Shown here one piece after another: positions 1 through 58,446 of a stretch of DNA of 58,446 nt (positions within the stretch are counted from its first letter, which is position 1; each line of letters begins with the position of its first letter). The stretch covers positions 1 to 58,446 of the forward strand of contig WJIJ01000086.1 of the NCBI GenBank assembly GCA_014730345.1, read 5' to 3'. Position numbers and translations under genes: made by a program. This stretch comes from Candidatus Zixiibacteriota bacterium. Its GTDB lineage: Bacteria; Zixibacteria; MSB-5A5; UM-FILTER-46-8. The notes beneath the pieces were generated by a model. The model saw nothing but the letters and a program-made list of their open reading frames with translations, made no database searches and was not told the origin of the DNA.

Positions 1-117
1 CAAGCCGGCGAACATAATGTAAATTGGGATGCCTCCCAGAATTCATCAGGCATCTATTTCTATAAGTTATCCGTAGGTGACGAAACGTTCACGAAGCGAA
101 TGACATTGCTGAAATAG
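1..117 (+). CDS. 3' end of a secreted protein with T9SS type A / FlgD-Ig-like C-terminal sorting domain (partial, runs off the window start)
   Basis: Frame 1 reads QAGEHNVNWDASQNSSGIYFYKLSVGDETFTKRMTLLK, TAG at 115-117. Same C-terminal pattern as five complete proteins in the window. Not in the ORF track. Confidence 0.9.
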   Translation, partial: QAGEHNVNWDASQNSSGIYFYKLSVGDETFTKRMTLLK

Positions 118-181
118 AAATGAACTGTTATCGGAAGGTTTATGCGCTTTTAGCATGCATGCCCTTCCGAATGACTGAATT

Positions 182-212
182 AAACCGCCCGTGGGAACGG
201 GCGGTTTTTTTA
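182..212 (+). terminator. Rho-independent terminator
   Basis: aaaccgcccgt-ggga-acgggcggttt stem with GNRA loop followed by a T run, 65 nt after the TAG. Confidence 0.85.
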
Positions 213-285
213 TAGTACTTAAACATCTGTGGTGAGAATAAATCGTATCCCTTTCAATCCCGCGATACTTCTCTTTCAAGGTTGG

Positions 286-480
286 CATATTCATTTGCGG
301 AGCGAAGCGCGGCAAATGAGCATGATAGTTTTAAAAAGTTGCGGCTTGCACCCCCGCGTTCAATGTCATTCCCGCAAAATAGCCAGAGGCTATCAAGAGC
401 GGCAATCCAGGGGTGCCCAACCGCTCGCGGTGGGAATATAAAAGCGGCGGCGGACAAGCGCGTCTGCCGTGGATTCCCGG
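286..480. repeat. Cluster of degenerate palindromic repeats (dRS3/REP-like)
   Basis: Hairpin catattcatttgc/gcaaatgagcatg around GCGAAGC (286-324); gtcattcccgc...gcggcaatccag (365-410) with inner atagcc/ggctat hairpin; cggcggac/gtctgccg (448-469); tggattcccg (470-479). Confidence 0.55.
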
Positions 481-604
481 AAGGTTTTCCTTACCGGTTC
501 TATAACTTCGTTAATTAAAAATCTACATCACAACTAAACTTTTCCCCGGCTCCTGTGTCAAATTAACGAGAAACAAACGAATCTGCTAACCACAGGAGAC
601 CATC

Positions 605-2473
605 ATGAAATCCAAAACAACACTTATGATTGGCGCACTACTACTTGCAATCTGCTTCGGCGCAACAGCTTATGCCGGTGATTACACGATCGTCGACACC
701 GGGCAGGACAACTGCTACGATGAAAACAGCTGGATTGTTGAACCCGGAGTCGGGGAACCATTCTATGGACAGGATGCCCAGTACGACGGTTTCCAGCCGT
801 CTTACCGGGATAACGGCGATGGCACCGTTACCGACGTCAATACCGGTTTAATGTGGCAGAAAACCCCCTGCTTAGATCAAAAATTCGAGTTTTTCGAAGC
901 GTTGAACGGCGCGGATACATTCAGTCTCGCCGGTTATGATGATTGGCGTTTGCCGACTATCAAAGAGCTTTACTCGTTAATTAATTTCAATGGAAGTATC
1001 TACAATCTCGTACCTTATATCGATACGAATTATTTCGATTTCGCTTATCCAGATACCACACAGGGATGGCGTATAATCGATGCCCAGTATTGGTCAAGTA
1101 CTCAATACGTGGGCACTACTATGAATAATGAACCTACAGTATTCGGCGTTAATTTCGCCGACGGACGTATCAAGGGGTATCCGCGGGACAATGGACCCGG
1201 CGGGCAAACGATGACCGAATTCGTGCGCTATGTCCGCGGAAATATCAACTATGGCGAAAATAATTACGTTGACAACGGCAACGGCACAGTTATCGACCTC
1301 GCTACCGGGTTGATATGGCAAAAGACTGATGACGGCACCCCGCGCAACTGGGAGGATGCTCTGGCATACGCGGAAGGTTTGGAGCTTGCCGGGCATGATG
1401 ACTGGCGTTTGCCCAATGCCAAGGAGCTTCAGAGCATAGTTGACTACACCCACGCCCCCGATGCCACCGATCCCGAACTGGTTGGACCTGCTATCGACCC
1501 CGTTTTCGATATTACCAACACAGGCAGTCAGCAGGATCCTGACTATGGTTACTACTGGAGCGGTACCACGCACCTCGATGGTCCATACCCTGATTTCGCC
1601 TGCTACCAGACATTCGGCTGCGCCTGGGGGTGGATGGAGATTCCGCCTAATTCCGGCAATTATGTTTACATGAATGTTCACGGCGCCGGCGCGCAGAGAA
1701 GCGACCCTAAATCCGGCGATCCTTCTAACTGGCCCCATGGCAACGGCCCCCAGGGAGATGAAGTGCGCATCTATAACTATGTACGTTGCGTCCGTGGAGG
1801 TAATGTAACCACTATCAATATGATTCCCGATTCTTCCCCGGTTACCGTACCCCAGGGCGGTTCCTTCAACTATACCGGTATGTTGTTGAACAATACACAG
1901 CAATCGCAAACCGGTGATTTGTGGATTATGCTGGAATTGCCCAACGGCGCCGAGTATGGACCGCTCTATTTAATTGATGATATCTCAATGAACTCCGCGC
2001 AGAATATTATAGTGGATGATATCGAGCAATATGTTCCCACGTTCGCCCCCATGGGAACCTATAAGTACATCTCCTACTGCGGGATTTATCCCGATGTAAA
2101 GGTTGATTCTTCGGGTTTCGAATTTACAGTTATCTCCGGCGATGATTCCGGCGCGGATTCATGGGTACTGTCCGGCTGGTCCGGGGAAACTGGCGGTGAA
2201 CAGTTTCCGCTTAAAACCAGCCTGGATGAAAACTATCCGAATCCGTTCAACGCCGGTACCGCCATCAGCTATTCATTGGCAAATGATGCCGATGTTTCGC
2301 TTGCAGTGTACAATATCATGGGACAGAAAGTAGATGTCCTCTTTGCTGGCCATCAACAGGCGGGAGAGTACAAATTGAACTGGGATGGTTCGCCATTTTC
2401 ATCGGGTATTTACTTCTACAAACTGACCGCCGATGATAAATCTTTCACCCGACAGATGACCTTGTTGAAGTAA
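605..2473 (+). CDS. Secreted tandem DUF1566 (Lcl C-terminal) domain protein with MIPD module and C-terminal sorting domain
   Basis: Signal peptide; two DNGDGTV.D..TGL.WQK...DDWRLP..KEL.S repeats; NYPNPFN...RQMTLLK tail; caggag RBS. Confidence 0.88.
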   Translation: MKSKTTLMIGALLLAICFGATAYAGDYTIVDTGQDNCYDENSWIVEPGVGEPFYGQDAQYDGFQPSYRDNGDGTVTDVNTGLMWQKTPCLDQKFEFFEALNGADTFSLAGYDDWRLPTIKELYSLINFNGSIYNLVPYIDTNYFDFAYPDTTQGWRIIDAQYWSSTQYVGTTMNNEPTVFGVNFADGRIKGYPRDNGPGGQTMTEFVRYVRGNINYGENNYVDNGNGTVIDLATGLIWQKTDDGTPRNWEDALAYAEGLELAGHDDWRLPNAKELQSIVDYTHAPDATDPELVGPAIDPVFDITNTGSQQDPDYGYYWSGTTHLDGPYPDFACYQTFGCAWGWMEIPPNSGNYVYMNVHGAGAQRSDPKSGDPSNWPHGNGPQGDEVRIYNYVRCVRGGNVTTINMIPDSSPVTVPQGGSFNYTGMLLNNTQQSQTGDLWIMLELPNGAEYGPLYLIDDISMNSAQNIIVDDIEQYVPTFAPMGTYKYISYCGIYPDVKVDSSGFEFTVISGDDSGADSWVLSGWSGETGGEQFPLKTSLDENYPNPFNAGTAISYSLANDADVSLAVYNIMGQKVDVLFAGHQQAGEYKLNWDGSPFSSGIYFYKLTADDKSFTRQMTLLK

Positions 2474-2493
2474 TATTTATATAAATTGGGCGT

Positions 2494-2524
2494 AAAGGGC
2501 TGGGGTTAACTCGGCCCTTTTTTA
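2494..2524 (+). terminator. Rho-independent terminator
   Basis: aaagggctgggg-ttaa-ctcggccc followed by a T run just after the 2473 stop. Confidence 0.75.
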
Positions 2525-2599
2525 TTGTAATGCCGGAACAGTGATACTATATATTGGTTTATAACAGGATTGCTGTCATAATGAATTAAATGAGGGATT

Positions 2600-4240
2600 A
2601 TGAAAGTATCTGATTTAATTATTAAATGCCTTGAAACTGAGGGCGTGAAATATATTTTCGGGCTTCCCGGAGAGGAAAACGAAGACCTGATGTTCTCTCT
2701 GGAAGCATCCCCACAGATTAGATTCATACCGGTACGTATGGAACAGGGGGCTTCTTTTATGGCTGATGTATACGGCAGGCTGACCGGAAAAGCCGGAGTA
2801 TGCCTGGCTACCCTGGGGCCCGGCGCGACAAACCTTATAACCGGAGTCGCCGACGCTCATCTGGATAAAGCGCCGCTGGTAGCTATAACAGGGCAGGGCA
2901 GTTCGGACAGGATGCACAAGGAAAGCCACCAGAATCTGGACATTGTCAACATGTTCAAACCGATTACCAAGTGGAACGCCAGCATCCAGAACCCTCACAT
3001 TGTAACCGAGGTGATACGCAAAGCATTTAAACTGGCCGAGATGGAAAAACCGGGGGCGACACATTTCGAACTGCCGGAAGATATCGCCAAGATGGATTGC
3101 GCGCTGAAACCCATTCAGCCCAGGGTTCTGCGGCGGCCGTCGCCGGACTACAAAGCATTGGATTTGGCGGTCAACCTGATTAAAAAGGCCGAGAAGCCGC
3201 TTATATTAGCCGGCAACGGGGCTATACGGAAACTCGCCTCCAAACACCTGCGCCAGTTCGTTTCCCGTACTAATATACCCGTAGTTTCCACATTCATGGG
3301 TAAGGGGGCAATTTCCGACAGTGACGAACATTCGCTTTTTGCGGTAGGATTGCAGGCCCGCGATTATGTCATGCGAGCGCTGGATATGTCGGATTTAATC
3401 ATCACTATCGGTTACGATATCGCCGAATACGCCCCCGAAACATGGAATCCCGATAAGAAGCAGAAGATTGTTCATATTGATTTCTTGCCAGCGGAGGTTT
3501 ACGAATATTACCAGCCGGAAGTCGAAATTGTCTCCGATGTTTCCGGGGCGTTGTGGGACCTGAACCTGGCGGTTAAAAAGGAGAATATAAAGTTCGACCA
3601 TAGTTGGATGCTTCCTATCCGCAAAAAAATCCTCGAAGATTTCGAATCATACCGCCTCGAGGATGGCGGCGAATTCACAGTCCCCGGAGTTCTCCATATC
3701 GTCCGGGAAATCATGAATCCAGGCGATATTCTTATCTCGGATGTGGGCAGTCATAAGGTTTGGATAGGGCGCAACTACCCCGTCTATGAACCGAATTCGG
3801 TAATTATCTCCAATGGGCTGGCCAGTATGGGTATCGCTGTTCCGGGAGGGATAGCCGCCAAACTTGCTTATCCCGAAAAACAGGTGGTTACTATGATGGG
3901 CGACGGCGGTTTCCTTATGAATTCCCAGGAAATCGAGACCGCTAAGCGAATCGGAGTGGGGTACACCATTATCGTATTCAATGATAACGACTACGGTTTG
4001 ATATCATGGAAACAGCATGGTCACACTGGTAAATCATTCGGCACCATGCTAACCAACCCTGACCTGAAAAGGTACGCCGAAAGTTTTGGCATCAAAGGCT
4101 ATGCTCCCGGTAACCTTAACCAGTTGAAAAATAGCCTGCGGGAAGCTATTACCTCGCAGGAATTATCCCTGATAGAAATACCGATTCAACCGAGCGTGAA
4201 TATCGAGTTGAGCAGGAAGCTTGAACAAAATCAAATATAG
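2600..4240 (+). CDS. ThDP-dependent enzyme, acetolactate synthase large subunit family (possible 2-oxoglutarate decarboxylase)
   Basis: FGLPGEEN, EQGASFMA, TLGPGATN, GDGG...N ThDP-binding motif (MGDGGFLMNSQE...FNDNDYG). Confidence 0.9.
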   Translation: MKVSDLIIKCLETEGVKYIFGLPGEENEDLMFSLEASPQIRFIPVRMEQGASFMADVYGRLTGKAGVCLATLGPGATNLITGVADAHLDKAPLVAITGQGSSDRMHKESHQNLDIVNMFKPITKWNASIQNPHIVTEVIRKAFKLAEMEKPGATHFELPEDIAKMDCALKPIQPRVLRRPSPDYKALDLAVNLIKKAEKPLILAGNGAIRKLASKHLRQFVSRTNIPVVSTFMGKGAISDSDEHSLFAVGLQARDYVMRALDMSDLIITIGYDIAEYAPETWNPDKKQKIVHIDFLPAEVYEYYQPEVEIVSDVSGALWDLNLAVKKENIKFDHSWMLPIRKKILEDFESYRLEDGGEFTVPGVLHIVREIMNPGDILISDVGSHKVWIGRNYPVYEPNSVIISNGLASMGIAVPGGIAAKLAYPEKQVVTMMGDGGFLMNSQEIETAKRIGVGYTIIVFNDNDYGLISWKQHGHTGKSFGTMLTNPDLKRYAESFGIKGYAPGNLNQLKNSLREAITSQELSLIEIPIQPSVNIELSRKLEQNQI

Positions 4241-4255
4241 CGAAGGAGTTGTGAT

Positions 4256-5614
4256 ATGAAAGCGATTAATCCGGCAACCGATGAGTTGATTAAAGATTAT
4301 AAAGAGCATACTGACGAACAGGTAAGTGAAATAGTGAAGCAGGCCGATGCCGAATACCGTGCCTGGCGGGAAACATCTTTCTCCCACCGCAGGGGACTGA
4401 TGAAAAAAGCGGCGGAAACCCTGCGTACTAATGTAAATATATATGCCGAAACCATCACCAAAGAAATGGGCAAGACCATCACCGAGTCCCGTGCCGAAGT
4501 CGAAAAATCGGCATGGGTCTGTGACTACTACGCCGACAACGCCGAAAAGTTTTTAGCCGATGAGATAATTGAAACCGATGCCAGTAAAAGCTTCGTGGCT
4601 TTTGAACCTATCGGCGTAGTCTTAGCGGTCATGCCCTGGAACTTTCCCTTCTGGCAGGTCTTCCGCTTCGCCGCCCCAGCGCTCATGGCCGGCAACGCCG
4701 GAGTTCTTAAACACGCGTCCAATGTCCCCGGAAGCGCGCTTGATATCGAGTCGGTATTTAAAGAGGCCGGTTTCCCGGAAAATATCTTCCGCACCCTTTT
4801 AATCCGCGCCGGACAGGTCGAAGCGGTCATCAAAAATGATTTAATTAAAGCGGTAACATTAACCGGAAGTGAACCGGCGGGCATGCAGGTAGCCTCCGTT
4901 GCCGGGGGCGTTCTCAAGAAAACCGTCCTTGAGCTTGGAGGCTCTGATCCGTATATCGTCCTCGACGATGCCGACCTTCCAGCGTGCGTTACCACCAGCG
5001 TGCAGGCGCGGATGATAAACCAGGGGCAGAGTTGTATCGCCGCCAAACGCTTTATCGTAGTTGAACCTCTCGTGAAAGAGTTCGAGCAAAATCAGTTCGA
5101 GATAATGTCCAAACTAAAGGTTGGCGATCCCATGCTGGAGGAAACCCAGGTCGGTCCCATGGCGCGCCTTGACCTGCTTGAAGAACTCGATGAACAAGTG
5201 CAGAAATCGATTAAGATGGGGGCGCGGCTGTTATGCGGCGGTAAGAAGGTCGATGGTCCCGGGGCGTTCTACATGCCAACCGTGCTGGCCGATGTGAAAA
5301 CGGGGATGCCCGCCTGCAAGGAAGAAACTTTCGGCCCCGTATCCGCGATCATTCCGGTTAAGGATGAGGAAGAGGCGATTAAGGTAGCCAATGATTCCGA
5401 GTTCGGTCTCGGCGGAAGCGTTTGGTCGCGTGATGTAGAGCGTGCTGAACGGGTTGCCCGGCAAATTGAAACGGGGGCTGTGTTTGTAAACAGCATGACT
5501 AAGTCCGACCCGAGAATGCCTTTCGGGGGGGTTAAAAAATCCGGTTATGGACGGGAACTTTCCCATTACGGCATAAAGGAATTCGTAAACATCAAGAGCA
5601 TAAGTATAGCGTAA
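4256..5614 (+). CDS. NAD(P)-dependent succinate-semialdehyde dehydrogenase family aldehyde dehydrogenase
   Basis: MPWNFP, LKHAS, TGS, ELGGSDP, catalytic GQSCIA, EETFGP, PFGGVKKSGYGRE; aaggag RBS; 15 nt after the previous gene. Confidence 0.92.
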   Translation: MKAINPATDELIKDYKEHTDEQVSEIVKQADAEYRAWRETSFSHRRGLMKKAAETLRTNVNIYAETITKEMGKTITESRAEVEKSAWVCDYYADNAEKFLADEIIETDASKSFVAFEPIGVVLAVMPWNFPFWQVFRFAAPALMAGNAGVLKHASNVPGSALDIESVFKEAGFPENIFRTLLIRAGQVEAVIKNDLIKAVTLTGSEPAGMQVASVAGGVLKKTVLELGGSDPYIVLDDADLPACVTTSVQARMINQGQSCIAAKRFIVVEPLVKEFEQNQFEIMSKLKVGDPMLEETQVGPMARLDLLEELDEQVQKSIKMGARLLCGGKKVDGPGAFYMPTVLADVKTGMPACKEETFGPVSAIIPVKDEEEAIKVANDSEFGLGGSVWSRDVERAERVARQIETGAVFVNSMTKSDPRMPFGGVKKSGYGRELSHYGIKEFVNIKSISIA

Positions 5615-5634
5615 TAAAGGAAAACACATTAAAT

Positions 5635-5748
5635 ATGTGCCGCCGGGTCAATCCGCCTTGGCGGGCCCTTAGTCGACATGAATACAGGCGTGGTGTCAAA
5701 CGTCTTCGTTTGACACCTTAGGTCAGGCGAGGCCGGCTGACCGCACAT
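5635..5748. repeat. REP/REPIN-like multi-hairpin element
   Basis: Perfect 11-bp stem ggtgtcaaacg/cgtttgacacc (5692-5717) with GTGG at its foot; ggtcag/ctgacc (5721-5742); ccgcc-tt-ggcgg; closing atgtgc/gcacat. Confidence 0.55.
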
Positions 5749-5906
5749 TGTTGATTTACAAAAAATAGGCGTCGTATCCTCGAACGTGACGAAATATTTT
5801 TTAAGAAAACGCGACCGCAAATTGCTATTCCCTTCATTTGAGGAAACCTGCCGCGCAGTTTAATTCGCAAACCAAGCTCTGGATTCTTTGCTATTAAATG
5901 GCAAAC

Positions 5907-5936
5907 AAAAAAGGCTGTCTCGATGACAGCCTTTTT
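5907..5936. terminator. Bidirectional Rho-independent terminator between convergent genes
   Basis: aaaaaggctgtc-tcgat-gacagccttttt, with A and T runs on either side. Confidence 0.85.
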
Positions 5937-5956
5937 CGTTAAATCTGCATAAACTT

Positions 5957-6844
5957 TTAATCCCGGGCTTCGCTCAACTTGTTTACCACTTTTATTTCGA
6001 TAGGGATGGTGAAACGGGAGCCGTATTTATTCTTGGCCTGGAATGTTACCGATTTGCCCATCTTGCCCAATCCAAAAGCCTCGGTATCTACGGTAAACGC
6101 TACTTCAGTGGACTCATCCGGTTTTAGAACTTTTTTATCGATATCAACCTTGATTATATCGGGAAATGGATTGTCGACTATCTGTAATTCCGATTCGGTA
6201 GTGTCGATATTGGTAATGGTCGATTTAAGGACCTCTTTTTCCCCTATGAGAACTTCGTTGACATCGAACATGTCCGGTTCCACCTTGAAATCGCTGTTGG
6301 GAATACCCGCGATAGCCTTAACTGAAATCATTGGATTCTGGTTAGTGGAATCGTTGCAGGTAATCCGCATCTTTTTCATTATCGTCTTTTTATACCTTTT
6401 GGTATGAAAAGTAAAGTCGATAAAATCATGTTCGCCTGGCGGAATAACTATCCCGCGTCTTTTCGTCGTCGTGCATCCTCACGTAGGTTTGATGTTAATT
6501 ATGGTGAGGGTGTCGGTTCCGGTATTGGATACCTTGAAAAGATGGGTTACATTGGTATGTTGCGGAACATTGCCGAAATCGAAAATAGTGTATTCAAGGG
6601 TTATTTTCGAATCGTTCAGGGGAGCATCCGCTTGTTGGGGCGGTCTGCGCCTGATGTTTTTCGGATTTGTTCCCGTGGGAGCGGGTACATATTCTACCGG
6701 CCGTCCGTCTTCGTTGCGTTTCGGCCCCCAATACTGCTTATCATCTTTATTAGAATCGGTATCCGGTGTAAATTGACTTTGAGCCGGCGTGAAAAGAATA
6801 AGGCCGGTTATAGCTGAGAATAACAATATTTTTAGTATTTTCAT
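5957..6844 (-). CDS. Exported DUF1573-domain protein with in-frame TGA, probable selenoprotein (T-U-G-C, Sec at codon 122)
   Basis: Track ORFs 6479..6850 and 5957..6379 are in one frame with only TGA 6481-6479 between them. Read-through gives INIKPT-U-GCTTTKRRGIVIPPGEHDFIDFTFHTKRYKKTIMKKMRITCND, matching the DUF1573 CGC motif. AGGAG 9 nt before ATG 6844; signal peptide. Confidence 0.8.
6439..6456 (-). promoter_or_regulatory. Candidate bacterial SECIS hairpin
   Basis: mRNA +23..+40 after UGA: GCGGGAU-AGUU-AUUCCGC, a 7-bp stem whose loop has G in second position. Confidence 0.55.
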
Positions 6845-7008
6845 AAACAAGAACTCCTGATCCTATATTGCATGCAAAATAATGATAGAATCGCAAAGGT
6901 CAAGTATTTTCCCTTGTTTGCGGTAAATCTTTTGGGCTTCAATCCCCCGGATGGGGGGATTGTAACCCTAATATATGAATTTTCGGAATATTTGTTCCAT
7001 ATATTAAT

Positions 7009-8055
7009 TTATTCCGGGGTATCAAAAGAGGAATCAGCCAGCGCCCCGAAAGCATAAGCAATTTCGTATGGATTCCAATCCTGATCGAAAAGGGCTAAGT
7101 AGTGTCCCGGATGAGAAACCTCCTCCGGCATTTTTACCTGGGTCCAGATGGCGAATTTCGCTCCCATTTCAGCGACTGAGCTGTATAAAGGATAAACATA
7201 TTCAACCTTAGCCGCGTTGAATTCCTCGAAATTATCATAGTTCTCCACTTTGGGCCATGTGCATTCGCTAAGCGCTAATTCCTTGCTCCGGTCAACATCC
7301 CAAAGCGCGTTTATAGGTATGCTCGGATCATAATGACCGTTAATGTGAACATCCCATATATCGAATTTACAATCCTTTAATTGTTCGCCCCAATCGGCTA
7401 TATCGGCTGAAGGAGCCAACCCGCATAAAATTACCTGGGCTTTGGGATCCAACTCCTTCACGATATCATAAAACATATCTGTCAGCGTCTTTAATTCTTC
7501 AACAGTGCCGTTCCAGTGGCCGTAATCCTCGTACCTCATAGGGAATGTGTTTGGCTCATTGATCAACTGGTAGTATTTTACCCTGCTCGCGGTTTGCCTG
7601 ACCATAAATTCCATGGCGGTCCGAAAATCAGCGGTATCCACAGGGGGCCAGCTTCCCTTTGTATAATAATTTATCTCCGGATGACCGGTCATCCATCCCC
7701 GGCTTATAGTTAAATGGAGCATAATATCGATGTGTTCTGGAATTTCATTGAGCCTGTTTTTTATCACCATGCTGTCCAACTGCCCCCGCTCCCGCTCGAA
7801 ATCAAGCCAGTTAGCGAATAACCTTACAACTTCCGGTTTTACTATATCCAGCCAGTAATCGGAAATTTCAATACGGCGCGGTATCCATACCCCTCTTTTA
7901 AAGGAATTTTCACTGGTTGTAAGGGTGGTATCCGGTTCATTGATTGTAATATCATCATTGTTTGTTCCCGGTTCGGTTCCCTTGTTTTTACCGCAACCCA
8001 TTAATGAATAACAGATTAGAATTACCATAAAGAATAAACATATTGTTCTTTTCAT
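7009..8055 (-). CDS. Lipoprotein with clan GH-A (beta/alpha)8 glycoside hydrolase domain
   Basis: Lipobox LMG-C; YYQLINEP acid/base motif; LALSEC nucleophile-like motif; aggagg RBS. Confidence 0.72.
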   Translation of the reverse strand: MKRTICLFFMVILICYSLMGCGKNKGTEPGTNNDDITINEPDTTLTTSENSFKRGVWIPRRIEISDYWLDIVKPEVVRLFANWLDFERERGQLDSMVIKNRLNEIPEHIDIMLHLTISRGWMTGHPEINYYTKGSWPPVDTADFRTAMEFMVRQTASRVKYYQLINEPNTFPMRYEDYGHWNGTVEELKTLTDMFYDIVKELDPKAQVILCGLAPSADIADWGEQLKDCKFDIWDVHINGHYDPSIPINALWDVDRSKELALSECTWPKVENYDNFEEFNAAKVEYVYPLYSSVAEMGAKFAIWTQVKMPEEVSHPGHYLALFDQDWNPYEIAYAFGALADSSFDTPE

Positions 8056-8276
8056 AATTTTCCTCCTGTCGGCGGTATATTACACAAACTGGATGCCGGA
8101 ACCAGCTAAATGTTAACAGGCTTAAGCTGCTATACAGCAATGGATTAAGTGGGTCCAATATCCTTGTCGAAGGAGAGGTTTAGTATTTCTGGACTCGGAA
8201 TGAGCAATATGCTAATTTAATTGACATTTATTTTGGATTATAAATCAATAACTAACTAAATCCTTACAATACAGCC

Positions 8277-8305
8277 TTGACATAAGCACAAAAATTTAGT
8301 AAAAT
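8277..8305 (+). promoter_or_regulatory. sigma70-type promoter of the S8 peptidase gene
   Basis: TTGACA (8277-8282), 17-nt spacer, TAAAAT (8300-8305). Confidence 0.7.
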
Positions 8306-8390
8306 ATTCCTGCAAAGTTCTTCAAATTATGCAAAAAATATTTTTCCCAAATATTTTCCTTCACTAATCCCCCACAAGTAAGGAGGCTTT

Positions 8391-11300
8391 ATGGCCCAAA
8401 AATTAACCGTAGTGCTCTTGGCATTACTCCTCGCGGCAGGTTTTAGCGCGTCTGCCTTCGCCGGAGATATTGCCAGTGGTTTGGATAATTATATTATCCA
8501 GAACAACCTGCAGGAGGAGTTTACTCCTGTGATCATCGTCATGGATCAAAGAGTCGATACCAGGGCGATGAATGATGAGTTTGACGCTAACAACACCCCG
8601 CTTGCCGAACGTCATGCTTTAATCATGACCGCTCTGCAGGAAACCGCGGACAGAACCCAGATTCCGGTTGTTCGCAGAATTGAACAGCTTAAATCGGAAG
8701 GGCTGGTTTCTGATTACAGCCAACTCTGGATTTCAAACATTATATGCATGAGCGCGAAATATTCCGCCATCCAGGAAATCGCCTCCATGACTGCCGTCGG
8801 CAGGATTTACTATGATGCAGAGATGGAATTAATTGCTCCGGTCGATGAACCGAAGCCCGGTTCCGGAGGAGATCTGACTTCAGTCGAGCAGGGATTAATC
8901 GCCATCAACGCCAACGATGTATGGGCGATGGGTATAACCGGCTCCGGTACCCTGGTCAGCAGTTTGGATACCGGCGTGGACGGTAACCATCCCGCATTGT
9001 ATGATCGCTGGAGAGGGCATGACTCCCGCTACCAGAACAATCCCGAATGGGCCTGGCATGATCCCCTTACCGGAACTAATTTCCCGTTCGATGATGGTTA
9101 CCATGGAACCCATACGATGGGAACGGTATGCGGCGCGGATAATAGCGGCGGCGATACGGTTGGAGTTGCAGTAGATGCCGAATGGATTTCCGCCGGCGTA
9201 GTTGACCGCGGCGGCGACCTGCCTACCCGTATGCAACGTTATCTGGTAGCTTTCCAGTGGACAGCCGATCCCGACGGTAATCCCAATACTATGTGGGATG
9301 TTCCTTGTGTATCTTCCAATTCCTGGGGACATTATCCGGGGAGTATGCCCGGCGGCGATTGCGATGACTGGTACTGGGACGCCCTGGACAATCTCGAAGC
9401 TATGGGGTGTCTTGTAGTCTTAGCGGCCGGAAATGAAGGTACCCTCGGGTTGCGCAATCCGGGAGTAAGGGCTACTGATGATTATAACAGTTTCGCTATT
9501 GGAGCGGTGGATGGAAACACCACCGGCTGGCCCATAGCCTCCTTTTCAGCCCGCGGCCCCTCTTACTGCACCCCTTCCGGTGACCCGGCTATAAAGCCCG
9601 AAGTTTGCGCCCCGGGCGTGGACGTTAACTCCTGTTATCCCGGCGGAAGCTACACCACTTTGAGTGGTACTTCCATGGCTACCCCCCATGTAGCAGGTGT
9701 GGTCGCCCTTATCAAGCAGGCTAATCCCAATCTTACCACCGAAATGGTCAAGCAGATATTGATGGATACTGCTTACGACTTGGGTTCCTCCGGCGAGGAC
9801 AATACCTATGGTTGGGGAATGATTGACGCTTACGAAGCCGTTATGGTAGCGCTCAGCTATTTGCAGGGCTATGGCGTTATCGAAGGTCAGGTTACCGATG
9901 CTTTCTCCGGCGATGGGTTGGAAGCTACAGTAACAATTACCAACCGCCAGCCGCCGATCGTTGCCCAGTGCAACTCCTCGGGTTATTATTCAATGCTCGT
10001 GCCGGCAGACACTGCCTGGAACCTGCAGGCTGAATATCCAGACTACAGCCCTGGCTACGCCACCGTTACCGTTACCGAAGATGACACCGTAACCCAGAAC
10101 TTCCAGCTCAATCCTCCGCCGGTCGCTATTGATATGATACCGGATGAATATCCGATTTACCTGCATCCGGGTGAAAGCTTTACCTATACCGGCGTGCTTA
10201 CCAACCAGACCAGTATGCAGATATACGGCGATGTATGGCTTATGCTGGATGTGCCCGGTATTGGAATGTACGGTCCTCTTCAGCTTTACCAGCACGTACC
10301 TCTCGCTCCCGGCCAGACCATTACCGTGCCTGGAATTTCCCAGTACGTTCCCACATTCGCTCCTATAGGCACCTATGAGTATATTGCCATTGCCGGAATG
10401 TATCCCAACTATGAGCTGGCGCGCACTTCGTTTGACTTTACGGTTCTGCCCGAAGGCGGAGCCCCCGCCGAAGTATGTATCCTCTGCGCCGACTATACTG
10501 ACAATTGGCATGGCGCCCGCGATTTACTGCTTGATAATCCCAACGTATTAAGCGTTGATTTTATCGATGTACAAAACTCAACGCCTTCCCTTAATGATCT
10601 TCTGGCATACAATGTAGTTCTGGTATGGTCTAATTACCAATTCGCGGACGCGACCGCGCTTGGCAACGTGCTTGCAGACTTTGTGGAAGTCGGCGGCGGC
10701 GTGGTAACCTGTGAATTCGCCCATTACGGCGGATGGGCTCTCGGCGGAAGATACATGACCGATTACTCGCCTATGGGCGCCGGCAATACCGGATACGGCG
10801 ATGCCAATATCGTAATCGATGACCCCAACCATCCTATAATGATCGGTGTGAACAGCGGAAGCGAATATTACAACTTCAACGTTCCCCTTGCCGGTAATAA
10901 TCCGCAACTGCTCTGCCATTATGATAACGGTTACAACGGAACTATCGTGAATGGCGATGTGGTTCGCTGTGTGGCGCTGAACAATTACTTCGGCGACCAG
11001 CATGCCTCCTGGACCGGTGATATCGGCGCCATGATGGTCAATGCGGTAGTTTATTCCGCCGCTAACAGTTTCTCCTTAGCGTTCCCGTCTCCGGAAGGTT
11101 ACCTTGACGCTTATGCCGCCGAGGATGAAAACGTGGTAAGCGCCACCGTCGTTAATAATTCCATGGCCGCTACCGAAGTTATCGGAATGGCTGGACGCGG
11201 CGGTGCCGGTGAACTTCCAATAGAGTACGGTTTGAACGATGCTTATCCTAATCCGTTCAACGCTTCTGCCAAGATAGTGATCGCCCTGCCGGAAGCTTCA

Positions 11301-11483
11301 GTTGTAAATCTCGACATTTATAACCTTTCCGGCCAGAAGGTCGCTACTTTGATTGACGGCAAGATGGAAGCCGGTTACCATGATGTAACCTGGGATGCTT
11401 CCGAATACTCCAGCGGAATTTATTTCTACAGGATGAACGCCGGAGAATTCTCCGCTACCAAGAGAATGACCCTCTTGAAGTAA
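8391..11483 (+). CDS. Secreted multidomain S8 subtilisin-like serine peptidase (bacillopeptidase F-like) with MIPD module and C-terminal sorting domain
   Basis: Catalytic triad SLDTGVD / YHGTHTMG / GTSMATPHVAG; prodomain; carboxypeptidase-regulatory-like EGQVTDA domain; AYPNPFN...KRMTLLK; aaggagg RBS. Confidence 0.93.
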   Translation: MAQKLTVVLLALLLAAGFSASAFAGDIASGLDNYIIQNNLQEEFTPVIIVMDQRVDTRAMNDEFDANNTPLAERHALIMTALQETADRTQIPVVRRIEQLKSEGLVSDYSQLWISNIICMSAKYSAIQEIASMTAVGRIYYDAEMELIAPVDEPKPGSGGDLTSVEQGLIAINANDVWAMGITGSGTLVSSLDTGVDGNHPALYDRWRGHDSRYQNNPEWAWHDPLTGTNFPFDDGYHGTHTMGTVCGADNSGGDTVGVAVDAEWISAGVVDRGGDLPTRMQRYLVAFQWTADPDGNPNTMWDVPCVSSNSWGHYPGSMPGGDCDDWYWDALDNLEAMGCLVVLAAGNEGTLGLRNPGVRATDDYNSFAIGAVDGNTTGWPIASFSARGPSYCTPSGDPAIKPEVCAPGVDVNSCYPGGSYTTLSGTSMATPHVAGVVALIKQANPNLTTEMVKQILMDTAYDLGSSGEDNTYGWGMIDAYEAVMVALSYLQGYGVIEGQVTDAFSGDGLEATVTITNRQPPIVAQCNSSGYYSMLVPADTAWNLQAEYPDYSPGYATVTVTEDDTVTQNFQLNPPPVAIDMIPDEYPIYLHPGESFTYTGVLTNQTSMQIYGDVWLMLDVPGIGMYGPLQLYQHVPLAPGQTITVPGISQYVPTFAPIGTYEYIAIAGMYPNYELARTSFDFTVLPEGGAPAEVCILCADYTDNWHGARDLLLDNPNVLSVDFIDVQNSTPSLNDLLAYNVVLVWSNYQFADATALGNVLADFVEVGGGVVTCEFAHYGGWALGGRYMTDYSPMGAGNTGYGDANIVIDDPNHPIMIGVNSGSEYYNFNVPLAGNNPQLLCHYDNGYNGTIVNGDVVRCVALNNYFGDQHASWTGDIGAMMVNAVVYSAANSFSLAFPSPEGYLDAYAAEDENVVSATVVNNSMAATEVIGMAGRGGAGELPIEYGLNDAYPNPFNASAKIVIALPEASVVNLDIYNLSGQKVATLIDGKMEAGYHDVTWDASEYSSGIYFYRMNAGEFSATKRMTLLK

Positions 11484-11534
11484 GCTGTCTTACTATGCCG
11501 CGAACAACCAAAACCGCGGTAAAAAATAAAGTAC

Positions 11535-11563
11535 ATCCGGCAGACCGATGCGGTCTGCCGGAT
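11535..11563. terminator. Perfect 13-bp inverted repeat after the peptidase (terminator or REP-like)
   Basis: atccggcagaccg-atg-cggtctgccggat; only a weak T tract follows. Confidence 0.6.
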
Positions 11564-11784
11564 TAAATTTTCACAGCCGTCATTAGCTTTAAATAATTAA
11601 ATGGAACTATTGATTCATGTTCTATATTGATATATTTACAGCAACCTGGATAAATGACATCGGCGGAAAAAGTTAAGGTGATTTCATAAATTATGAAAAA
11701 TGTTTTGTTCAATGGCTGAGATTGAGATGATTGTTAGACAAATTTTGAGGTAGTATTAATATTATGTTATATGCAAATTACCTC

Positions 11785-11813
11785 TTGACAAGAAAGCATC
11801 TGCTATTTATAAT
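11785..11813 (+). promoter_or_regulatory. Consensus sigma70 promoter
   Basis: TTGACA (11785-11790), 17-nt spacer, TATAAT (11808-11813), an exact match. Confidence 0.85.
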
Positions 11814-11832
11814 ACTGTAGCTTAATTTTTTA

Positions 11833-11976
11833 AACCATAGCGATCGTTTTTCTTCGAATGGCTATGGTTGGGGCAGGTTCTTTAAATTCAAGTCTCGGTT
11901 CAGATTTCATCTGAACATCTGTTATTCAGGGTAGTGTGAATTAGGTTGCACATTAGAAGCATTGAATCACTATCCT
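11833..11976 (+). other. Structured 5' leader (three hairpins) or small RNA
   Basis: aaccatagc/gctatggtt (11833-11869), gttcagat/atctgaac (11898-11916), agggtagtg/cactatcct (11928-11976), starting just after the predicted TSS. Confidence 0.4.
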
Positions 11977-12154
11977 AAAAGTTACAGCCATATTAGTCAT
12001 ATAACAATATTCAGTTAACTTATTGAACTATAGGTTGTTATTAAGCAATATTCTAATCGGCAAGCAAATTGCATGGGATATAAGAAATTGAAAAATCGAT
12101 ATAGTAAATTTTCGAATTTTATCTTTGGACGGGTTTTAAAACAGGAGGTGCAAC

Positions 12155-12853
12155 ATTTATAATACTGAGGTAAGGCATACGGTTTTTACAAAAAGGGAAA
12201 AAATAGAAGCTTCCAAGTGGAGCGATTCGAAAACTAAAAGGGTTTTTGAAATTCTATTTTCGGGCACATTAATTCTGCTTCTATCGCCCATAATGATAAT
12301 GGTGGCGATATTGAACAAAATTCTGGATCCCAAGTATCCCATTATTTACAAACAGATACGCCTCGGCAAAAATGAGATCCCGTTTGAATGTTATAAGTTT
12401 CGCACCATGATTGACAGCCACGACAATGGTCAACCGTCGCAACCCAAAGAAAAGAAAGAGTTTACCAACGTTTTCGAACGTACCAAAGTTACTAACTGCA
12501 AGAAAATCACTCCCTTTGGCGCTTTAATCCGTAAGTACTACATCGATGAATTACCTCAGTTATTCAATGTTTTAAAAGGCGATATGTCCTTGATTGGCCC
12601 CCGTCCCAATGAAAAATATCAGATTGATTATATCAGAAAAAGTCATCGTGATTTCGAACGGCTGTTGAAAATAAGGTATTCCACCAAACCCGGCCTTACT
12701 GGACCATGGCAGGTCGACCCCAATAAATTCGACCTTACTGACAGGGAAATTATCCAGCGCGATATTGATTATATCCAGAATGCTACTTTGAAATCTGATA
12801 TTAAACTTTCTCTTGTTACAGTCCTGAGGGTCCTCGGCGGCTTTGGACAATAA
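12155..12853 (+). CDS. Priming sugar transferase (Bac_transf, WcaJ/CpsE-like), probable ATT start
   Basis: YKFRTM, DELPQLFNVLKGDMSLIGPRP, KPGLTGPWQV. The conserved N-terminal KRVFEILFS...LLLSP lies upstream of the track ATG 12293. AGGAGGT at 12143-12149 precedes in-frame ATT 12155. Confidence 0.85.
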   Translation: MYNTEVRHTVFTKREKIEASKWSDSKTKRVFEILFSGTLILLLSPIMIMVAILNKILDPKYPIIYKQIRLGKNEIPFECYKFRTMIDSHDNGQPSQPKEKKEFTNVFERTKVTNCKKITPFGALIRKYYIDELPQLFNVLKGDMSLIGPRPNEKYQIDYIRKSHRDFERLLKIRYSTKPGLTGPWQVDPNKFDLTDREIIQRDIDYIQNATLKSDIKLSLVTVLRVLGGFGQ

Positions 12854-12942
12854 AGCATTTTCCATTTTACGAAATTTATATTTGCCCTTTGATAATTAGG
12901 GCATTTATTTTTTATTTTCGAGAATATCAAAATTGATCGAAT

Positions 12943-13713
12943 ATGAATGATAATCCTTTGTTAAATGAAGTTTCGGATAGGGAAGTTGAACTCCTGGGCA
13001 CAAAGCTATGCAAATGCACCATAGAAGAGGGAGTGAATTTAATCGATGATGCGATTTCATCCGGAGGTAAGTACCGTGTTATCATCCGTAATGCCGCCTG
13101 CATTAATCTATCTTTTGCCAATGAAGAATACCGCGATGCAGTAGCCGGTTACCATATGCGTTTCGTGGATGGTATCGGTGTTTACCTTGCCGGTAAAATC
13201 CTCAAAGGCATCGGGTTTCCGGATTTAGGGGGTAATCCTTTCGGAAGGGCAATACTTCAGCGTTGCGCCGAAAAAGGATACAGGGTTTACCTGCTGGGCG
13301 CTAAACAGGAAGTTGTGGCTAAGGCGGCGGAGAATTTTCAAAAATGGCATCATGGATTAAAAATCGCCGGTTATCATCACGGGTACTTCGACCTTGAAAA
13401 CTGCGGTGATATTATCGAGGAGATTAATAAAACTGAACCCGACCTGGTGATGGCCTGCTTCGGAAAACCTGAAGAGGTTTTCTGGATTGCGCGTAATTTC
13501 GATAGTTTGAGAGCGAAAGTTATGATTCCCATGGGCGGATTTTTTGATTTCCAATCCGGGCATACTCGCAGGGCGCCGGAATGGATTTTAAAGATGCGTT
13601 TCGAGTGGCTTTTTCGCCTGCTTATCGAACCAAGACGACTATGGAGACGCTATATCATAGGCAATACCATTTTCATGACCCGCGTTTTCCGTTATAAACT
13701 ATTTGGTAAGTAA
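12943..13713 (+). CDS. WecB/TagA/CpsF family glycosyltransferase
   Basis: DGIGV, VYLLGAKQEV, GYHHGYF, GGFFDFQSG..RRAPEW.....FEWLFRL..EPRRLWRRY. Confidence 0.92.
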   Translation: MNDNPLLNEVSDREVELLGTKLCKCTIEEGVNLIDDAISSGGKYRVIIRNAACINLSFANEEYRDAVAGYHMRFVDGIGVYLAGKILKGIGFPDLGGNPFGRAILQRCAEKGYRVYLLGAKQEVVAKAAENFQKWHHGLKIAGYHHGYFDLENCGDIIEEINKTEPDLVMACFGKPEEVFWIARNFDSLRAKVMIPMGGFFDFQSGHTRRAPEWILKMRFEWLFRLLIEPRRLWRRYIIGNTIFMTRVFRYKLFGK

Positions 13714-13757
13714 GCTATCCGGAAATTCATCCCCCACGGTATAACTCACCTTTATAG

Positions 13758-13786
13758 TTGACATTTTTTATCTAATTAATTAGCAT
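13758..13786 (+). promoter_or_regulatory. sigma70-type promoter
   Basis: TTGACA (13758-13763), 17-nt spacer, TAGCAT (13781-13786), upstream of 13907. Confidence 0.55.
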
Positions 13787-13906
13787 AGCGGCGGGTAAAG
13801 TATGATTTTCGATATAGCAATTTTTTATTAGTTCTACCGCCATTCAGATATGAGTAAATTTTGAATTTGATTTGTTTCTTACAAAGTTTGAATAAAAAGG
13901 GGAAGT

Positions 13907-15946
13907 ATGGCAACCGGTAAATCTATGTTCGGGGACCTTTTTTATTCCGGTCCGGACGAGGAGATTCTCGCGGCTCCCGAGGTTAATGAAAATTACGAGA
14001 CCAATGTTAGCCATTTATATGTAATCGGCGACCTGACCGGGGTGCCGCTGTTAAAAAACGCGGTTAATATGGGGCAGGAATTAATTGAGAAGATTGGCGA
14101 TGAGCTTAAAGCTGAAGAGGTTGATGAAGATACATATCACCTTTTAATCGTAGGCGCAGGCGGGGCGGGGTTAGCCGCGGGGCTTGCCGCCCAGGAGAAG
14201 GGATTGAAATATATTGTGCTCGAACAGAAAAAACCGGGCAACACGATTAATAACTTCTTCAAGGGTAAGGAAATCTACACCGAGCCGAAAAATATGCCCA
14301 ATAAATCGAAACTCTGGGTGCGGGATTCCCGGAAGGAAGAACTCCTTGGGCATTGGGAAAAGATAATCGATGACGCCGATTTGAATATCAAAACCGGCGA
14401 CCAGATGAAGGTTACCGGGATACGCAGGCAAAACGATGGATTTATCGTCGAAACGTTGAAATCCGAATATCGCGCCAACAGGGTAGTACTGGCCATGGGA
14501 CGTTCGGGTAATCCCCGGATGCTCAGAGTTCCCGGCGAAGGGCTTGATAAGGTACATCATGTTCTCGTTGATCCCGAAGAATATACCGGGGAGAAAATCG
14601 CGGTGGTGGGAGCGGGCGATTCGGCTTTGGAAGCGGTAATAGCGTTAGCGCCCCATAACGACGTTTGCCTGGTAATACGTTCCGGGGAAATCACCAAAGC
14701 CCAGAAGGATAATAGAGACAAAGTCATGCAGTTGGTCGATTCGGGGAAGGTGGAGATCTTTGCCAATTCCAATGCCAAGGAAATCCGCCCCTATGAGATA
14801 GTAATTGATGTGGACGGTGAAGAGCGGATTATAGAAAACGACCATGTTTTTAGCCTCATTGGCGCTATCCCTCCCGATGGGTTTTTAAAGAAGATGGGTA
14901 TACGGAAACTGGGTGATTGGAGCTTCAAAAAGGTGTTATTTCTGGCGGGGATGACCGCGCTGGTGTTTTTTATCTATGCATGGAAAGCTCAAAAATTCTG
15001 GATTTTCACCCCTGACAGCGCCCTTTACTCATGGACATCATGGCGTCCATCCATGTGGTTTGGTGTCCTCTACAGCATTGTTATTACCGGCTTTGGTATA
15101 AAAGCTATCTATCGTTATCGTAATGATTCATACCAGGTAAAAAGGTACATTGCGTTAATTCTATCTCAGGTCATTCTGTTCTGGCTTATCCCTGAGATAA
15201 TTTTTCAAACGCTTTACCCTGTACATGATGGCTGGCGGGCGTATGGGCTTTTCTACCCGGCTCCACTGTACGTATGGAATTTCTGGGCTCCAATGAACGC
15301 GCATATCTTCTGGTTCGCGTGGTCCATTTTAATCTCGGTAATAGGGATACCGATTGTAGCCAGGATATGGGGCAAAAAGTATTGCTCTTATGTATGCTCC
15401 TGCGGGGGACTCGCCGAAACCCTCGGCGATAAATACCGTGTTCTTTCCCCGAGGGGCCGGAGGGCGAGGGCATGGGAGAACCTGTTGACATATTTTATTC
15501 TCCTATGCGTTGGCACGGTTGTCCTTTTCGGGTTGCTGGATAAAAATTCGGGATGGTGGTCGTTCCAGGCGCTGGTTATCGATTTCGCCATTGCCGGGGT
15601 TATCGGGATAGCCTCTTATCCATTCTGGGGCAACCGTATCTGGTGCAGGTTCGGATGTCCGCTGGCAAAATTATATTACATATTCGCCAAGGATAATTCT
15701 GATGTGAAAATATCATCGGGACAGCACTGTATACGGTGCACTCTTTGCTCCAAGTACTGCCAGATGGGTATCCAGGTTATGGAGTTCGCCAAGCGCAACC
15801 AGGATTTCTCCAATAAGAACAGTTCTTGTATCCAGTGCGGAATCTGCATAACCGTGTGTCCGACCCGTAATCTCCAGCATGGCGATTGGTCGGAGGAGAA
15901 ATGGAAGGAAGAGATTGAAAAGGGACCTCCCATTAACGTAGTATAA
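13907..15946 (+). CDS. FAD/NAD(P)-binding TrxR/YpdA-like oxidoreductase fused to a NapH/YccM-like polytopic 4Fe-4S membrane domain
   Basis: IVGAGGAG and VVGAGDSA Rossmann motifs; several TM segments; CSYVCSCG and WCRFGCP motifs; CIRCTLCSKYC and CIQCGICITVCP ferredoxin motifs. Confidence 0.85.
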   Translation: MATGKSMFGDLFYSGPDEEILAAPEVNENYETNVSHLYVIGDLTGVPLLKNAVNMGQELIEKIGDELKAEEVDEDTYHLLIVGAGGAGLAAGLAAQEKGLKYIVLEQKKPGNTINNFFKGKEIYTEPKNMPNKSKLWVRDSRKEELLGHWEKIIDDADLNIKTGDQMKVTGIRRQNDGFIVETLKSEYRANRVVLAMGRSGNPRMLRVPGEGLDKVHHVLVDPEEYTGEKIAVVGAGDSALEAVIALAPHNDVCLVIRSGEITKAQKDNRDKVMQLVDSGKVEIFANSNAKEIRPYEIVIDVDGEERIIENDHVFSLIGAIPPDGFLKKMGIRKLGDWSFKKVLFLAGMTALVFFIYAWKAQKFWIFTPDSALYSWTSWRPSMWFGVLYSIVITGFGIKAIYRYRNDSYQVKRYIALILSQVILFWLIPEIIFQTLYPVHDGWRAYGLFYPAPLYVWNFWAPMNAHIFWFAWSILISVIGIPIVARIWGKKYCSYVCSCGGLAETLGDKYRVLSPRGRRARAWENLLTYFILLCVGTVVLFGLLDKNSGWWSFQALVIDFAIAGVIGIASYPFWGNRIWCRFGCPLAKLYYIFAKDNSDVKISSGQHCIRCTLCSKYCQMGIQVMEFAKRNQDFSNKNSSCIQCGICITVCPTRNLQHGDWSEEKWKEEIEKGPPINVV

Positions 15947-16069
15947 CCAAACCCGATTACATTACTTGAAAGACAGTGAAATGGGCGGGCAATAAATAGG
16001 TAATAAACCTTGTTTAATTACATGGATATAGTTATACAACACTATTGTTCAATTAATGCGCGGCAGGTT

Positions 16070-17524
16070 ATGTCAATATATATTCTCCCTATAATAGTTA
16101 TCTACGCTCTCGCTTCGACATTGTTGCTGATTTACGGTATCAATGCCTACGTGTTGATTTATTATAGCATTAAGTCATGGAAAGACTGGAAACGATCGTG
16201 TAAAGACCTTGCTTCTTACGATGTAATTCCCCGCGTGACCATTCAGCTTCCTATATACAATGAGCGTAATGTAGCCGCGAGAGTGATCCATGCCGCCGCC
16301 AAGCTCCAATACCCGCGGGATAAACTGGAGATACAGGTTCTCGATGATTCCAATGATGAAACCCGGGAAATCATTGATAAAACAGCAGGGGAATTATCAC
16401 GGGCCGGCATTGATGTAAATGTACTTCGCCGCGCCGACCGGAAGGGATATAAAGCCGGCGCGTTGGCTGAGGGGACAAAAACCGCCAAAGGAGAATACCT
16501 CGCTGTTTTTGACGCGGATTTCGTTCCCGAACCTGATTTTCTATTGAAAGCAATGCCTCCATTTCTCGAAGATGATAAAATCGCTTTTGTGCAGGCCAGG
16601 TGGGGGCATATCAACCGTGATGAGAACATCCTGACCATGTGCCAGTCGCTGGGTATCGACGGTCATTTTCTGGTGGAGCAACCCGCGCGCGCCCATGCCG
16701 GATTTTTCATGAATTTCAATGGCACCGCCGGAATATGGAAAAAAGAGGCTATTGAAGATGTGGGCGGCTGGTCAGACCGGACATTGACCGAGGATTTGGA
16801 TTTATCCTACCGGGTTCAGCTCGCCGGATGGAAACCGTATTTTATGGAGGATGTGGTCGTCCCCGCGGAAGTCCCCGCTACCATGGCCGGAGCCAAAAGC
16901 CAGCAGTTCCGCTGGGCTAAAGGCTCGATTCAAACGGCTGTGTTAATGTTGCCGAAGATATGGAGGAGGGATTACAGCCTTTTAACAAAGATGGAGGCGG
17001 CACTGCACCTGACCAATTACGGAGTCCACCCGATGATGCTCACCCTGGCTATCCTTGCCTACCCCATTTTGCAGTTCAACCTGGTTAAGATGTCCCCATA
17101 TTTCTTCGCGGTAATCGCGTTGCCATTGATAGCGGCGACCTTGGGCCCTTCTACAATGTACACAATCGCCACTCTTAGGAACCAGGAGAGGAAAAATGTT
17201 TCGCTTTTATGGCTTCCTTTCCTGGTGATATATGGAACCGGAATCGCCATCTCCAACAGCATAGCCGTCTTTGAGGCGGTGGTGGGTAAAGCGAGTTCAT
17301 TCATCCGTACGCCTAAAAAAGGAAGCCGTATCCAATCCGGCTACAAACTGAACCGTTCCAAACTATGGCTTTTTGAGATCAGCCTCGGGCTGTATTCATT
17401 CGGTTCCATTTCGGCAAGTATAATGGGCGAGAACTACGGCGTTCTTCCCTTCCTGATGATTTTTGCCTTCGGATTTGTTACTGTGGGTATAAGGACTTTC
17501 ATGGGTATAGCCCGGGACGCATGA
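16070..17524 (+). CDS. Membrane GT2 glycosyltransferase, cellulose synthase-like (processive motif set)
   Basis: QLPIYNE, GYKAGAL, VFDADF, TEDLDLS, QQFRWAKG. Start moved from 16010 to ATG 16070 (gcaggt RBS, N-terminal TM). Confidence 0.88.
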   Translation: MSIYILPIIVIYALASTLLLIYGINAYVLIYYSIKSWKDWKRSCKDLASYDVIPRVTIQLPIYNERNVAARVIHAAAKLQYPRDKLEIQVLDDSNDETREIIDKTAGELSRAGIDVNVLRRADRKGYKAGALAEGTKTAKGEYLAVFDADFVPEPDFLLKAMPPFLEDDKIAFVQARWGHINRDENILTMCQSLGIDGHFLVEQPARAHAGFFMNFNGTAGIWKKEAIEDVGGWSDRTLTEDLDLSYRVQLAGWKPYFMEDVVVPAEVPATMAGAKSQQFRWAKGSIQTAVLMLPKIWRRDYSLLTKMEAALHLTNYGVHPMMLTLAILAYPILQFNLVKMSPYFFAVIALPLIAATLGPSTMYTIATLRNQERKNVSLLWLPFLVIYGTGIAISNSIAVFEAVVGKASSFIRTPKKGSRIQSGYKLNRSKLWLFEISLGLYSFGSISASIMGENYGVLPFLMIFAFGFVTVGIRTFMGIARDA

Positions 17525-19488
17525 GGCGGTTTTTAACTCCCATATCGATATTATTCTTTATTTCGGGGGCATTTCTTTACACCAGGACTCCTGATATTGG
17601 TCCCAACCTGCCCTTATTCTATAGCGGTTTTATCCTTTCCTCGGCCGGCTACCTCGGATTGCTTTACAGGGGATTGCCGCGGAAAAAGTTTGCATGGTGG
17701 GGGCTACTTTTCCTTCTGATTTTCCTGCCCCGGATATTCGCGCTGAACCTGACTCCCTCCGATGATATCCCCCGTTACATCTGGGAAGGACGGGTTTTGC
17801 TCGAAGGTTACAGCCCGTACTCTGTCTCGCCCGATGACCCGCGGTTGATTGAGCTCCGCGATGAAAGCTTTTGTTTAATCAATCATAAAGATATGCCCGC
17901 TATCTACCCGCCTTTGACGCAGTATATTTTCACGGCGGTTTCCGTGGCAACCCGAAGTGTTTATGATTACCGCCTGTTTGTGCTGTTGATTGAAATTATA
18001 TCAATCGCGCTAATGCTGGTATGGTTAAAACTGGAACGACTTCCACTTGATAGAATCCTCATCTACGCCTTAAATCCGCTGGTAATAATCGGTATAGCAG
18101 GTCATGGGCATCTTGACCCGTTGCAAGTGGTAATATTAGCAGGCGGATTATATCTTTATTCGAAAGGAAAAACCGGCTCCGGTATGTTGATAGTTACCTT
18201 TGCCGGACTGATTAAATTCCTCGCCTTTTTCGCGCTTCCATTCATGGTCAAAAGGCGTACCCTGAAGCACTTACCGCTATGCGCACTGACTGTCATTGTC
18301 TCTTACCTGCCATTCTTCTTCCTCAAGGGCGGTTTCAGTTTCGGAAATATGAGGATTTACGTCGGCGAGTTCGAATACTATTCCCTAACATTCGCCATCC
18401 TGCGCTGGCTTGCGGGAACGGCGGGGGCGCATGTCATTACTGCCGTAATCCTCTTTGCAGTTATGGCATCGCTTTATCTTACCCGCACAAAAATAGAACA
18501 TGCGATGTTGCCATTTCTATTTTTGGTCACTTTGATGAGTACGACAGTTCATTACTGGTATATTATCCCTCTTCTTGCTTTGAGTATCGTTGCCAAATCC
18601 CGCCCGTTGATAGCGTTGTCGCTACTGTTTATGCCCTATTTCGATGTGTTCGAAAAATTCACTAACGAGGGTATTTGGGAAGGGGAATGGTGGCGGCAGT
18701 TTGCTACCTATGTGCCATTCCTGGTTATCTTCTGGTTAGAGAAGAGCGGACGTTGGTTTAAAACAGGCGCAAGGAAGTATTCCCTGGGAGTGGTTATTCC
18801 CGCATTGAATGATGAAGCGCATTTGCGTAAACTGTTTAAATCGATAGAAAAATCGGACATAGACCCAAGCAAAATCGTGGTTGTAGATGGAGGAAGTAAT
18901 GATAATAGCGTGGAAGTTGCCGAGAAATGGGGAACAACGGTTATTAAAAGCGCTACCCGGGGCAGGGGAAATCAAATCGCGGAAGGGATTAGCAAACTGG
19001 ATACCGAACTTGTCTTAATAGTACACGCCGATAATGAAGTACCTTCGGATATAAGAAGGAGAATAGTAAACGCCGCCAACGCCTATCAGGATTCCGCGGG
19101 AGGATCATGCCGCATGGAGTATGACCCGGGAAGTATAAAATCGAAACTCCTCGCTGTTTTAAGTAATGCCAAGACTGCTTTATTGGGATTGAGTTTTGGG
19201 GACTCGGGACAGTGGTTTCATAAAAGCAGGATAGAGTTTCCGGCTTTGCCATTGATGGAGGATGTCGAGTTGGCAATCAGGATAAATGACCGGGGGCATT
19301 CGGTATGGACTCCATGCAAGTTGACTGTTTCAACCCGCCGTTACGCGAGAAAAGGATTTATACCAGTCGCCTTATCCGTGATCGCCCGAACCTCTAAATA
19401 TCTTTTTCAGAGACGGTGGTACGATAAAATCCCCGATACAAAAAGTATGTATAAGGAGTATTACGCTAATGCACCGGGTAAGAGTTAA
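17521..19488 (+). CDS. Fusion: GT-C (GT87/DUF2029-like) polytopic domain plus C-terminal TIGR04283-like GT2 domain
   Basis: N-part SDDIPRYIWEG, IYPPL, ALNPL...GHLD; C-part VVIPALNDE, VDGGSND, GRGNQ, VHAD, LMEDVEL; ATGA overlap with the upstream gene. Confidence 0.78.
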   Translation: MRRFLTPISILFFISGAFLYTRTPDIGPNLPLFYSGFILSSAGYLGLLYRGLPRKKFAWWGLLFLLIFLPRIFALNLTPSDDIPRYIWEGRVLLEGYSPYSVSPDDPRLIELRDESFCLINHKDMPAIYPPLTQYIFTAVSVATRSVYDYRLFVLLIEIISIALMLVWLKLERLPLDRILIYALNPLVIIGIAGHGHLDPLQVVILAGGLYLYSKGKTGSGMLIVTFAGLIKFLAFFALPFMVKRRTLKHLPLCALTVIVSYLPFFFLKGGFSFGNMRIYVGEFEYYSLTFAILRWLAGTAGAHVITAVILFAVMASLYLTRTKIEHAMLPFLFLVTLMSTTVHYWYIIPLLALSIVAKSRPLIALSLLFMPYFDVFEKFTNEGIWEGEWWRQFATYVPFLVIFWLEKSGRWFKTGARKYSLGVVIPALNDEAHLRKLFKSIEKSDIDPSKIVVVDGGSNDNSVEVAEKWGTTVIKSATRGRGNQIAEGISKLDTELVLIVHADNEVPSDIRRRIVNAANAYQDSAGGSCRMEYDPGSIKSKLLAVLSNAKTALLGLSFGDSGQWFHKSRIEFPALPLMEDVELAIRINDRGHSVWTPCKLTVSTRRYARKGFIPVALSVIARTSKYLFQRRWYDKIPDTKSMYKEYYANAPGKS

Positions 19489-20219
19489 TCGGCAGGCTTT
19501 TCCTCTGAGGGAATGTCCTCTACAATACGGTAATCGTAATAATCGCCGCCGAGTTTGAAACTGATATCCACTATTCCCAACAGCGCCTTCACCCTGCCGA
19601 CCATGTTGAAAGTGGAGGGGACGTAGGCCCCGTTTTCGAGTTTTTGGAAATTTAAAGTGATGTGCGCTTCCTTCAGCTTTTCCGGGCGGGGGATTACGAA
19701 ATCCATGTGTTCCACCCTGAAATCTTCCTTGTCGATATGATACACACCATCAACCTGTCCTTTATCAGGCTTTTCCGTCCTGGGTTTTACCGAAATGATA
19801 TAGGATGTATCAGTTTCCCCGATTAGCTGGTAGTTGTATGCTGGATCCCCGATTTCCAACTTTGCCCCGAAATTCTCCTTGTTATCTTTATCTTTTTTGT
19901 CTTTCTGTTGCCGCTTTTTAGCATCCTCGCTGGTGGCATAAGATATCCTGCGTTCTATCTCTTCCTCGCCCCGTATAGTAACGACCGAAATAACCGTATC
20001 AACCTCTTCATACTTCCCTTCATTGTCAATTTTACCGGAAACAATTTTCTCGGTAAACTGGTATGCGATATCTTTCCATTTTTCCTTCTCTTCTTCCGAG
20101 TTGGCTTTAGTTTTTGCAATTATTTCATCCACGGTTAAATCCGCGCACATGGCCCGATGGTTTTGTGTCGGAATCAAACTAACCGCGAGGCTTAGAAAGA
20201 TAAGCAAGTACCGCATCAT
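19485..20219 (-). CDS. Hypothetical exported protein (possible LolA/LolB-like beta-sheet fold)
   Basis: Signal peptide, beta-strand periodicity, overlaps both neighbours; no diagnostic motif. Confidence 0.65.
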   Translation of the reverse strand: MMRYLLIFLSLAVSLIPTQNHRAMCADLTVDEIIAKTKANSEEEKEKWKDIAYQFTEKIVSGKIDNEGKYEEVDTVISVVTIRGEEEIERRISYATSEDAKKRQQKDKKDKDNKENFGAKLEIGDPAYNYQLIGETDTSYIISVKPRTEKPDKGQVDGVYHIDKEDFRVEHMDFVIPRPEKLKEAHITLNFQKLENGAYVPSTFNMVGRVKALLGIVDISFKLGGDYYDYRIVEDIPSEEKPAD

Positions 20220-20926
20220 TTTTCTCCGCTCTTATTAAGTTCACCTTCAAAGAAGGGTATTTTATTTATAATTCTTACGGTCTCCGGTATATTCTCTCGC
20301 GCCGCGCGGGTCATCCTGCCGATATCATCAATCAGCCGGCGGAGGTCATCGATTGTATCGACATCGTTTCGGAGTTTCAATTCGTATAAATTTATGCTGA
20401 GTTCCTTAATCCTGCTTAAAGTAGAACTATAGACTCCCGACGAGCCCCAATCGATATCCTCGAATAACTGTTGATAGGCATGTTTAAGCCCTATCAGGTA
20501 ATAACCGCCGTCCTCCGCCGGACCGAGAACTATACCATCGGTTTCCAGAGCTTTAAAAGCTTCGCCTATATCGGCAATATCAATGGTGGGCACATCACTG
20601 CCTATTATTACCGCTTTTTCATATCCCTCGTTAAATAGCTCTGCGAAGGCGTTGAGCATTCTCTCTCCGAGATTTTCGCCCTGTTGAGGACGTAATTCCA
20701 CTTCGAAAGTAGCCCAAAAGCTATCAACGATGTTGCTATGATAAAGGTAAACGTAGAAATCATAATATTCGCTTCCTTTTAGTTTATCCAGCAGGTCTCT
20801 AATGAACGCCTTGTAAAGATTCGCCGACTGATCTTCATTCAAGTGCGGGGTTAAACGGGTTTTACATTCTCCCGGCACAGGGTCCCTGGCGAACATTACT
20901 AATACATTTTTACTCTTCCTGGTCAT
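20216..20926 (-). CDS. TIGR04282 family (DUF2064, CofC-like) transferase
   Basis: FARDPVPGECKTRL, QQGENLGERM, IIGSDVP, LGPAEDGGYYLIG, DVDTIDDL. Confidence 0.9.
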   Translation of the reverse strand: MTRKSKNVLVMFARDPVPGECKTRLTPHLNEDQSANLYKAFIRDLLDKLKGSEYYDFYVYLYHSNIVDSFWATFEVELRPQQGENLGERMLNAFAELFNEGYEKAVIIGSDVPTIDIADIGEAFKALETDGIVLGPAEDGGYYLIGLKHAYQQLFEDIDWGSSGVYSSTLSRIKELSINLYELKLRNDVDTIDDLRRLIDDIGRMTRAARENIPETVRIINKIPFFEGELNKSGEK

Positions 20927-21746
20927 TTAAGGTCCAATCGTAATCATAATATTTTATTTTGGGTTTGTTATTAATTATATAGGATGACAAATTTTCATCA
21001 GCGTAATTTATTATATAGTATAACAACCACCGTTCCTTATCTTTATAGTCCGAAAGCTGAGGGGGATTCGCGTCGGTTTTAAAATCATCAGCGTACCATT
21101 TGAAAATCTCTGAAAGCTCTACAGTATTTACCTCACGGTTAATCCGCACCCCGCCTTTCTCATTAATAAACTGCCTGGTTGCTATTTTTAGCTGATAATC
21201 GAGGGAATCGGGATTGAAAGCGTAGCTTTGCAGTGGAGGACATCCTATGGAGGCGCAAACCAAAGCGAAATGAATCTCCGGTTTATAGAATCTTTTACGG
21301 ATTATCTCATGCTCTATCTTATCGAGGGAAATATCTTCCCCCATCACTTCCGACCAACTCTTCTTCCAGAAATCGGAAATCTGGCGGATACTGCTTTTGG
21401 GAAAACGTAACCTGGAGACCAGGGAACCATAGCCGATAGGGTAATTCTCGATAACCCCAAATATGGTTATGGCGTTATAGGCGTTTATCCAGAAAGCCAG
21501 CCGTTCATTTTCTTCCCAGTTCACAAATTCATGTTTGTTTACGTGTTTAAGTTTATCGAGATAAATATTCAAAAGCCGTGGATTCTCTTTGATACCGCTG
21601 TAATCTACCCGGCCATTGCTGACATATTCTTTAAGCAGGCTGTCATAATGGGCATGACTGAATTCACCGGCGTTGATACATGGGCTAAACAACGCAATAA
21701 AGGCAATTATGAGTATTACTTGAAATCGTCTCATTTTCTTATCCAA
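20910..21746 (-). CDS. DUF547 domain exported protein
   Basis: LAFWINAYNA, SLDKIEH, IHFALVCASIGCP, LSEIFKWY..DF, YDWTLN. Confidence 0.9.
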   Translation of the reverse strand: MDKKMRRFQVILIIAFIALFSPCINAGEFSHAHYDSLLKEYVSNGRVDYSGIKENPRLLNIYLDKLKHVNKHEFVNWEENERLAFWINAYNAITIFGVIENYPIGYGSLVSRLRFPKSSIRQISDFWKKSWSEVMGEDISLDKIEHEIIRKRFYKPEIHFALVCASIGCPPLQSYAFNPDSLDYQLKIATRQFINEKGGVRINREVNTVELSEIFKWYADDFKTDANPPQLSDYKDKERWLLYYIINYADENLSSYIINNKPKIKYYDYDWTLNDQEE

Positions 21747-22425
21747 ACTTGTAAAATTTCGCCAGGTATGCGGGAGAAACTCCCAGCCTGTAAGCGAGTT
21801 TCAAGAGGTTGTTTCTTACATAAACTTTGATAATCCCTTCTTTGCGCCATCGTCTACTGGATGTTTCCATCGGGTCTTTCAGGATTACCACTTTGCCCTG
21901 CCTTTTTAACCGTTTGCAGAAATCCATATCCTCCATAAGAGGTATATTCTTGAACCCGCCGATTTTTTTGAAAACTTCTTCGCGTACGAATATTCCCATA
22001 TCACCATATAGCGTTTTTTTCAACCGGTTTTTCAAATTTGAAGTCGATTGCAGGTATTTCATTAACCTTGGAAAATTATCCAGCTTCCAGTAAAAACCGC
22101 CTCCAACTACGCTTTTATCTTCAAGCGCTTTCCTGATAGAATGAATTGAAGTTTTAGAAGGTTTACAGTCGGCGTGGACAAACCACAGGATATCTCCACT
22201 GGCAATCCGCGCTCCGGCGTTCATCTGGGAGCCCCGGCCCCTTTCCGCGGTGATTGAATGGGCATGTTTGCGCGCCAGCTCTATGGTACTATCAGCGCTT
22301 CCACCGTCGACAACAATAATTTCCGCCGAATCATCAAGCGAACGAAGATATTCAAGCTGATTTTGGATAATGCCCGCTTCGTTTAATGCTGGTACAATTA
22401 TAGATACCGATAATTTGTCGCCCAA
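21739..22425 (-). CDS. TIGR04283 family GT2 glycosyltransferase
   Basis: IIVPALNEA, VDGGSAD, GRGSQMNAGA, FVHAD, YGDMGIFV, LMEDMDF, TSSRRW. Confidence 0.9.
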   Translation of the reverse strand: MGDKLSVSIIVPALNEAGIIQNQLEYLRSLDDSAEIIVVDGGSADSTIELARKHAHSITAERGRGSQMNAGARIASGDILWFVHADCKPSKTSIHSIRKALEDKSVVGGGFYWKLDNFPRLMKYLQSTSNLKNRLKKTLYGDMGIFVREEVFKKIGGFKNIPLMEDMDFCKRLKRQGKVVILKDPMETSSRRWRKEGIIKVYVRNNLLKLAYRLGVSPAYLAKFYKFG

Positions 22426-22625
22426 TAGATTTCCTCGCTGTAAACTAAATACAATTCATTGCCATGTATGTAATAAGACGGTAAAACTGCCACCTTTGTT
22501 CCCGGCAAAAAGAAATGGCGGAATTAAAGAAAAAAATTGATTTGATAATCGCGATTGGCGCGTATAAATTAAATCAGTCGAACAATTAGAAAGGTTGGAA
22601 TCTAATATAACAGGAGAGTAGCATT

Positions 22626-24527
22626 ATGGCCAAAAGTGTAAAAGCCTTTAAAACCGAAGTACAACAGCTATTAAACCTGGTTATTAATTCATTATATTCC
22701 AAGAAGGAGATTTTCCTTAGGGAATTGATTTCCAACGCGTCGGATGCCATCGACCGTGTCCGCTTCGAAGCTCTCACCGATGATAGCCTCCTGCAGGGCG
22801 ACAGCGATTTTAAGATTAAGATTATACCTGATAAAGATAGGCACACATTGACTATTACCGATAACGGGATCGGTATGAATCGCGAAGAAGTTGAAAACAA
22901 TATCGGCACCATAGCCAACTCCGGCACCCGGCAGTTTTTAGAGCGGATTCAGCATGCTAAAGACGGCGATAAGCTGGAGTTCATCGGCCAGTTCGGTGTG
23001 GGATTTTACTCGGCATTTATGGTCGCCGACAGGGTAGAACTACTTACCAAACGCGCGGGAGAGAACCAGCGGGCGGTAAAATGGGAATCCTCGGGAAGCG
23101 GTGAGTATACAATCGAGGATGCCGAAAAGGAAAGCCGGGGAACCGTGATTACCCTGCACCTGCGTGAGGGGATGGATGAATACCTCGACGAGTGGCGTGT
23201 AAGGTCTATCATCACCGATTATTCCGATTATATCTCATTTCCAATTGTGATGGATGTAACCCGCAGGGAGAAGGAAGGGGACGAAGAAGTGGAGAAAACT
23301 GTGGAGGAAACGCTCAACTCCATGAAGTCTATCTGGAAAAAGGCTAAGGATGAAATCAGCCGGGAAGAATACAACGAGTTCTATAAACATATTAGCCATG
23401 ATTTCAGCGAGCCCCTGAAGGTCATACACTATGCCGCCGAGGGAACCACCGAGTTCAAAGCCCTGCTTTTTATCCCCTCGCAGGCTCCATTTGACATGAT
23501 GATGCCCGATATGCGCAAGGGCATACACCTGTATGTCAAAAACGTTTTCATAACCGATGACTGCAAAGAACTCCTGCCCGATTATCTCCGGTTTATCCGG
23601 GGCGTGGTCGACTCCAGCGACCTGCCGCTGAACATTTCCCGGGAGATGTTCCAGGATGACGCGATCATCAAGCGCATTCACAAAAGCCTTGTGGGGAAAA
23701 TCTTGAATACGCTCAAAGAGATGATGGATAAAGAGCGCGAGGACTACCTTAAGTTCTACAGCGCTTTCGGCAAAATAATAAAGGAAGGCCTTTATTTCGA
23801 TTTCGAAAACCAGGATAAGCTCAAAGAACTGGTGTTGTATCAATCAACGGCTAACGAGGATGGAAAGCTGGTTAGTCTGCGCGAGTATGTGGACCGGATG
23901 CCCGAAAAGCAGAAGGATATTTATTACATCACCGGCGAAAACCTTGAATCGGTTCGCAACTCACCCTACCTGGAGATATTTAAAGAGAAGGGATACGAAG
24001 TTCTGTTCTTTACCGACCAGATTGATGAATTCGTAATCCAAAGGCTGTTCGAATATGACAAAAAGAAACTCGTCCCTGTCCATCGCGGCGAACTCGACCT
24101 TGATACTGATGAGGAAAAGAAGGAAAAAGAAGAAAAGCTCAAGGAATCTCAAAAAGAGTATGAACCTCTGCTGAAGTTTATCCACAAGCATCTTGAAGAG
24201 GATGTGAAGGAAGTAAAATTCTCTAACCGCCTGACTGATTCGGTTTGCTGTCTGGTTGCCGAGGACAGTATGGGGGCGGGCATGGAAAAGCTCTTGAAAG
24301 CCATGAACAAAGACGTTCCGCCGTCAAAGAGGGTGCTTGAACTCAATCCCGGTCATCCGCTTTTATCCAGGATGAAAGGATATTACGACGAGGACGAAAA
24401 CAGCGAACGTCTGAAAGACTATATTGAACTTATCCACGACCAGGCGCTCATATCGGCAGGCTCAACTCCCAAAAATCCAACAAGGTTTACGAAGCTGATC
24501 AGCGAGCTGATGGTCAACTCGGATTAA
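22626..24527 (+). CDS. htpG: Molecular chaperone HtpG (Hsp90)
   Basis: [62 protein letters not shown]. Confidence 0.97.
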
Positions 24528-24764
24528 TACTTAACTCCAACGTAGTCCACATAATAAATTAGCCATTGACGGCGGTTTCGTTACTGGTTTAATTAATCCT
24601 GTAAATGGGTCCCGCTAAAATAATTGTGGATATATATATCCGCATTCCGTATAATTTCCGGGAACAAGATTAGACTTGCTTAGTTTTATCCTGCTATCTA
24701 TAGGGCAAATAATAATCGGGCGGAATATCCGCGTTTTTCATTTTTAAAGAAAGGAAACAAATAG

Positions 24765-25580
24765 ATGGAAATGGAGAAGGTTTTTGACCAGTTGGTAGTT
24801 TTTGCCACGGAGTACGGATTGAAAGTAATCGGCGCGATTATAATATTAATCGTCGGTCGGATTATTGCGGGAATGATGAAGAAGTTCATGGTCAGGATGT
24901 TAAACAAAAGCAATACCGATCCCACAATAGTTTCTTTCGCCGGAAGCCTGGTATACATCCTGGTTATTACATTTACCATACTCGCCGTATTATCCAAGTT
25001 CGGTATTGAAACCGCCTCGATTATCGCGGTGTTAGGCGCCGCCGGTTTTGCAGTCGGTTTCGCGTTACAGGGTTCGCTGGCCAATTTCGCCGCGGGATTA
25101 CTGGTGCTGGTATTTAGACACTACAAGATCGGCGATTACATCAGCGCGGCCGGCGTCGCCGGTACCGTTAAGGAGATACGCCTGTTTTCTACGGTGCTGG
25201 CCACTCCCGACAATGTACAGATCATCGTCCCCAGCGGAAAAATATTCGGCGATATCATCATGAACTACTCCGCCAATGATACCCGCAGAATAGACCTGGT
25301 AATAGGAATCGGTTATGGTTCAGACATAGGCAAAGCGCTTGAGGTAATGACCACCGTGCTTAAAGAGGATGACAGGGTTCTCGAGGATCCCGCCTACCAG
25401 GTAGCTGTTTCCGAACTCGCCGACTCGAGCGTCAACCTCGTAGTCAGGCCCTGGGTGAATTCTTCCGACTATTGGGGGGCCCGCTTCGATTTAACCCGGA
25501 AGATTAAAGAACAACTCGACGCCAACGGCATCGAGATTCCATTCCCGCAGAGAGTTGTCCACATGACCCAGGAAAATTAA
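24765..25580 (+). CDS. mscS: Small-conductance mechanosensitive channel
   Basis: LGAAGFAVGFALQGSLANFAAG, GDYI, NYS....RRIDL..GIGY, IPFPQR. Confidence 0.93.
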   Translation: MEMEKVFDQLVVFATEYGLKVIGAIIILIVGRIIAGMMKKFMVRMLNKSNTDPTIVSFAGSLVYILVITFTILAVLSKFGIETASIIAVLGAAGFAVGFALQGSLANFAAGLLVLVFRHYKIGDYISAAGVAGTVKEIRLFSTVLATPDNVQIIVPSGKIFGDIIMNYSANDTRRIDLVIGIGYGSDIGKALEVMTTVLKEDDRVLEDPAYQVAVSELADSSVNLVVRPWVNSSDYWGARFDLTRKIKEQLDANGIEIPFPQRVVHMTQEN

Positions 25581-25621
25581 CCCGGATAAAAGCTGTTCTG
25601 CAATTCTATTTAAAAGGAAAG

Positions 25622-25644
25622 GGGCGGGGAATATATCCCCGCCC
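25622..25644. terminator. Terminator between convergent mscS and phosphoesterase genes
   Basis: gggcgggga-atata-tccccgccc preceded by an A-rich run (T tract on the minus strand). Confidence 0.75.
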
Positions 25645-25665
25645 GTTGTGGATTGCCGAGAAGGA

Positions 25666-27483
25666 TTACTTTACCATAGTCATACGTTTTGTGAAAACTT
25701 TGCCTTCGGCATTGAGAGTATAGAAATAGATTCCGCTGGCATGTTTGGTGCCGTCCCAATCCACGAAGTGCTGACCGGCGTTGATATTGCCTTCAACCAG
25801 GGTTTCGACAAGCTGACCGGCAAGGTTGTAGATTTTTAAAGTTACAAAACCATCACGGGGAGCGTCGAACTCGATAACGGTCGACGAGTTGAATGGATTC
25901 GGATAATTAGTACCCAGCGAGTACTCGGTGGGCACCATTTCGTAATCCTGCTTTTCTACGGTTCCCCAGCCGTAAGCCTGCCAGGAATCGCCGTCGCCTG
26001 CAATCGGCGGGACAATTGTAAACTCGAATGAGGAAGAATCGAGCTTAACTGAAGGATAGATGCCGGCATACGAAATGTACTCATATACGCCTGAAGGGGC
26101 GCCGGCCGGTATGGTCTGGACCACATTGGGTACTGACAGCGATTGAAATGGCGCGAGAGGAACTCCGCCGATCTGGAGAGTCGGTCCATAATATGTTCCC
26201 CACGGGGCTTTGACCATTGTCCATACGCCGCCGGTGGTCTGGTTGCCGGTGTTGTTTATTAATGTTCCGGTAAAGGTGAACGAACCGCCGGGATTCACGG
26301 TAACCGGGGGATAATCCGGCACCATGTTTACCGTAACAGGGTTTGATGGATACCTGTTGATGGTAAAACTTTCGATGATATCGCCGCCTTTTTTAACGGA
26401 TTCGAAGTAGAGATTATTACCTTCAATGCTGATTTTGCTGATATGATGGCTCATGCTTGTTTTTACAACATTCGGATACCAGGGCCAGGGCGGGTAGAGC
26501 GGACCGCCGCCGCCGGCGGTGGTGATATGCTGGATTCCATTTACAACCGCCCGGGCGTAGAAATGGCAATGCCCCGCGAATATCATACAAACATCATACT
26601 GCTCGAGCAGGGGCTGAATATAATTCTGGATGTCTTCATTATTATCGTGTCCTCCGGCGGACCATCCGGGTTCATGGAAGGTGGCAAATTTCCACAGCTT
26701 ATCAGTCGATGATAAGTCATCGATTATCCATTGGTGCTGTGCCGAACCCGGGGAATAATCGGTGTACTCGTCAATTACCGTGAAATGAGCCGGACCGTAA
26801 TCGAATGACCAGTATCTTCCGCCGCTTTCATGGGGATAGGGAAGGTACTTGTCGAAACAGTTGCCGGGGGTATCATGGTTGCCGTAGGTCGACTGAAATG
26901 GCAGGGTAGAGAGCATTTCATTTATGCTTTGATAACCTGTACCGAGCAGATGGTCGTCCCATTCCGATTCGCTGTCACCGTCATTTACGAGGTCGCCAAC
27001 CGAAATTATAAATGTCTGGAAATCAGGATCGGAATTGACTGTGGTCATGACCCGCTGGCAGACTTCGTCATGGGTCCCGGGGAATGTACGGGAATCACCG
27101 TAGGCGATAAACTTCAGATTAAGCTCATTCTCATGGGCGGCGGACCTGAAAGACCCCGTTTTAACATCTCCGCCGGCGGTTACCCTGTAGAGATAACGGG
27201 TACCCGGGGAGAGGTTGTTTATGGTGTAGGTGTGCTGATGATCACTGCCATATTCGGCAGTAACTTCGTTGCCCATACCGTAACCGGTGTCGGTGCCCCA
27301 TTCAATGGTACAACTCATGGTTGAGTTTAACTGCCACATGATTTTCATGCTGGTATTATCGTTTTCATAGATGCTGTATGGCCTTTTGCGGAAATTCTGC
27401 GCTTCGGCGGAAGCGGCCAGGACCACGAACATCATGGCAACCAGCAGTGTACCGATCAATACTTTTCCTGCGATTCTGTTCAT
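25666..27483 (-). CDS. Secreted metallophosphoesterase (purple acid phosphatase-like, FN3 N-terminus) with MIPD module and C-terminal sorting domain
   Basis: YGDSR, VGDLV, YGNHD, FHEP, AGHCH calcineurin-like motifs; NYPNPFN...KRMTMVK. Confidence 0.88.
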   Translation of the reverse strand: MNRIAGKVLIGTLLVAMMFVVLAASAEAQNFRKRPYSIYENDNTSMKIMWQLNSTMSCTIEWGTDTGYGMGNEVTAEYGSDHQHTYTINNLSPGTRYLYRVTAGGDVKTGSFRSAAHENELNLKFIAYGDSRTFPGTHDEVCQRVMTTVNSDPDFQTFIISVGDLVNDGDSESEWDDHLLGTGYQSINEMLSTLPFQSTYGNHDTPGNCFDKYLPYPHESGGRYWSFDYGPAHFTVIDEYTDYSPGSAQHQWIIDDLSSTDKLWKFATFHEPGWSAGGHDNNEDIQNYIQPLLEQYDVCMIFAGHCHFYARAVVNGIQHITTAGGGGPLYPPWPWYPNVVKTSMSHHISKISIEGNNLYFESVKKGGDIIESFTINRYPSNPVTVNMVPDYPPVTVNPGGSFTFTGTLINNTGNQTTGGVWTMVKAPWGTYYGPTLQIGGVPLAPFQSLSVPNVVQTIPAGAPSGVYEYISYAGIYPSVKLDSSSFEFTIVPPIAGDGDSWQAYGWGTVEKQDYEMVPTEYSLGTNYPNPFNSSTVIEFDAPRDGFVTLKIYNLAGQLVETLVEGNINAGQHFVDWDGTKHASGIYFYTLNAEGKVFTKRMTMVK

Positions 27484-27525
27484 TTTAAAACCTTTCGTTA
27501 AATTATAGCGATTGAAAATGTTGAC

Positions 27526-29652
27526 CTATTTCAACAACGACATTCTTTTGGTTACTGTCTTTTCGCCGTTGGAGAGCCTGTAGAAATACACGCCGCTGGC
27601 GTATTCAGAGGCATTCCAGGTTATATCGTGTTCTCCGGCCTCCATGAAACCATCAACAAGAGATTCAACCCTCTGGCCGAGGATATTATACACATCGAGG
27701 TCTACCTTGCCGGCCCTGTCAAGGCTGAATGCGATATTTGTGGCGGCATTGAACGGATTCGGGTAGTTTTTATCCAGGGCAAAACGCGCCGGCAGTGATT
27801 CACCGGAATCTCCCTCAAACCATCCATAAAGTTTCCACTGGTCGGCTGAACCGCCCAGGGGAGCGATAACATTGAAATTGAAATATGAGGAATCGTAAAT
27901 TGTGCTCGGGTAACGTCCGGCATAGGAGACATATCTATAAGTTCCCTCCGGCGCGAATACCGGCACATACTGGGTTACATTCGGTACGATGATAGTCTGG
28001 CCGGGAGACATGTAGATATTGTTGAACTGTTGAAGGGGACCGTAGCGGGTGCCGTCGGGAAGCTCCAGCATTATCCAAACGTGCCCCACAACCGGTTGCC
28101 CATTGGGATTCGCCAGTTTCCCGGTAAACTCAAAAGAACCGCCGCGAGCTACATCCACCGGCGCGGAATGCGGTATCATGGCGATATTGACCGGGATGAC
28201 CTCTCCCCATTCTATATTTAGAATAGGCCTCTGGCAATAATCCATCTCTTCCTCGGAAGCGAAACGGAACACGCCCTCGGTTCCGAGCGGCGATTGGTCT
28301 CTCAATATGAAACCGTTGTTCAGAGAAGGATTATCGAACCATTCGCGCACCGTGTTGGTTACATCCCATTTTATCCACTGGCTGGTAGCGGTGGACACGG
28401 AAAGGTTAGTAAACGATGACGGGTATTCACTCCGGTCGCTGTTCACCATATCACAGCCGGGAGTATCCCAGGGCAAATATGCGAATTTCGCGAATCCGTG
28501 GGTAGCCCAACCCGAACCGGATGGGGCTGTACTGCCGTAGAATTCGTATGGATTTCCATCCTCGCCATGGCCCTCGCCCCATTCCTTGTAAACTTCGAAA
28601 AGGGCAAGGGTTTTATCCGCCGATTGCGATTGTGCGCGCTCGGTGAAATAGAGGTTCAGTTCAGCTTTGTGTATTGCCGGTTCAGGCGGAGTTTCCGGCA
28701 GTTCGAATTTTATAAGGGCGCTCTTACGGTCATTGCCGCCGTCCTGGCCGCCAACCTCAAAACGGGTTTCCGCGCCGGTGTTGTTGTCCGGGTGAGATGC
28801 CCGCAGGAAGGTACCATAGGCGTCATCATAAGCGAATTCGCGATATGAATGCTGGTATGCCCATTCGCCGTCCTTCAGAATATGCCAGCATCTTATCATC
28901 TGCTGGGCGGCAAGAGCCGCGTCATCGTTGATACCGCCCGGGAAATAATCCTTGTAGTTATTATGGGAGAACGGGATGTCCAACAGCAACTCGAGGTACA
29001 TTAACCATCCGCTGACGTTTTCTCCGGTTATCCCCAACTCGATCCAGTTGGTTCCGGAAGCTATTGTATCCGCGGTGACCTGGGGCATTCCCGCCGCGTG
29101 GTACACTTCGACCCAGGTATCATACGGCCAGTAATAATCAGGAGTCCATGGGTACTCGCCCTCTTCCCACATCATAAAAATATCGCACCCGTATTCTATA
29201 AATCCATGAGAATTATTATCCTCGACCATGGCTACCGGCAGGAACGCGGTACTGTCATATATACCATGCCAGGGGACATCGCCATAGGTATGCGATGCCG
29301 CTCCCATCAGGAATACAATTTCACGCTGTTCGGCTTCATCAAACGGATAACTCACCCGGTGCCGCAATACTTCCACGTAGTGGTCTATCCAGAAAGCTTC
29401 ATGGGCTATTTCGGAGATTGGAGGATTATCGGTCCATCCAATGTCAGGGGACATGGATCCGCAATAAAGTTCATCGAGATGGCTTTCAATCATCTGCGCG
29501 AGTTCTGCTTCACCCTGGGCGTAGAGATGAGGTATCGCCCGCTGGCCGACCATCCAATGGTTGCGTATCCCCAGGGAATATGCAGTCGCCGTATAAAACA
29601 GGATAGTGATAATTATCACTAAGGAACATCTAAACAGGTAACTATTCTTCAT
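27526..29652 (-). CDS. Secreted zinc-dependent phospholipase C/nuclease-like protein with DNRLRE-like domain, MIPD module and C-terminal sorting domain
   Basis: GIRNH after the signal peptide, GSMSPD, AHE, GAASHTYGDVPWH; LRASHPDNNTG...KSALIKF..P....I.KAELNLY; NYPNPFN...KRMSLLK. Confidence 0.8.
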   Translation of the reverse strand: MKNSYLFRCSLVIIITILFYTATAYSLGIRNHWMVGQRAIPHLYAQGEAELAQMIESHLDELYCGSMSPDIGWTDNPPISEIAHEAFWIDHYVEVLRHRVSYPFDEAEQREIVFLMGAASHTYGDVPWHGIYDSTAFLPVAMVEDNNSHGFIEYGCDIFMMWEEGEYPWTPDYYWPYDTWVEVYHAAGMPQVTADTIASGTNWIELGITGENVSGWLMYLELLLDIPFSHNNYKDYFPGGINDDAALAAQQMIRCWHILKDGEWAYQHSYREFAYDDAYGTFLRASHPDNNTGAETRFEVGGQDGGNDRKSALIKFELPETPPEPAIHKAELNLYFTERAQSQSADKTLALFEVYKEWGEGHGEDGNPYEFYGSTAPSGSGWATHGFAKFAYLPWDTPGCDMVNSDRSEYPSSFTNLSVSTATSQWIKWDVTNTVREWFDNPSLNNGFILRDQSPLGTEGVFRFASEEEMDYCQRPILNIEWGEVIPVNIAMIPHSAPVDVARGGSFEFTGKLANPNGQPVVGHVWIMLELPDGTRYGPLQQFNNIYMSPGQTIIVPNVTQYVPVFAPEGTYRYVSYAGRYPSTIYDSSYFNFNVIAPLGGSADQWKLYGWFEGDSGESLPARFALDKNYPNPFNAATNIAFSLDRAGKVDLDVYNILGQRVESLVDGFMEAGEHDITWNASEYASGVYFYRLSNGEKTVTKRMSLLK

Positions 29653-29893
29653 GGAAGCTCCTTTAAACGTTTAGTAGCATATTTTTAAACAGGAATTTTG
29701 ATTCTTTGAGTAGGCAGCCTCTTTAGCAATTGAGGGAAGTTATTTCCTTTTCTAAAACGCTAAAGTGTGTTTGTTGAAATGAGAATTTATCCCAATTGGT
29801 ATTGATATGTCAAATTAATGGTCGGTTAGTTTTATGTGAGGAGAATGTTACGATAGCGATAAAATAGAGTTTATCAACTAAATTGCGGCGTTG

Positions 29894-31372
29894 CTATTTA
29901 ATCAACATCAACGGTTTGCAAATTTCGCCATCCGGGGATTTGAGTTTACAGAAATAAATTCCGGTGGCAAAATCTTCCGCATTCCAGCGGATTATATGTT
30001 CACCCGCTTTGAATCTACTATTAACCAGCGGCTCTATTTTTTGACCGCGGACATTATAAATATCAATATTGACCTCGCTTTCCCTTTTCAGGGTGAAAAC
30101 AATACTGGTTGTCGCATTAAAGGGATTGGGATAATTACTCAACATGGAATATTTAACCGGAAGTTTCTTTGGTTGTTGTTCATCAATACCGGTAGGTATG
30201 CCCGCTCCGCCGTAAGCGCCCATATCGCACAGGTCATCGCCGATACCGCCATCTTCGCAATCGATGAACGCGTCGAAAATAGTTGGATCCCCGGTATCTT
30301 TGCAAGGCGAATCCTCGGCCTGGCCGCATTCAATTGCCGACAGTCGGTAGTCATCGGTATCCGCGTCGCGGAACAGGGGATTGTCGGAGATATTTCCTGC
30401 ACCGCCGAAACCGCCTTCCACACAGCAATAGGTAACCCGCGGCGATTCGCCGAAAATCTGGGGATTATGGTTATCGGCTGTATTGGCCCAGAAAATATTA
30501 TTCTTAATCTCATGGTTGGGAGCGGCAATTACCAAACCTCCTCCATAGTCGGTAGCGTTATTGCCGTAAATTACGTTGTTGATGATTCTGACCATATCAT
30601 CGACGTAGTTAAGTATCACAATTCCACCGCCGCGTTCTCCCTCATTGCCTATAATACAGTTGTTGGCAATGATTATATCAGAATCAAAGGACATAATACC
30701 TCCGCCGGGGTAGTGAGTGTAATTATCCTTTATAGTGTTGCCTGAGATTCGTAAGCTGGATTCCATGATACACATAGCCGCCCCTATACCGACAGTGGCA
30801 TTCTCATAAATCATGTTATTTTCTATAACAGGCGTTGAGGCTTGAGCGGCGAAGATACCTCCGCCGGAATTGCCCTGGTTATGGCGGATGATATTGTTCA
30901 TAATTAACGCGTTCGTGTTCTCTCCCGCGCAGTATAAACCGCCTCCGCCGCCGCTCATGTAGTTATCCTCTATAATGTTATCGCGTATTACCGGACTCGA
31001 CGATGAGATATAAAAGCCCCCGCCGTATGGCGCGAAACCATTGCGTATTGTAAATCCTAATATCGTTGTTGTGCTATCCTCGCCGCTGTTTACGCTGAAC
31101 ACAGTCCCCGCGGAATCCCCATCTACAATTGTAGACCTTATATATGATGAATCGCGCTCAGTTAAAAATCTCGATGCGACGACTATATTTTTGCCGTTCA
31201 GGTTCAAATTTTCGGCGTATGTACCGGGTTCAACCAATATGGTATCCCCGTCATGGGCGGAGTTAATTCCATCCTGTATCAACGAGTAATCATCTGGGAC
31301 ATAAATAATTTCCGCTGAAGCATTTGGGGATAACAACAAGAGCATGAAAAGAAGGTATAGTGTTGATTTCAT
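29894..31372 (-). CDS. Secreted right-handed parallel beta-helix (pectin lyase-like) protein with C-terminal sorting domain
   Basis: IIYVPDDYSLIQDGINSAHDGDTILVEPGTY, repeated N...GGG beta-helix coils, DMGAYGG, NYPNPFN...KPLMLIK; no MIPD module. Confidence 0.85.
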   Translation of the reverse strand: MKSTLYLLFMLLLLSPNASAEIIYVPDDYSLIQDGINSAHDGDTILVEPGTYAENLNLNGKNIVVASRFLTERDSSYIRSTIVDGDSAGTVFSVNSGEDSTTTILGFTIRNGFAPYGGGFYISSSSPVIRDNIIEDNYMSGGGGGLYCAGENTNALIMNNIIRHNQGNSGGGIFAAQASTPVIENNMIYENATVGIGAAMCIMESSLRISGNTIKDNYTHYPGGGIMSFDSDIIIANNCIIGNEGERGGGIVILNYVDDMVRIINNVIYGNNATDYGGGLVIAAPNHEIKNNIFWANTADNHNPQIFGESPRVTYCCVEGGFGGAGNISDNPLFRDADTDDYRLSAIECGQAEDSPCKDTGDPTIFDAFIDCEDGGIGDDLCDMGAYGGAGIPTGIDEQQPKKLPVKYSMLSNYPNPFNATTSIVFTLKRESEVNIDIYNVRGQKIEPLVNSRFKAGEHIIRWNAEDFATGIYFCKLKSPDGEICKPLMLIK

Positions 31373-31473
31373 ATAATTCTCCGTTTGCCAATTTCATAAC
31401 TCGGGTGGATAATAAATCCTCCTTAAACTTATAGTATTTTAATAGATAATAATGCCGTTACTTTCAATCACTA

Positions 31474-31500
31474 TTTGTTGTCTAACAAACTTCTAACAAA
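31474..31500. promoter_or_regulatory. Candidate regulator-binding direct/inverted repeats
   Basis: tctaacaaa twice at 11-nt period (31481, 31492), overlapping the palindrome tttgtt-gtct-aacaaa, in the divergent intergenic region upstream of otr. Confidence 0.35.
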
Positions 31501-31625
31501 ACGAAATCGAGAAAATATTTTTGAATCGTTTTTTTGATAGTCGAATCATATATTAACGAATTTTGTGAATTAAATCGCAAACTGCAGTAATGTAATCAAC
31601 ATTTGAACGGTACCGAGGAAATGTT

Positions 31626-33209
31626 ATGTCTCAAAAGAATAGCTTGTTATTATTCATCATGCTGATGCTAATATCGGGTTTAGTCCCTCAATCGTGGGGC
31701 GTGACGGCTGACCACGGCAAGTTTCCGATTTTAAAGCAAGAATTTAAAACCGGGCCCGAAGTTACCCGGGCATGCCTTAGTTGTCACACAGAATCGGCAA
31801 AGCAGGTGCATAAAACTATACACTGGACCTGGGTATGCCCCAAATCGTTCGATCCCCAGCTGGGCAAATCAATCGTGGTCAATAATTTCTGTATTGCTCT
31901 TCCATCTAACGAGCCGAGGTGCACCAGTTGCCATGCCGGGTACGGATGGCGTGACAGTACCTTCGATTTCACATCCGAGGAGAATGTTGACTGTTTAGTA
32001 TGCCACGACCAGACCGGGGAATATCAAAAATTTCCCACCGGCGCGGGGCATCCCGCCTACGAGGTGAAAACATTCGGCGGCAAAAAGTATTTCCCCCCTG
32101 ATTTTAACAAGATAGCCCGGAACGTTGGTAAACCGAGCCGGCATAACTGTGGAGTATGCCATTTTTACGGCGGCGGGGGAGAGGGAGTTAAGCATGCCGA
32201 CCTCGATGAATCCCTTGAAAATCCGCGCAGGGAACTGGATGTTCACATGGCCCGCGACGGCCTCAATTATCAGTGTATCGATTGCCACCGGAGCAGAGAT
32301 CATGAGATCGCCGGGCGTTGTTATTCGGTGCCTGCCGCCGAAAGGAGGGAGTTCGCGCTTCCCAAAGATAGCGGACTGCGTATCGCCTGCGAATCCTGCC
32401 ACAGTGCCGCACCACATGAAAACAACGATAAATTAAACGACCACACCGACCGCGTCGCCTGCCAGACATGCCATATACCGTATGCCGCCCGCGAAAAAGC
32501 CACCAAGCATTGGTGGGACTGGTCGAAAGCAGGCGAGTTCGATGAAAATGGGGAAATGATTGTTAAAAAGGATGAACATGGAAATATAACCTATCATACC
32601 ATGAAAGGCGAATTCGCCTGGTCGAAAAATATGATTCCGGAATATTACTGGTTCAATGGCGGCGCGAACCATACCCTTGTTACCGATAAGGTTGACCCTG
32701 CCAAGCCGGTGGAGATCAACAGCCTTAAGGGCGATGAAGATGATCCGGATTCGAGGATATACCCGGTTAAAGTTCACAGGGGCAAGCAGGTTTACGACCC
32801 TGTGAATGAAACCCTGATAATACCCAAACTTTTCGGCCCTAAAGGCTCTGGAGCGTACTGGAAGGATTTCGATTGGGTTAAATCCGCCGAAAAGGGAATG
32901 GAATATGTCGGACTGCCTTTCAGCGGAGAGGTCGGTTTCGTGGAGACCGCTATGTACTGGCCTATTACCCACATGGTCGCTCCCAAGGAACACGCGCTAA
33001 AATGTAATGAATGTCACGCCGAAAACGGCAGGTTGGCCAGCCTGGGCGGTTTTTACATGCCCGGCCGTGATGATTTCGCCGCCCTGGATATAATTGGTTG
33101 GGTGATGGTTGGTTTAACTTTTCTCGGAGTTCTCGGACATGGTTTACTCAGGTTAACTTTTAACAACCGGCATGATGACATCGACGATTCGGAGGATAAG
33201 AATGAGTAA
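31626..33209 (+). CDS. otr: Octaheme c-type cytochrome, tetrathionate reductase (OTR) family
   Basis: Eight CxxCH motifs (CLSCH, CTSCH, CLVCH, CGVCH, CIDCH, CESCH, CQTCH, CNECH); GK...NNFC active-site segment; signal peptide and C-terminal TM anchor. Confidence 0.92.
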   Translation: MSQKNSLLLFIMLMLISGLVPQSWGVTADHGKFPILKQEFKTGPEVTRACLSCHTESAKQVHKTIHWTWVCPKSFDPQLGKSIVVNNFCIALPSNEPRCTSCHAGYGWRDSTFDFTSEENVDCLVCHDQTGEYQKFPTGAGHPAYEVKTFGGKKYFPPDFNKIARNVGKPSRHNCGVCHFYGGGGEGVKHADLDESLENPRRELDVHMARDGLNYQCIDCHRSRDHEIAGRCYSVPAAERREFALPKDSGLRIACESCHSAAPHENNDKLNDHTDRVACQTCHIPYAAREKATKHWWDWSKAGEFDENGEMIVKKDEHGNITYHTMKGEFAWSKNMIPEYYWFNGGANHTLVTDKVDPAKPVEINSLKGDEDDPDSRIYPVKVHRGKQVYDPVNETLIIPKLFGPKGSGAYWKDFDWVKSAEKGMEYVGLPFSGEVGFVETAMYWPITHMVAPKEHALKCNECHAENGRLASLGGFYMPGRDDFAALDIIGWVMVGLTFLGVLGHGLLRLTFNNRHDDIDDSEDKNE

Positions 33210-33843
33210 CAGGATTTATATATATAAAGGCTTCGAAAGGTTCTGGCATTGGGGTCAGGCTTTGCTGGTTATCCTGCTTTTATACACCGGTTTTGAAATT
33301 CATGGCACCCTCGGTTTCATTGGCTATGAACAGGCGGTGAATCTGCACAATAAACTGGTATGGGCGCTGTTGGTTCTGATCTCGTTCGCCATTTTCTGGC
33401 ACTTTACAACCGGGGAATGGAAACAGTATATCCCCACGGTGAAAAAGCTGAACCACATGATTCGTTACTATCTTGTGGGCATTTTCAGGAATGAACCTCA
33501 CCCAACCAGGAAAACAGAGCTTTCCAAGCTGAACCCATTGCAGAGAATTACCTACCTTTCCTTGAAGATACTCATCTTCCCGGTGCAGATAATTTCCGGA
33601 TTCGCCTATTATTATTACAATGAGTTGAGCGAGATAGGAATCAATATCAGCCTGGGAGCAATAGCTTTTGTGCATACCGCGGCGGCTTTCGTGATGCTCG
33701 TTTTCCTTATCGGGCATGTTTACCTGACCACCACCGGGCATACTGTCTTCTCTAATATCAAAGCTATGATCACCGGTTGGGAGGATTTGGAAGATGAGGA
33801 AAAGGAGCCTTATATACAGGAGGTTAAACAGGAAATTTCCTGA
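33202..33843 (+). CDS. Di-heme cytochrome b (PhsC/Ni-hydrogenase b-type), partner of OTR
   Basis: ERFWHW, GFEIHG, LH, LNPLQR..Y, HT..A......GHVY. Start ATG 33202 with ggagg RBS, overlapping the otr stop. Confidence 0.88.
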   Translation: MSNRIYIYKGFERFWHWGQALLVILLLYTGFEIHGTLGFIGYEQAVNLHNKLVWALLVLISFAIFWHFTTGEWKQYIPTVKKLNHMIRYYLVGIFRNEPHPTRKTELSKLNPLQRITYLSLKILIFPVQIISGFAYYYYNELSEIGINISLGAIAFVHTAAAFVMLVFLIGHVYLTTTGHTVFSNIKAMITGWEDLEDEEKEPYIQEVKQEIS

Positions 33844-33853
33844 AAATAAAAAC

Positions 33854-33876
33854 GCGCGGGATGGGGAATCCCGCGC
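33854..33876. terminator. Terminator between convergent cytochrome b and MCP genes
   Basis: gcgcgggat-gggga-atcccgcgc, A-rich on its left side. Confidence 0.7.
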
Positions 33877-33908
33877 TATTAGGGTGGAGTAAGGGAAGCA
33901 AAGTACTG

Positions 33909-35918
33909 CTAAAACTGTGCCAATTCTTCCTGGTCCTCTTCCAACGGTATCGCTTCTTCGGAGTTTTGCCTGGAATCAAAGGCGGTGTTGACGGATTTCT
34001 TTTGCCGGGAACCGGCGCCCTTTTTCATCTGGTTCAATCGCTGTTTCAATGACAGACGGTCCTGGACACCAGGTTTATTATGATGGTCGCTATTGTATAT
34101 ATTCCCGGGCCTTGATTCTGAGGAGCTTTTTGACGAATTCGCGCCGTTGATAACGACCGTTAACTCTTTTACTATCCTTTGCAGTTCAGACGCCTGCGCC
34201 GAAAGTTCCTCGCTTGCCGATGCCGATTCTTCCGCGTTCGAAGCGTTCTGCTGAGTGACCTCATCGATCTGGGTGATGGCGGTGTTTATCTGGGTAATTC
34301 CCTGGGCCTGCTCATTGCTTGCCGCGGAAACTTCGTTTACAAGTTCGGATACCTTCCTGATATTGGAGACTACATCGCTGAGTATTCCGTTGAATTCCTG
34401 GGCTACTCTTACGCCATTTTCAGCATTGCCCTGTGAACCCTCTATCAGGGAGCTGGTGTTCTTGGCGGCTTCGGCGCTCCGCATTGCCAGGTTGCGGACT
34501 TCCTCGGCTACCACGGCGAATCCCTTGCCGGCTTCACCGGCGCGGGCGGCTTCCACCGCGGCATTGAGCGCCAGCAGGTTGGTCTGGAAGGCTATCTCAT
34601 CTATTACCTTTATTATCTTGGCGGTTTCATCGGAGGAGTTCTTTATCTCCTCGATAGCTTTGGTCAGGGAACTCATGGCTTTGTTGCCGTTCTCCGCCGC
34701 CTCGTTAGCCTGCTTGGCCAGCGAGTTGGCCTGGGCGGCGTTGTCAGCGTTCTGTTTGGTCATTCCCGACATTTCCTCAAGCGCCGATGAAGTTTCCTCC
34801 AGCGATGACGCCTGCTCGGACGCTCCTTCCGCGAGCGACTGGCTTGCAGAGGAAACCTGCGAGGATGCCGAACCGACCTGCTCGGAACCGGTAGTGAGGT
34901 TTTCGATAATTAAGTTTATCGGTTTGGTGATACCGCGGGTGATGAAGAATGCCAGCAGACTGCCGATAATTATCCCGGCCAAGGTCAGGGTGATCATCAA
35001 TGTTATCGACTGGGCCATAACCGAACTCATCCGCTCATCGAGCATTTCCCTCAATTCCGCACAATTTTCGGTTATCTTATGCGCCGCCGCTATCATGACC
35101 TTTTCCGCCTGGCGCTGGGAAACGACCCCCGAATAATAGTTCTCGCCATGACCGGAATACTGCCTTAAATATCCATCGAGATTATTAGCCGCGCTTTCAA
35201 GCGCCGGTATCCCGCGGATCAAAGAAGTCCAGCTGGAAAGGCCATCGCGGGTTTTATTCAACTGCTTATTGTATCCCGCCCATTGCTCATCAGCCTCGGT
35301 TACCCTGAGGTAAACCGCGGTTACCCGTAAAAGCAGGAACCTCTCGATGACATCGCTGTGGAGCTTCTCCGCGATGTTCGTCCATTTCTTGATGGCTTCG
35401 GTATCTTCCATCACCTTCGCGTTGTCCAACGCCGGGTAGATAACTTCGCTGAATGCCTGGTCGATTTTCGATGTAATATCCCATCCCGCTTTTGACCAGC
35501 CGGAGAACGCTTCGTCTTTCTGCTTGCGCGCGTTGGTCAGTGTTTCAAAACCGTCGCGATACTCACCCGACTGCTGATTAGCCCCCTGGGCCAACTCCCT
35601 TTCGCGCGAGTTCAGTACTTCCGATTCGGAGAGGGTTGTAAGTTGTTCCTCAAGCTGGCTGTAAACCTCATTATATTTCTCCGCCGCGTTTTTGGAATCA
35701 TTACCGGCGGTTTTAAATCCGTTAATAATAAAATCCTTCTCCTGTTCACGGGCATTCTGGAGTTCCCTGATTACCTGGTTCGCGTTATCCGCGGTTATCA
35801 CCAGCTCTTCCACTCTATCAAGGCTGTTCCATCCCATAAAGCCGAGTACGGCGGCGATTACTATAATAATCCCGAATCCCCCGGCAATCTTTACGCCCAC
35901 ACTCATCTTACTGAACAT
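33909..35918 (-). CDS. Methyl-accepting chemotaxis protein
   Basis: Two TM helices around a ~280-aa periplasmic domain; [37 protein letters not shown]; C-terminal ELAQF pentapeptide; GGAGG before ATG 35918. Confidence 0.95.
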
Positions 35919-36149
35919 TAAAACCTCCATTCTCTCATAAAAATAGTAAGTTGTTAATTAGCTCTCCACTTCCTCTCCAGCCGCCGCCTATACCGTATTA
36001 AAGGCTAATTTCCCCCTGTTGATTACCGAGTTGCTAACAGAAAATAGCTCGTATATTCGTTCAATCGTCTGTGTGTGTTTCGAATTAACGTTTGGAAATG
36101 GGGCTTAATAGGTGAAATATGGGGTACAGCGTTTACCCCAAAAAGGAGG

Positions 36150-38531
36150 TCAATAATGCGGATTTTCGGATAGCTCCGTGTTTTCTACCGTTTTCAGGTA
36201 ACTGGCTAAATTGATCCGTTTGCTGTTGATTCTGAGCTTTTTACGGATTCTCTTGCGTTGCTTCAAAACTGTTTGCTCGGAAATGTTTAAAAGCGACGCT
36301 ATCTGCTTGGAACTCATGCCATCCCTGACCATATTGCAGATTTCTAACTCACGCGGGGCCAGCAGGGAAAATTCCCGCTGGAGTTTATCGACAAAGGGGG
36401 AGAATATTTCATTCAGCGAATTTTCCAGCAAGGTCAAATATTCGCGGTTATTCTCATCGAGACGCTGAGCCAAAGTCCTAATCAGGGGTACGACGATTTT
36501 ATCGATGTTTGATTGAATCCTCTGCTTTACACTAAACTTTTCTCTTTCTATACTTTCAAGTATCTCCCTCATGGCGATATTTTTTCGTTCAAGCGTTTCC
36601 CGCTCGGCCTGCAACATGAGGTTGGTTTCTTCCAATTTTTTCTGGTCATTTTTGCGTTCAGCGAAACGGCCGATTTCTGAAGCGAGGGCATTGAGCAGGT
36701 CGGATTCTTCCTCGAGGAATGGATTGTTTTTCCTGTCGCCGTAATAGTAAACTTCGATCTGCCCCATTTGCTTACCGGCAGTTACTATATCGGCGCGCTG
36801 GAAAATATCCGAGTCCCTGAAATCCGGACTGTAGTAAGTTTTATTATCGTAAATTACCTTTGCCCTTGTATTTTCGGGCTCAAGCCAGCTTATAGGAATC
36901 ATGTAAACCAGTTCCTGAAGAATCTGGTCGAGGTCATTTCCGGTATCTTTTGTCAGGTTAGTAATTCGGTAAAGACAGCGAAGCTCCTTTACCCTCTCGG
37001 TTAAATCTATAGTTTTCTGCTTGAGTTTGGCTTCGAACTCCCTATGTTTGGTAACATCGCGGATAACACTCACCCATGCCATATATTCGCCCTTTTCATT
37101 CGCGATGGGAGTAACGCTATGACTGGTAGGAAACTTTGAACCATCTTTTCGTTTCAAGTGGAAACTGTCCAGTTCAAGAAATCCCCGTTTTTCAACCTGT
37201 TCGAATAGTTGGGACTTGAATACTCCAAATTGCTTTTCATCGACATGAACTGTAATCCGGGGCTTGCCTGTTAATTCGCTCTTTTTCCATCCGAACATCG
37301 ATTCCGCCGCGGGATTGCAATCCATTATAGTATCGGTTTCGTAATCTATAATAAGGAGGGCTTCGCGAATACTGGCAAAAGTCTTTTCGATTAATTGTCT
37401 TGAATGAGTCAATTCCTGGTCGAATTTAATACGTTCAGATATATCCCGCATTATCGCCAGGTAACCAAGTAATGAACCATCATCAGTTTTTACCCGAGCG
37501 CCGATTGTTTCGCATTGAAACTCTTCTCCATCGTTGCGAAGGCATCTCATAATGTAGGGTTTAAAGTTTTCTGCCGCGTTGGGATTGTAGCGCAAACGCC
37601 CCTGTTTCAGGTACTCCTCTTCTGAGGAGTATAAAATCCGTGTGCTCCTACCAATTATATCCTCCGGTTTGAATTTGTACATCCGGTAGAATGCCGGGTT
37701 GGCCATTATTATCTTTCTGTCGGTACTGCACACTATAACGGCATCGCTGATACTGTTGAAGGTCGACTCAAGCAGTCCTTTCTGGAGTTTCAGCATCTCC
37801 AGCTCTTCTTTATTGCCGGTAACGTCCGTGCCGATTATTCCCATGCCGTTTCCAACCGGGAAGGCCCTGACAACCATGTAATGACCGTCTTCGCCATCCG
37901 GCGATTCAAAATAACTATCAAGGGATATGGATTTCCTGTTCTTCAATACCTCCAGGTATTTTTCATACCGTCCTGAACTTTTAGCAAACGGGGATATCTC
38001 CTCCACTTTCTTGCCGATAACATTTTTATCTTTAACCCCTAATATCTTTAACCCATCCCGGTTTATGGCAATAATGCGCATATCCGAGTCTATTATACAG
38101 CAACCGTCGGTAGCCGAATCTATAAAATCGCGGAGCAACTTTGTTTCTGCTTCGCTGTTATTTATTTCGGATTCGTCAGTATCCATCCGGTTGAATATAA
38201 GGAGGTAATATTCATCTTCCAACCTGTTAAAACTCGCCTGGTATATATTCCCTTTTATCTCCAGCCGGAATTTTGTATTTCCCCATTCGTGGTCAGGCCC
38301 GTTATCTCCTTTTGAGAGGATGCTGATTACTTCGCCAGCATTTGCTTTGCCAATAAGTTTTGATAGGGGAGAGTTTTTAACAGATTTTGCTTTGAAACAC
38401 AGTTCTTCAATGGCCATTTCATTAAGCTCATGAATAACCGCTTTAGAAGTTTCCGCATCATGCTTTATTATTATACAGACGGATGGGATATGCTCTATCG
38501 AAACCTGAAATGGTCTTTTGCTTTTTTTCAA
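36150..38531 (-). CDS. Multi-PAS, GAF-like, LuxR-type HTH one-component regulator
   Basis: Three PAS S-box repeats (..RDISER, ..RDVTK), ERVKELRCLY segment, LAPRELEICNMVRDGMSSKQIA.LLNISEQTV..QR..IRKKL; TTG start. Confidence 0.88.
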   Translation of the reverse strand: MKKSKRPFQVSIEHIPSVCIIIKHDAETSKAVIHELNEMAIEELCFKAKSVKNSPLSKLIGKANAGEVISILSKGDNGPDHEWGNTKFRLEIKGNIYQASFNRLEDEYYLLIFNRMDTDESEINNSEAETKLLRDFIDSATDGCCIIDSDMRIIAINRDGLKILGVKDKNVIGKKVEEISPFAKSSGRYEKYLEVLKNRKSISLDSYFESPDGEDGHYMVVRAFPVGNGMGIIGTDVTGNKEELEMLKLQKGLLESTFNSISDAVIVCSTDRKIIMANPAFYRMYKFKPEDIIGRSTRILYSSEEEYLKQGRLRYNPNAAENFKPYIMRCLRNDGEEFQCETIGARVKTDDGSLLGYLAIMRDISERIKFDQELTHSRQLIEKTFASIREALLIIDYETDTIMDCNPAAESMFGWKKSELTGKPRITVHVDEKQFGVFKSQLFEQVEKRGFLELDSFHLKRKDGSKFPTSHSVTPIANEKGEYMAWVSVIRDVTKHREFEAKLKQKTIDLTERVKELRCLYRITNLTKDTGNDLDQILQELVYMIPISWLEPENTRAKVIYDNKTYYSPDFRDSDIFQRADIVTAGKQMGQIEVYYYGDRKNNPFLEEESDLLNALASEIGRFAERKNDQKKLEETNLMLQAERETLERKNIAMREILESIEREKFSVKQRIQSNIDKIVVPLIRTLAQRLDENNREYLTLLENSLNEIFSPFVDKLQREFSLLAPRELEICNMVRDGMSSKQIASLLNISEQTVLKQRKRIRKKLRINSKRINLASYLKTVENTELSENPHY

Positions 38532-38622
38532 AGGGATCCTTTATCGAGTGGTTACGGATTACAATAGTTTTGTTTCCAGTCTAACCTCTATCCTTGATAT
38601 CGACAATTGCCCCCGATTTATA

Positions 38623-38651
38623 AAGCCCATCCGGCAGAATCGGATGGGCTT
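38623..38651 (-). terminator. Terminator of the TonB receptor gene
   Basis: aagcccatccg-gcagaat-cggatgggctt, 11-bp perfect stem 28 nt past the stop. Confidence 0.75.
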
Positions 38652-38679
38652 CAGTGATTTACGGAGAGGTAAGATGGAA

Positions 38680-40527
38680 TCAGTAATTAAATCTAAGACC
38701 GATGGTGGCGGTTCTGCCGAAACTTACCGAGGTGTTGCCTTCCTCGTAAGTCGCGTATTCCTCATCGAAGATGTTTCCTATGGTTAAGAATATATGGGCA
38801 TTCTCGATGATGCGCTGGCGGATGTTCAGGTTGATTATATTATAGTCAGGCAACTCCTTCATGGCTCCGCTTTTTGTTTTAAAGTAGCGTTGCCATGCCC
38901 CTTCGAAAGAAGCGAGAATTTTCGTACCAGTGGGTTTAATGCTGTAATAAACCTGTATATTAGCGCCGTGCTCGGGGCTGTAGGAAAGGGCGTTGCCGTC
39001 CTCATCTTCTGTGTCGAGATATGTGTACGCCAAGACGGTTCCAAAGCCGCTTTTATCGAACCTTAACTCGGTTTCAATACCCTGGGTATGGGCTTTCTTA
39101 ACGTTTTCCCTCTGAAAAATCGGTAAACCATCATCCTCGAGCCTTCCCGTGTTTACGGCGGTAATCATATTTTCCAAATCAATCCTGAATCCGGTTACCC
39201 TGGCCAGCAGGGATTTATTGAAAATATGCTCAACGCCCAGGTTGTAATTGGTTGAATATTCCGGTTCCAGGTCCGGATTGCCGTCTCTCCAGTAGGTTTT
39301 ATGGAAATAATGGTATTCGTAAAGGTCCTGCAGGGAAGGAGCCCTGAATCCGCGGCCCACCGAACCGCGAAGTTTTGAGTGTTCCGTGATTTTGAAATAT
39401 CCGGCGATGCTGGGGGCGAAGACACTGCCGAATTCGGGGTGGTTGTCCACGCGCGAAGATGCCACTATCGATAACCGGTCGTTCAACCGGAAGTCATCCT
39501 GTAAATACGCGCCTAATAAAGTTTCATCTTTCAGGGGGGTGGCGACCCGCTCGAACTCCTCGTAGCGCGCTTCAACTCCGACCATCAGGTTGTGCCGGTT
39601 GGCCAGCAGGGATTGGAATATCGCGTTAAACCCCGCCGTTTTGCTGGTAGCTTCTTTTCTACTTCCGGTGAAAACCGTGTAATTGGTTTCCAGCTTTAAA
39701 CTCGAAACTCCCGAAAATTTATTGGAAATGTCCATTCCCAGGTCGATTCTTTCATCCTCCACATCATTTCCGGAATGAAGGTATTCATTACGGTAGTACT
39801 TGCCGTCTACATTAATGCTGGCAATACTGCTGATATCGTAACCTATACGTCCCAACGCGTTATACTGCTTGTAGGCATTGTCCTCGATACCGTCGGAATC
39901 GGCAAGCTTGCCGCTGATAAGATATTTAGCGTTTCCGATACGGTAACCATGTTCGGCGGTAAACTCCCTGGTATTAAAAGTGCCGTAGGATATCTGCCCG
40001 CCAACTATAGACTCGTCCGAGGCTGTCTTGGTAATTATATTTATAACCCCGCCTATGGCATCGCTACCGTAAACCGATGATAAGGGGCTCTTTACTACCT
40101 CGATTTTGTCCACCATCTCAATCGGGAGAAGGTTCAGGTTTATGCCCGTATGAATATGCTCGCTTTTAGTGCGTTTACCGTCGATGAGTACTAAACTGTA
40201 CTGGGAAGGAAGACCGCGGTGCATTACTGTAAGCCGTTGGCTTGCTCCGAATGCCGCGCCGCCGGAAACATTTAAGCCGGTAAATAAACGGAGGGCGTCG
40301 GCCACATTTTTCAATCCCGCCCTTTCCATCTCCACCTGGGTGATCACCCCGGTTTCAACCGGAGAATCTTTCAGGATGTACGCGCTTCTTGTTCCCGTAA
40401 CCACTACCGGGTCCATCTGGAAGACCGGAAGTTTTTCGCTTTTGACAGTATCATCAGCGAATGCTCCAAATGGACACAATACTGCCGTCATTAAAATGAT
40501 TAATAAAGATTTAAACAGTTTGACCAT
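38680..40527 (-). CDS. TonB-dependent receptor (BtuB/CirA-like)
   Basis: Signal peptide; DPVVVTGTR TonB box region; VLIDGKR, IEVVKSPLSSVYGSDAIGGVINIITK plug; GNPDLEPE; C-terminal aromatic strand (GLRFNY). Confidence 0.93.
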   Translation of the reverse strand: MVKLFKSLLIILMTAVLCPFGAFADDTVKSEKLPVFQMDPVVVTGTRSAYILKDSPVETGVITQVEMERAGLKNVADALRLFTGLNVSGGAAFGASQRLTVMHRGLPSQYSLVLIDGKRTKSEHIHTGINLNLLPIEMVDKIEVVKSPLSSVYGSDAIGGVINIITKTASDESIVGGQISYGTFNTREFTAEHGYRIGNAKYLISGKLADSDGIEDNAYKQYNALGRIGYDISSIASINVDGKYYRNEYLHSGNDVEDERIDLGMDISNKFSGVSSLKLETNYTVFTGSRKEATSKTAGFNAIFQSLLANRHNLMVGVEARYEEFERVATPLKDETLLGAYLQDDFRLNDRLSIVASSRVDNHPEFGSVFAPSIAGYFKITEHSKLRGSVGRGFRAPSLQDLYEYHYFHKTYWRDGNPDLEPEYSTNYNLGVEHIFNKSLLARVTGFRIDLENMITAVNTGRLEDDGLPIFQRENVKKAHTQGIETELRFDKSGFGTVLAYTYLDTEDEDGNALSYSPEHGANIQVYYSIKPTGTKILASFEGAWQRYFKTKSGAMKELPDYNIINLNIRQRIIENAHIFLTIGNIFDEEYATYEEGNTSVSFGRTATIGLRFNY

Positions 40528-41114
40528 TTACGTTTCCTTTCCTTCCCTTAATTTCCTGTAAGTTTTGAAATACTATAGCAGCATTTTATTAGGTTTGGAT
40601 TAGGGTTATAATATTTTTAAATTTAATCGCGGTTAGCGGAAAGAACCTGAATATCAAAGCTCATTGGACTAAAATACACGTTATTCATGTTCTATTATGC
40701 AATTTAAAGTTGCTTTTAGATTATTATTGTGTAAAATTAAAGTAGATATTTATCGAGCATCAAATGTTTGACATCAAAGGCAGAACCTGGAATATTTTCT
40801 CATGGTAAATATTTCCTGATTGCGCATCGCTCGATAACAGTATTTGTGTAACATTATTAAAATCGTAAATATTTTCGTGGTTGTGAGAACATAATGCCGA
40901 ATATATAGGTTAGTAATAACTTAATTGGATTTTATGGGCAATTGAAAGCAGGTAAACAGGCAGACAGCGAAATCGATTGAGATAAAAGATGCCGATGTTA
41001 CAGAAAATAACTGATTCGGTGGTGCGAAATCAGGATGAATTATAAAAAGAAACTTCTTCCAATTAATATTATTCCAACGAAAGTCAGATTATTCAAAGAG
41101 GGAGCTTTTAGTCA

Positions 41115-42068
41115 ATGAGTTCCAAACCCCGCGTATCGATCGGTTTGCCAGTTTATAATGGAGCAGCGTATCTCAGAGAAACAATTGAGTCGATTTTAAA
41201 TCAGACCTATACCGATTTCGAGCTGGTTATATCCAATAATGCTTCAACTGATGAAACTGACTCAATATGCCGGGAATATGCCTTTGGCGATAACCGCATA
41301 CGTTACTACAGCTATGGCAAAAATAGCGGCGCGGCATGGAATTACAACAATGTTTTCTACCTGTCAAGGGGAAAGTATTTTAAATGGGGGGCCCACGATG
41401 ATATATGCGCCCCGGAAAATATCGAACAATGCGTAAAAGCGCTCGATGAGAATCCCCAGGCAGTGTTGTCTTATCCCAAAAGCGATCTTATCGATGAACA
41501 TGGGCTTGAGATAGAGGTCGGGAAAGAGGATCTTTACTTGAGTTCCTCGGATATACGGGACAGGTTTGCGAAATGCCTGGATCCTATGCCCCTGTATCAT
41601 AATCCGGTTTTCGGTTTGACGCGCCGTGAAGTTTTGGCTAAAACAAGGCTTATTGAACCATATTTGGCATCGGACAGGTGCTTGATGGCTGAACTAAGCC
41701 TGCATGGAACCTTTCATGAAATTCCAGAGGTGCTGTTTTATCGGCGCAAAAGACCGGGAAATATCGGAACCTCTCCCGAGGATCTCGAATTTTACAATCC
41801 CAGCCTTAAGGGCAAAATCGTCTTTCCCGAATGGCGGGTTTTTTTAGAACACATGAAATCGGTCTGGAAAACCCGGATTCCTCAAGGCTCAAAAATTTTA
41901 TTATGGTGGGACGTTATCAAGTGGGCGTTGCGTAAACGTAAAATAATGTTATGGCAGATTAAACTGGCAGTAAAAACCTTTTACTATAAGCAATTTTCGT
42001 CTGGCGGAGTCCGTCGAAGCGCCGGTAGCAAGTACATGGTTGACGAATTAAAAAGGCAGAAATCATGA
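41115..42068 (+). CDS. GT2 family glycosyltransferase
   Basis: VSIGLPVYNG, ISNNASTD, NSGAAWNYN, FKWGAHDD. Confidence 0.9.
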   Translation: MSSKPRVSIGLPVYNGAAYLRETIESILNQTYTDFELVISNNASTDETDSICREYAFGDNRIRYYSYGKNSGAAWNYNNVFYLSRGKYFKWGAHDDICAPENIEQCVKALDENPQAVLSYPKSDLIDEHGLEIEVGKEDLYLSSSDIRDRFAKCLDPMPLYHNPVFGLTRREVLAKTRLIEPYLASDRCLMAELSLHGTFHEIPEVLFYRRKRPGNIGTSPEDLEFYNPSLKGKIVFPEWRVFLEHMKSVWKTRIPQGSKILLWWDVIKWALRKRKIMLWQIKLAVKTFYYKQFSSGGVRRSAGSKYMVDELKRQKS

Positions 42069-42835
42069 AGGTAGCGATTTTGGCGGGGGGAGTGGGAACC
42101 CGCCTTGTAGAAGAAACAGAGATTAAACCCAAGCCCATGGTTGAAATCGGCGGTAAACCTATTCTGTGGCATATAATGATGCATTACGCCCACTTTGGTT
42201 ACAAAGATTTTATTATCGCCCTGGGCTACAAAGGGCATGTGATAAAAAAGTATATGGTCGATTATTGTTCATTGAATTCAAACCTTACCGTTAACCTTTC
42301 AAGCGGCGAGGTAACTATACATAACGGTTCTAAGCAGGATTGGAATGTTGAGCTGATAGATACTGGCATGCCCACCCTGACCGGCGGGAGGATAAAACGC
42401 CTCAAGCCCTATATAGGTGATGAAACCTTCATGCTTACCTGGGGCGATGGAGTTTCCGATGTAGATCTGGATAAACTCCTCCAGTTCCACCGTTCGCATG
42501 GAAAACTGGCTACCCTGACCGCCGTACGCCCCCCGGCCCGTTTCGGACACCTCGAATTCGAAGGGGAAAAGGTGGTGCAGTTCTCCGAGAAACCGCAGAC
42601 CGCGGAAGGATGGATAAACGGGGCTTTCTTTGTTCTTGAACCGGGCATATTCAACTATATCGACGGGGACATGACCCAATGGGAGAAGGAACCGCTGGAG
42701 AGGTTAGCCGCCGATGGGCAGTTGATGGCATATCGCCACGGCTCCTTCTGGCAATGCATGGATACTTTGAGAGATAAAAAGCTGTTGCAGGATTTATGGG
42801 ATAATGGCAACCCACCCTGGAAATTATGGAGATAA
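42065..42835 (+). CDS. rfbF: Glucose-1-phosphate cytidylyltransferase
   Basis: ILAGGVGTRL.EET..KPKPMVEIGGKPILWHIM, TGGRIKR, F.EKP, WINGAFF, FWQCMDTLRDK. Confidence 0.93.
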   Translation: MKVAILAGGVGTRLVEETEIKPKPMVEIGGKPILWHIMMHYAHFGYKDFIIALGYKGHVIKKYMVDYCSLNSNLTVNLSSGEVTIHNGSKQDWNVELIDTGMPTLTGGRIKRLKPYIGDETFMLTWGDGVSDVDLDKLLQFHRSHGKLATLTAVRPPARFGHLEFEGEKVVQFSEKPQTAEGWINGAFFVLEPGIFNYIDGDMTQWEKEPLERLAADGQLMAYRHGSFWQCMDTLRDKKLLQDLWDNGNPPWKLWR

Positions 42836-42840
42836 ATAGA

Positions 42841-43881
42841 ATGAAAGTACTTGTTACCGGCAATAAAGGATATATTGGAGTTGTCCTTGTACCCATGTTA
42901 GAGGACGCGGGTCATGAGGTCATCGGCCTCGATTCCGATTTATACAACACCTGCACCTTTGGCGAATACGAAGATAAAACTACTACAATTATCAAGGATA
43001 TCAGGGATGTTACCTTGGCTGACCTCGAAGGTTTTGACGCCGTAATGCATCTCGCTGGTCTGTCAAACGATCCCCTTGGCGACCTTAATCCTGAGTTAAC
43101 CATGGAAATCAATTACCGGGCATCGGTAAGGCTCGCTGAATTAGCCAAACAGGCGGGAGTTCGCAGGTATATATTTTCCTCATCATGCAGTAACTACGGC
43201 GCCGCCGGAGACGATTATATCGATGAATCGGCGGATTTCAACCCGGTTACTCCTTACGGCAAATCCAAAGTTCTCGTGGAGCAGGAAGTGGCCAGGCTGG
43301 CCGATGATAGTTTCTCGCCTACGTTCCTGCGTAATGCCACCGCTTATGGTTTTTCGCCAAGATTGCGGTTCGATCTTGTTCTCAACAACCTGACCGCGTG
43401 GGCGTTCACCACAGGGGAGGTGCACCTTAAAAGCGATGGAACACCATGGAGGCCGATTGTGCATATAGAGGACATCTCCCTGGCATTTCTGGCGGTTCTG
43501 CATGCCCCCATCGGCAAGATCCACAACGAGGCTTTTAATGTGGGCGCTACTGAAGAGAATTACCAGATAAGAGACCTGGCCCAAATCGTTAAGGAAACCG
43601 TACCCGGATGCGAAATCGGTTTTGCTGACAACGCGGGCCCGGATAAACGCAATTACCGGGTCAACTGCGATAAGATAGTTAAGACTCTCCCGGAATACAA
43701 GCCGAGGTGGAATGCGAGCCGGGGAGCGTTGGAGCTTTACAAGGTGTACAAAAGGGTGGGATTGGAACTCGATGAATTTGAGGGTCCCCGCTACCGCCGT
43801 ATTGACCATATTAAAAACCTGCTCAAAACCGGCGCGCTGGAGGAATCCCTGCGCTGGAATGAAAAAAGTAAAGTAGCGTAA
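42841..43881 (+). CDS. NAD-dependent epimerase/dehydratase (extended SDR)
   Basis: [42 protein letters not shown]. Start moved to ATG 42841. Confidence 0.9.
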
Positions 43882-43897
43882 TAAGGCTGGGGAAGTG

Positions 43898-45127
43898 ATG
43901 GCGCAAAATCATCCTGTGTGCCGGTTGTGCGGCAACAGCGAACTTAAACCTGTAATATCTTTCGGGAGAACTCCGCTTGCCGATGACCTCCGCACACATG
44001 AACAACTATATGAACCGGAGATAACTGAAATCCTGGAACTTGTCTACTGCCCGGAATGTACCCTGGTGCAGATAACCAGGTCGGTGGACCCGGAAATATT
44101 ATTCTGCGATGACTATCCCTATTATTCATCGGTTTCACAATCTTTACTTAAGCATTTCGGGGCCAGCGCTGAACATCTTATTGAATCCCGTAGCCTTGGT
44201 GGAGAAAGCCTGGTGATTGAAGCGGCGAGCAATGACGGATACATGCTTAAAAATTTCAAGGAGAAGGGCATTGGCGTTCTTGGGATAGACCCTGCCGATG
44301 GACCGGCGAAGGTCGCCAATGACAACGGTATTCCCACTATGAATACTTTCTTCAATATAGATTTGGCCAAGCGGCTGAAAAGCGAAGGTAAGTCCGCCGA
44401 TGTTTTCCTGGCAAATAATGTTCTCGCCCACGTGCCCGATCTAAATGGCTTCGTGGAGGGAATACAGGTGTTGCTGAAAGAAAATGGAGTCGCGGTGATT
44501 GAATGCCCGTACCTGATAGACTTAATTGAAAATACCGAATTCGATACGATATACCATCAACACCTCTGTTATTTCTCCATAACCGCCCTTGACATTCTCT
44601 TCAGGAATCATTCGCTTTATCTTAATGAGGTAATCAGGACGAGTATCCATGGCGGTTCGTTGCGCCTGTTCGTGGAAAAGAAGGAAAACCAGGGTGATAC
44701 GCTGAAGGAATTACTGGAGAATGAATCCCGGTTGGGGCTCGATGAGAGTAGATACTACCGCGATTTCAGCGAAAGGGTGGAGAATATTAAAAAACGCGTT
44801 CTGGACATTCTATGGGATTTGAAAGCTCAGGGCAGAAGCATCGTGGGCTACGGCGCGGCGGCCAAGGCGGCTACTTTTCTCAGCTATTTAGGTTTGGACA
44901 AGCGTTACCTTGACTACGTCGCTGATTTGAATAAACACAAACATGGCCGATTCATGGGCGTTAACCACCTGCCGGTCGTACCGCCGGAGAAATTGCTGGA
45001 AACGAAACCTGATTATGTTTTGATACTGGCATGGAATTTCGCCGAGGAGATAATGGAACAACAGATAGAATATTCCCGGCGGGGCGGTAAATTTATAATC
45101 CCCATTCCCGAACCAAAAATCGTCTAA
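43898..45127 (+). CDS. NDP-sugar C-methyltransferase family, class I SAM-dependent (copy 1)
   Basis: CRLCG...CPECTLVQ zinc site, [32 protein letters not shown]. Confidence 0.9.
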
Positions 45128-45133
45128 GTAATT

Positions 45134-46318
45134 ATGACTGCAAGAAGAAATGACTGTCCCGGTTGCGGGAGTATGAACATCGAGCCATTCTATGAGGTTC
45201 TAAATGTTCCTGTGCACAGTTGCCTGATGATGTCCACTATCGAGGAAGCGGAGAAGTTCCCCCGAGGTGATGTAGTCCTCGGTTTTTGCGGCAACTGCGG
45301 TTTTATTTTCAATACCGCGTTTGATTCATCGCACTCCAGTTACTCGGCGATATACGAGGACCAGCAATCCTACTCTCCGACATTCAACGCTTTCGCCAAA
45401 AGACTGGCGAGGGATTTGATTAACAAATTCGAATTAAGGAATAAGAACCTGGTGGAGATAGGATGCGGTAAGGGTGATTTCCTGGCGCTGATGTGCGAAC
45501 TTGGTGACAATAGCGGAGTGGGAATTGATCCCACCTGTGTTAAAGAGCGAATCAGAGGGGCGGTCGCTAACCGTATTACTGTAATCGATGATTACTACTC
45601 CGAGAAATATTCCGGATACACCGGTGATTTTGTTATGTGCCGGCATACTCTCGAACATATACCCGAAACCTCCGAATTCCTTTCTACCCTGCGGAAGGGA
45701 ATAGGCGGCAAACTGGAGACCAATGTTTTCTTCGAGATACCGGAGACCGTCCGGGTTCTCCGCGAGGCGGCGTTCTGGGATATTTATTACGAGCACTGTT
45801 CCTATTTCACTCCCGGTTCCCTGGGAAGGCTATTCCGGTATTGCGGTTTTGATGTCGAGGAGATATACCTCGATTATAACGGTCAGTATCTTCTACTCGA
45901 CGCCCGGCCCGCGCCGGTTAAGCCCGAACGTGAACATCCCCTTGAGGAAAGTATAGAAAGCTTGAAAAAGGATGTGGATAGTTTTCGGGCAAGGATAAAG
46001 GGTGTCCTGGAATCATGGCGTTTAAAATTCGATGGTTACCGCGGGAATAGCAAAAAAGTGGCAATCTGGGGTTCCGGTTCCAAGTGCGTTTCATTTTTAA
46101 CCACCCTGGGCATCGAGGATATCGATTTGAGGGTAGTGGATATTAATCCAAACCGTCATGGAAAATACATCCCCGGAGCCGCCATGCAGGTGTTTTCTCC
46201 GGAATCACTAAGGGATTTTAACCCGGATACAGTGATGGTGATGAACCCTGTATATGAAGATGAAATCCGGGGAATGCTGGCAGATATGAAGCTAAAACCT
46301 GAGGTCTATTCGGTTTAA
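45134..46318 (+). CDS. NDP-sugar C-methyltransferase-like protein (copy 2)
   Basis: CPGC...CGNCG, EIGCGKG, RHTLEH, WDIYYEH, WGSGSK. Confidence 0.85.
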   Translation: MTARRNDCPGCGSMNIEPFYEVLNVPVHSCLMMSTIEEAEKFPRGDVVLGFCGNCGFIFNTAFDSSHSSYSAIYEDQQSYSPTFNAFAKRLARDLINKFELRNKNLVEIGCGKGDFLALMCELGDNSGVGIDPTCVKERIRGAVANRITVIDDYYSEKYSGYTGDFVMCRHTLEHIPETSEFLSTLRKGIGGKLETNVFFEIPETVRVLREAAFWDIYYEHCSYFTPGSLGRLFRYCGFDVEEIYLDYNGQYLLLDARPAPVKPEREHPLEESIESLKKDVDSFRARIKGVLESWRLKFDGYRGNSKKVAIWGSGSKCVSFLTTLGIEDIDLRVVDINPNRHGKYIPGAAMQVFSPESLRDFNPDTVMVMNPVYEDEIRGMLADMKLKPEVYSV

Positions 46319-46323
46319 ATATT

Positions 46324-47478
46324 ATGGATTTAATTAATTGCCCGGTCTGTAAATCCACAGACCTTGAAAAAATATACGATGCCTGTTCAGCTCCGGTCTA
46401 TTGCAACTTACTCTGGGATGACCGCGAAAGCGCCGTAAACTGTCCCAAAGGTTCCATCCAACTCCAGTATTGCCGCAGGTGCGGCTATATTTTCAACTCT
46501 GATTTCGATACGGAACTGCTCGATTATGATGTTGAATATGAAAACTCCCTGCACTTCTCCCGAAAATTCGAAACCTATGCTCAATCCCTCGCCCAACGCC
46601 TGGTGGAGCATTATCGACTCTATGACAAAAAGATAATAGAAATCGGATGCGGCCGGGGAGATTTCCTGAAGCTGTTATGCAAACTGGGGGACAACCATGG
46701 TATCGGCTTTGACCCCAGTTACCACGAAGGAACCGTTGATAACGATGCCAGCGGCAACATAATAATAATCAAGGATTACTACGGGGGTAAATATTCATCA
46801 CTGGAACCCGACTTTATCCTTGCCCGGCAGACCGTTGAACATATCCCCGATCCGGTTAAATTCCTGAGGACTATATTGGCAACAACCGGCAACAAGACGA
46901 TTCCATTGTTTATCGAAGTACCAAACATGGTCTACACGCTAAAGAATATGTTCATCTGGGATATTATTTACGAGCATTACTCGTACTTTACTCCAATCTC
47001 CGTGAACGCCCTTTTAGCAATGAGCGGATATAACGCGAGCTTGATTTCCGATGAGTTCGGGGGGCAGTTTATGGGAGCGCACGCCATACCCGGGGAAGGC
47101 GAAATTATCGACGGTTCGATATTCGATAAGGAAGTCGACCGTTTTAAGTGTCGTTATCCTGAATGGATTAGTGAATGGAAAGCACAAGTAAAAAAAGATA
47201 TCAACGAGGGTAAAAACATCGTAGTTTGGGGCTCCGGCTCCAAAGGTGTAACATTTTTGAACATCCTGGGTATGGGTTCCGGTATTGAATACGCGGTCGA
47301 CATTAATCCCCGCAAAAACGGCAGATATATTGCCGGTACCGGTCAAAAAATAATCTCCCCTCAGCAACTTATTGATGTTAAACCAGATATAGTCCTGATT
47401 ATGAATCCATTGTACGAACAGGAAATACGTTCTACCCTCGCCAATCTAAAGATAGACCCGCAGGTAATGATAATTTAG
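46324..47478 (+). CDS. NDP-sugar C-methyltransferase-like protein (copy 3)
   Basis: CPVC...CRRCG, EIGCGRG, RQTVEH, WDIIYEH, WGSGSKG. Confidence 0.85.
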   Translation: MDLINCPVCKSTDLEKIYDACSAPVYCNLLWDDRESAVNCPKGSIQLQYCRRCGYIFNSDFDTELLDYDVEYENSLHFSRKFETYAQSLAQRLVEHYRLYDKKIIEIGCGRGDFLKLLCKLGDNHGIGFDPSYHEGTVDNDASGNIIIIKDYYGGKYSSLEPDFILARQTVEHIPDPVKFLRTILATTGNKTIPLFIEVPNMVYTLKNMFIWDIIYEHYSYFTPISVNALLAMSGYNASLISDEFGGQFMGAHAIPGEGEIIDGSIFDKEVDRFKCRYPEWISEWKAQVKKDINEGKNIVVWGSGSKGVTFLNILGMGSGIEYAVDINPRKNGRYIAGTGQKIISPQQLIDVKPDIVLIMNPLYEQEIRSTLANLKIDPQVMII

Positions 47479-47714
47479 CACCCCATTCTTACTTATAAAT
47501 CTTCACCGAAAAGCGCAATAACTCCTCTAAAAGGATTTCATTAAAACTGTATAAAACCCTAATTAATCCGGATGATTATCCGATAATAGCAGATAAGTAA
47601 TAGCTGCAATGGGAAGAGTGTTGCATAGTAATAAGTTACGTCTGCGGGAATAATTATCCTGAGCGAAAAATTAAATACTATATAAACTAAATCCATTTTT
47701 CGGAGGATGCAATT

Positions 47715-49100
47715 ATGAGGAAAGGGTTGGTATTATTAATGGTGCTGTTAGTAAGCACCTGGTGGGTTTCAGCTTTCGCTGAAGAAAGCTACATGACCAT
47801 CGCGGAGTTGAAGGACAAGGTCGTCCGCCTTGAAAAGCAGTTGTCCAATTTGAATGCCGCTTATAACCGCGACATTCCCCGGCTCAGGGAAGCTTCGACT
47901 TCCAATACCAGTTCAAACAACACCGAGTTGACCCAACTGCGTCAGGATATGGACGCGCTTACTACTGAGATGATGCATTTGAGACAGAGTCTGACCCGGG
48001 AAACTACTCAAACGGGTTCCGACACCGAACGCCTGGCGAGTATCGAGCACAAGCTGGAAATGCTCCAGATGAGGTTGGATGCTTGGCGCCACCAGAGCGA
48101 AGAGTACGCCGATTTAACCGCTCCCAATGTAAGACCCCAGCAGATCGATAAATCCTCGATGTCAATCGAGGAGTTTGAGATTACCGGGTTCGTGGATGGT
48201 AGCTACGCGGTTGACGTACCAACCGGCGAAAACACCTTCGGATTCGATCAGGCGGAAGTAAATATTATCAAAACTATCGGCGAGGTCGGAGAAGTACGCG
48301 CTGATGTTGAGTGGGTCAGTGACGGCCAGGGTGATTTTGAACTCAGCGCTGAACAGGGTTACGTGGTCTTCAGCCCGACCTTCCTTAGCCCGGTCAATTT
48401 CACCTTCGGTAAATATAACGCTCCTATCGGCTTCGAGCTTTTAGACGCTCCCGATATGTACCAGTATTCCCACGCGCTGGTGTTTAATTACGGCTTGCCC
48501 ACTAATGTCAGCGGCGCCATGATTTCTGCTGAATTCGCCGAACATTTTGACGCAAGGCTTTATGTTTGTAACGGTTGGGACCAGAACGTCGATGTAAACA
48601 CCGGAAAAACCGTAGGCACCCGTTTCGGTTATTCCAATGAAAACGCGCTCAATATTACCACCGGGTTGTCGTTTCTGCACGGGGCCGAAACCGCCATCGA
48701 AGGCGACTTCACCACCGTCGTGGACTGGGATTTATCACTCAATCCTACCCAGTGGTGGACTCTCGGCGCTGAGGTTAACTACGGCAGGAGCGAAATCAGC
48801 GATACCAACCTGAACTGGTTCGGTTTTCTGCTTATGAACCATTGGGACTATAATAGTTGGGGCGGCATTACCGTAAGGTATGATTATTTCAATGATTCCG
48901 ACGCGTATCGTATCACAACCGGCGTAGCCCAGACCCGGCAGGCGGTTGCATTCGCTCCCACCTTTGCCCTCGGTAAGGGTATGGGCGCCTTATTTGAAAT
49001 CCGCGCCGATATCAGCGACAAGGAAGTATTCACCAATAGCGATGGTGAACCCTCCAAGTCCACTATTAACTTCGCCTACGAAATGACTTATACATTCTAA
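47715..49100 (+). CDS. Outer-membrane beta-barrel porin (OmpL-like/BBP2-type) with N-terminal coiled coil
   Basis: Signal peptide; ~120-aa heptad region; ITGFVDGSY, FGKYNAPIGFE, NGWD; terminal YEMTYTF; ggagg RBS. Confidence 0.82.
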   Translation: MRKGLVLLMVLLVSTWWVSAFAEESYMTIAELKDKVVRLEKQLSNLNAAYNRDIPRLREASTSNTSSNNTELTQLRQDMDALTTEMMHLRQSLTRETTQTGSDTERLASIEHKLEMLQMRLDAWRHQSEEYADLTAPNVRPQQIDKSSMSIEEFEITGFVDGSYAVDVPTGENTFGFDQAEVNIIKTIGEVGEVRADVEWVSDGQGDFELSAEQGYVVFSPTFLSPVNFTFGKYNAPIGFELLDAPDMYQYSHALVFNYGLPTNVSGAMISAEFAEHFDARLYVCNGWDQNVDVNTGKTVGTRFGYSNENALNITTGLSFLHGAETAIEGDFTTVVDWDLSLNPTQWWTLGAEVNYGRSEISDTNLNWFGFLLMNHWDYNSWGGITVRYDYFNDSDAYRITTGVAQTRQAVAFAPTFALGKGMGALFEIRADISDKEVFTNSDGEPSKSTINFAYEMTYTF

Positions 49101-49119
49101 AGCGAATGTGATTGTATTT

Positions 49120-49150
49120 AAAAGCGCGGGATAAGAACTCCCGCGCTTTT
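49120..49150. terminator. Bidirectional terminator
   Basis: aaaagcgcggga-taagaac-tcccgcgctttt, 12-bp perfect stem between convergent genes. Confidence 0.88.
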
Positions 49151-49174
49151 CTACTTTAAACCTGGAAAAGGAAG

Positions 49175-50446
49175 TTAAGTTAAACCGTGCGGGAATTCGA
49201 GCGGTTTGACCGGGATAGTTACGCTTCTCTTACCAGTATCATCCGGTGGATTGATGGTTAATTTTCCCGCGCTCTCACCCATGATGTAAATTTCGATTTT
49301 CTCCGGTTCGCCGGCATAGAAAGTGATTCCTTCATAATTCGGCGGCACATCTACAGGTCCGTTAGTGCCTTTTATATTAATGCGATAAGCGCCCTCTGAA
49401 ACTTTCTCGCTATCCCAAACTAAATACTTGTTGGTATAATGGTAATTGAGCATACGGGAAGTGGTGGTTATCCAGATTCTTTCGGATTCCTGCCGGGATT
49501 TTAGCTCGCGGAAACGTTTGCAGAGTTCAGTATCGAAAATTTGCCCATCCTCCCGTTCAAGCGGTTGACCGAAATGGGTGTAAATTATCATGGTTCCCCG
49601 GTTTCTTTCGAGTTTGTCGAGGACTTCAGTTGAGAGTTGTTTTTTCAGGATATCGCGGTTAGGCGGGAAATTAATATTGCCGTAACTGTAGCAGTAACGG
49701 GTAAATTCCATCAATAACTGTCTATCCCGAAGACGGCGCGGGCGCATCAACTCATTTCCGAAAACTTTGCGGATTTTATGTTTTCTACCGATAAGGTATT
49801 TTATCAGACTTTTAACCAGGTGCTCGGTCTTAAATTTAAAATAATCCATATCCCCGAGGTTTAAACTCCTGTCCTGTCCGACCACCGCGGTTAAATCGCA
49901 TCCCCAGTAAAAATAAATGCCAAGGTTTTCGATGGTAAGGTCGCTATGATATGCTTCACTTTCAGGGTCATCCCCATACGCCTCAATAAGCTGGCACAAC
50001 AGATTTTGCCGGTTATAATTATCGCCATGGTTTATATAGGTATCGAATTTAATGCCGTCTTTTGCCAGCCGGTCCAGTGCCGTTTCGGCGAGTTTTCGTT
50101 CGAAATATGCGGGGTCTGGAGGATTTTCCCATCTGGAAAAATTCCCGTAGGAATGGAAGCAGTCGATATATCCCGCTTCGATAAGCTCTTTGAGGATTGG
50201 GGCGTGCGGCGATTTCCCGGCAGATAAACCATTGAAATACGTTACTTCATAGGGGAGAAGCGAATAGCACCAGAACGTTTCCCCTATTTCCAGCCCGAGC
50301 CCCTCTCCCATCGGTGTGGATTGAGTTGAATTAAGATACTGCCTTATCGCAAGGAAATCATCGATTCTCAGATTATCGAGATCATTGGCAATGGTTAAGG
50401 CCGCCCTGTAACGGTATGGGAATTTCCTTAGACTTATCAGGTTCAT
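49175..50446 (-). CDS. Hypothetical protein in the polysaccharide operon, possibly deacetylase-like (beta/alpha) barrel
   Basis: 423-aa ORF translationally coupled to wzx (ATGA); IANDLD, CFHSYG, YINHG, IYTHFG suggest metal-binding Asp/His residues. Confidence 0.6.
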   Translation of the reverse strand: MNLISLRKFPYRYRAALTIANDLDNLRIDDFLAIRQYLNSTQSTPMGEGLGLEIGETFWCYSLLPYEVTYFNGLSAGKSPHAPILKELIEAGYIDCFHSYGNFSRWENPPDPAYFERKLAETALDRLAKDGIKFDTYINHGDNYNRQNLLCQLIEAYGDDPESEAYHSDLTIENLGIYFYWGCDLTAVVGQDRSLNLGDMDYFKFKTEHLVKSLIKYLIGRKHKIRKVFGNELMRPRRLRDRQLLMEFTRYCYSYGNINFPPNRDILKKQLSTEVLDKLERNRGTMIIYTHFGQPLEREDGQIFDTELCKRFRELKSRQESERIWITTTSRMLNYHYTNKYLVWDSEKVSEGAYRINIKGTNGPVDVPPNYEGITFYAGEPEKIEIYIMGESAGKLTINPPDDTGKRSVTIPVKPLEFPHGLT

Positions 50447-51894
50447 TTGTCCTTTCCGGCGGTTTCAATTCCTACCAAACCCTTTATGATAGCTGTTTCC
50501 CGGCTGTCGAAAGTTCTGGTCGCGAAAAGAGCGGCAATGTAGATCACTCCTCCGGTTAATAGAGAGATAACAACCCCCACATAACTATTAATGTAATTAA
50601 TCGAGATTGCCATCAACGACGCCGCTATCAACGGTTTTATCAGCGCGCTTACTGCACGCGAAGATAGTCTAACGTTGATATGCAGTTTCACGAAATAGAC
50701 GATTAACTTCAATAGTTCCGCCGCGGCAATTGACAGCGCCGCTCCTATGTAAGAATAGATGGGGATTAAGATTAAATTCAGCACTATGATTAATATGACT
50801 CCGAACGTGTTTATCAACAATATGAATTTTTCCCTGCCCATGGCAATGAAAGAATGAGCCAGGATTGCATTATTGAACGAGAAGGTAAGGGATATACCCA
50901 GGAACATCAAAGGGATTCCGCTCTCCCGAAAACTCTCTCCAAAAATCAACACGCAGATTTGTTCAGGAAGCATTATAAATGCGACGGTAATCGGAAATCC
51001 AATGAGCGTCATAAATTTCAGTGCGTATCGGATCGTATTAGAGAATTCTTCGCCTGTGCCGCTTTCGGCGTAGTACCGGGTAATCGCCGGCAGGAAAGCG
51101 GATGTCAATGCCGCCGGGAAAAACATCAGCGTCTGTGGGAGTTTATTGGCCATTGAAAAAATGCCGGTATGATAATCCCCCATTATCAGGTTCAACATCA
51201 GGGTTCCGACATGATATGTTAACATAGAGACCATCGATAACAACATAAATGGCAATGCGATTGTGAGCATATTTGCGGAGCGGCTTACCTTGAAGGAAAA
51301 TGGACGTTTAATAAATACCTTTTTAACAATAAGGTAACCAATGATAAATATGATCAAGGCTGATAAAACCTGTGATAAGGAGAAACCTATCAAGCGCCAA
51401 CCAGTTATCAACACGAACAATCCGCCGGCGAAATTCAGTATCCTTAATGATATTCTTATATAAGCTTCGTATTCAGCTTTCTGGAATGCGCGGATAAATG
51501 AAGATAGCCAGCTTATGTAGGAGTAGACAAAAACGGTAGCCGATGCAATTATAACTACAATGCTTTTTAAACGCGTATAATCGAGGTTTAGTACCAGTAA
51601 TACCAGCAAGCCAATCAGGAAGAGAGTTATTACTGTTTTTAGAATAAAGGTTCGATTGAAATAATCTCCGGCGATATGGATATCCCGGCTGACATCCCGC
51701 ATGATCAACTTATCGAATCCGAAATTAATCACCTGGGCGCCGATCATGCCGATGGTTAATCCAAAACTGTAGATACCTATGTTGACGGGACCGAGATAAC
51801 GCCCTGCAACGATAAATACCGCGGCGCCGATGATACTTGCTGAGAGTTCGGTGAGAGTATAGATCCAGGAATTACGTACTATTGGAGGGAGCAT
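50443..51894 (-). CDS. wzx: Wzx polysaccharide flippase
   Basis: About 12-14 TM segments; GRYLGPVNIGIYSF, GIFSMANK, LILIPIYSYIGAA. Confidence 0.9.
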   Translation of the reverse strand: MLPPIVRNSWIYTLTELSASIIGAAVFIVAGRYLGPVNIGIYSFGLTIGMIGAQVINFGFDKLIMRDVSRDIHIAGDYFNRTFILKTVITLFLIGLLVLLVLNLDYTRLKSIVVIIASATVFVYSYISWLSSFIRAFQKAEYEAYIRISLRILNFAGGLFVLITGWRLIGFSLSQVLSALIIFIIGYLIVKKVFIKRPFSFKVSRSANMLTIALPFMLLSMVSMLTYHVGTLMLNLIMGDYHTGIFSMANKLPQTLMFFPAALTSAFLPAITRYYAESGTGEEFSNTIRYALKFMTLIGFPITVAFIMLPEQICVLIFGESFRESGIPLMFLGISLTFSFNNAILAHSFIAMGREKFILLINTFGVILIIVLNLILIPIYSYIGAALSIAAAELLKLIVYFVKLHINVRLSSRAVSALIKPLIAASLMAISINYINSYVGVVISLLTGGVIYIAALFATRTFDSRETAIIKGLVGIETAGKDK

Positions 51895-53410
51895 CTAAAA
51901 CGTTTTCCGGAGATATTTTTTCGAAATTCAGATGTATGGCATAGATAATACCCACGGGTATCCACAGGTACCATTGTTGAAATAAAGGAAAAATGGTATA
52001 TGTCAGCGCGATGATATTACTTAAAATTCCGGCGCTGAACCCAATCATTACATAATTCAGCGGGGGGGCATACCTGTTCATATACCTGAATCCGACATAC
52101 AATATGGATGAAAAGAATACTATAATCAATAATAATGCCGGGATGCCGTTTTCAGCACAATAATAAAGAAAAGTATTGTGTACTGTTCTGGAGCGTCTTA
52201 CAGGAAGTTGTTCGAGGGTATCATCATATTCCCTGAGCTTTAAAACATAATTCATCGGCCCTACGCCCAAAAAAGGCTTATCGATAATATAGTTCAGCGC
52301 GGCTTTGAATTGAGGAATCCTGCTGTAAGTGGGGCTCGTGTACGAAAAACTTGTGTTATATATCCTCCTTGAGAAAGGATTATCGGTTAGCAATATTGGA
52401 GGCGTAATAATAAAAAATAAAAGGGTGGAAATTAAAAGCGTTTTTAGAAGAACACGTTTATGGTAGGCGATGATAACAAAGCCGATTGCGAAACTTATGC
52501 CCAGGCCGACCCATCCTGAACGCGAAAGCGTATAGAGCACCGCTAATAGGCATAAAAAGGATATACCGAGTAGAACAGTCCGTTGATATAGTTTCATTTT
52601 ATGAAAGATACCGATGTACAGAAATACAGGTATAAAAGTATTTAAAAGTTTCGCGAGCTGGTTGGGATGACGAAAAGCGCCCTCAACGCGTCCTCCCTCC
52701 CATCCGGCGCCGGTAACACCGAAAGCTGTGATTTGCTTGGGGCTGATGACCGGAATATTAATGGTTCTTCCCAGTAATTTTTGACCCACTCCTAACAGCG
52801 ACTGAAGAGAGCATCCTATTCCAGCCCCGATTAATAACGCGTAGACATGGTTTTTGTCTCGTATATTGTTAATTAAATACCACAATATTAATAATACCTG
52901 GAGATATTGGATTTCAGCGATAAACGCGTTATTGACTAAAAAAGACTCGGTCCTGATAATTGAAATACTGGTCCATACAGTAAACAGAAAAAAAGATACA
53001 ATAGGCAAATTAAAGAGATGTCTGCGGGAGATCTGCCGAGAAACGCCTGACAGCGATTCTTTCAGCCATATAAGATAAAGAAGCGCCAGCGTTATATCCC
53101 GCAGGTCGAGGGAATATCCGCTCATCACAGTTTGGAACCTGATGATATCATCGTCTCGATAAATCCTCGCGTTAATAAATATCAGGGTGGAGAGAGTAAA
53201 CAGGGTTAAGAGCACGTACTTGGGATTTTTAATCTGGGAAAGGGTAATGAAAAAAACAATACTCAGAAAAATGCCCATAATCCATTTCAGGGGGAATGCT
53301 GATAATTTCGAGATAACAAATGTGCTGAAAAGTACTATTACAATAAATGTTAGAATCTGGGCGGGGTCATATTTATATCGAAGGGACGCGCTATTCTTTT
53401 GATTAAACAT
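51872..53410 (-). CDS. O-antigen ligase/Wzy polymerase family membrane protein
   Basis: Polytopic; RVEGAFRHPN, TLSRSGW, R...FKAA...I..KPFLGVG, HNTFL...AENGI. Confidence 0.88.
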   Translation of the reverse strand: MFNQKNSASLRYKYDPAQILTFIVIVLFSTFVISKLSAFPLKWIMGIFLSIVFFITLSQIKNPKYVLLTLFTLSTLIFINARIYRDDDIIRFQTVMSGYSLDLRDITLALLYLIWLKESLSGVSRQISRRHLFNLPIVSFFLFTVWTSISIIRTESFLVNNAFIAEIQYLQVLLILWYLINNIRDKNHVYALLIGAGIGCSLQSLLGVGQKLLGRTINIPVISPKQITAFGVTGAGWEGGRVEGAFRHPNQLAKLLNTFIPVFLYIGIFHKMKLYQRTVLLGISFLCLLAVLYTLSRSGWVGLGISFAIGFVIIAYHKRVLLKTLLISTLLFFIITPPILLTDNPFSRRIYNTSFSYTSPTYSRIPQFKAALNYIIDKPFLGVGPMNYVLKLREYDDTLEQLPVRRSRTVHNTFLYYCAENGIPALLLIIVFFSSILYVGFRYMNRYAPPLNYVMIGFSAGILSNIIALTYTIFPLFQQWYLWIPVGIIYAIHLNFEKISPENVLDAPSNST

Positions 53411-53444
53411 ATTAACATTTATTCATTTTATGGAATTCTAATCG

Positions 53445-54956
53445 CTACACTTCTTTTATAGAACCAAGCGTTTTCAATCCCAGATAATGTTCCGAATCTT
53501 CCGGATTATTTATGGAATGGTCAAAGAACTCAAGTCCCAAAACCGTACCCAGGCCGATTAACGGAGCAATCAAAATAGCGATTATCAGGTTTAACCTGAT
53601 GTTTGGCGAAGATGACTTCGACGGAACATTGGCGTACTCGATTACCTTAACCATTCTCGATCTGCTGTCGCTGGCTTCCTCCACTAAAGCTTCTTCATAC
53701 TTCTCTTTGAGGTTTTTAAGCAGTTCCTTCTCCCTCTTCAAATTCTCTTCCATAGATTTATAAGTAATCTCCTTTTTGGGGAGTCCCGACATGGTAGCCC
53801 TGAGTTCCGCTATTGTAGACTCCAGCGCGTTTTCTTCAGCTATTAGTTTTTCCAAAGAAGCCGATTCCAACTCTATCCTTTTGAGAACCTGTCCACGTAT
53901 CTGCTTTTGATAATCATCTATTTGAGTTTCAGTTTCGATAACCAGGCGATTCTCATCGGTATATTTTTGCTTGAGGTCCGCGAGTTTCAATTCGAGCTGG
54001 ACCAACTCCCTGTTTAATTGCGAAATGAGGGGATCCTGGGCCAACTCCTTCGATGGAATCATCTGGTCAGGATTTTCTCGCATATAGTTTTTTATCCGCT
54101 CCAGCTTGTTCTGCTGACTGATTATTTCTTTTCTTACCTCGGTAAGGGCGTTGGTGTAGCTGTTAATGGTGAACAACATGCTCTTCTCTTGCTCATCGTA
54201 TGATAATAACTCTTCACTGCTCCTGAACCTCGAAAACTGCTCCTCCAGCACTTCAAGTTTTTGGGTCAATGTGTTGATCTGTTCAGCGTAAAACTCGCTT
54301 TTCCCTATGTTAATGTTTACTTCGAGGTGACGGTTCAAATATTCGTCGGTAACCGCGTTTACTATCTTGGCCGCCATCTGGGGATCATAGTCCTGGTATG
54401 AAATCGTGAATACCCTCGAATATGGAACAGGCTTGCATTTTATCTTCCCCTGAAGGCCGTTAACAGCCTTACGGAATTTCACCGCCTCGCCGCCGCCTCC
54501 TCCTGAATCTTCCAATTCGCCCTGTGAATCTTCATCCCCGCCTATCCATCCTCTTATAAGACCCGGGAGCGATAACAACTGTCTAAAAGGCCATCTGATA
54601 TAATATTTTATATAGTCCCTTATGGTTTTGTCTTCTTTAGTCCTGCTTTGTAGTTGGAAGAGGGAGACCACCTTCTCCATCACCGGCCAACTTGTAACAA
54701 TTGCTATTTCCGTGTTGATTCGTTCCTGCCCGAAAGGCATCGCGTCAGCTATAATCTCCCGCTGGTTGTCGAACAAATTTTCATTGTAGATAGTTGAACG
54801 GACATAAATCTGGGTAGATGCGCCATACATCGGAGTTTTCAGCATGGAAAAAATCAGGGTCAGTACTATAATTCCCAGCGTTATTCCTATTAGTGCCGAT
54901 TTATGCTTGAATACTATGTAAAGATAATCTCGTAATGTGTTTCTAAATGGATTCAT
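53445..54956 (-). CDS. Polysaccharide co-polymerase (GumC/Wzc-like, no fused kinase)
   Basis: TM1, P.Y.AST, long coiled coil, VIEYANVP...SSP motif, TM2, ends DHSINNPEDSEHYLGLKTLGSI. Confidence 0.9.
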   Translation of the reverse strand: MNPFRNTLRDYLYIVFKHKSALIGITLGIIVLTLIFSMLKTPMYGASTQIYVRSTIYNENLFDNQREIIADAMPFGQERINTEIAIVTSWPVMEKVVSLFQLQSRTKEDKTIRDYIKYYIRWPFRQLLSLPGLIRGWIGGDEDSQGELEDSGGGGGEAVKFRKAVNGLQGKIKCKPVPYSRVFTISYQDYDPQMAAKIVNAVTDEYLNRHLEVNINIGKSEFYAEQINTLTQKLEVLEEQFSRFRSSEELLSYDEQEKSMLFTINSYTNALTEVRKEIISQQNKLERIKNYMRENPDQMIPSKELAQDPLISQLNRELVQLELKLADLKQKYTDENRLVIETETQIDDYQKQIRGQVLKRIELESASLEKLIAEENALESTIAELRATMSGLPKKEITYKSMEENLKREKELLKNLKEKYEEALVEEASDSRSRMVKVIEYANVPSKSSSPNIRLNLIIAILIAPLIGLGTVLGLEFFDHSINNPEDSEHYLGLKTLGSIKEV

Positions 54957-54980
54957 GTCATTTATGAATTAAATTTTATG

Positions 54981-55664
54981 TTACAATCTTCTGTATACAT
55001 TGTCCGGGATTACATACTCCCGCCTGTTTAAAACGGTACCGAGTATATGCGCTCCCGATTGCTCCAATTGCCTCTGGGTCTCCTGGATTATCTCACGCCG
55101 CGTTCTGTGGGCGGCTATCACAATTATTGTACCGTCCACTACCGACGAGTACGTAACCGCGTCCGGGAACGCGGTTACCGCGGGACTGTCGATTATTACC
55201 CATTCGTAACCCGTGCCAATATCATCCAGCACCGGTTTTATAACCGCTTTATTCAGTACCCGGTTTAAATTAACCTGGAATCCGCCGGCGGGAATGAATG
55301 ATAAATTCTTTATCCCCGTGTTGTATATCGCTTCATTGGCCTGAGCGTTGCCGAAAAGCAGATCCGAAAAGCCGGTCTTGTTTTCCATTCCGAAAACTTT
55401 GTGAAGCCCCGGGTGCCGGAGATTGCCATCGATTAAAAGTATCCGGGAATCATTGTTCTCAGCTGTCGCCGCCGCCAGGTTCATTGCCCAGGTCGATGTG
55501 CCTTCAAAGCGTATCGAACTGGTTAAACATATTGAACGTATAGTGCGCTCGCCTTCCTGGTTGCGGATCTTGAGCTGTATCGATGAGAATATCTTCCTGT
55601 GATCTTCATCTCGGTACAGAATCAATGGCTCATTATAATCTATTTCATCGGTGATGCCCGGCAT
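54981..55664 (-). CDS. CpsD/CapB-family BY-kinase-like protein with degenerate Walker A
   Basis: TSS...EGTST (Lys replaced by Thr), LLIDGNLRHP, IIDSPAV, GTVLN. Confidence 0.88.
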   Translation of the reverse strand: MPGITDEIDYNEPLILYRDEDHRKIFSSIQLKIRNQEGERTIRSICLTSSIRFEGTSTWAMNLAAATAENNDSRILLIDGNLRHPGLHKVFGMENKTGFSDLLFGNAQANEAIYNTGIKNLSFIPAGGFQVNLNRVLNKAVIKPVLDDIGTGYEWVIIDSPAVTAFPDAVTYSSVVDGTIIVIAAHRTRREIIQETQRQLEQSGAHILGTVLNRREYVIPDNVYRRL

Positions 55665-55692
55665 CTTATATAACCTCTTTACGTCTGTAAGT

Positions 55693-56460
55693 TTAATCCC
55701 TGAACCGCATATAATAATCGTACCTGTCCTCGATTCTATACGCGTTGTACCCCTGAATATAAGAGTTAAATAACGGCGGGAATATATTAGTAAAGAACTG
55801 ATTTATAAATATGTTCAGCTTCCCGATAAATGTCTTCGGTACATAAACTATGTCATATCCCGATAAAACAATATTTTCGCTCAAATTCTTCCTGTCCAGC
55901 ACCCGTGACAGGTTTATCCTCTGCGCCGTCGGCCTGTCTAATCCATTGGAGTGAAAAACGATTACTGAGGACTGCTCGGCTATCAGGTTAAATCCTCCGG
56001 CCGATGCTATCGCCTGCAACGCCGTCAACCGGCCGTTCATCTCAATCGGACCCGGGCTTCTAACCTCCCCGAATACATACACGACCTCCCGCGCCGATTC
56101 ACGTACCTGAACAGTTATATCCGGATTTTTTAAAATCTCCGAGTATTTTTCGGTTACAATACTATCCACCTGGGTCGGCGTTAATCCAACTACCACGAAA
56201 TCGCCTAACCGCGGAAGAGTAATCCTGCCATCGGAACGCACCAGCAATTCCTCGTTCAACTCCGGGTCATAGAAAAACTTGATACCCAATACATCCCCAA
56301 AACCTATACGGTATTCCGGAAGAGCAGGGGTTACCCCGGGAACATAAATCGGTTTGGGATTTTTGGGCAGTCTAACGCCCTTCGATGGTTTGCCGCCACA
56401 CCCGATGTTTAAAAATATTGCTAATGAAATCAGAATCAGAGATAAAATTTTCCTGTACAT
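55693..56460 (-). CDS. wza: Polysaccharide export lipoprotein (OPX/Wza family)
   Basis: Lipobox NIG-C; YRIGFGDVL, VRSDGRITLP..G....GLT, VYVFGEVRSPG, GYDIVYVP. Confidence 0.9.
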   Translation of the reverse strand: MYRKILSLILISLAIFLNIGCGGKPSKGVRLPKNPKPIYVPGVTPALPEYRIGFGDVLGIKFFYDPELNEELLVRSDGRITLPRLGDFVVVGLTPTQVDSIVTEKYSEILKNPDITVQVRESAREVVYVFGEVRSPGPIEMNGRLTALQAIASAGGFNLIAEQSSVIVFHSNGLDRPTAQRINLSRVLDRKNLSENIVLSGYDIVYVPKTFIGKLNIFINQFFTNIFPPLFNSYIQGYNAYRIEDRYDYYMRFRD

Positions 56461-56809
56461 ACCCGTAGGTCTTTATCTTTAAGCTTATTATTCAGTCCTA
56501 ATTTTACAATCGGTGAATTTCCCTTAGAGTTTACTTTTTCGTAAATAATTGGCTCTCCTTATTTTGAAAAGAAAATAGATAAGGAAATCACCGGCCACTG
56601 TCAATACTTTTATACTGCTTTGATTCCATATTGTTTTAACGCTAAAACCATTAAAAATCCAAATCTAACCTTCAATTGGCGCGAATGATTATCTAAAAGC
56701 CAAATATTATGGGGCTTTCCCGCCAATCCCCTTGATTCCTGCACTCAATTAATTCCTGAATTATTGAAAATTACGGGGCAAAAAAAATTATATTGATCAG
56801 CAGTAATCC

Positions 56810-57187
56810 TCACCTTTCCGCCATCACTTCGATCTCAATCAGCACATCCTTGGGCAAACGGCTAACTTCTACTGTCGAGCGCACCGGCTTATGACCGTCC
56901 ATGAATCCGGCGTAAACTTCGTTCATCTTCTCGAAGTCAGCCAGGTCGCTCAAGAAAATAGTTACCTTTACAATTTTATCTTTCGAACTGCCGCCGGCCT
57001 TGAGTATTTCTTCTATATTATTCAACGCCTGTTTCGTCTGTTCTTCGATTCCCCCGGAAATTACATTGCCGTCGGCATCCATTGGAATCTGGCCGCATGT
57101 ATAGAGAAGTTTGCCATCGAGAAAAATCACTCCCTGTGAATAGGGCGCTATAGCCTTGGGCGCCTTGCCGGTATGTAATAAATCCAT
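56810..57187 (-). CDS. ridA: RidA/YjgF/UK114 reactive intermediate deaminase
   Basis: APKAIAPYSQG, GQIP, KVTIFL..L.DF..MNEVY, P.RSTVEVSRLP...LIEIE. Confidence 0.93.
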   Translation of the reverse strand: MDLLHTGKAPKAIAPYSQGVIFLDGKLLYTCGQIPMDADGNVISGGIEEQTKQALNNIEEILKAGGSSKDKIVKVTIFLSDLADFEKMNEVYAGFMDGHKPVRSTVEVSRLPKDVLIEIEVMAER

Positions 57188-57264
57188 AATTCTCCTTTCT
57201 TTCCAGTCTGATAGAAATACATTAACACTGAAACGATGGCAACAGATTTGTTGTTAAAATTGTA

Positions 57265-58446
57265 TTAAGGCTCATCGCCCTTCTCCTTCATCTTCGCCCA
57301 CCATTCCAGCCGCTTTTTTATCTCCCTCTCGTAACCGAATTTCCCCGGCTTGTAAAGCCTTTTATCCTTAATCTCCTCAGGCAGATAATCCTGCGGAATA
57401 TAGTGTTCCTCGCTGTCATGGTCATAGCGGTAATCTTTTCCGTAACCGATAGATTCCATCAATGCCGTGGGCGCGTTGCGGATAAACAGCGGCACCGGCA
57501 ATGCCCCGGTATCATCTACCGTTCTCTGCGCCTTCTTATACGCCGAGTAAAGCGAGTTCGATTTGGGGGCCGTAGCGAGATAAACAGCTACCTCCACCAG
57601 CGCCAGCTCCCCCTCCGGCGACCCGAGGAAATGATATGTCTCCTTTCCCGCGATCGCCACCTGCAAAGCGTTGGGATCAGCCAGCCCCACATCCTCCGCC
57701 GCGAAACGCACGAGCCGCCGGGCGAGATACATCGGGTCATCGCCGCCCTTGAGCATCCGGGTAAGGTAATAGACCGCCGCGTCCGGATCAGAACCGCGCA
57801 TACTCTTATGAAGCGCCGAAATCAAGTTGAAGTGCTCCTCGCCGCTTTTATCATATAATATAGACCGCTGGGCCGCCTTCTCCACCAGTTCCCGGTCTAT
57901 TCCCACCGCGCCGGAATCATCCATCTTCCCCGTCTCCGCGCAGAACTCCAGCATGTTATACGCCTTGCGGGCGTCGCCATCGGCGATATTGACAATCATC
58001 TCCAAAGCCGAATCTTCCAGCGTTATCTTCTTATTTCCCAACCCCTTTTCTCTATCCGCCAACGCCCTTTCGATAAGCCGTTTTATCTGCGCCCCGGAAA
58101 GTTTCTTCAAAATATACACCCTGCAACGGGATAGAAGCGCGGCGTTGACCTCGAACGACGGGTTCTCGGTGGTGGCCCCTATCAGGATTATATCTCCACT
58201 CTCGATATACGGCAGGAACGCGTCCTGCTGGGCTTTGTTGAAACGGTGTATCTCATCGACGAAAAGGATAGTCCGCTCCCCGGAGAATTTACGCCGTTTC
58301 TTGGCCGCTGAAATAACTTCTTTTATCTCCTTGATTCCGGAGACCACCGCGGAGTAGGAAAGGAAAGTCATGCCGGTACGGTTGGCGATTATGCGGGCGA
58401 TGGTGGTTTTCCCCGAGCCGGGGGGGCCCCAGAAAATCATGGAACC
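57265..58446 (-). CDS. rarA: Replication-associated recombination protein A (AAA+), 5' end beyond the window
   Basis: SMIFWGPPGSGKTT, FVDEIHRFNKAQQD, ATTENPSF, SALHKSMRGSDPDA, EDVGLADP; frame stays open to the window edge. Confidence 0.95.
   Translation of the reverse strand, partial: GSMIFWGPPGSGKTTIARIIANRTGMTFLSYSAVVSGIKEIKEVISAAKKRRKFSGERTILFVDEIHRFNKAQQDAFLPYIESGDIILIGATTENPSFEVNAALLSRCRVYILKKLSGAQIKRLIERALADREKGLGNKKITLEDSALEMIVNIADGDARKAYNMLEFCAETGKMDDSGAVGIDRELVEKAAQRSILYDKSGEEHFNLISALHKSMRGSDPDAAVYYLTRMLKGGDDPMYLARRLVRFAAEDVGLADPNALQVAIAGKETYHFLGSPEGELALVEVAVYLATAPKSNSLYSAYKKAQRTVDDTGALPVPLFIRNAPTALMESIGYGKDYRYDHDSEEHYIPQDYLPEEIKDKRLYKPGKFGYEREIKKRLEWWAKMKEKGDEP

What the first reader, a model, noticed from the sequence alone, without database searches (positions are those of the whole stretch)
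13907..22425. Convergent eight-gene glycosylation/redox cluster of unknown product
Seen: plus arm flavoprotein-FeS, processive-type GT2 and GT-C/GT2 fusion; minus arm TIGR04283, DUF547, TIGR04282 and an exported hypothetical, each overlapping the next. The arms meet with a 4-nt overlap at 19485-19488 and no terminator. Known: TIGR04282/04283 were defined as radical-SAM/selenodomain-associated transferases and later linked to arsenosugar synthesis. No radical SAM or arsenite methyltransferase gene is in this window. From memory, unverified: similar gene sets recur in Bacteroidota. Inference: a conserved pathway making an unusual glycoconjugate (membrane-linked, possibly containing As or Se), notable given the selenoprotein candidate 7 kb away.
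Basis: partly seen in the sequence, partly recalled or inferred. Interest (0 to 1): 0.7.

Follow-up and report, generated by a model that had tools for sequence, protein, structure and literature searches.

The report
Arsenosugar-type sugar-capping gene cluster, partial
Seven genes form one conserved unit that probably activates an unusual SAM-derived pentose and attaches it to a cell-envelope glycan, much as M. tuberculosis caps its lipoarabinomannan; relatives carry arsenic-carbon enzymes beside it, but this copy does not.

Summary
In detail: there are seven genes, not eight, at the stated coordinates, with convergent stop codons overlapping as TTAA at 19485-19488. An independent metagenome contig spans that junction.

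- **Plus arm:** a membrane flavoprotein/poly-FeS reductase, a processive-type GT2, and a GT-C::GT2 fusion whose GT2 half is TIGR04283-like.
- **Minus arm:** TIGR04283, periplasmic DUF547, TIGR04282 (DUF2064), and a near-orphan exported protein.

**Linkage.** In about 165 loci fetched from more than 10 phyla, these families recur next to each other in shuffled orders, often on one strand and sometimes fused. Unrelated window genes recur 0-1 times. They frequently sit with bona fide ArsS, ArsM-like methyltransferases, a PNP/MTAP phosphorylase and a rhodanese. Flavobacteriaceae carry the full set.

**What the window lacks.** No ArsS, ArsM, phosphorylase, rhodanese or DedA gene is detectable in its 58 kb.

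**Closest characterised analogue.** This is the mycobacterial methylthioxylose capping pathway (MTAP, DUF2064, GT2 MtxS, GT-C MtxT). I confirmed the MTAP, epimerase, GT2 and DUF2064 genes in a syntenic M. gastri locus.

**Best model.** 5'-substituted 5'-deoxyadenosine → pentose-1-P → NDP-pentose (TIGR04282) → lipid-linked sugar (TIGR04283-type GT2) → periplasmic transfer by GT-C onto the GT2 product.

Whether the substituent here is arsenic is undecided. I rate it a new variant of a known kind.

The parts
13907..15946 (+). Membrane flavoprotein / poly-FeS reductase ('FlavoFeS', 679 aa). Cytoplasmic FAD/NAD(P)H domain, six predicted TM helices, a CX3CxC motif and a CX3CP motif, and two CxxCxxCxxxC ferredoxin motifs, all on predicted cytoplasmic segments.
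   Evidence: Pfam Pyr_redox_3 136 bits; Fer4 families. NCBIfam YpdA 155 bits and NapH 48 bits, both far below their cutoffs. Closest solved relatives are YpdA/Bdr. Topology and cysteine map. Orthologues at 58-68% identity sit directly upstream of the GT2/GT-C pair in L013, L015, L016 and L018. More distant homologues lie in 14 of 84 GT-C-centred and 7 of 80 TIGR04282-centred loci.
16010..17524 (+). Processive-type family-2 glycosyltransferase ('GT2proc', 504 aa by the longest ORF; the true start is probably near 16070). About six TM helices flank a cytoplasmic GT-A domain.
   Evidence: Pfam Glyco_tranf_2_3, Glyco_trans_2_3 and Glyco_transf_21. CelA 138 bits and PgaC 121 bits, both far below cutoff. 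BcsA is the best solved relative. Motifs DDS, DAD, TED and QQFRW are in the translation. It lies directly upstream of the GT-C fusion in 51 of 84 loci and is fused to it in L038, L056 and P0050.
17521..19488 (+). GT-C::GT2 fusion (655 aa). The N-terminal ~410 aa form a GT87/MptA-like polytopic membrane domain with a conserved acidic loop motif (D82, R85, Y86, W88, E89, G90). The C-terminal ~240 aa form a TIGR04283-like GT-A domain.
   Evidence: Homologues carry PF26314 and PF09594. TIGR03459 MptA E = 2e-7 over residues 67-243; TIGR04283 132-136 bits, below the 182 cutoff. Invariant columns. AF2 model pLDDT 90.9, helical bundle plus GT-A domain. The GT-A half matches WrtF, GpgS, PcManGT and Leptospira 6p61. 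It is 29.7% identical to the free TIGR04283 gene of the minus arm. The start overlaps the stop of GT2proc by 4 nt.
19485..19488 (.). Overlapping convergent stop codons (TTAA) where the two arms meet. There is no intergenic DNA and no terminator-like hairpin.
   Evidence: Sequence read, terminator scan, and an independent contig spanning 19220-19572.
19485..20219 (-). Exported hypothetical protein (244 aa), probably not a core component. N-terminus reads as a signal peptide; Lys/Glu-rich middle.
   Evidence: No Pfam, NCBIfam or PDB match. Only two homologues among 5.8 billion proteins. One homologue follows a DUF547 gene (L262); the other follows an unrelated gene. Absent from all ~165 comparison loci. 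In relatives its position is taken by a DedA/VTT gene.
20216..20926 (-). TIGR04282 / DUF2064 protein (236 aa). Predicted nucleotidyltransferase that makes an NDP-activated intermediate.
   Evidence: TIGR04282 195 bits, above the 134 cutoff; CofC 51 bits. Solved relative 3CGX, E = 2e-30. Invariant K22, R24, D111, D139-G-G, D188, D190, D194. Adjacent to TIGR04283 in 48 of 80 loci and fused to it in L035, L057 and L080.
20910..21746 (-). DUF547 protein (278 aa; 274 aa from the called start). N-terminal signal/anchor helix, hence extracytoplasmic. Invariant Cys-x4-Cys-Pro.
   Evidence: Pfam DUF547 94 bits. TM/signal segment at 8-26. Invariant C164 and C169-P170 plus the NAYNA and YDWxLN motifs. 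AF2 pLDDT 94.2 with no PDB structural neighbour at E < 1. Present in 21 of 84 and 22 of 80 loci.
21739..22425 (-). TIGR04283 family GT2 (228 aa, soluble). First gene of the minus arm.
   Evidence: TIGR04283 241.6 bits, above the 182 cutoff. 47-50% identical to the first gene of the same three-gene order in the KSB1 and Zixibacteria loci L264 and L265.
13758..13786 (+). Promoter-like site (TTGACA-17-TAGCAT) 120 nt upstream of the first plus-arm gene.
   Evidence: Consensus scan only. Weak evidence, because this lineage may not use sigma-70-type hexamers.

Best explanation
The seven genes are one functional system: a lipid-carrier-dependent route for decorating an envelope glycan or glycolipid with an unusual pentofuranose derived from S-adenosylmethionine.

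Proposed flow (all steps are inferred unless marked otherwise):
1. A 5'-substituted 5'-deoxyadenosine is the starting point. In relatives that carry ArsM and ArsS next to the cluster, this is 5'-deoxy-5'-dimethylarsinoyl-adenosine; that reaction is shown in the literature. In this organism the substituent is unknown. It could come from unlinked arsS/arsM genes, or it could be methylthio (from MTA) or H (from 5'-deoxyadenosine).
2. A PNP/MTAP-type phosphorylase converts it to the pentose-1-phosphate. That gene is adjacent in relatives and absent from this window.
3. TIGR04282 (DUF2064, a CofC/MobA-like nucleotidyltransferase) makes the NDP-pentose.
4. The TIGR04283-type GT2 units (one free, one fused) transfer the sugar at the cytoplasmic face. 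At least one of them probably transfers it to a polyprenyl phosphate.
5. After flipping (a DedA/VTT protein in relatives; nothing obvious here), the GT-C domain transfers the sugar in the periplasm onto a glycan or glycolipid made by the translationally coupled processive-type GT2.
6. The membrane flavo-FeS protein, whose redox centres are all predicted cytoplasmic, and periplasmic DUF547 with its invariant CX4CP motif are conserved redox or handling accessories. Their chemistry is unknown. Possible roles are keeping the heteroatom reduced, or oxidising/epimerising the lipid-linked sugar.

Shown here: gene identities, conserved linkage, fusions, topology, and the parallel with the mycobacterial MTX locus.
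For: Linkage:
- Among 84 loci centred on the GT-C::GT2 fusion, GT2proc is present in 51, DUF547 in 21, TIGR04282 in 16, FlavoFeS in 14, a radical SAM gene in 11 and ArsM-like genes in 8.
- Among 80 loci centred on TIGR04282, TIGR04283 is present in 48, DUF547 in 22, ArsS in 20, PNP in 17, and the membrane module in 14.
- Control genes from the window (HtpG, WecG, PGT) occur 0, 0 and 1 times across all 176 scored comparison loci.
- Same-strand operons with shuffled order occur in Lentisphaerota, Fibrobacterota, Verrucomicrobiota, Kiritimatiellota, Acidobacteriota, Desulfobacterota, Bacteroidota, Cyanobacteria, Omnitrophota and Eisenbacteria.

Fusions:
- GT2proc::GT-C::GT2 in L038, L056 and P0050.
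- TIGR04282::TIGR04283 in L035, L057 and L080.
- ArsS::ArsM in L056.

Unfused operon L097: Dol-P-sugar-synthase-like GT2, then GT2proc, then GT-C, then TIGR04282.

Arsenic genes in relatives:
- True ArsS (TIGR04167 at 371-427 bits, above the cutoff of 300) lies beside the membrane module in L024, L038, L041, L056 and L089.
- PNP/MTAP lies directly beside TIGR04282.

MTX analogue:
- The literature states that MtxS (GT2) makes decaprenyl-P-MTX, that MtxT (GT-C) transfers it, and that the pathway starts from 5'-methylthioadenosine (PMC11127046; PMC8780516; PMC12088412).
- The syntenic M. gastri locus encodes MTAP, an epimerase, a GT2 and a DUF2064 protein. The DUF2064 protein scores 115 bits against TIGR04282, which is its only NCBIfam hit.

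Other support:
- ArsS adenosylates DMAs(III) to DDMAA (PMC13598754).
- TIGR04282 carries nucleotidyltransferase-type invariant residues and matches 3CGX.
- The junction is verified in an independent assembly.
Against: - No ArsS, ArsM, PNP/MTAP, rhodanese, flippase or epimerase gene is in the 58-kb window. Steps 1, 2 and the flip therefore have no local enzyme.
- The nearest relatives of the plus arm (53-57% identity; L013-L016, L019) have a glutamate symporter where the minus arm sits here.
- The nearest relatives of the minus arm (L263-L265) have DedA plus a disulfide reductase instead of the plus arm.
- Most GT-C::GT2 loci (for example Nitrosomonas and many Desulfobacterales) show only the GT2proc/GT-C pair within 10 kb. 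The membrane pair may therefore work with ordinary sugars.
- TIGR04283 resembles the MtxS orthologue only weakly: 28-30% identity over 80-110 residues, E = 1e-5 to 1e-6, and the MtxS orthologue scores just 43 bits on TIGR04283.
- Homology of the GT-C domain to MtxT itself could not be tested, because M. tuberculosis was not returned and the non-tuberculous loci carry a permease at that position.
- No biochemical activity has been shown for any TIGR04282, TIGR04283 or DUF547 protein in the literature I could search.
Confidence: 0.45

Rival explanations
1. Ordinary envelope polysaccharide or glycolipid system. GT2proc makes a beta-glycan or glycolipid, and the GT-C::GT2 fusion adds a common hexose through a polyprenyl-phosphate intermediate. 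TIGR04282/TIGR04283 activate and transfer an ordinary sugar or a phospho-acid head group (CofC- or GpgS-like chemistry). No As, S or Se-bearing sugar is involved in this organism.
For: - Most GT-C::GT2 loci carry no ArsS, ArsM or PNP within 10 kb, and many carry only the core pair.
- 55 of 80 TIGR04282 loci have no radical SAM or ArsM gene nearby.
- The window has none of these genes.
- TIGR04282 also scores on CofC (51 bits), and the GT2 units resemble GpgS in sequence and structure.
- In the rough TIGR04282 tree, the window's nearest neighbours come from loci without arsenic genes.
Against: - TIGR04282 and TIGR04283 score above the curated cutoffs of families whose members sit beside ArsS in Zixibacteria-like relatives. 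Those relatives have the same gene order and 38-50% identity.
- Ordinary sugars need no dedicated DUF2064 enzyme.
- The redox-heavy neighbourhood (flavo-FeS protein, disulfide reductase, peroxiredoxin, MsrAB, rhodanese) is hard to explain for a plain hexose.
- A 10-kb flank cannot exclude unlinked arsS/arsM genes.
Confidence: 0.25
2. Small-molecule arsenosugar or arsenolipid pathway. The soluble trio makes classical arsenosugars, and the membrane proteins convert them into membrane lipids or export them. In this view GT2proc is a glycolipid synthase of the Glyco_transf_21 / MGlcDG-synthase type rather than a polymer synthase, so the product is an arsenosugar lipid and not a decorated glycan. 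arsS/arsM lie elsewhere in the genome.
For: - ArsS/ArsM are linked to the full module set in Flavobacteriaceae, Puniceicoccaceae, Lentisphaerales and Chitinispirillaceae.
- GT2proc matches Glyco_transf_21.
- Arsenolipids and arsenosugars are known cyanobacterial products downstream of ArsM/ArsS.
- A related population occurs in a hypersaline lake metagenome. That such habitats are often arsenic-rich is background knowledge, not tested here.
Against: - A GT-C domain implies an extracytoplasmic transfer from a polyprenyl-phosphate donor, which known arsenosugar phospholipids do not need.
- There is no arsS/arsM in 58 kb.
- GT2proc carries the full D, DxD, TED and QxxRW set, and its best relatives are polymer synthases.
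Confidence: 0.15
3. Two unrelated operons that merely abut. The plus arm is a self-contained glycan synthase operon, and the minus arm is a remnant of an arsenosugar-type cassette that lost ArsS, DedA and its reductase. The convergent overlap has no functional meaning.
For: - The nearest relatives of each arm lack the other arm nearby.
- The arms are on opposite strands and so cannot be co-transcribed.
- The minus arm ends in a near-orphan gene where relatives have DedA plus a reductase.
Against: - The same families recur together in more than 10 phyla, often on one strand and sometimes as fusions.
- Control genes recur 0-1 times.
- The fused GT2 domain is itself a paralogue of the minus-arm TIGR04283: 30% identity, E = 4e-21.
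- DUF547 is also inserted inside the plus-arm operon in close relatives L017, L018 and L020.
Confidence: 0.1

Closest known systems
Mycobacterial methylthioxylose (MTX) capping of lipoarabinomannan: MTAP (Rv0535), GalE3, MtxS (Rv0539, GT2), Rv0540, MtxT (Rv0541c, GT-C)
   Same: Both have a DUF2064 protein next to a small GT2, together with a GT-C transferase that uses a polyprenyl-phosphate-linked pentofuranose in the periplasm. In the MTX pathway the sugar comes from a 5'-substituted 5'-deoxyadenosine through a phosphorylase (literature). I verified the MTAP, epimerase, GT2 and DUF2064 genes in the syntenic M. gastri locus. Relatives of the window cluster carry a PNP/MTAP gene beside TIGR04282.
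   Different: - Here the GT-C is fused to its GT2 and coupled to a processive-type GT2.
- A membrane flavo-FeS protein and DUF547 are added.
- The window has no phosphorylase or epimerase.
- TIGR04283 is only distantly like the MtxS orthologue, which is closer to Dol-P-hexose synthases.
- Homology to MtxT itself is untested.
- The Rv gene numbers and the order of the M. tuberculosis locus are from my memory. The role of Rv0540 is, to my knowledge, not experimentally assigned.
ArsM/ArsS arsenosugar pathway and its NCBIfam cassette (TIGR04167 ArsS, NF038099 ArsM, TIGR04282, TIGR04283, NF045521 rhodanese)
   Same: The window's TIGR04282 and TIGR04283 pass the curated cutoffs. The order TIGR04283, DUF547, TIGR04282 is the same as in Zixibacteria and KSB1 loci, two of three of which have ArsS alongside.
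   Different: ArsS, ArsM and the rhodanese are not in the window. The membrane GT2, the GT-C fusion and the flavo-FeS protein belong to no curated family of that cassette: none of the three reaches any NCBIfam cutoff. The steps after DDMAA are uncharacterised in the literature I could search.
Three-component periplasmic glycosylation systems (GtrA/GtrB/Gtr*; polyprenyl-phosphoribose synthase + MATE flippase + GT136 GT-C)
   Same: The logic is the same: a cytoplasmic enzyme loads a sugar on polyprenyl phosphate, the lipid is flipped, and a GT-C enzyme decorates a finished glycan outside the cytoplasm (PMC11127046).
   Different: The synthase and the GT-C are one polypeptide here. No flippase gene is present locally. 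The GT-C is GT87/MptA-like, not a Gtr or GT136 enzyme. The sugar donor is probably not UDP-Glc or PRPP.
Processive membrane GT2 synthases (BcsA, PgaC, NodC) and NapH/CcoG-type membrane polyferredoxins
   Same: GT2proc has the D, DxD, TED and QxxRW motifs and flanking TM helices. FlavoFeS has NapH-like TM helices, a CX3CP motif and two ferredoxin motifs.
   Different: All scores are far below family cutoffs: CelA 138 against 699, PgaC 121 against 422, NapH 48 against 213. GT2proc has no PilZ domain. FlavoFeS carries an N-terminal YpdA-like flavoprotein domain that NapH and CcoG lack.

Membership tests
NCBIfam arsenosugar cassette (ArsS/ArsM-associated transferases) | TIGR04282-family protein above the curated cutoff | tested here: met
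   195.3 bits against a cutoff of 134.
NCBIfam arsenosugar cassette (ArsS/ArsM-associated transferases) | TIGR04283-family protein above the curated cutoff | tested here: met
   241.6 bits against a cutoff of 182 for 21739-22425. The fused GT2 domain reaches 132-136 bits and does not pass.
NCBIfam arsenosugar cassette (ArsS/ArsM-associated transferases) | Radical SAM ArsS (TIGR04167, with the DUF3641 domain) in the cluster | tested here: not met
   tblastn with two ArsS sequences and one second-type radical SAM sequence finds nothing in the 58 kb (best E = 1.6). The rest of the genome is not available.
NCBIfam arsenosugar cassette (ArsS/ArsM-associated transferases) | Arsenite methyltransferase ArsM in the cluster | tested here: not met
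   No significant hit with three ArsM or ArsM-like queries.
NCBIfam arsenosugar cassette (ArsS/ArsM-associated transferases) | Product is an arsenic-containing riboside | not testable with these tools
   Needs As speciation (HPLC-ICP-MS) on a carrier organism.
MTX-type capping pathway (MtxS/MtxT) | DUF2064 gene adjacent to the lipid-sugar synthase GT2 | tested here: met
   The M. gastri syntenic locus has a GT2 followed by a DUF2064 gene (Pfam 101 bits; TIGR04282 115 bits). The window has DUF2064 within a cluster that holds two GT2 units.
MTX-type capping pathway (MtxS/MtxT) | GT2 orthologous to MtxS (polyprenyl-phosphate pentose synthase) | tested here: inconclusive
   There is only superfamily-level similarity: 28-30% identity over 80-110 aa, E = 1e-5 to 1e-6. 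The MtxS orthologue scores 88 bits on the Dol-P-hexose transferase family and 43 bits on TIGR04283. The free GT2 of the unfused operon L097 is Dol-P-sugar-synthase-like.
MTX-type capping pathway (MtxS/MtxT) | GT-C transferase homologous to MtxT | not testable with these tools
   M. tuberculosis was not among the loci returned. The neighbouring gene in non-tuberculous mycobacteria is an amino-acid permease. GT-C character of the window domain rests on PF26314/PF09594 in homologues, on TIGR03459 at E = 2e-7, and on the AF2 helical bundle.
MTX-type capping pathway (MtxS/MtxT) | MTAP/PNP phosphorylase and a sugar epimerase in the cluster | tested here: not met
   No PNP hit in the window. PNP is present in 17 of 80 TIGR04282 loci and in L077 and L089. 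The window ORFs that were scanned include no epimerase.
Three-component periplasmic glycosylation (synthase + flippase + GT-C) | Dedicated flippase gene (GtrA, SMR, MATE or DedA) | tested here: not met
   No VTT/DedA hit in the window. VTT genes are present in 7 of 84 and 16 of 80 related loci.
Processive GT2 polymer synthases (BcsA/PgaC/NodC) | D, DxD, TED and Q(Q/R)xRW motifs with flanking TM helices | tested here: met
   DDS, DAD, TED and QQFRW read in the translation. Six TM segments.
Processive GT2 polymer synthases (BcsA/PgaC/NodC) | Score above the curated cutoff of a named synthase family | tested here: not met
   CelA 138.5 against 699; PgaC 121.4 against 422; NodC 36.6 against 550.

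The most novel reading that the evidence does not exclude
Many bacteria, across more than 10 phyla, attach an arsenic-bearing (or other 5-deoxy-5-X) pentofuranose to envelope glycans or glycolipids. They would do so through a polyprenyl-phosphate carrier and a GT-C::GT2 enzyme. This would be an 'arsenoglycan' branch of arsenosugar metabolism that generalises the mycobacterial MTX cap. DUF2064 would be the missing nucleotidyltransferase. DUF547 (a fold with no solved relative) and a membrane flavo-FeS protein would be new redox partners. The window would then be a lineage variant that either draws on unlinked arsS/arsM genes or has switched to a non-arsenic substituent.
Probability: 0.25. Interest if true: 0.85.

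Novelty: new variant of a known kind. Interest (0 to 1): 0.6.

Why it matters
- **Arsenosugar pathway.** The steps after ArsS, from DDMAA to arsenosugars and arsenolipids, are still unassigned. The conserved neighbourhood found here gives a concrete, testable enzyme order: phosphorylase, then DUF2064, then a TIGR04283-type GT2.
- **Reach of MTX-type chemistry.** A 2024 paper on periplasmic pentofuranose addition states that it is unclear whether the MTX-type reaction exists outside lipoarabinomannan assembly. The data here suggest that MTX-like machinery (DUF2064 + GT2 + GT-C) is widespread.
- **Domains of unknown function.** The cluster ties DUF2064 and DUF547 to a pathway context, and also a previously uncurated flavo-FeS membrane protein.
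- **Arsenic cycling.** If arsenic is built into envelope polymers, that would matter for arsenic cycling, for biosignature interpretation and for how cells handle the metalloid.

For this particular window the claim is weaker, because the arsenic-specific genes are missing.

Tried and rejected
1. **Exact look-up of the window's TIGR04282 protein in public assemblies.** It is not on record.
2. **Single-protein scans for close TIGR04282 relatives.** Scans of genome and metagenome contigs found nothing above 41-46% identity. The lineage is poorly sampled.
3. **Literature on TIGR04282/TIGR04283, DUF547, DUF2064 and Rv0540.** No functional paper was found. The Angala 2017 and 2018 papers are not held.
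4. **Fetching the M. tuberculosis Rv0539-Rv0541c locus through its neighbour FabH.** M. tuberculosis itself was not returned. Non-tuberculous relatives gave the MTAP, epimerase, GT2 and DUF2064 genes, but a permease sits where MtxT was expected. The MtxT comparison therefore failed; the hhalign run was against that permease and is meaningless.
5. **Fold search with DUF547.** The model is excellent (pLDDT 94) but has no PDB neighbour, so it gave no functional clue.
6. **Fold search with the whole GT-C::GT2 model.** The top 50 hits are all to the GT-A half, so the GT-C half could not be ranked.
7. **NJ tree of 124 TIGR04282 sequences, to see whether the window groups with ArsS-linked copies.** Distances are nearly flat (0.57-0.63) and the result is not decisive.
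8. **The upstream PGT and WecG/TagA genes (12293-13713) as an 'eighth gene'.** Rejected: they occur in 0-1 of the comparison loci.

Full report
**1. What is in the sequence**

The region holds seven ORFs, not eight.
- Plus arm: 13907-15946, 16010-17524, 17521-19488.
- Minus arm: 19485-20219, 20216-20926, 20910-21746, 21739-22425.

The two arms end in stop codons that share the tetranucleotide TTAA at 19485-19488. No terminator-like hairpin lies there. Successive genes overlap or nearly abut, and the GT2 and the GT-C fusion share ATGA.

A promoter-like site lies at 13758-13786. The intergenic gaps at 13714-13906 and 22426-22625 bound the unit.

The window's sequence is partly present in public metagenome runs, the best from a hypersaline lake. 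In that run a 353-nt contig of about 90% identity crosses the junction (19220-19572) without a gap. The juxtaposition is therefore not an assembly artefact.

**2. Gene identities**

- **ORF1 (679 aa).** It joins a YpdA/thioredoxin-reductase-like flavoprotein domain to a NapH-like membrane polyferredoxin. It has six predicted TM helices. All of its Cys motifs (CX3CxC, CX3CP and two CxxCxxCxxxC) lie on segments predicted to be cytoplasmic. It reaches no curated family cutoff.
- **ORF2.** This is a membrane GT2 with the DDS, DAD, TED and QQFRW motifs. BcsA is its best solved relative, but its scores are far below the cellulose, PNAG and chitin-oligomer synthase cutoffs.
- **ORF3.** This is a fusion.
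  - The N-terminal ~410 residues form a polytopic domain whose homologues carry PF26314 (MptA_B family) and PF09594 (GT87). It has an invariant acidic loop motif.
  - The C-terminal ~240 residues form a GT-A domain that scores 132-136 bits on TIGR04283, below the cutoff of 182. It is 30% identical to the free TIGR04283 gene of the minus arm.
  - The AF2 model (pLDDT 90.9) shows a helical bundle plus a GT-A domain.
- **Minus arm.**
  - TIGR04283 scores 241.6 bits (cutoff 182).
  - DUF547 has a signal/anchor helix and an invariant CX4CP motif.
  - TIGR04282/DUF2064 scores 195 bits (cutoff 134). Its solved relative is 3CGX, and it has invariant K-x-R, GSD, DGG and DxD residues typical of nucleotidyltransferases.
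  - The 244-aa exported protein has only two homologues among 5.8 billion proteins.
- **DUF547 fold.** The model is very confident (pLDDT 94.2), yet it has no structural neighbour in the PDB.

**3. Do the arms belong together?**

The closest relatives do not show the window's arrangement.
- Plus-arm orthologues at 53-68% identity form a conserved FlavoFeS, GT2, GT-C::GT2 operon followed by a glutamate symporter (L013-L016).
- Minus-arm relatives at 38-50% identity in Zixibacteria, KSB1 and an unnamed contig show (ArsS), TIGR04283, DUF547, TIGR04282, DedA and a disulfide reductase (L263-L265).

At larger distance the picture reverses.
- Among 84 loci centred on the GT-C::GT2 fusion, GT2proc is present in 51, DUF547 in 21, TIGR04282 in 16, FlavoFeS in 14, a 'rhoda_near_glyco' rhodanese in 16, a radical SAM gene in 11 and an ArsM-like gene in 8.
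- Among 80 loci centred on TIGR04282, TIGR04283 is present in 48, DUF547 in 22, ArsS in 20, PNP in 17, DedA in 16, and the membrane module in 14.
- The window's unrelated genes (HtpG, WecG, PGT) occur 0, 0 and 1 times in all of these loci.

Examples of co-location, with orders given 5' to 3':
- Victivallales L027: FlavoFeS, DUF547, GT2, GT-C::GT2, TIGR04282.
- Fibrobacterota L061 and L073: TIGR04282, FlavoFeS, DUF547, GT-C::GT2, radical SAM (a radical SAM/methyltransferase fusion in L061).
- Puniceicoccaceae L089: DUF547, ArsS, ArsM, one unassigned ORF, FlavoFeS, PNP, TIGR04282, GT2, GT-C::GT2.
- Flavobacteriaceae L105, L145, L161, L164 and L175: variants of ArsS, rhodanese, TIGR04282, PNP, ArsM, DUF547, TIGR04283, then further genes, FlavoFeS and GT2. 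Not every locus holds every gene.

Fusions tie the parts together. GT2::GT-C::GT2 occurs in L038, L056 and P0050. TIGR04282::TIGR04283 occurs in L035, L057 and L080. ArsS::ArsM occurs in L056. An unfused operon, L097, reads GT2, GT2proc, GT-C, TIGR04282.

I conclude that the arms are parts of one modular system. The window's convergent layout is one of many arrangements.

**4. Relation to arsenic**

ArsS proteins beside the membrane module pass the TIGR04167 cutoff: 371-427 bits against 300 in L024, L038, L041, L056 and L089. A second radical SAM type, paired with ArsM-like methyltransferases, occurs in L057, L065, L073 and L090.

According to the literature, ArsM supplies methylated As(III), and ArsS adds the 5'-deoxyadenosyl group to DMAs(III) to give DDMAA, the first committed step to arsenosugars.

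The window contains no detectable ArsS, ArsM, rhodanese, PNP, DedA, disulfide reductase, Msr or peroxiredoxin homologue. A rough tree of 124 TIGR04282 sequences does not place the window copy with either ArsS-linked or ArsS-free loci. Arsenic content in this organism is therefore undecided.

**5. Closest characterised system**

This is the methylthioxylose cap of M. tuberculosis lipoarabinomannan.
- MtxS (Rv0539, a GT2) makes decaprenyl-P-MTX.
- MtxT (Rv0541c, a GT-C) transfers it outside the cytoplasm.
- The pathway starts from 5'-methylthioadenosine rather than PRPP.
- A 2024 paper notes that it is unknown whether this reaction exists outside LAM assembly.

From memory (the Angala 2017 abstract, which is not held in the library), the model runs MTA → MTR-1-P → nucleotide sugar → 3-epimerisation → decaprenyl-P-MTX.

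I fetched the syntenic region from relatives through FabH. My recalled sequence proved identical to PDB 1HZP. M. tuberculosis itself was not returned. In M. gastri, however, the order is fabH, a menA-position ORF (assigned by synteny from memory, not scanned), MTAP (467 bits), an epimerase, DUF7937, a hypothetical gene, a GT2 (Dol-P-hexose-transferase-like; 43 bits on TIGR04283), and DUF2064. The DUF2064 protein scores 115 bits on TIGR04282, which is its only NCBIfam hit.

The MTX cluster and the ArsS clusters thus share phosphorylase + DUF2064 + small GT2 (+ GT-C). This fits a common chemistry on 5'-substituted 5'-deoxyadenosines.

The gene after DUF2064 in these non-tuberculous species is a permease, so homology between MtxT and the window's GT-C domain remains untested.

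**6. Proposed mechanism and its status**

Shown here:
- gene identities;
- conserved linkage and fusions;
- cytoplasmic placement of the GT-A domains and of the FlavoFeS redox centres;
- periplasmic placement of DUF547;
- the parallel with the MTX locus.

Inferred:
- A phosphorylase yields a 5-substituted pentose-1-phosphate.
- TIGR04282 makes the NDP-sugar.
- TIGR04283-type GT2 units transfer it, at least one of them to polyprenyl phosphate.
- The GT-C domain moves it onto the product of the coupled processive-type GT2.
- FlavoFeS and DUF547 act in redox handling. Related loci are rich in redox genes: class-I disulfide reductase, peroxiredoxin, MsrA-MsrB, rhodanese and G6PD/6PGL.

Rivals are an ordinary-sugar system, a small-molecule arsenolipid route, and mere juxtaposition. 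I rate the composite model at 0.45. The narrower claim that the two arms are functionally linked I rate at about 0.8.

**7. Lineage**

T9SS cargo proteins surround the cluster. The best matches of the minus arm are from Zixibacteria, KSB1 and Calditrichia. A Zixibacteria contig shares both the three-gene order and a nearby octaheme cytochrome plus cytochrome b pair (47% and 54% identity). The window most likely comes from an FCB-group lineage of that kind.

**8. Verdict**

The finding is a real, conserved and largely uncharacterised system. It is best described as a new variant of lipid-carrier/GT-C glycan decoration. It combines the arsenosugar-type transferase cassette with a membrane glycan machine, and this copy lacks the arsenic-specific genes. 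Interest 0.6.

Noticed in passing
window 5957-6844 (- strand), TGA at 6479-6481: An exported ORF of about 295 codons has one in-frame TGA inside the motif IKPT[TGA]GCTT. From memory, DUF1573-type proteins have a Cys at that position (xCGCT). This is presumably the 'selenoprotein candidate 7 kb away'. If it is real, the organism has Sec machinery, which is relevant because ArsS is often a selenoprotein.
   Followed up: partly
window 12293-12853 and 12943-13713 (+ strand): A Bac_transf phosphoglycosyl transferase of only 186 aa has no predicted membrane helix, so it looks N-terminally truncated. A WecG/TagA glycosyltransferase follows it. Both lie just upstream of the cluster, but they are not conserved with it (0-1 of ~165 loci).
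   Followed up: partly
window 13907-14130 (residues 1-75 of the flavo-FeS protein): The N-terminal 75 residues match the region of dihydrolipoamide dehydrogenase / P64K (residues ~290-340) that, from memory, carries the C-terminal 'GD' FAD motif. They precede the normal Rossmann start at residue 77. This suggests a circularly permuted flavoprotein domain.
   Followed up: no
window 20910-21746 (DUF547): The AF2 model has pLDDT 94.2 but no PDB structural neighbour (best Foldseek E = 1.8). DUF547 appears to be a fold without a solved representative. It carries an invariant Cys-x4-Cys-Pro.
   Followed up: yes
window 31626-33843 (+ strand); locus L265 9573-11799: An octaheme tetrathionate-reductase-family cytochrome c (646 bits) plus a cytochrome-b-like gene lies ~9 kb from the cluster. 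The same pair (47% and 54% identity) lies ~4.5 kb from the homologous three-gene arm in a Zixibacteria contig.
   Followed up: partly
window 8391-11483, 25666-27483, 27526-29652, 29894-31372: Four large secreted proteins carry T9SS type-A sorting domains: an S8 protease, a purple-acid-phosphatase-like protein, a Zn-phospholipase-C/CBM96 protein and a beta-helix protein. This places the organism in the FCB group.
   Followed up: no
loci L041, L046, L061; L057, L065, L080; L035, L024: Related clusters repeatedly include MsrA-MsrB fusions, class-I disulfide reductases next to DedA/VTT genes, peroxiredoxins, and G6PD plus 6-phosphogluconolactonase. This is an unexplained redox/NADPH theme around the pathway.
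   Followed up: partly
loci L057, L065, L073, L090: A second radical SAM type lacks the DUF3641 domain. Its best NCBIfam hit is the 'Rv1681 family' at 92-111 bits, below cutoff. It is paired with ArsM-like methyltransferases and replaces ArsS beside the GT-C::GT2 gene. Its chemistry is unknown.
   Followed up: no
PDB 6p61 (fold search): The best size-normalised structural match of the fused GT2 domain (TM 0.70-0.75) is an uncharacterised structural-genomics glycosyltransferase from Leptospira borgpetersenii. Leptospira also carries TIGR04282 (L157). 6p61 may be a solved TIGR04283-family member.
   Followed up: no
Genome-contig scan with M. tuberculosis FabH: No 100% match was returned (best 92%). 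M. tuberculosis itself seems to be absent from, or masked in, the species-representative collection.
   Followed up: no

What the first reader, a model, noticed from the sequence alone, without database searches (positions are those of the whole stretch)
54981..55664. Stand-alone BY-kinase looks like a pseudokinase
Seen: Walker A reads TSSIRFEG-T-ST (ACA at 55499-55497 where Lys is expected), Walker A' is IDGNLR rather than DxDLR, and Walker B is DSPA. The C-terminus (REYVIPDNVYRRL) has two scattered Tyr and no tyrosine cluster, and the co-polymerase tail has none either. Known: BY-kinases need the Walker A Lys and autophosphorylate a Tyr cluster; a BY pseudokinase (EcpK) acts in Myxococcus EPS synthesis. 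Inference: three coordinated losses point to phosphorylation-independent, scaffold-type control of export in another phylum. No cognate phosphatase is in the locus.
Basis: partly seen in the sequence, partly recalled or inferred. Interest (0 to 1): 0.65.

Follow-up and report, generated by a model that had tools for sequence, protein, structure and literature searches.

The report
Lysine-less tyrosine pseudokinase beside polysaccharide co-polymerase
This gene encodes a well-conserved but almost certainly catalytically dead copy of a bacterial tyrosine kinase that partners the neighbouring polysaccharide co-polymerase; this kind of "pseudokinase" is already described in other bacteria, so it is a clear but fairly ordinary new example from Zixibacteria.

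Summary
ORF 54981-55664 (-) encodes a 227-aa protein with the BY-kinase fold. It has Thr56 (ACA) where the Walker A Lys belongs and Asn81 for the second Walker A' Asp. Its tail is short (YVIPDNVYRRL) and is not a tyrosine cluster. The Walker B Asp159 is intact, so that is two catalytic losses plus the lost cluster, not three motif losses.

This is not an error or a private mutation. A 97%-identical copy from an independent run keeps Thr56, with dN/dS 0.03. Three 52-55% orthologs in the same Zixibacteria family read G[TV][ST]T within the same operon: OPX, kinase-like gene, kinase-less PCP-2, Wzy, Wzx.

The protein belongs to a large multi-phylum subfamily. Its members lack the lysine, carry Asn81 and end in [YF]x[IV]PxxxY[RK]RL, and they nearly always sit beside OPX and PCP genes. 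The genome also carries a separate, fully canonical BY-kinase cluster.

Best reading: a non-phosphorylating cytoplasmic partner of the co-polymerase, as published for EcpK/EpsV, HfsB/HfsA and the PslE kinase-like domain. The subfamily keeps every other nucleotide-site residue, so it may still bind nucleotide.

Verdict: new member of a known kind, of modest interest.

The parts
54981..55664 (-). Stand-alone BY-kinase-fold gene (227 aa), a lysine-less pseudokinase-type paralog
   Evidence: TIGR01007 132 bits. AlphaFold2 model pLDDT 91.5. Foldseek TM about 0.8 to CapAB, Wzc, Etk and VpsO.
55497..55499 (-). Codon ACA = Thr56 at the Walker A lysine position
   Evidence: Read directly. Aligns with CapB K55 / K55M and Wzc K540. 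Kept in the 97% relative L122. Orthologs have T or V here.
55422..55430 (-). Walker A' codons D79-G80-N81; the second Asp is replaced by Asn
   Evidence: Read directly. N is found in about 90% of the lysine-less subfamily, against D in 97% of canonical relatives.
55188..55190 (-). Walker B Asp159, retained
   Evidence: D in 168 of 172 relatives. Aligns with Wzc D642.
54984..55016 (-). C-terminal tail Y217-V-I-P-D-N-V-Y224-R-R-L, the subfamily signature [YF]x[IV]PxxxY[RK]RL-COOH
   Evidence: P220 and Y224 are invariant in 93 stand-alone members. The tail co-occurs with loss of the lysine in 120 of 130 tail-bearing proteins. The PslE tail region aligns to the tail profile.
53445..54956 (-). PCP-2 co-polymerase without a kinase domain (503 aa). 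Its cytoplasmic C-tail ...EFFDHSINNPEDSEHYLGLKTLGSIKEV is the presumed docking peptide.
   Evidence: Wzz and GNVR domains plus TIGR03007/TIGR01005 hits. The tail motif is conserved in partner PCPs of the subfamily. In the read-through fusion model the tail forms a helix plus a strand at pLDDT 71-86.
55693..56460 (-). Short OPX export protein (255 aa; Poly_export plus one SLBB). It is the first gene of the operon.
   Evidence: PF02563, PF22461 and an NF041843 EpsY-like hit. It is adjacent in all orthologous loci.
51872..53410 (-). Wzy-type polymerase
   Evidence: PF04932. Its position is conserved in orthologous loci.
50443..51894 (-). Wzx-type flippase
   Evidence: PF01943 and NF041871. Its position is conserved.
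49175..50446 (-). Conserved 423-aa protein of unknown family; last gene of the operon
   Evidence: No Pfam or NCBIfam hit. It follows Wzx in L040, L041/L042 and L123.

Best explanation
The gene encodes a catalytically inactive BY-kinase homolog, a BY pseudokinase. It is the cytoplasmic partner of the kinase-less PCP-2 co-polymerase encoded 24 bases downstream, within a Wzx/Wzy-dependent polysaccharide operon.

Shown here:
- The protein has the kinase fold.
- It lacks the Walker A Lys, the second Walker A' Asp and the Tyr cluster.
- These states are conserved in orthologs and across a large multi-phylum subfamily.
- The gene is under strong purifying selection.
- Members of the subfamily sit beside OPX and PCP genes.

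Inferred:
- The PCP's C-terminal helix-strand peptide docks on the kinase-like domain, as the CapA peptide docks on CapB.
- The kinase-like domains form the cytoplasmic ring under the PCP oligomer.
- The conserved tail (IPxxxYRRL) holds the assembly together or reaches the transmembrane base and the Wzy polymerase, as shown for the single-Tyr tail of PslE.
- Assembly therefore does not depend on a tyrosine phosphorylation/dephosphorylation cycle.

All other nucleotide-site residues (E54, G55, S57, T58, D79, D159, N213) stay conserved, so the site probably still binds a nucleotide or another ligand without transferring phosphate.
For: Fold and family:
- TIGR01007 hit; AlphaFold2 pLDDT 91.5; Foldseek hits to CapAB, Wzc, Etk and VpsO.

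Losses at the exact catalytic positions:
-.

Conservation:
- Orthologs P0002-4 / L010-12 all lack the Lys.
- L122, from an independent run, is 97.4% identical with 6 nonsynonymous against 46 synonymous changes. Its dN/dS of 0.032 is as low as OPX (0.022) and PCP (0.045).
- 128 of 172 top relatives lack the Lys, always replaced by a small residue. 107 combine no Lys, Asn81 and the tail.

Context:
- The gene order is identical in all four genomes of the Zixibacteria family.
- OPX and PCP are adjacent in most loci from at least 10 phyla.

Independence from the canonical kinase:
- The genome has a separate complete OPX-PCP-canonical BYK cluster on C132 (GEGKST, DTDIRRP, YYYDYSYYNY).

PCP tail docking:
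- The fusion model gives the PCP C-tail a helix plus a beta-strand at pLDDT 71-86.

Literature:
- EcpK/EpsV and HfsB/HfsA act as scaffolds; such pairs are said to be widespread (PMC12004946).
- The PslE lysine-less domain has a single-Tyr tail that is required and lies near the Wzy polymerase PslJ. A cross-linked PslE octamer is still functional (PMC13434223).
- K55M CapAB and K540M Wzc are kinase-dead yet bind ADP-Mg and form octamers (PMC3795738, PMC11986026).
Against: - There is no biochemical test. Inactivity is inferred from sequence only.
- Retention of the rest of the P-loop, D79, D159 and N213 is unlike EcpK, where all motifs are gone. It means some nucleotide-dependent activity cannot be excluded.
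- Two subfamily-specific arginines (R189, R215) could in principle supply charge to the site.
- Docking of the PCP tail rests on one artificial read-through fusion model (pTM 0.50). No contact map was available, so the strand's pairing partner is inferred.
- The pseudokinase's own tail has low confidence in both models.
- Tail-to-core covariation is weak, with z at most 4.2.
- The branch separating the subfamily from canonical kinases has low support.
Confidence: 0.75

Rival explanations
1. It is still an active kinase or ATPase. A relocated basic residue, for example the subfamily-specific R189 or R215, or an Arg of a neighbour's tail, replaces the Walker A lysine, and Y224 is a single autophosphorylation site.
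For: - The P-loop Gly, Ser/Thr57, D79, D159 and N213 are all conserved in the lysine-less subfamily.
- R189 and R215 are 84-89% Arg in the subfamily and not basic in canonical kinases.
- Y224 is invariant.
- Tail-bearing members that keep the Lys mostly have Gly225 where lysine-less ones have Arg or Lys.
Against: - The Walker A Lys is essentially indispensable in P-loop NTPases. Engineered K55M and K540M BY-kinases are dead (PMC3795738, PMC11986026).
- The second Walker A' Asp is lost in parallel.
- The Lys is replaced only by small neutral residues.
- The Lys/Gly225 pattern comes from few lineages, with 4 Fitch changes on 202 tips, so it is confounded by phylogeny.
- PslE, with the same loss, works when cross-linked and has no kinase site (PMC13434223).
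Confidence: 0.07
2. It is inactive itself but is a substrate or regulatory target of the genome's canonical BY-kinase (contig C132). That kinase phosphorylates Y224 (or Y217) in trans, so the export machine is still under phosphotyrosine control.
For: - All four genomes of the family that carry the lysine-less gene also carry a canonical GEGKST / Tyr-cluster kinase.
- Two LMW-PTP genes exist elsewhere in the genome.
- Y224 is invariant.
- Lys-retaining relatives have Tyr-richer versions of the same tail, such as YHIPSYIYRYI.
Against: - The canonical kinase has its own OPX and PCP neighbours.
- Neither a kinase nor a phosphatase gene is in the window operon.
- In M. xanthus, loss of the two active BY-kinases or of the phosphatase barely affects the EcpK-dependent polymer (PMC12004946).
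- Almost all Zixibacteria have a canonical kinase anyway, so the co-occurrence is uninformative.
Confidence: 0.1
3. It is a sequencing or assembly error, or a decaying pseudogene.
For: Nothing beyond the unusual motif itself.
Against: - An independent run gives the same Thr56, with 46 synonymous against 6 nonsynonymous differences.
- The orthologs and more than 100 clusters at 50% identity share the state.
- The frame is intact and has a Shine-Dalgarno-like AAAGAGG upstream.
- The model folds with pLDDT 91.5.
Confidence: 0.01

Closest known systems
PslE cytoplasmic tyrosine-kinase-like domain, Pseudomonas aeruginosa Psl pathway (PDB 9v75/9v6l; PMC13434223)
   Same: - The BY-kinase fold lacks the Walker A Lys and has no Tyr cluster.
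- The short C-terminal tail has a single Tyr. The tail region aligns to the subfamily tail profile (NRRRFEVPSKV against NRRxYxIPxxx; E 4.5e-6).
- It works with a short OPX lacking the Wza-type C-terminal helix.
- The tail is required for function and lies at the membrane-cytoplasm interface near the Wzy polymerase.
   Different: - In PslE the domain is fused to the co-polymerase; here it is a separate gene upstream of the PCP.
- The PslE Tyr (Y658) lies 10 residues after the Pro, not 4, so the IPxxxYRRL motif is not strictly shared.
- Only the C-terminal third of the PslE domain scored against the profile.
EcpK/EpsV of Myxococcus xanthus and HfsB/HfsA of Caulobacter crescentus: stand-alone BY pseudokinase plus kinase-less PCP-2 (PMC12004946)
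   Same: - The architecture is split: a stand-alone kinase-fold protein without catalytic Lys or Tyr cluster, plus a PCP-2 whose C-terminal cytoplasmic peptide is the proposed docking site.
- The proposed scaffold role is independent of phosphorylation.
- The OPX is short and EpsY-like (NF041843 hit).
   Different: - In EcpK none of the Walker motifs is recognisable and the C-terminus is a Lys/Arg-rich helix without Tyr.
- Here the P-loop glycine, Ser/Thr, both remaining Asp residues and the base-binding Asn are conserved, and the tail carries an invariant Tyr.
- I did not have the EcpK or HfsB sequences, so no direct alignment was made.
Canonical stand-alone BY-kinases with a PCP-2b modulator (CapB/CapA of S. 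aureus; also the window genome's own kinase on contig C132)
   Same: - The fold is the same (TM about 0.8), and so is the split architecture.
- The PCP tail junction motif ...LGLxxLGSI is the same.
- The engineered K55M form is a natural-looking analogue: it binds ADP-Mg, forms an octamer and is kinase-dead.
   Different: The Lys is replaced by Thr, the second Walker A' Asp by Asn, and the Tyr cluster by a single-Tyr motif. No phosphatase gene is in the locus.

Membership tests
Active BY-kinase (TIGR01007 eps_fam; CapB/Wzc type) | P-loop BY-kinase fold and family HMM match | tested here: met
   132 bits against a cut-off of 108. Foldseek TM about 0.8 to CapAB, Wzc and Etk.
Active BY-kinase (TIGR01007 eps_fam; CapB/Wzc type) | Walker A lysine (GK[ST]) | tested here: not met
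   Thr56 (ACA) aligns with CapB K55 and Wzc K540.
Active BY-kinase (TIGR01007 eps_fam; CapB/Wzc type) | Walker A' DxD | tested here: not met
   D79-G-N81. N81 aligns with Wzc D564 and CapB D79.
Active BY-kinase (TIGR01007 eps_fam; CapB/Wzc type) | Walker B aspartate | tested here: met
   D159 aligns with Wzc D642.
Active BY-kinase (TIGR01007 eps_fam; CapB/Wzc type) | C-terminal tyrosine cluster | tested here: not met
   The tail YVIPDNVYRRL has two Tyr residues seven positions apart. Canonical Zixibacteria relatives have 5-9 Tyr.
Active BY-kinase (TIGR01007 eps_fam; CapB/Wzc type) | Autophosphorylation on tyrosine | not testable with these tools
   Needs a biochemical assay.
BY pseudokinase / kinase-less PCP-2 pair (EcpK/EpsV, HfsB/HfsA; PMC12004946) | BY-kinase fold lacking catalytic residues and the Tyr-rich tail, with this state conserved in orthologs | tested here: met
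BY pseudokinase / kinase-less PCP-2 pair (EcpK/EpsV, HfsB/HfsA; PMC12004946) | Partner PCP-2 without a kinase domain in a Wzx/Wzy pathway | tested here: met
   A 503-aa Wzz/GNVR protein ends 31 residues after its second transmembrane helix. Wzy and Wzx follow in the same operon.
BY pseudokinase / kinase-less PCP-2 pair (EcpK/EpsV, HfsB/HfsA; PMC12004946) | Direct interaction with the cytoplasmic C-terminus of the PCP | tested here: inconclusive
   In the read-through fusion model the PCP tail forms a helix plus a strand at pLDDT 71-86, and the only cytoplasmic sheet is that of the kinase-like domain. However, pTM is 0.50 and no contact map was available.
BY pseudokinase / kinase-less PCP-2 pair (EcpK/EpsV, HfsB/HfsA; PMC12004946) | Required for polysaccharide synthesis | not testable with these tools
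   The organism is uncultured and known only from a metagenome-assembled genome; this needs genetics.
XrtA-associated tyrosine autokinase (TIGR03018) / EpsG (TIGR03029) | Score above the curated cut-off | tested here: not met
   120 bits against a cut-off of 231, and 99 against 314. None of 93 subfamily members comes close: the best E-value for TIGR03018 is 1.2e-42.

The most novel reading that the evidence does not exclude
The lysine-less, tail-bearing subfamily may be a 'frozen' kinase and not a dead scaffold. On this reading it still binds Mg-nucleotide through the conserved E54-G55-x-S/T-T, D79, D159 and N213 site but cannot transfer phosphate. The invariant C-terminal Tyr224, a remnant of the Tyr cluster, docks in trans into the neighbouring subunit's degenerate active site, and the tail's Arg-Arg possibly supplies the charge of the missing lysine. 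Nucleotide occupancy would then gate ring assembly and contact with the Wzy polymerase, in place of a phosphorylation cycle. No paper searched defines this subfamily or its signature motif [YF]x[IV]PxxxY[RK]RL, and databases name all members 'tyrosine autokinase'.
Probability: 0.2. Interest if true: 0.6.

Novelty: new member of a known kind. Interest (0 to 1): 0.3.

Why it matters
The finding adds Zixibacteria to the lineages that run a Wzx/Wzy export machine with a non-phosphorylating kinase look-alike.

Its wider value is at the family level. A very large, multi-phylum group of proteins is annotated automatically as 'tyrosine autokinase' (TIGR01007), yet the group lacks the catalytic lysine and the target tyrosines. 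Instead it shares a precise C-terminal motif. This is useful for annotation, because these proteins should not be counted as tyrosine kinases. It also gives a well-defined and abundant sequence class in which to test how co-polymerases are controlled without a phosphorylation cycle.

The principle itself is already published for EcpK, HfsB and PslE.

Tried and rejected
- **dN/dS among the four 52-57% orthologs.** Synonymous sites are saturated (pS 0.76-0.9), so no ratio could be given. This was solved with the 97% relative L122.
- **The search for related loci with the 93-sequence alignment.** It failed because there was no conserved stretch. A 12-sequence alignment worked.
- **Fusion alignments A5, A6 and A7.** These were misaligned: distant PCPs were laid over the kinase part, or the tails were pulled into the PCP part. 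A8, anchored by a second natural same-frame read-through (L124), was used instead.
- **Covariation between the tail and the core.** It gave only weak signals, with z at most 4.2, so no contact was claimed.
- **Mapping the Wzc 'tyrosine pocket' residue E675 onto E191 of the T-R-R-E motif.** The ungapped profile alignment puts E675 opposite I192, so the correspondence is uncertain by one residue and is not claimed.
- **Cuthbertson et al. 2009.** The paper is not held in the library. Its content is cited only as reported by PMC12004946.
- **Single-sequence search of the tail against PDB.** It did not find PslE; the profile search did.
- **Promoter/terminator scan and Rfam scan of the operon.** They gave nothing informative.
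- **Foldseek on the fusion model.** It added nothing beyond the kinase-domain hits.
- **XrtA/PEP-CTERM membership.** Considered and rejected, because the scores are far below the cut-offs.
- **An MshEN-type c-di-GMP motif, noted for EpsG in an earlier scan note.** It is not visible in the N-terminal 40 residues, by inspection only.

Full report
**1. Observation**

The ORF at 54981-55664 on the minus strand encodes 227 residues. It matches the generic BY-kinase model TIGR01007 above its cut-off (132 against 108 bits). It matches the XrtA-associated and EpsG models only far below theirs.

- Codon 56 is ACA (55499-55497), giving S-I-R-F-E-G-T56-S-T. In phmmer alignments, Thr56 lies opposite CapB Lys55, and opposite the Met of the K55M crystal form. 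In a profile alignment it lies opposite E. coli K-12 Wzc Lys540.
- Walker A' reads I-D79-G-N81-L-R. N81 lies opposite CapB Asp79 and Wzc Asp564.
- Walker B reads I-I-D159-S-P-A, with D159 opposite Wzc Asp642, so this motif's key residue is intact.
- The protein ends ...N-R-R-E-Y217-V-I-P-D-N-V-Y224-R-R-L.

The "three coordinated losses" are really two catalytic-residue losses plus replacement of the Tyr cluster.

**2. Not an error and not a private mutation**

Three orthologs at 52-55% identity read E-G-[TV]-[ST]-T, I-D-[AS]-N-L-R-H-P and Y-V-I-P-x-x-[IL]-Y. One of them is named candidate division Zixibacteria.

A search of 201 genomes of the phylum found this ortholog only in the four genomes of the window's own family. 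Every other hit examined in the phylum is canonical (GEGKST, DxDLRRP, 5-9 C-terminal Tyr). Each of the four genomes also has such a canonical kinase.

A 4.4-kb contig from an independent sequencing run (L122) carries OPX, the kinase-like gene and the PCP.

| Gene | Amino-acid identity | dN/dS |
|---|---|---|
| OPX | 97.6% | 0.022 |
| Kinase-like gene | 97.4% | 0.032 |
| PCP | 90.3% | 0.045 |

The kinase-like gene differs at 46 synonymous and 6 nonsynonymous sites, with dS 0.37, and keeps E-G-T-S-T. Among the more distant orthologs, synonymous sites are saturated. Even so, the protein is as conserved as its PCP partner and more conserved than Wzy and Wzx. The gene is under strong purifying selection.

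**3. A large coherent subfamily**

phmmer against 1.8 billion cluster representatives gave 63,973 relatives. Together with the first search's hits, 172 proteins were examined.

- 128 lack the Walker A Lys. It is always replaced by a small residue (A, T, V, C or S).
- 126 have Asn at position 81.
- 130 end in [IV]PxxxY plus a few residues.
- The three features are tightly coupled. 107 have all three, while 29 of the 32 Lys/Asp81 proteins lack the tail; most of those end in a Tyr cluster.

In 93 stand-alone members, D79, G98, G127, P220 and Y224 are invariant. E54, G55, N81, P85, D159, T188, N213 and I219 are at least 90% conserved.

Compared with canonical relatives, the subfamily-specific residues are N81, R189, R215, an aromatic at position 166, and the tail. 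The shared residues are the P-loop E-G, D79, R83, P85, D159, T188, N213 and P220. P220 is the Pro that precedes the Tyr cluster in canonical kinases.

A tree was built on core columns only, excluding the tail.

- All 58 canonical proteins fall on one side and 140 tail-bearing or lysine-less ones on the other.
- Only four Lys/non-Lys changes are needed by parsimony on 202 tips.
- Four Lys-retaining proteins with Tyr-richer versions of the same tail (for example YHIPSYIYRYI) sit at the boundary.
- The separating branch is poorly supported.

The tail thus looks like a reduced Tyr cluster.

No NCBIfam model is specific to the group. All 93 members would be named "tyrosine autokinase" by TIGR01007.

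**4. Context**

In the window, the minus strand carries six genes with 24-34-base gaps or short overlaps:

1. OPX (255 aa, short, EpsY-like hit)
2. the kinase-like gene
3. PCP-2 without a kinase domain (503 aa)
4. Wzy
5. Wzx
6. a conserved 423-aa protein of unknown family

The first five genes have the same order in all four genomes of the family and the 423-aa gene follows Wzx in two of the three others; the metagenome contigs L122 and L123 hold parts of the same order.

A scan of species-representative genomes found the subfamily in many lineages: Desulfobacterota, Nitrospirota, Planctomycetota, Acidobacteriota, Nitrospinota, Gemmatimonadota, Eisenbacteria, Omnitrophota, Gammaproteobacteria, Binatia and others. 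It is nearly always next to OPX and PCP genes, and sometimes fused to the PCP.

The partner PCPs keep the cytoplasmic junction motif (E/D)[YF]xDH[ST]...LxLPVL[AG]S[IV]. The Zixibacteria PCPs end three residues after it with a hydrophobic residue.

The window genome also has a second, complete cluster on contig C132. It holds OPX, PCP, a TPR protein, a canonical kinase (GEGKST, DTDIRRP, DCAP, YYYDYSYYNY) and a sugar transferase. No LMW-PTP or PHP phosphatase domain is on the window contig; two LMW-PTP genes lie elsewhere.

**5. Structure**

The AlphaFold2 model of the protein is confident (pLDDT 91.5). Confidence is lower only in the last about 15 residues, which form a short helix at 221-226. 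Foldseek places it with CapAB, Wzc, Etk, VpsO and BceF at TM about 0.8.

The kinase-like ORF and the PCP ORF happen to be in the same frame, separated by two TAA codons. I therefore modelled the read-through product (TAA read as Gly) as a stand-in for the complex. The alignment was checked for correct placement of both halves.

- After its second transmembrane helix, the PCP forms a helix (PCP 485-492) and a four-residue beta-strand (PCP 496-499) at pLDDT 71-86. This is the same helix-strand arrangement as the CapA peptide that activates CapB.
- The only cytoplasmic sheet available for that strand is that of the kinase-like domain.
- New single-residue bridges appear at R189 and at the Ser of the PCP's DHS motif.
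- This supports docking but does not prove it, because pTM is 0.50 and no contact map was returned.
- The pseudokinase's own tail is placed with low confidence. That is expected if it acts in trans or on a missing partner.

**6. Comparison with what is known**

The EcpK paper shows a stand-alone BY pseudokinase that binds the C-terminus of the kinase-less PCP-2 EpsV and is needed for EPS. It describes HfsB/HfsA as a second case. Citing Cuthbertson et al. 2009, it states that such pairs, and fused forms, are widespread in Gram-negative bacteria (PMC12004946).

The 2026 PslD-PslE study reports the following (PMC13434223):
- The PslE kinase-like domain lacks the catalytic Lys and the Tyr cluster.
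- Its C-terminal tail has a single Tyr (Y658) and lies at the membrane-cytoplasm interface next to the neighbouring protomer's TMH2.
- The tail cross-links to the N-terminus of the Wzy polymerase PslJ, and it is required for Psl production.
- Disulfide-locked PslE octamers remain functional.

A profile of the subfamily's last 52 residues finds PslE in the PDB (E 4.5e-6), aligning ...INRRRFEVPSKV with ...LNRRxYxIPxxx. The tails are therefore related, though PslE's Tyr is spaced differently.

Engineered K55M CapAB and K540M Wzc are kinase-dead. They still bind ADP-Mg and form octamers with the neighbour's tail Tyr in the active site (PMC3795738, PMC11986026).

The protein differs from EcpK in one respect. 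In EcpK no Walker motif is recognisable, whereas here everything except the Lys and the second Asp is conserved.

**7. Mechanism**

Most likely (0.75), the protein is a non-phosphorylating cytoplasmic module of a split PCP-2. It docks on the PCP's C-terminal helix-strand peptide and forms the cytoplasmic ring. It uses its conserved tail for inter-subunit or Wzy/TMH contacts, so that polymerisation and export do not depend on a kinase/phosphatase cycle.

Shown: the fold, the losses, the conservation, the selection and the genomic linkage.
Inferred: the docking, the ring, the tail's role and the lack of activity.

Rivals:
- Residual activity through a relocated basic residue (0.07).
- Trans-phosphorylation by the canonical kinase (0.10).
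- Sequencing error or gene decay (refuted).

The conserved nucleotide-site residues leave open a non-hydrolysing, nucleotide-gated latch. This is the most novel reading not excluded (0.2).

**8. Verdict**

The kind of system is already described, including a structure of a lysine-less relative. Earlier notes of this scan had already met the same tail-bearing subfamily in other genomes. It is a new member of a known kind.

The family-level description (the signature tail, the retained nucleotide site, and systematic misannotation as "autokinase") is the most useful by-product.

Noticed in passing
own genome contig C132:8912-13418 (L001 covers part): A second, complete polysaccharide export cluster: OPX, PCP, a TPR protein, a fully canonical stand-alone BY-kinase (GEGKST, DTDIRRP, DCAP, tail YYYDYSYYNY) and a sugar transferase. 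A third OPX/PCP pair lies on C116.
   Followed up: partly
window 47715-49100 (+): A BBP2/OmpL-like beta-barrel porin gene (PF07642) sits just outside the operon, next to a short OPX that lacks a Wza-type C-terminal part. This recalls the composite OPX/beta-barrel translocon proposed for M. xanthus. No homolog was seen within the 18-kb windows around the three orthologous loci, so the link is doubtful. A paralog lies on C30.
   Followed up: partly
window 49175-50446 (-): A 423-aa ORF with no Pfam or NCBIfam match ends the operon. It is conserved after Wzx in L040, L041/L042 and L123.
   Followed up: no
window 41115-47478 (+): A divergently placed sugar-modification block: a GT2 glycosyltransferase, a nucleotidyltransferase, an epimerase/dehydratase and three tandem C-methyltransferase-type paralogs (PF08484). 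This suggests a methyl-branched or methylated sugar in the polymer.
   Followed up: no
window 54957-54983 (-): The kinase-like ORF and the PCP ORF are in the same reading frame, separated only by two TAA codons and seven sense codons. The same is true in one ortholog (L124) but not in the others, so it is probably chance.
   Followed up: yes
loci L063, L073, L074, L076, L083, L100, L102, L108: A sub-clade keeps the Walker A Lys and the tail (YYIPxxLYGKI) but has degenerate Walker A' (for example LDANFHGP, VDFNGNSP) and Walker B (IVDSCS, IFDGPS). This would be a different route to a probably inactive site. Here the gene precedes OPX and PCP.
   Followed up: partly
loci L072, L077, L079, L082, L094, L098, L104-L106, L111-L116, L119, L120 (Bacillota): Bacillus-group BY-kinase homologs have GKS/T but Asn in Walker A' (IDGNLRNP). 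They end a few residues after the LN motif, with no Tyr tail at all.
   Followed up: no
window 33909-40527 (-): Upstream neighbours include an MCP chemoreceptor, a multi-PAS LuxR-type regulator (793 aa) and a TonB-dependent receptor. No link to the operon was examined.
   Followed up: no
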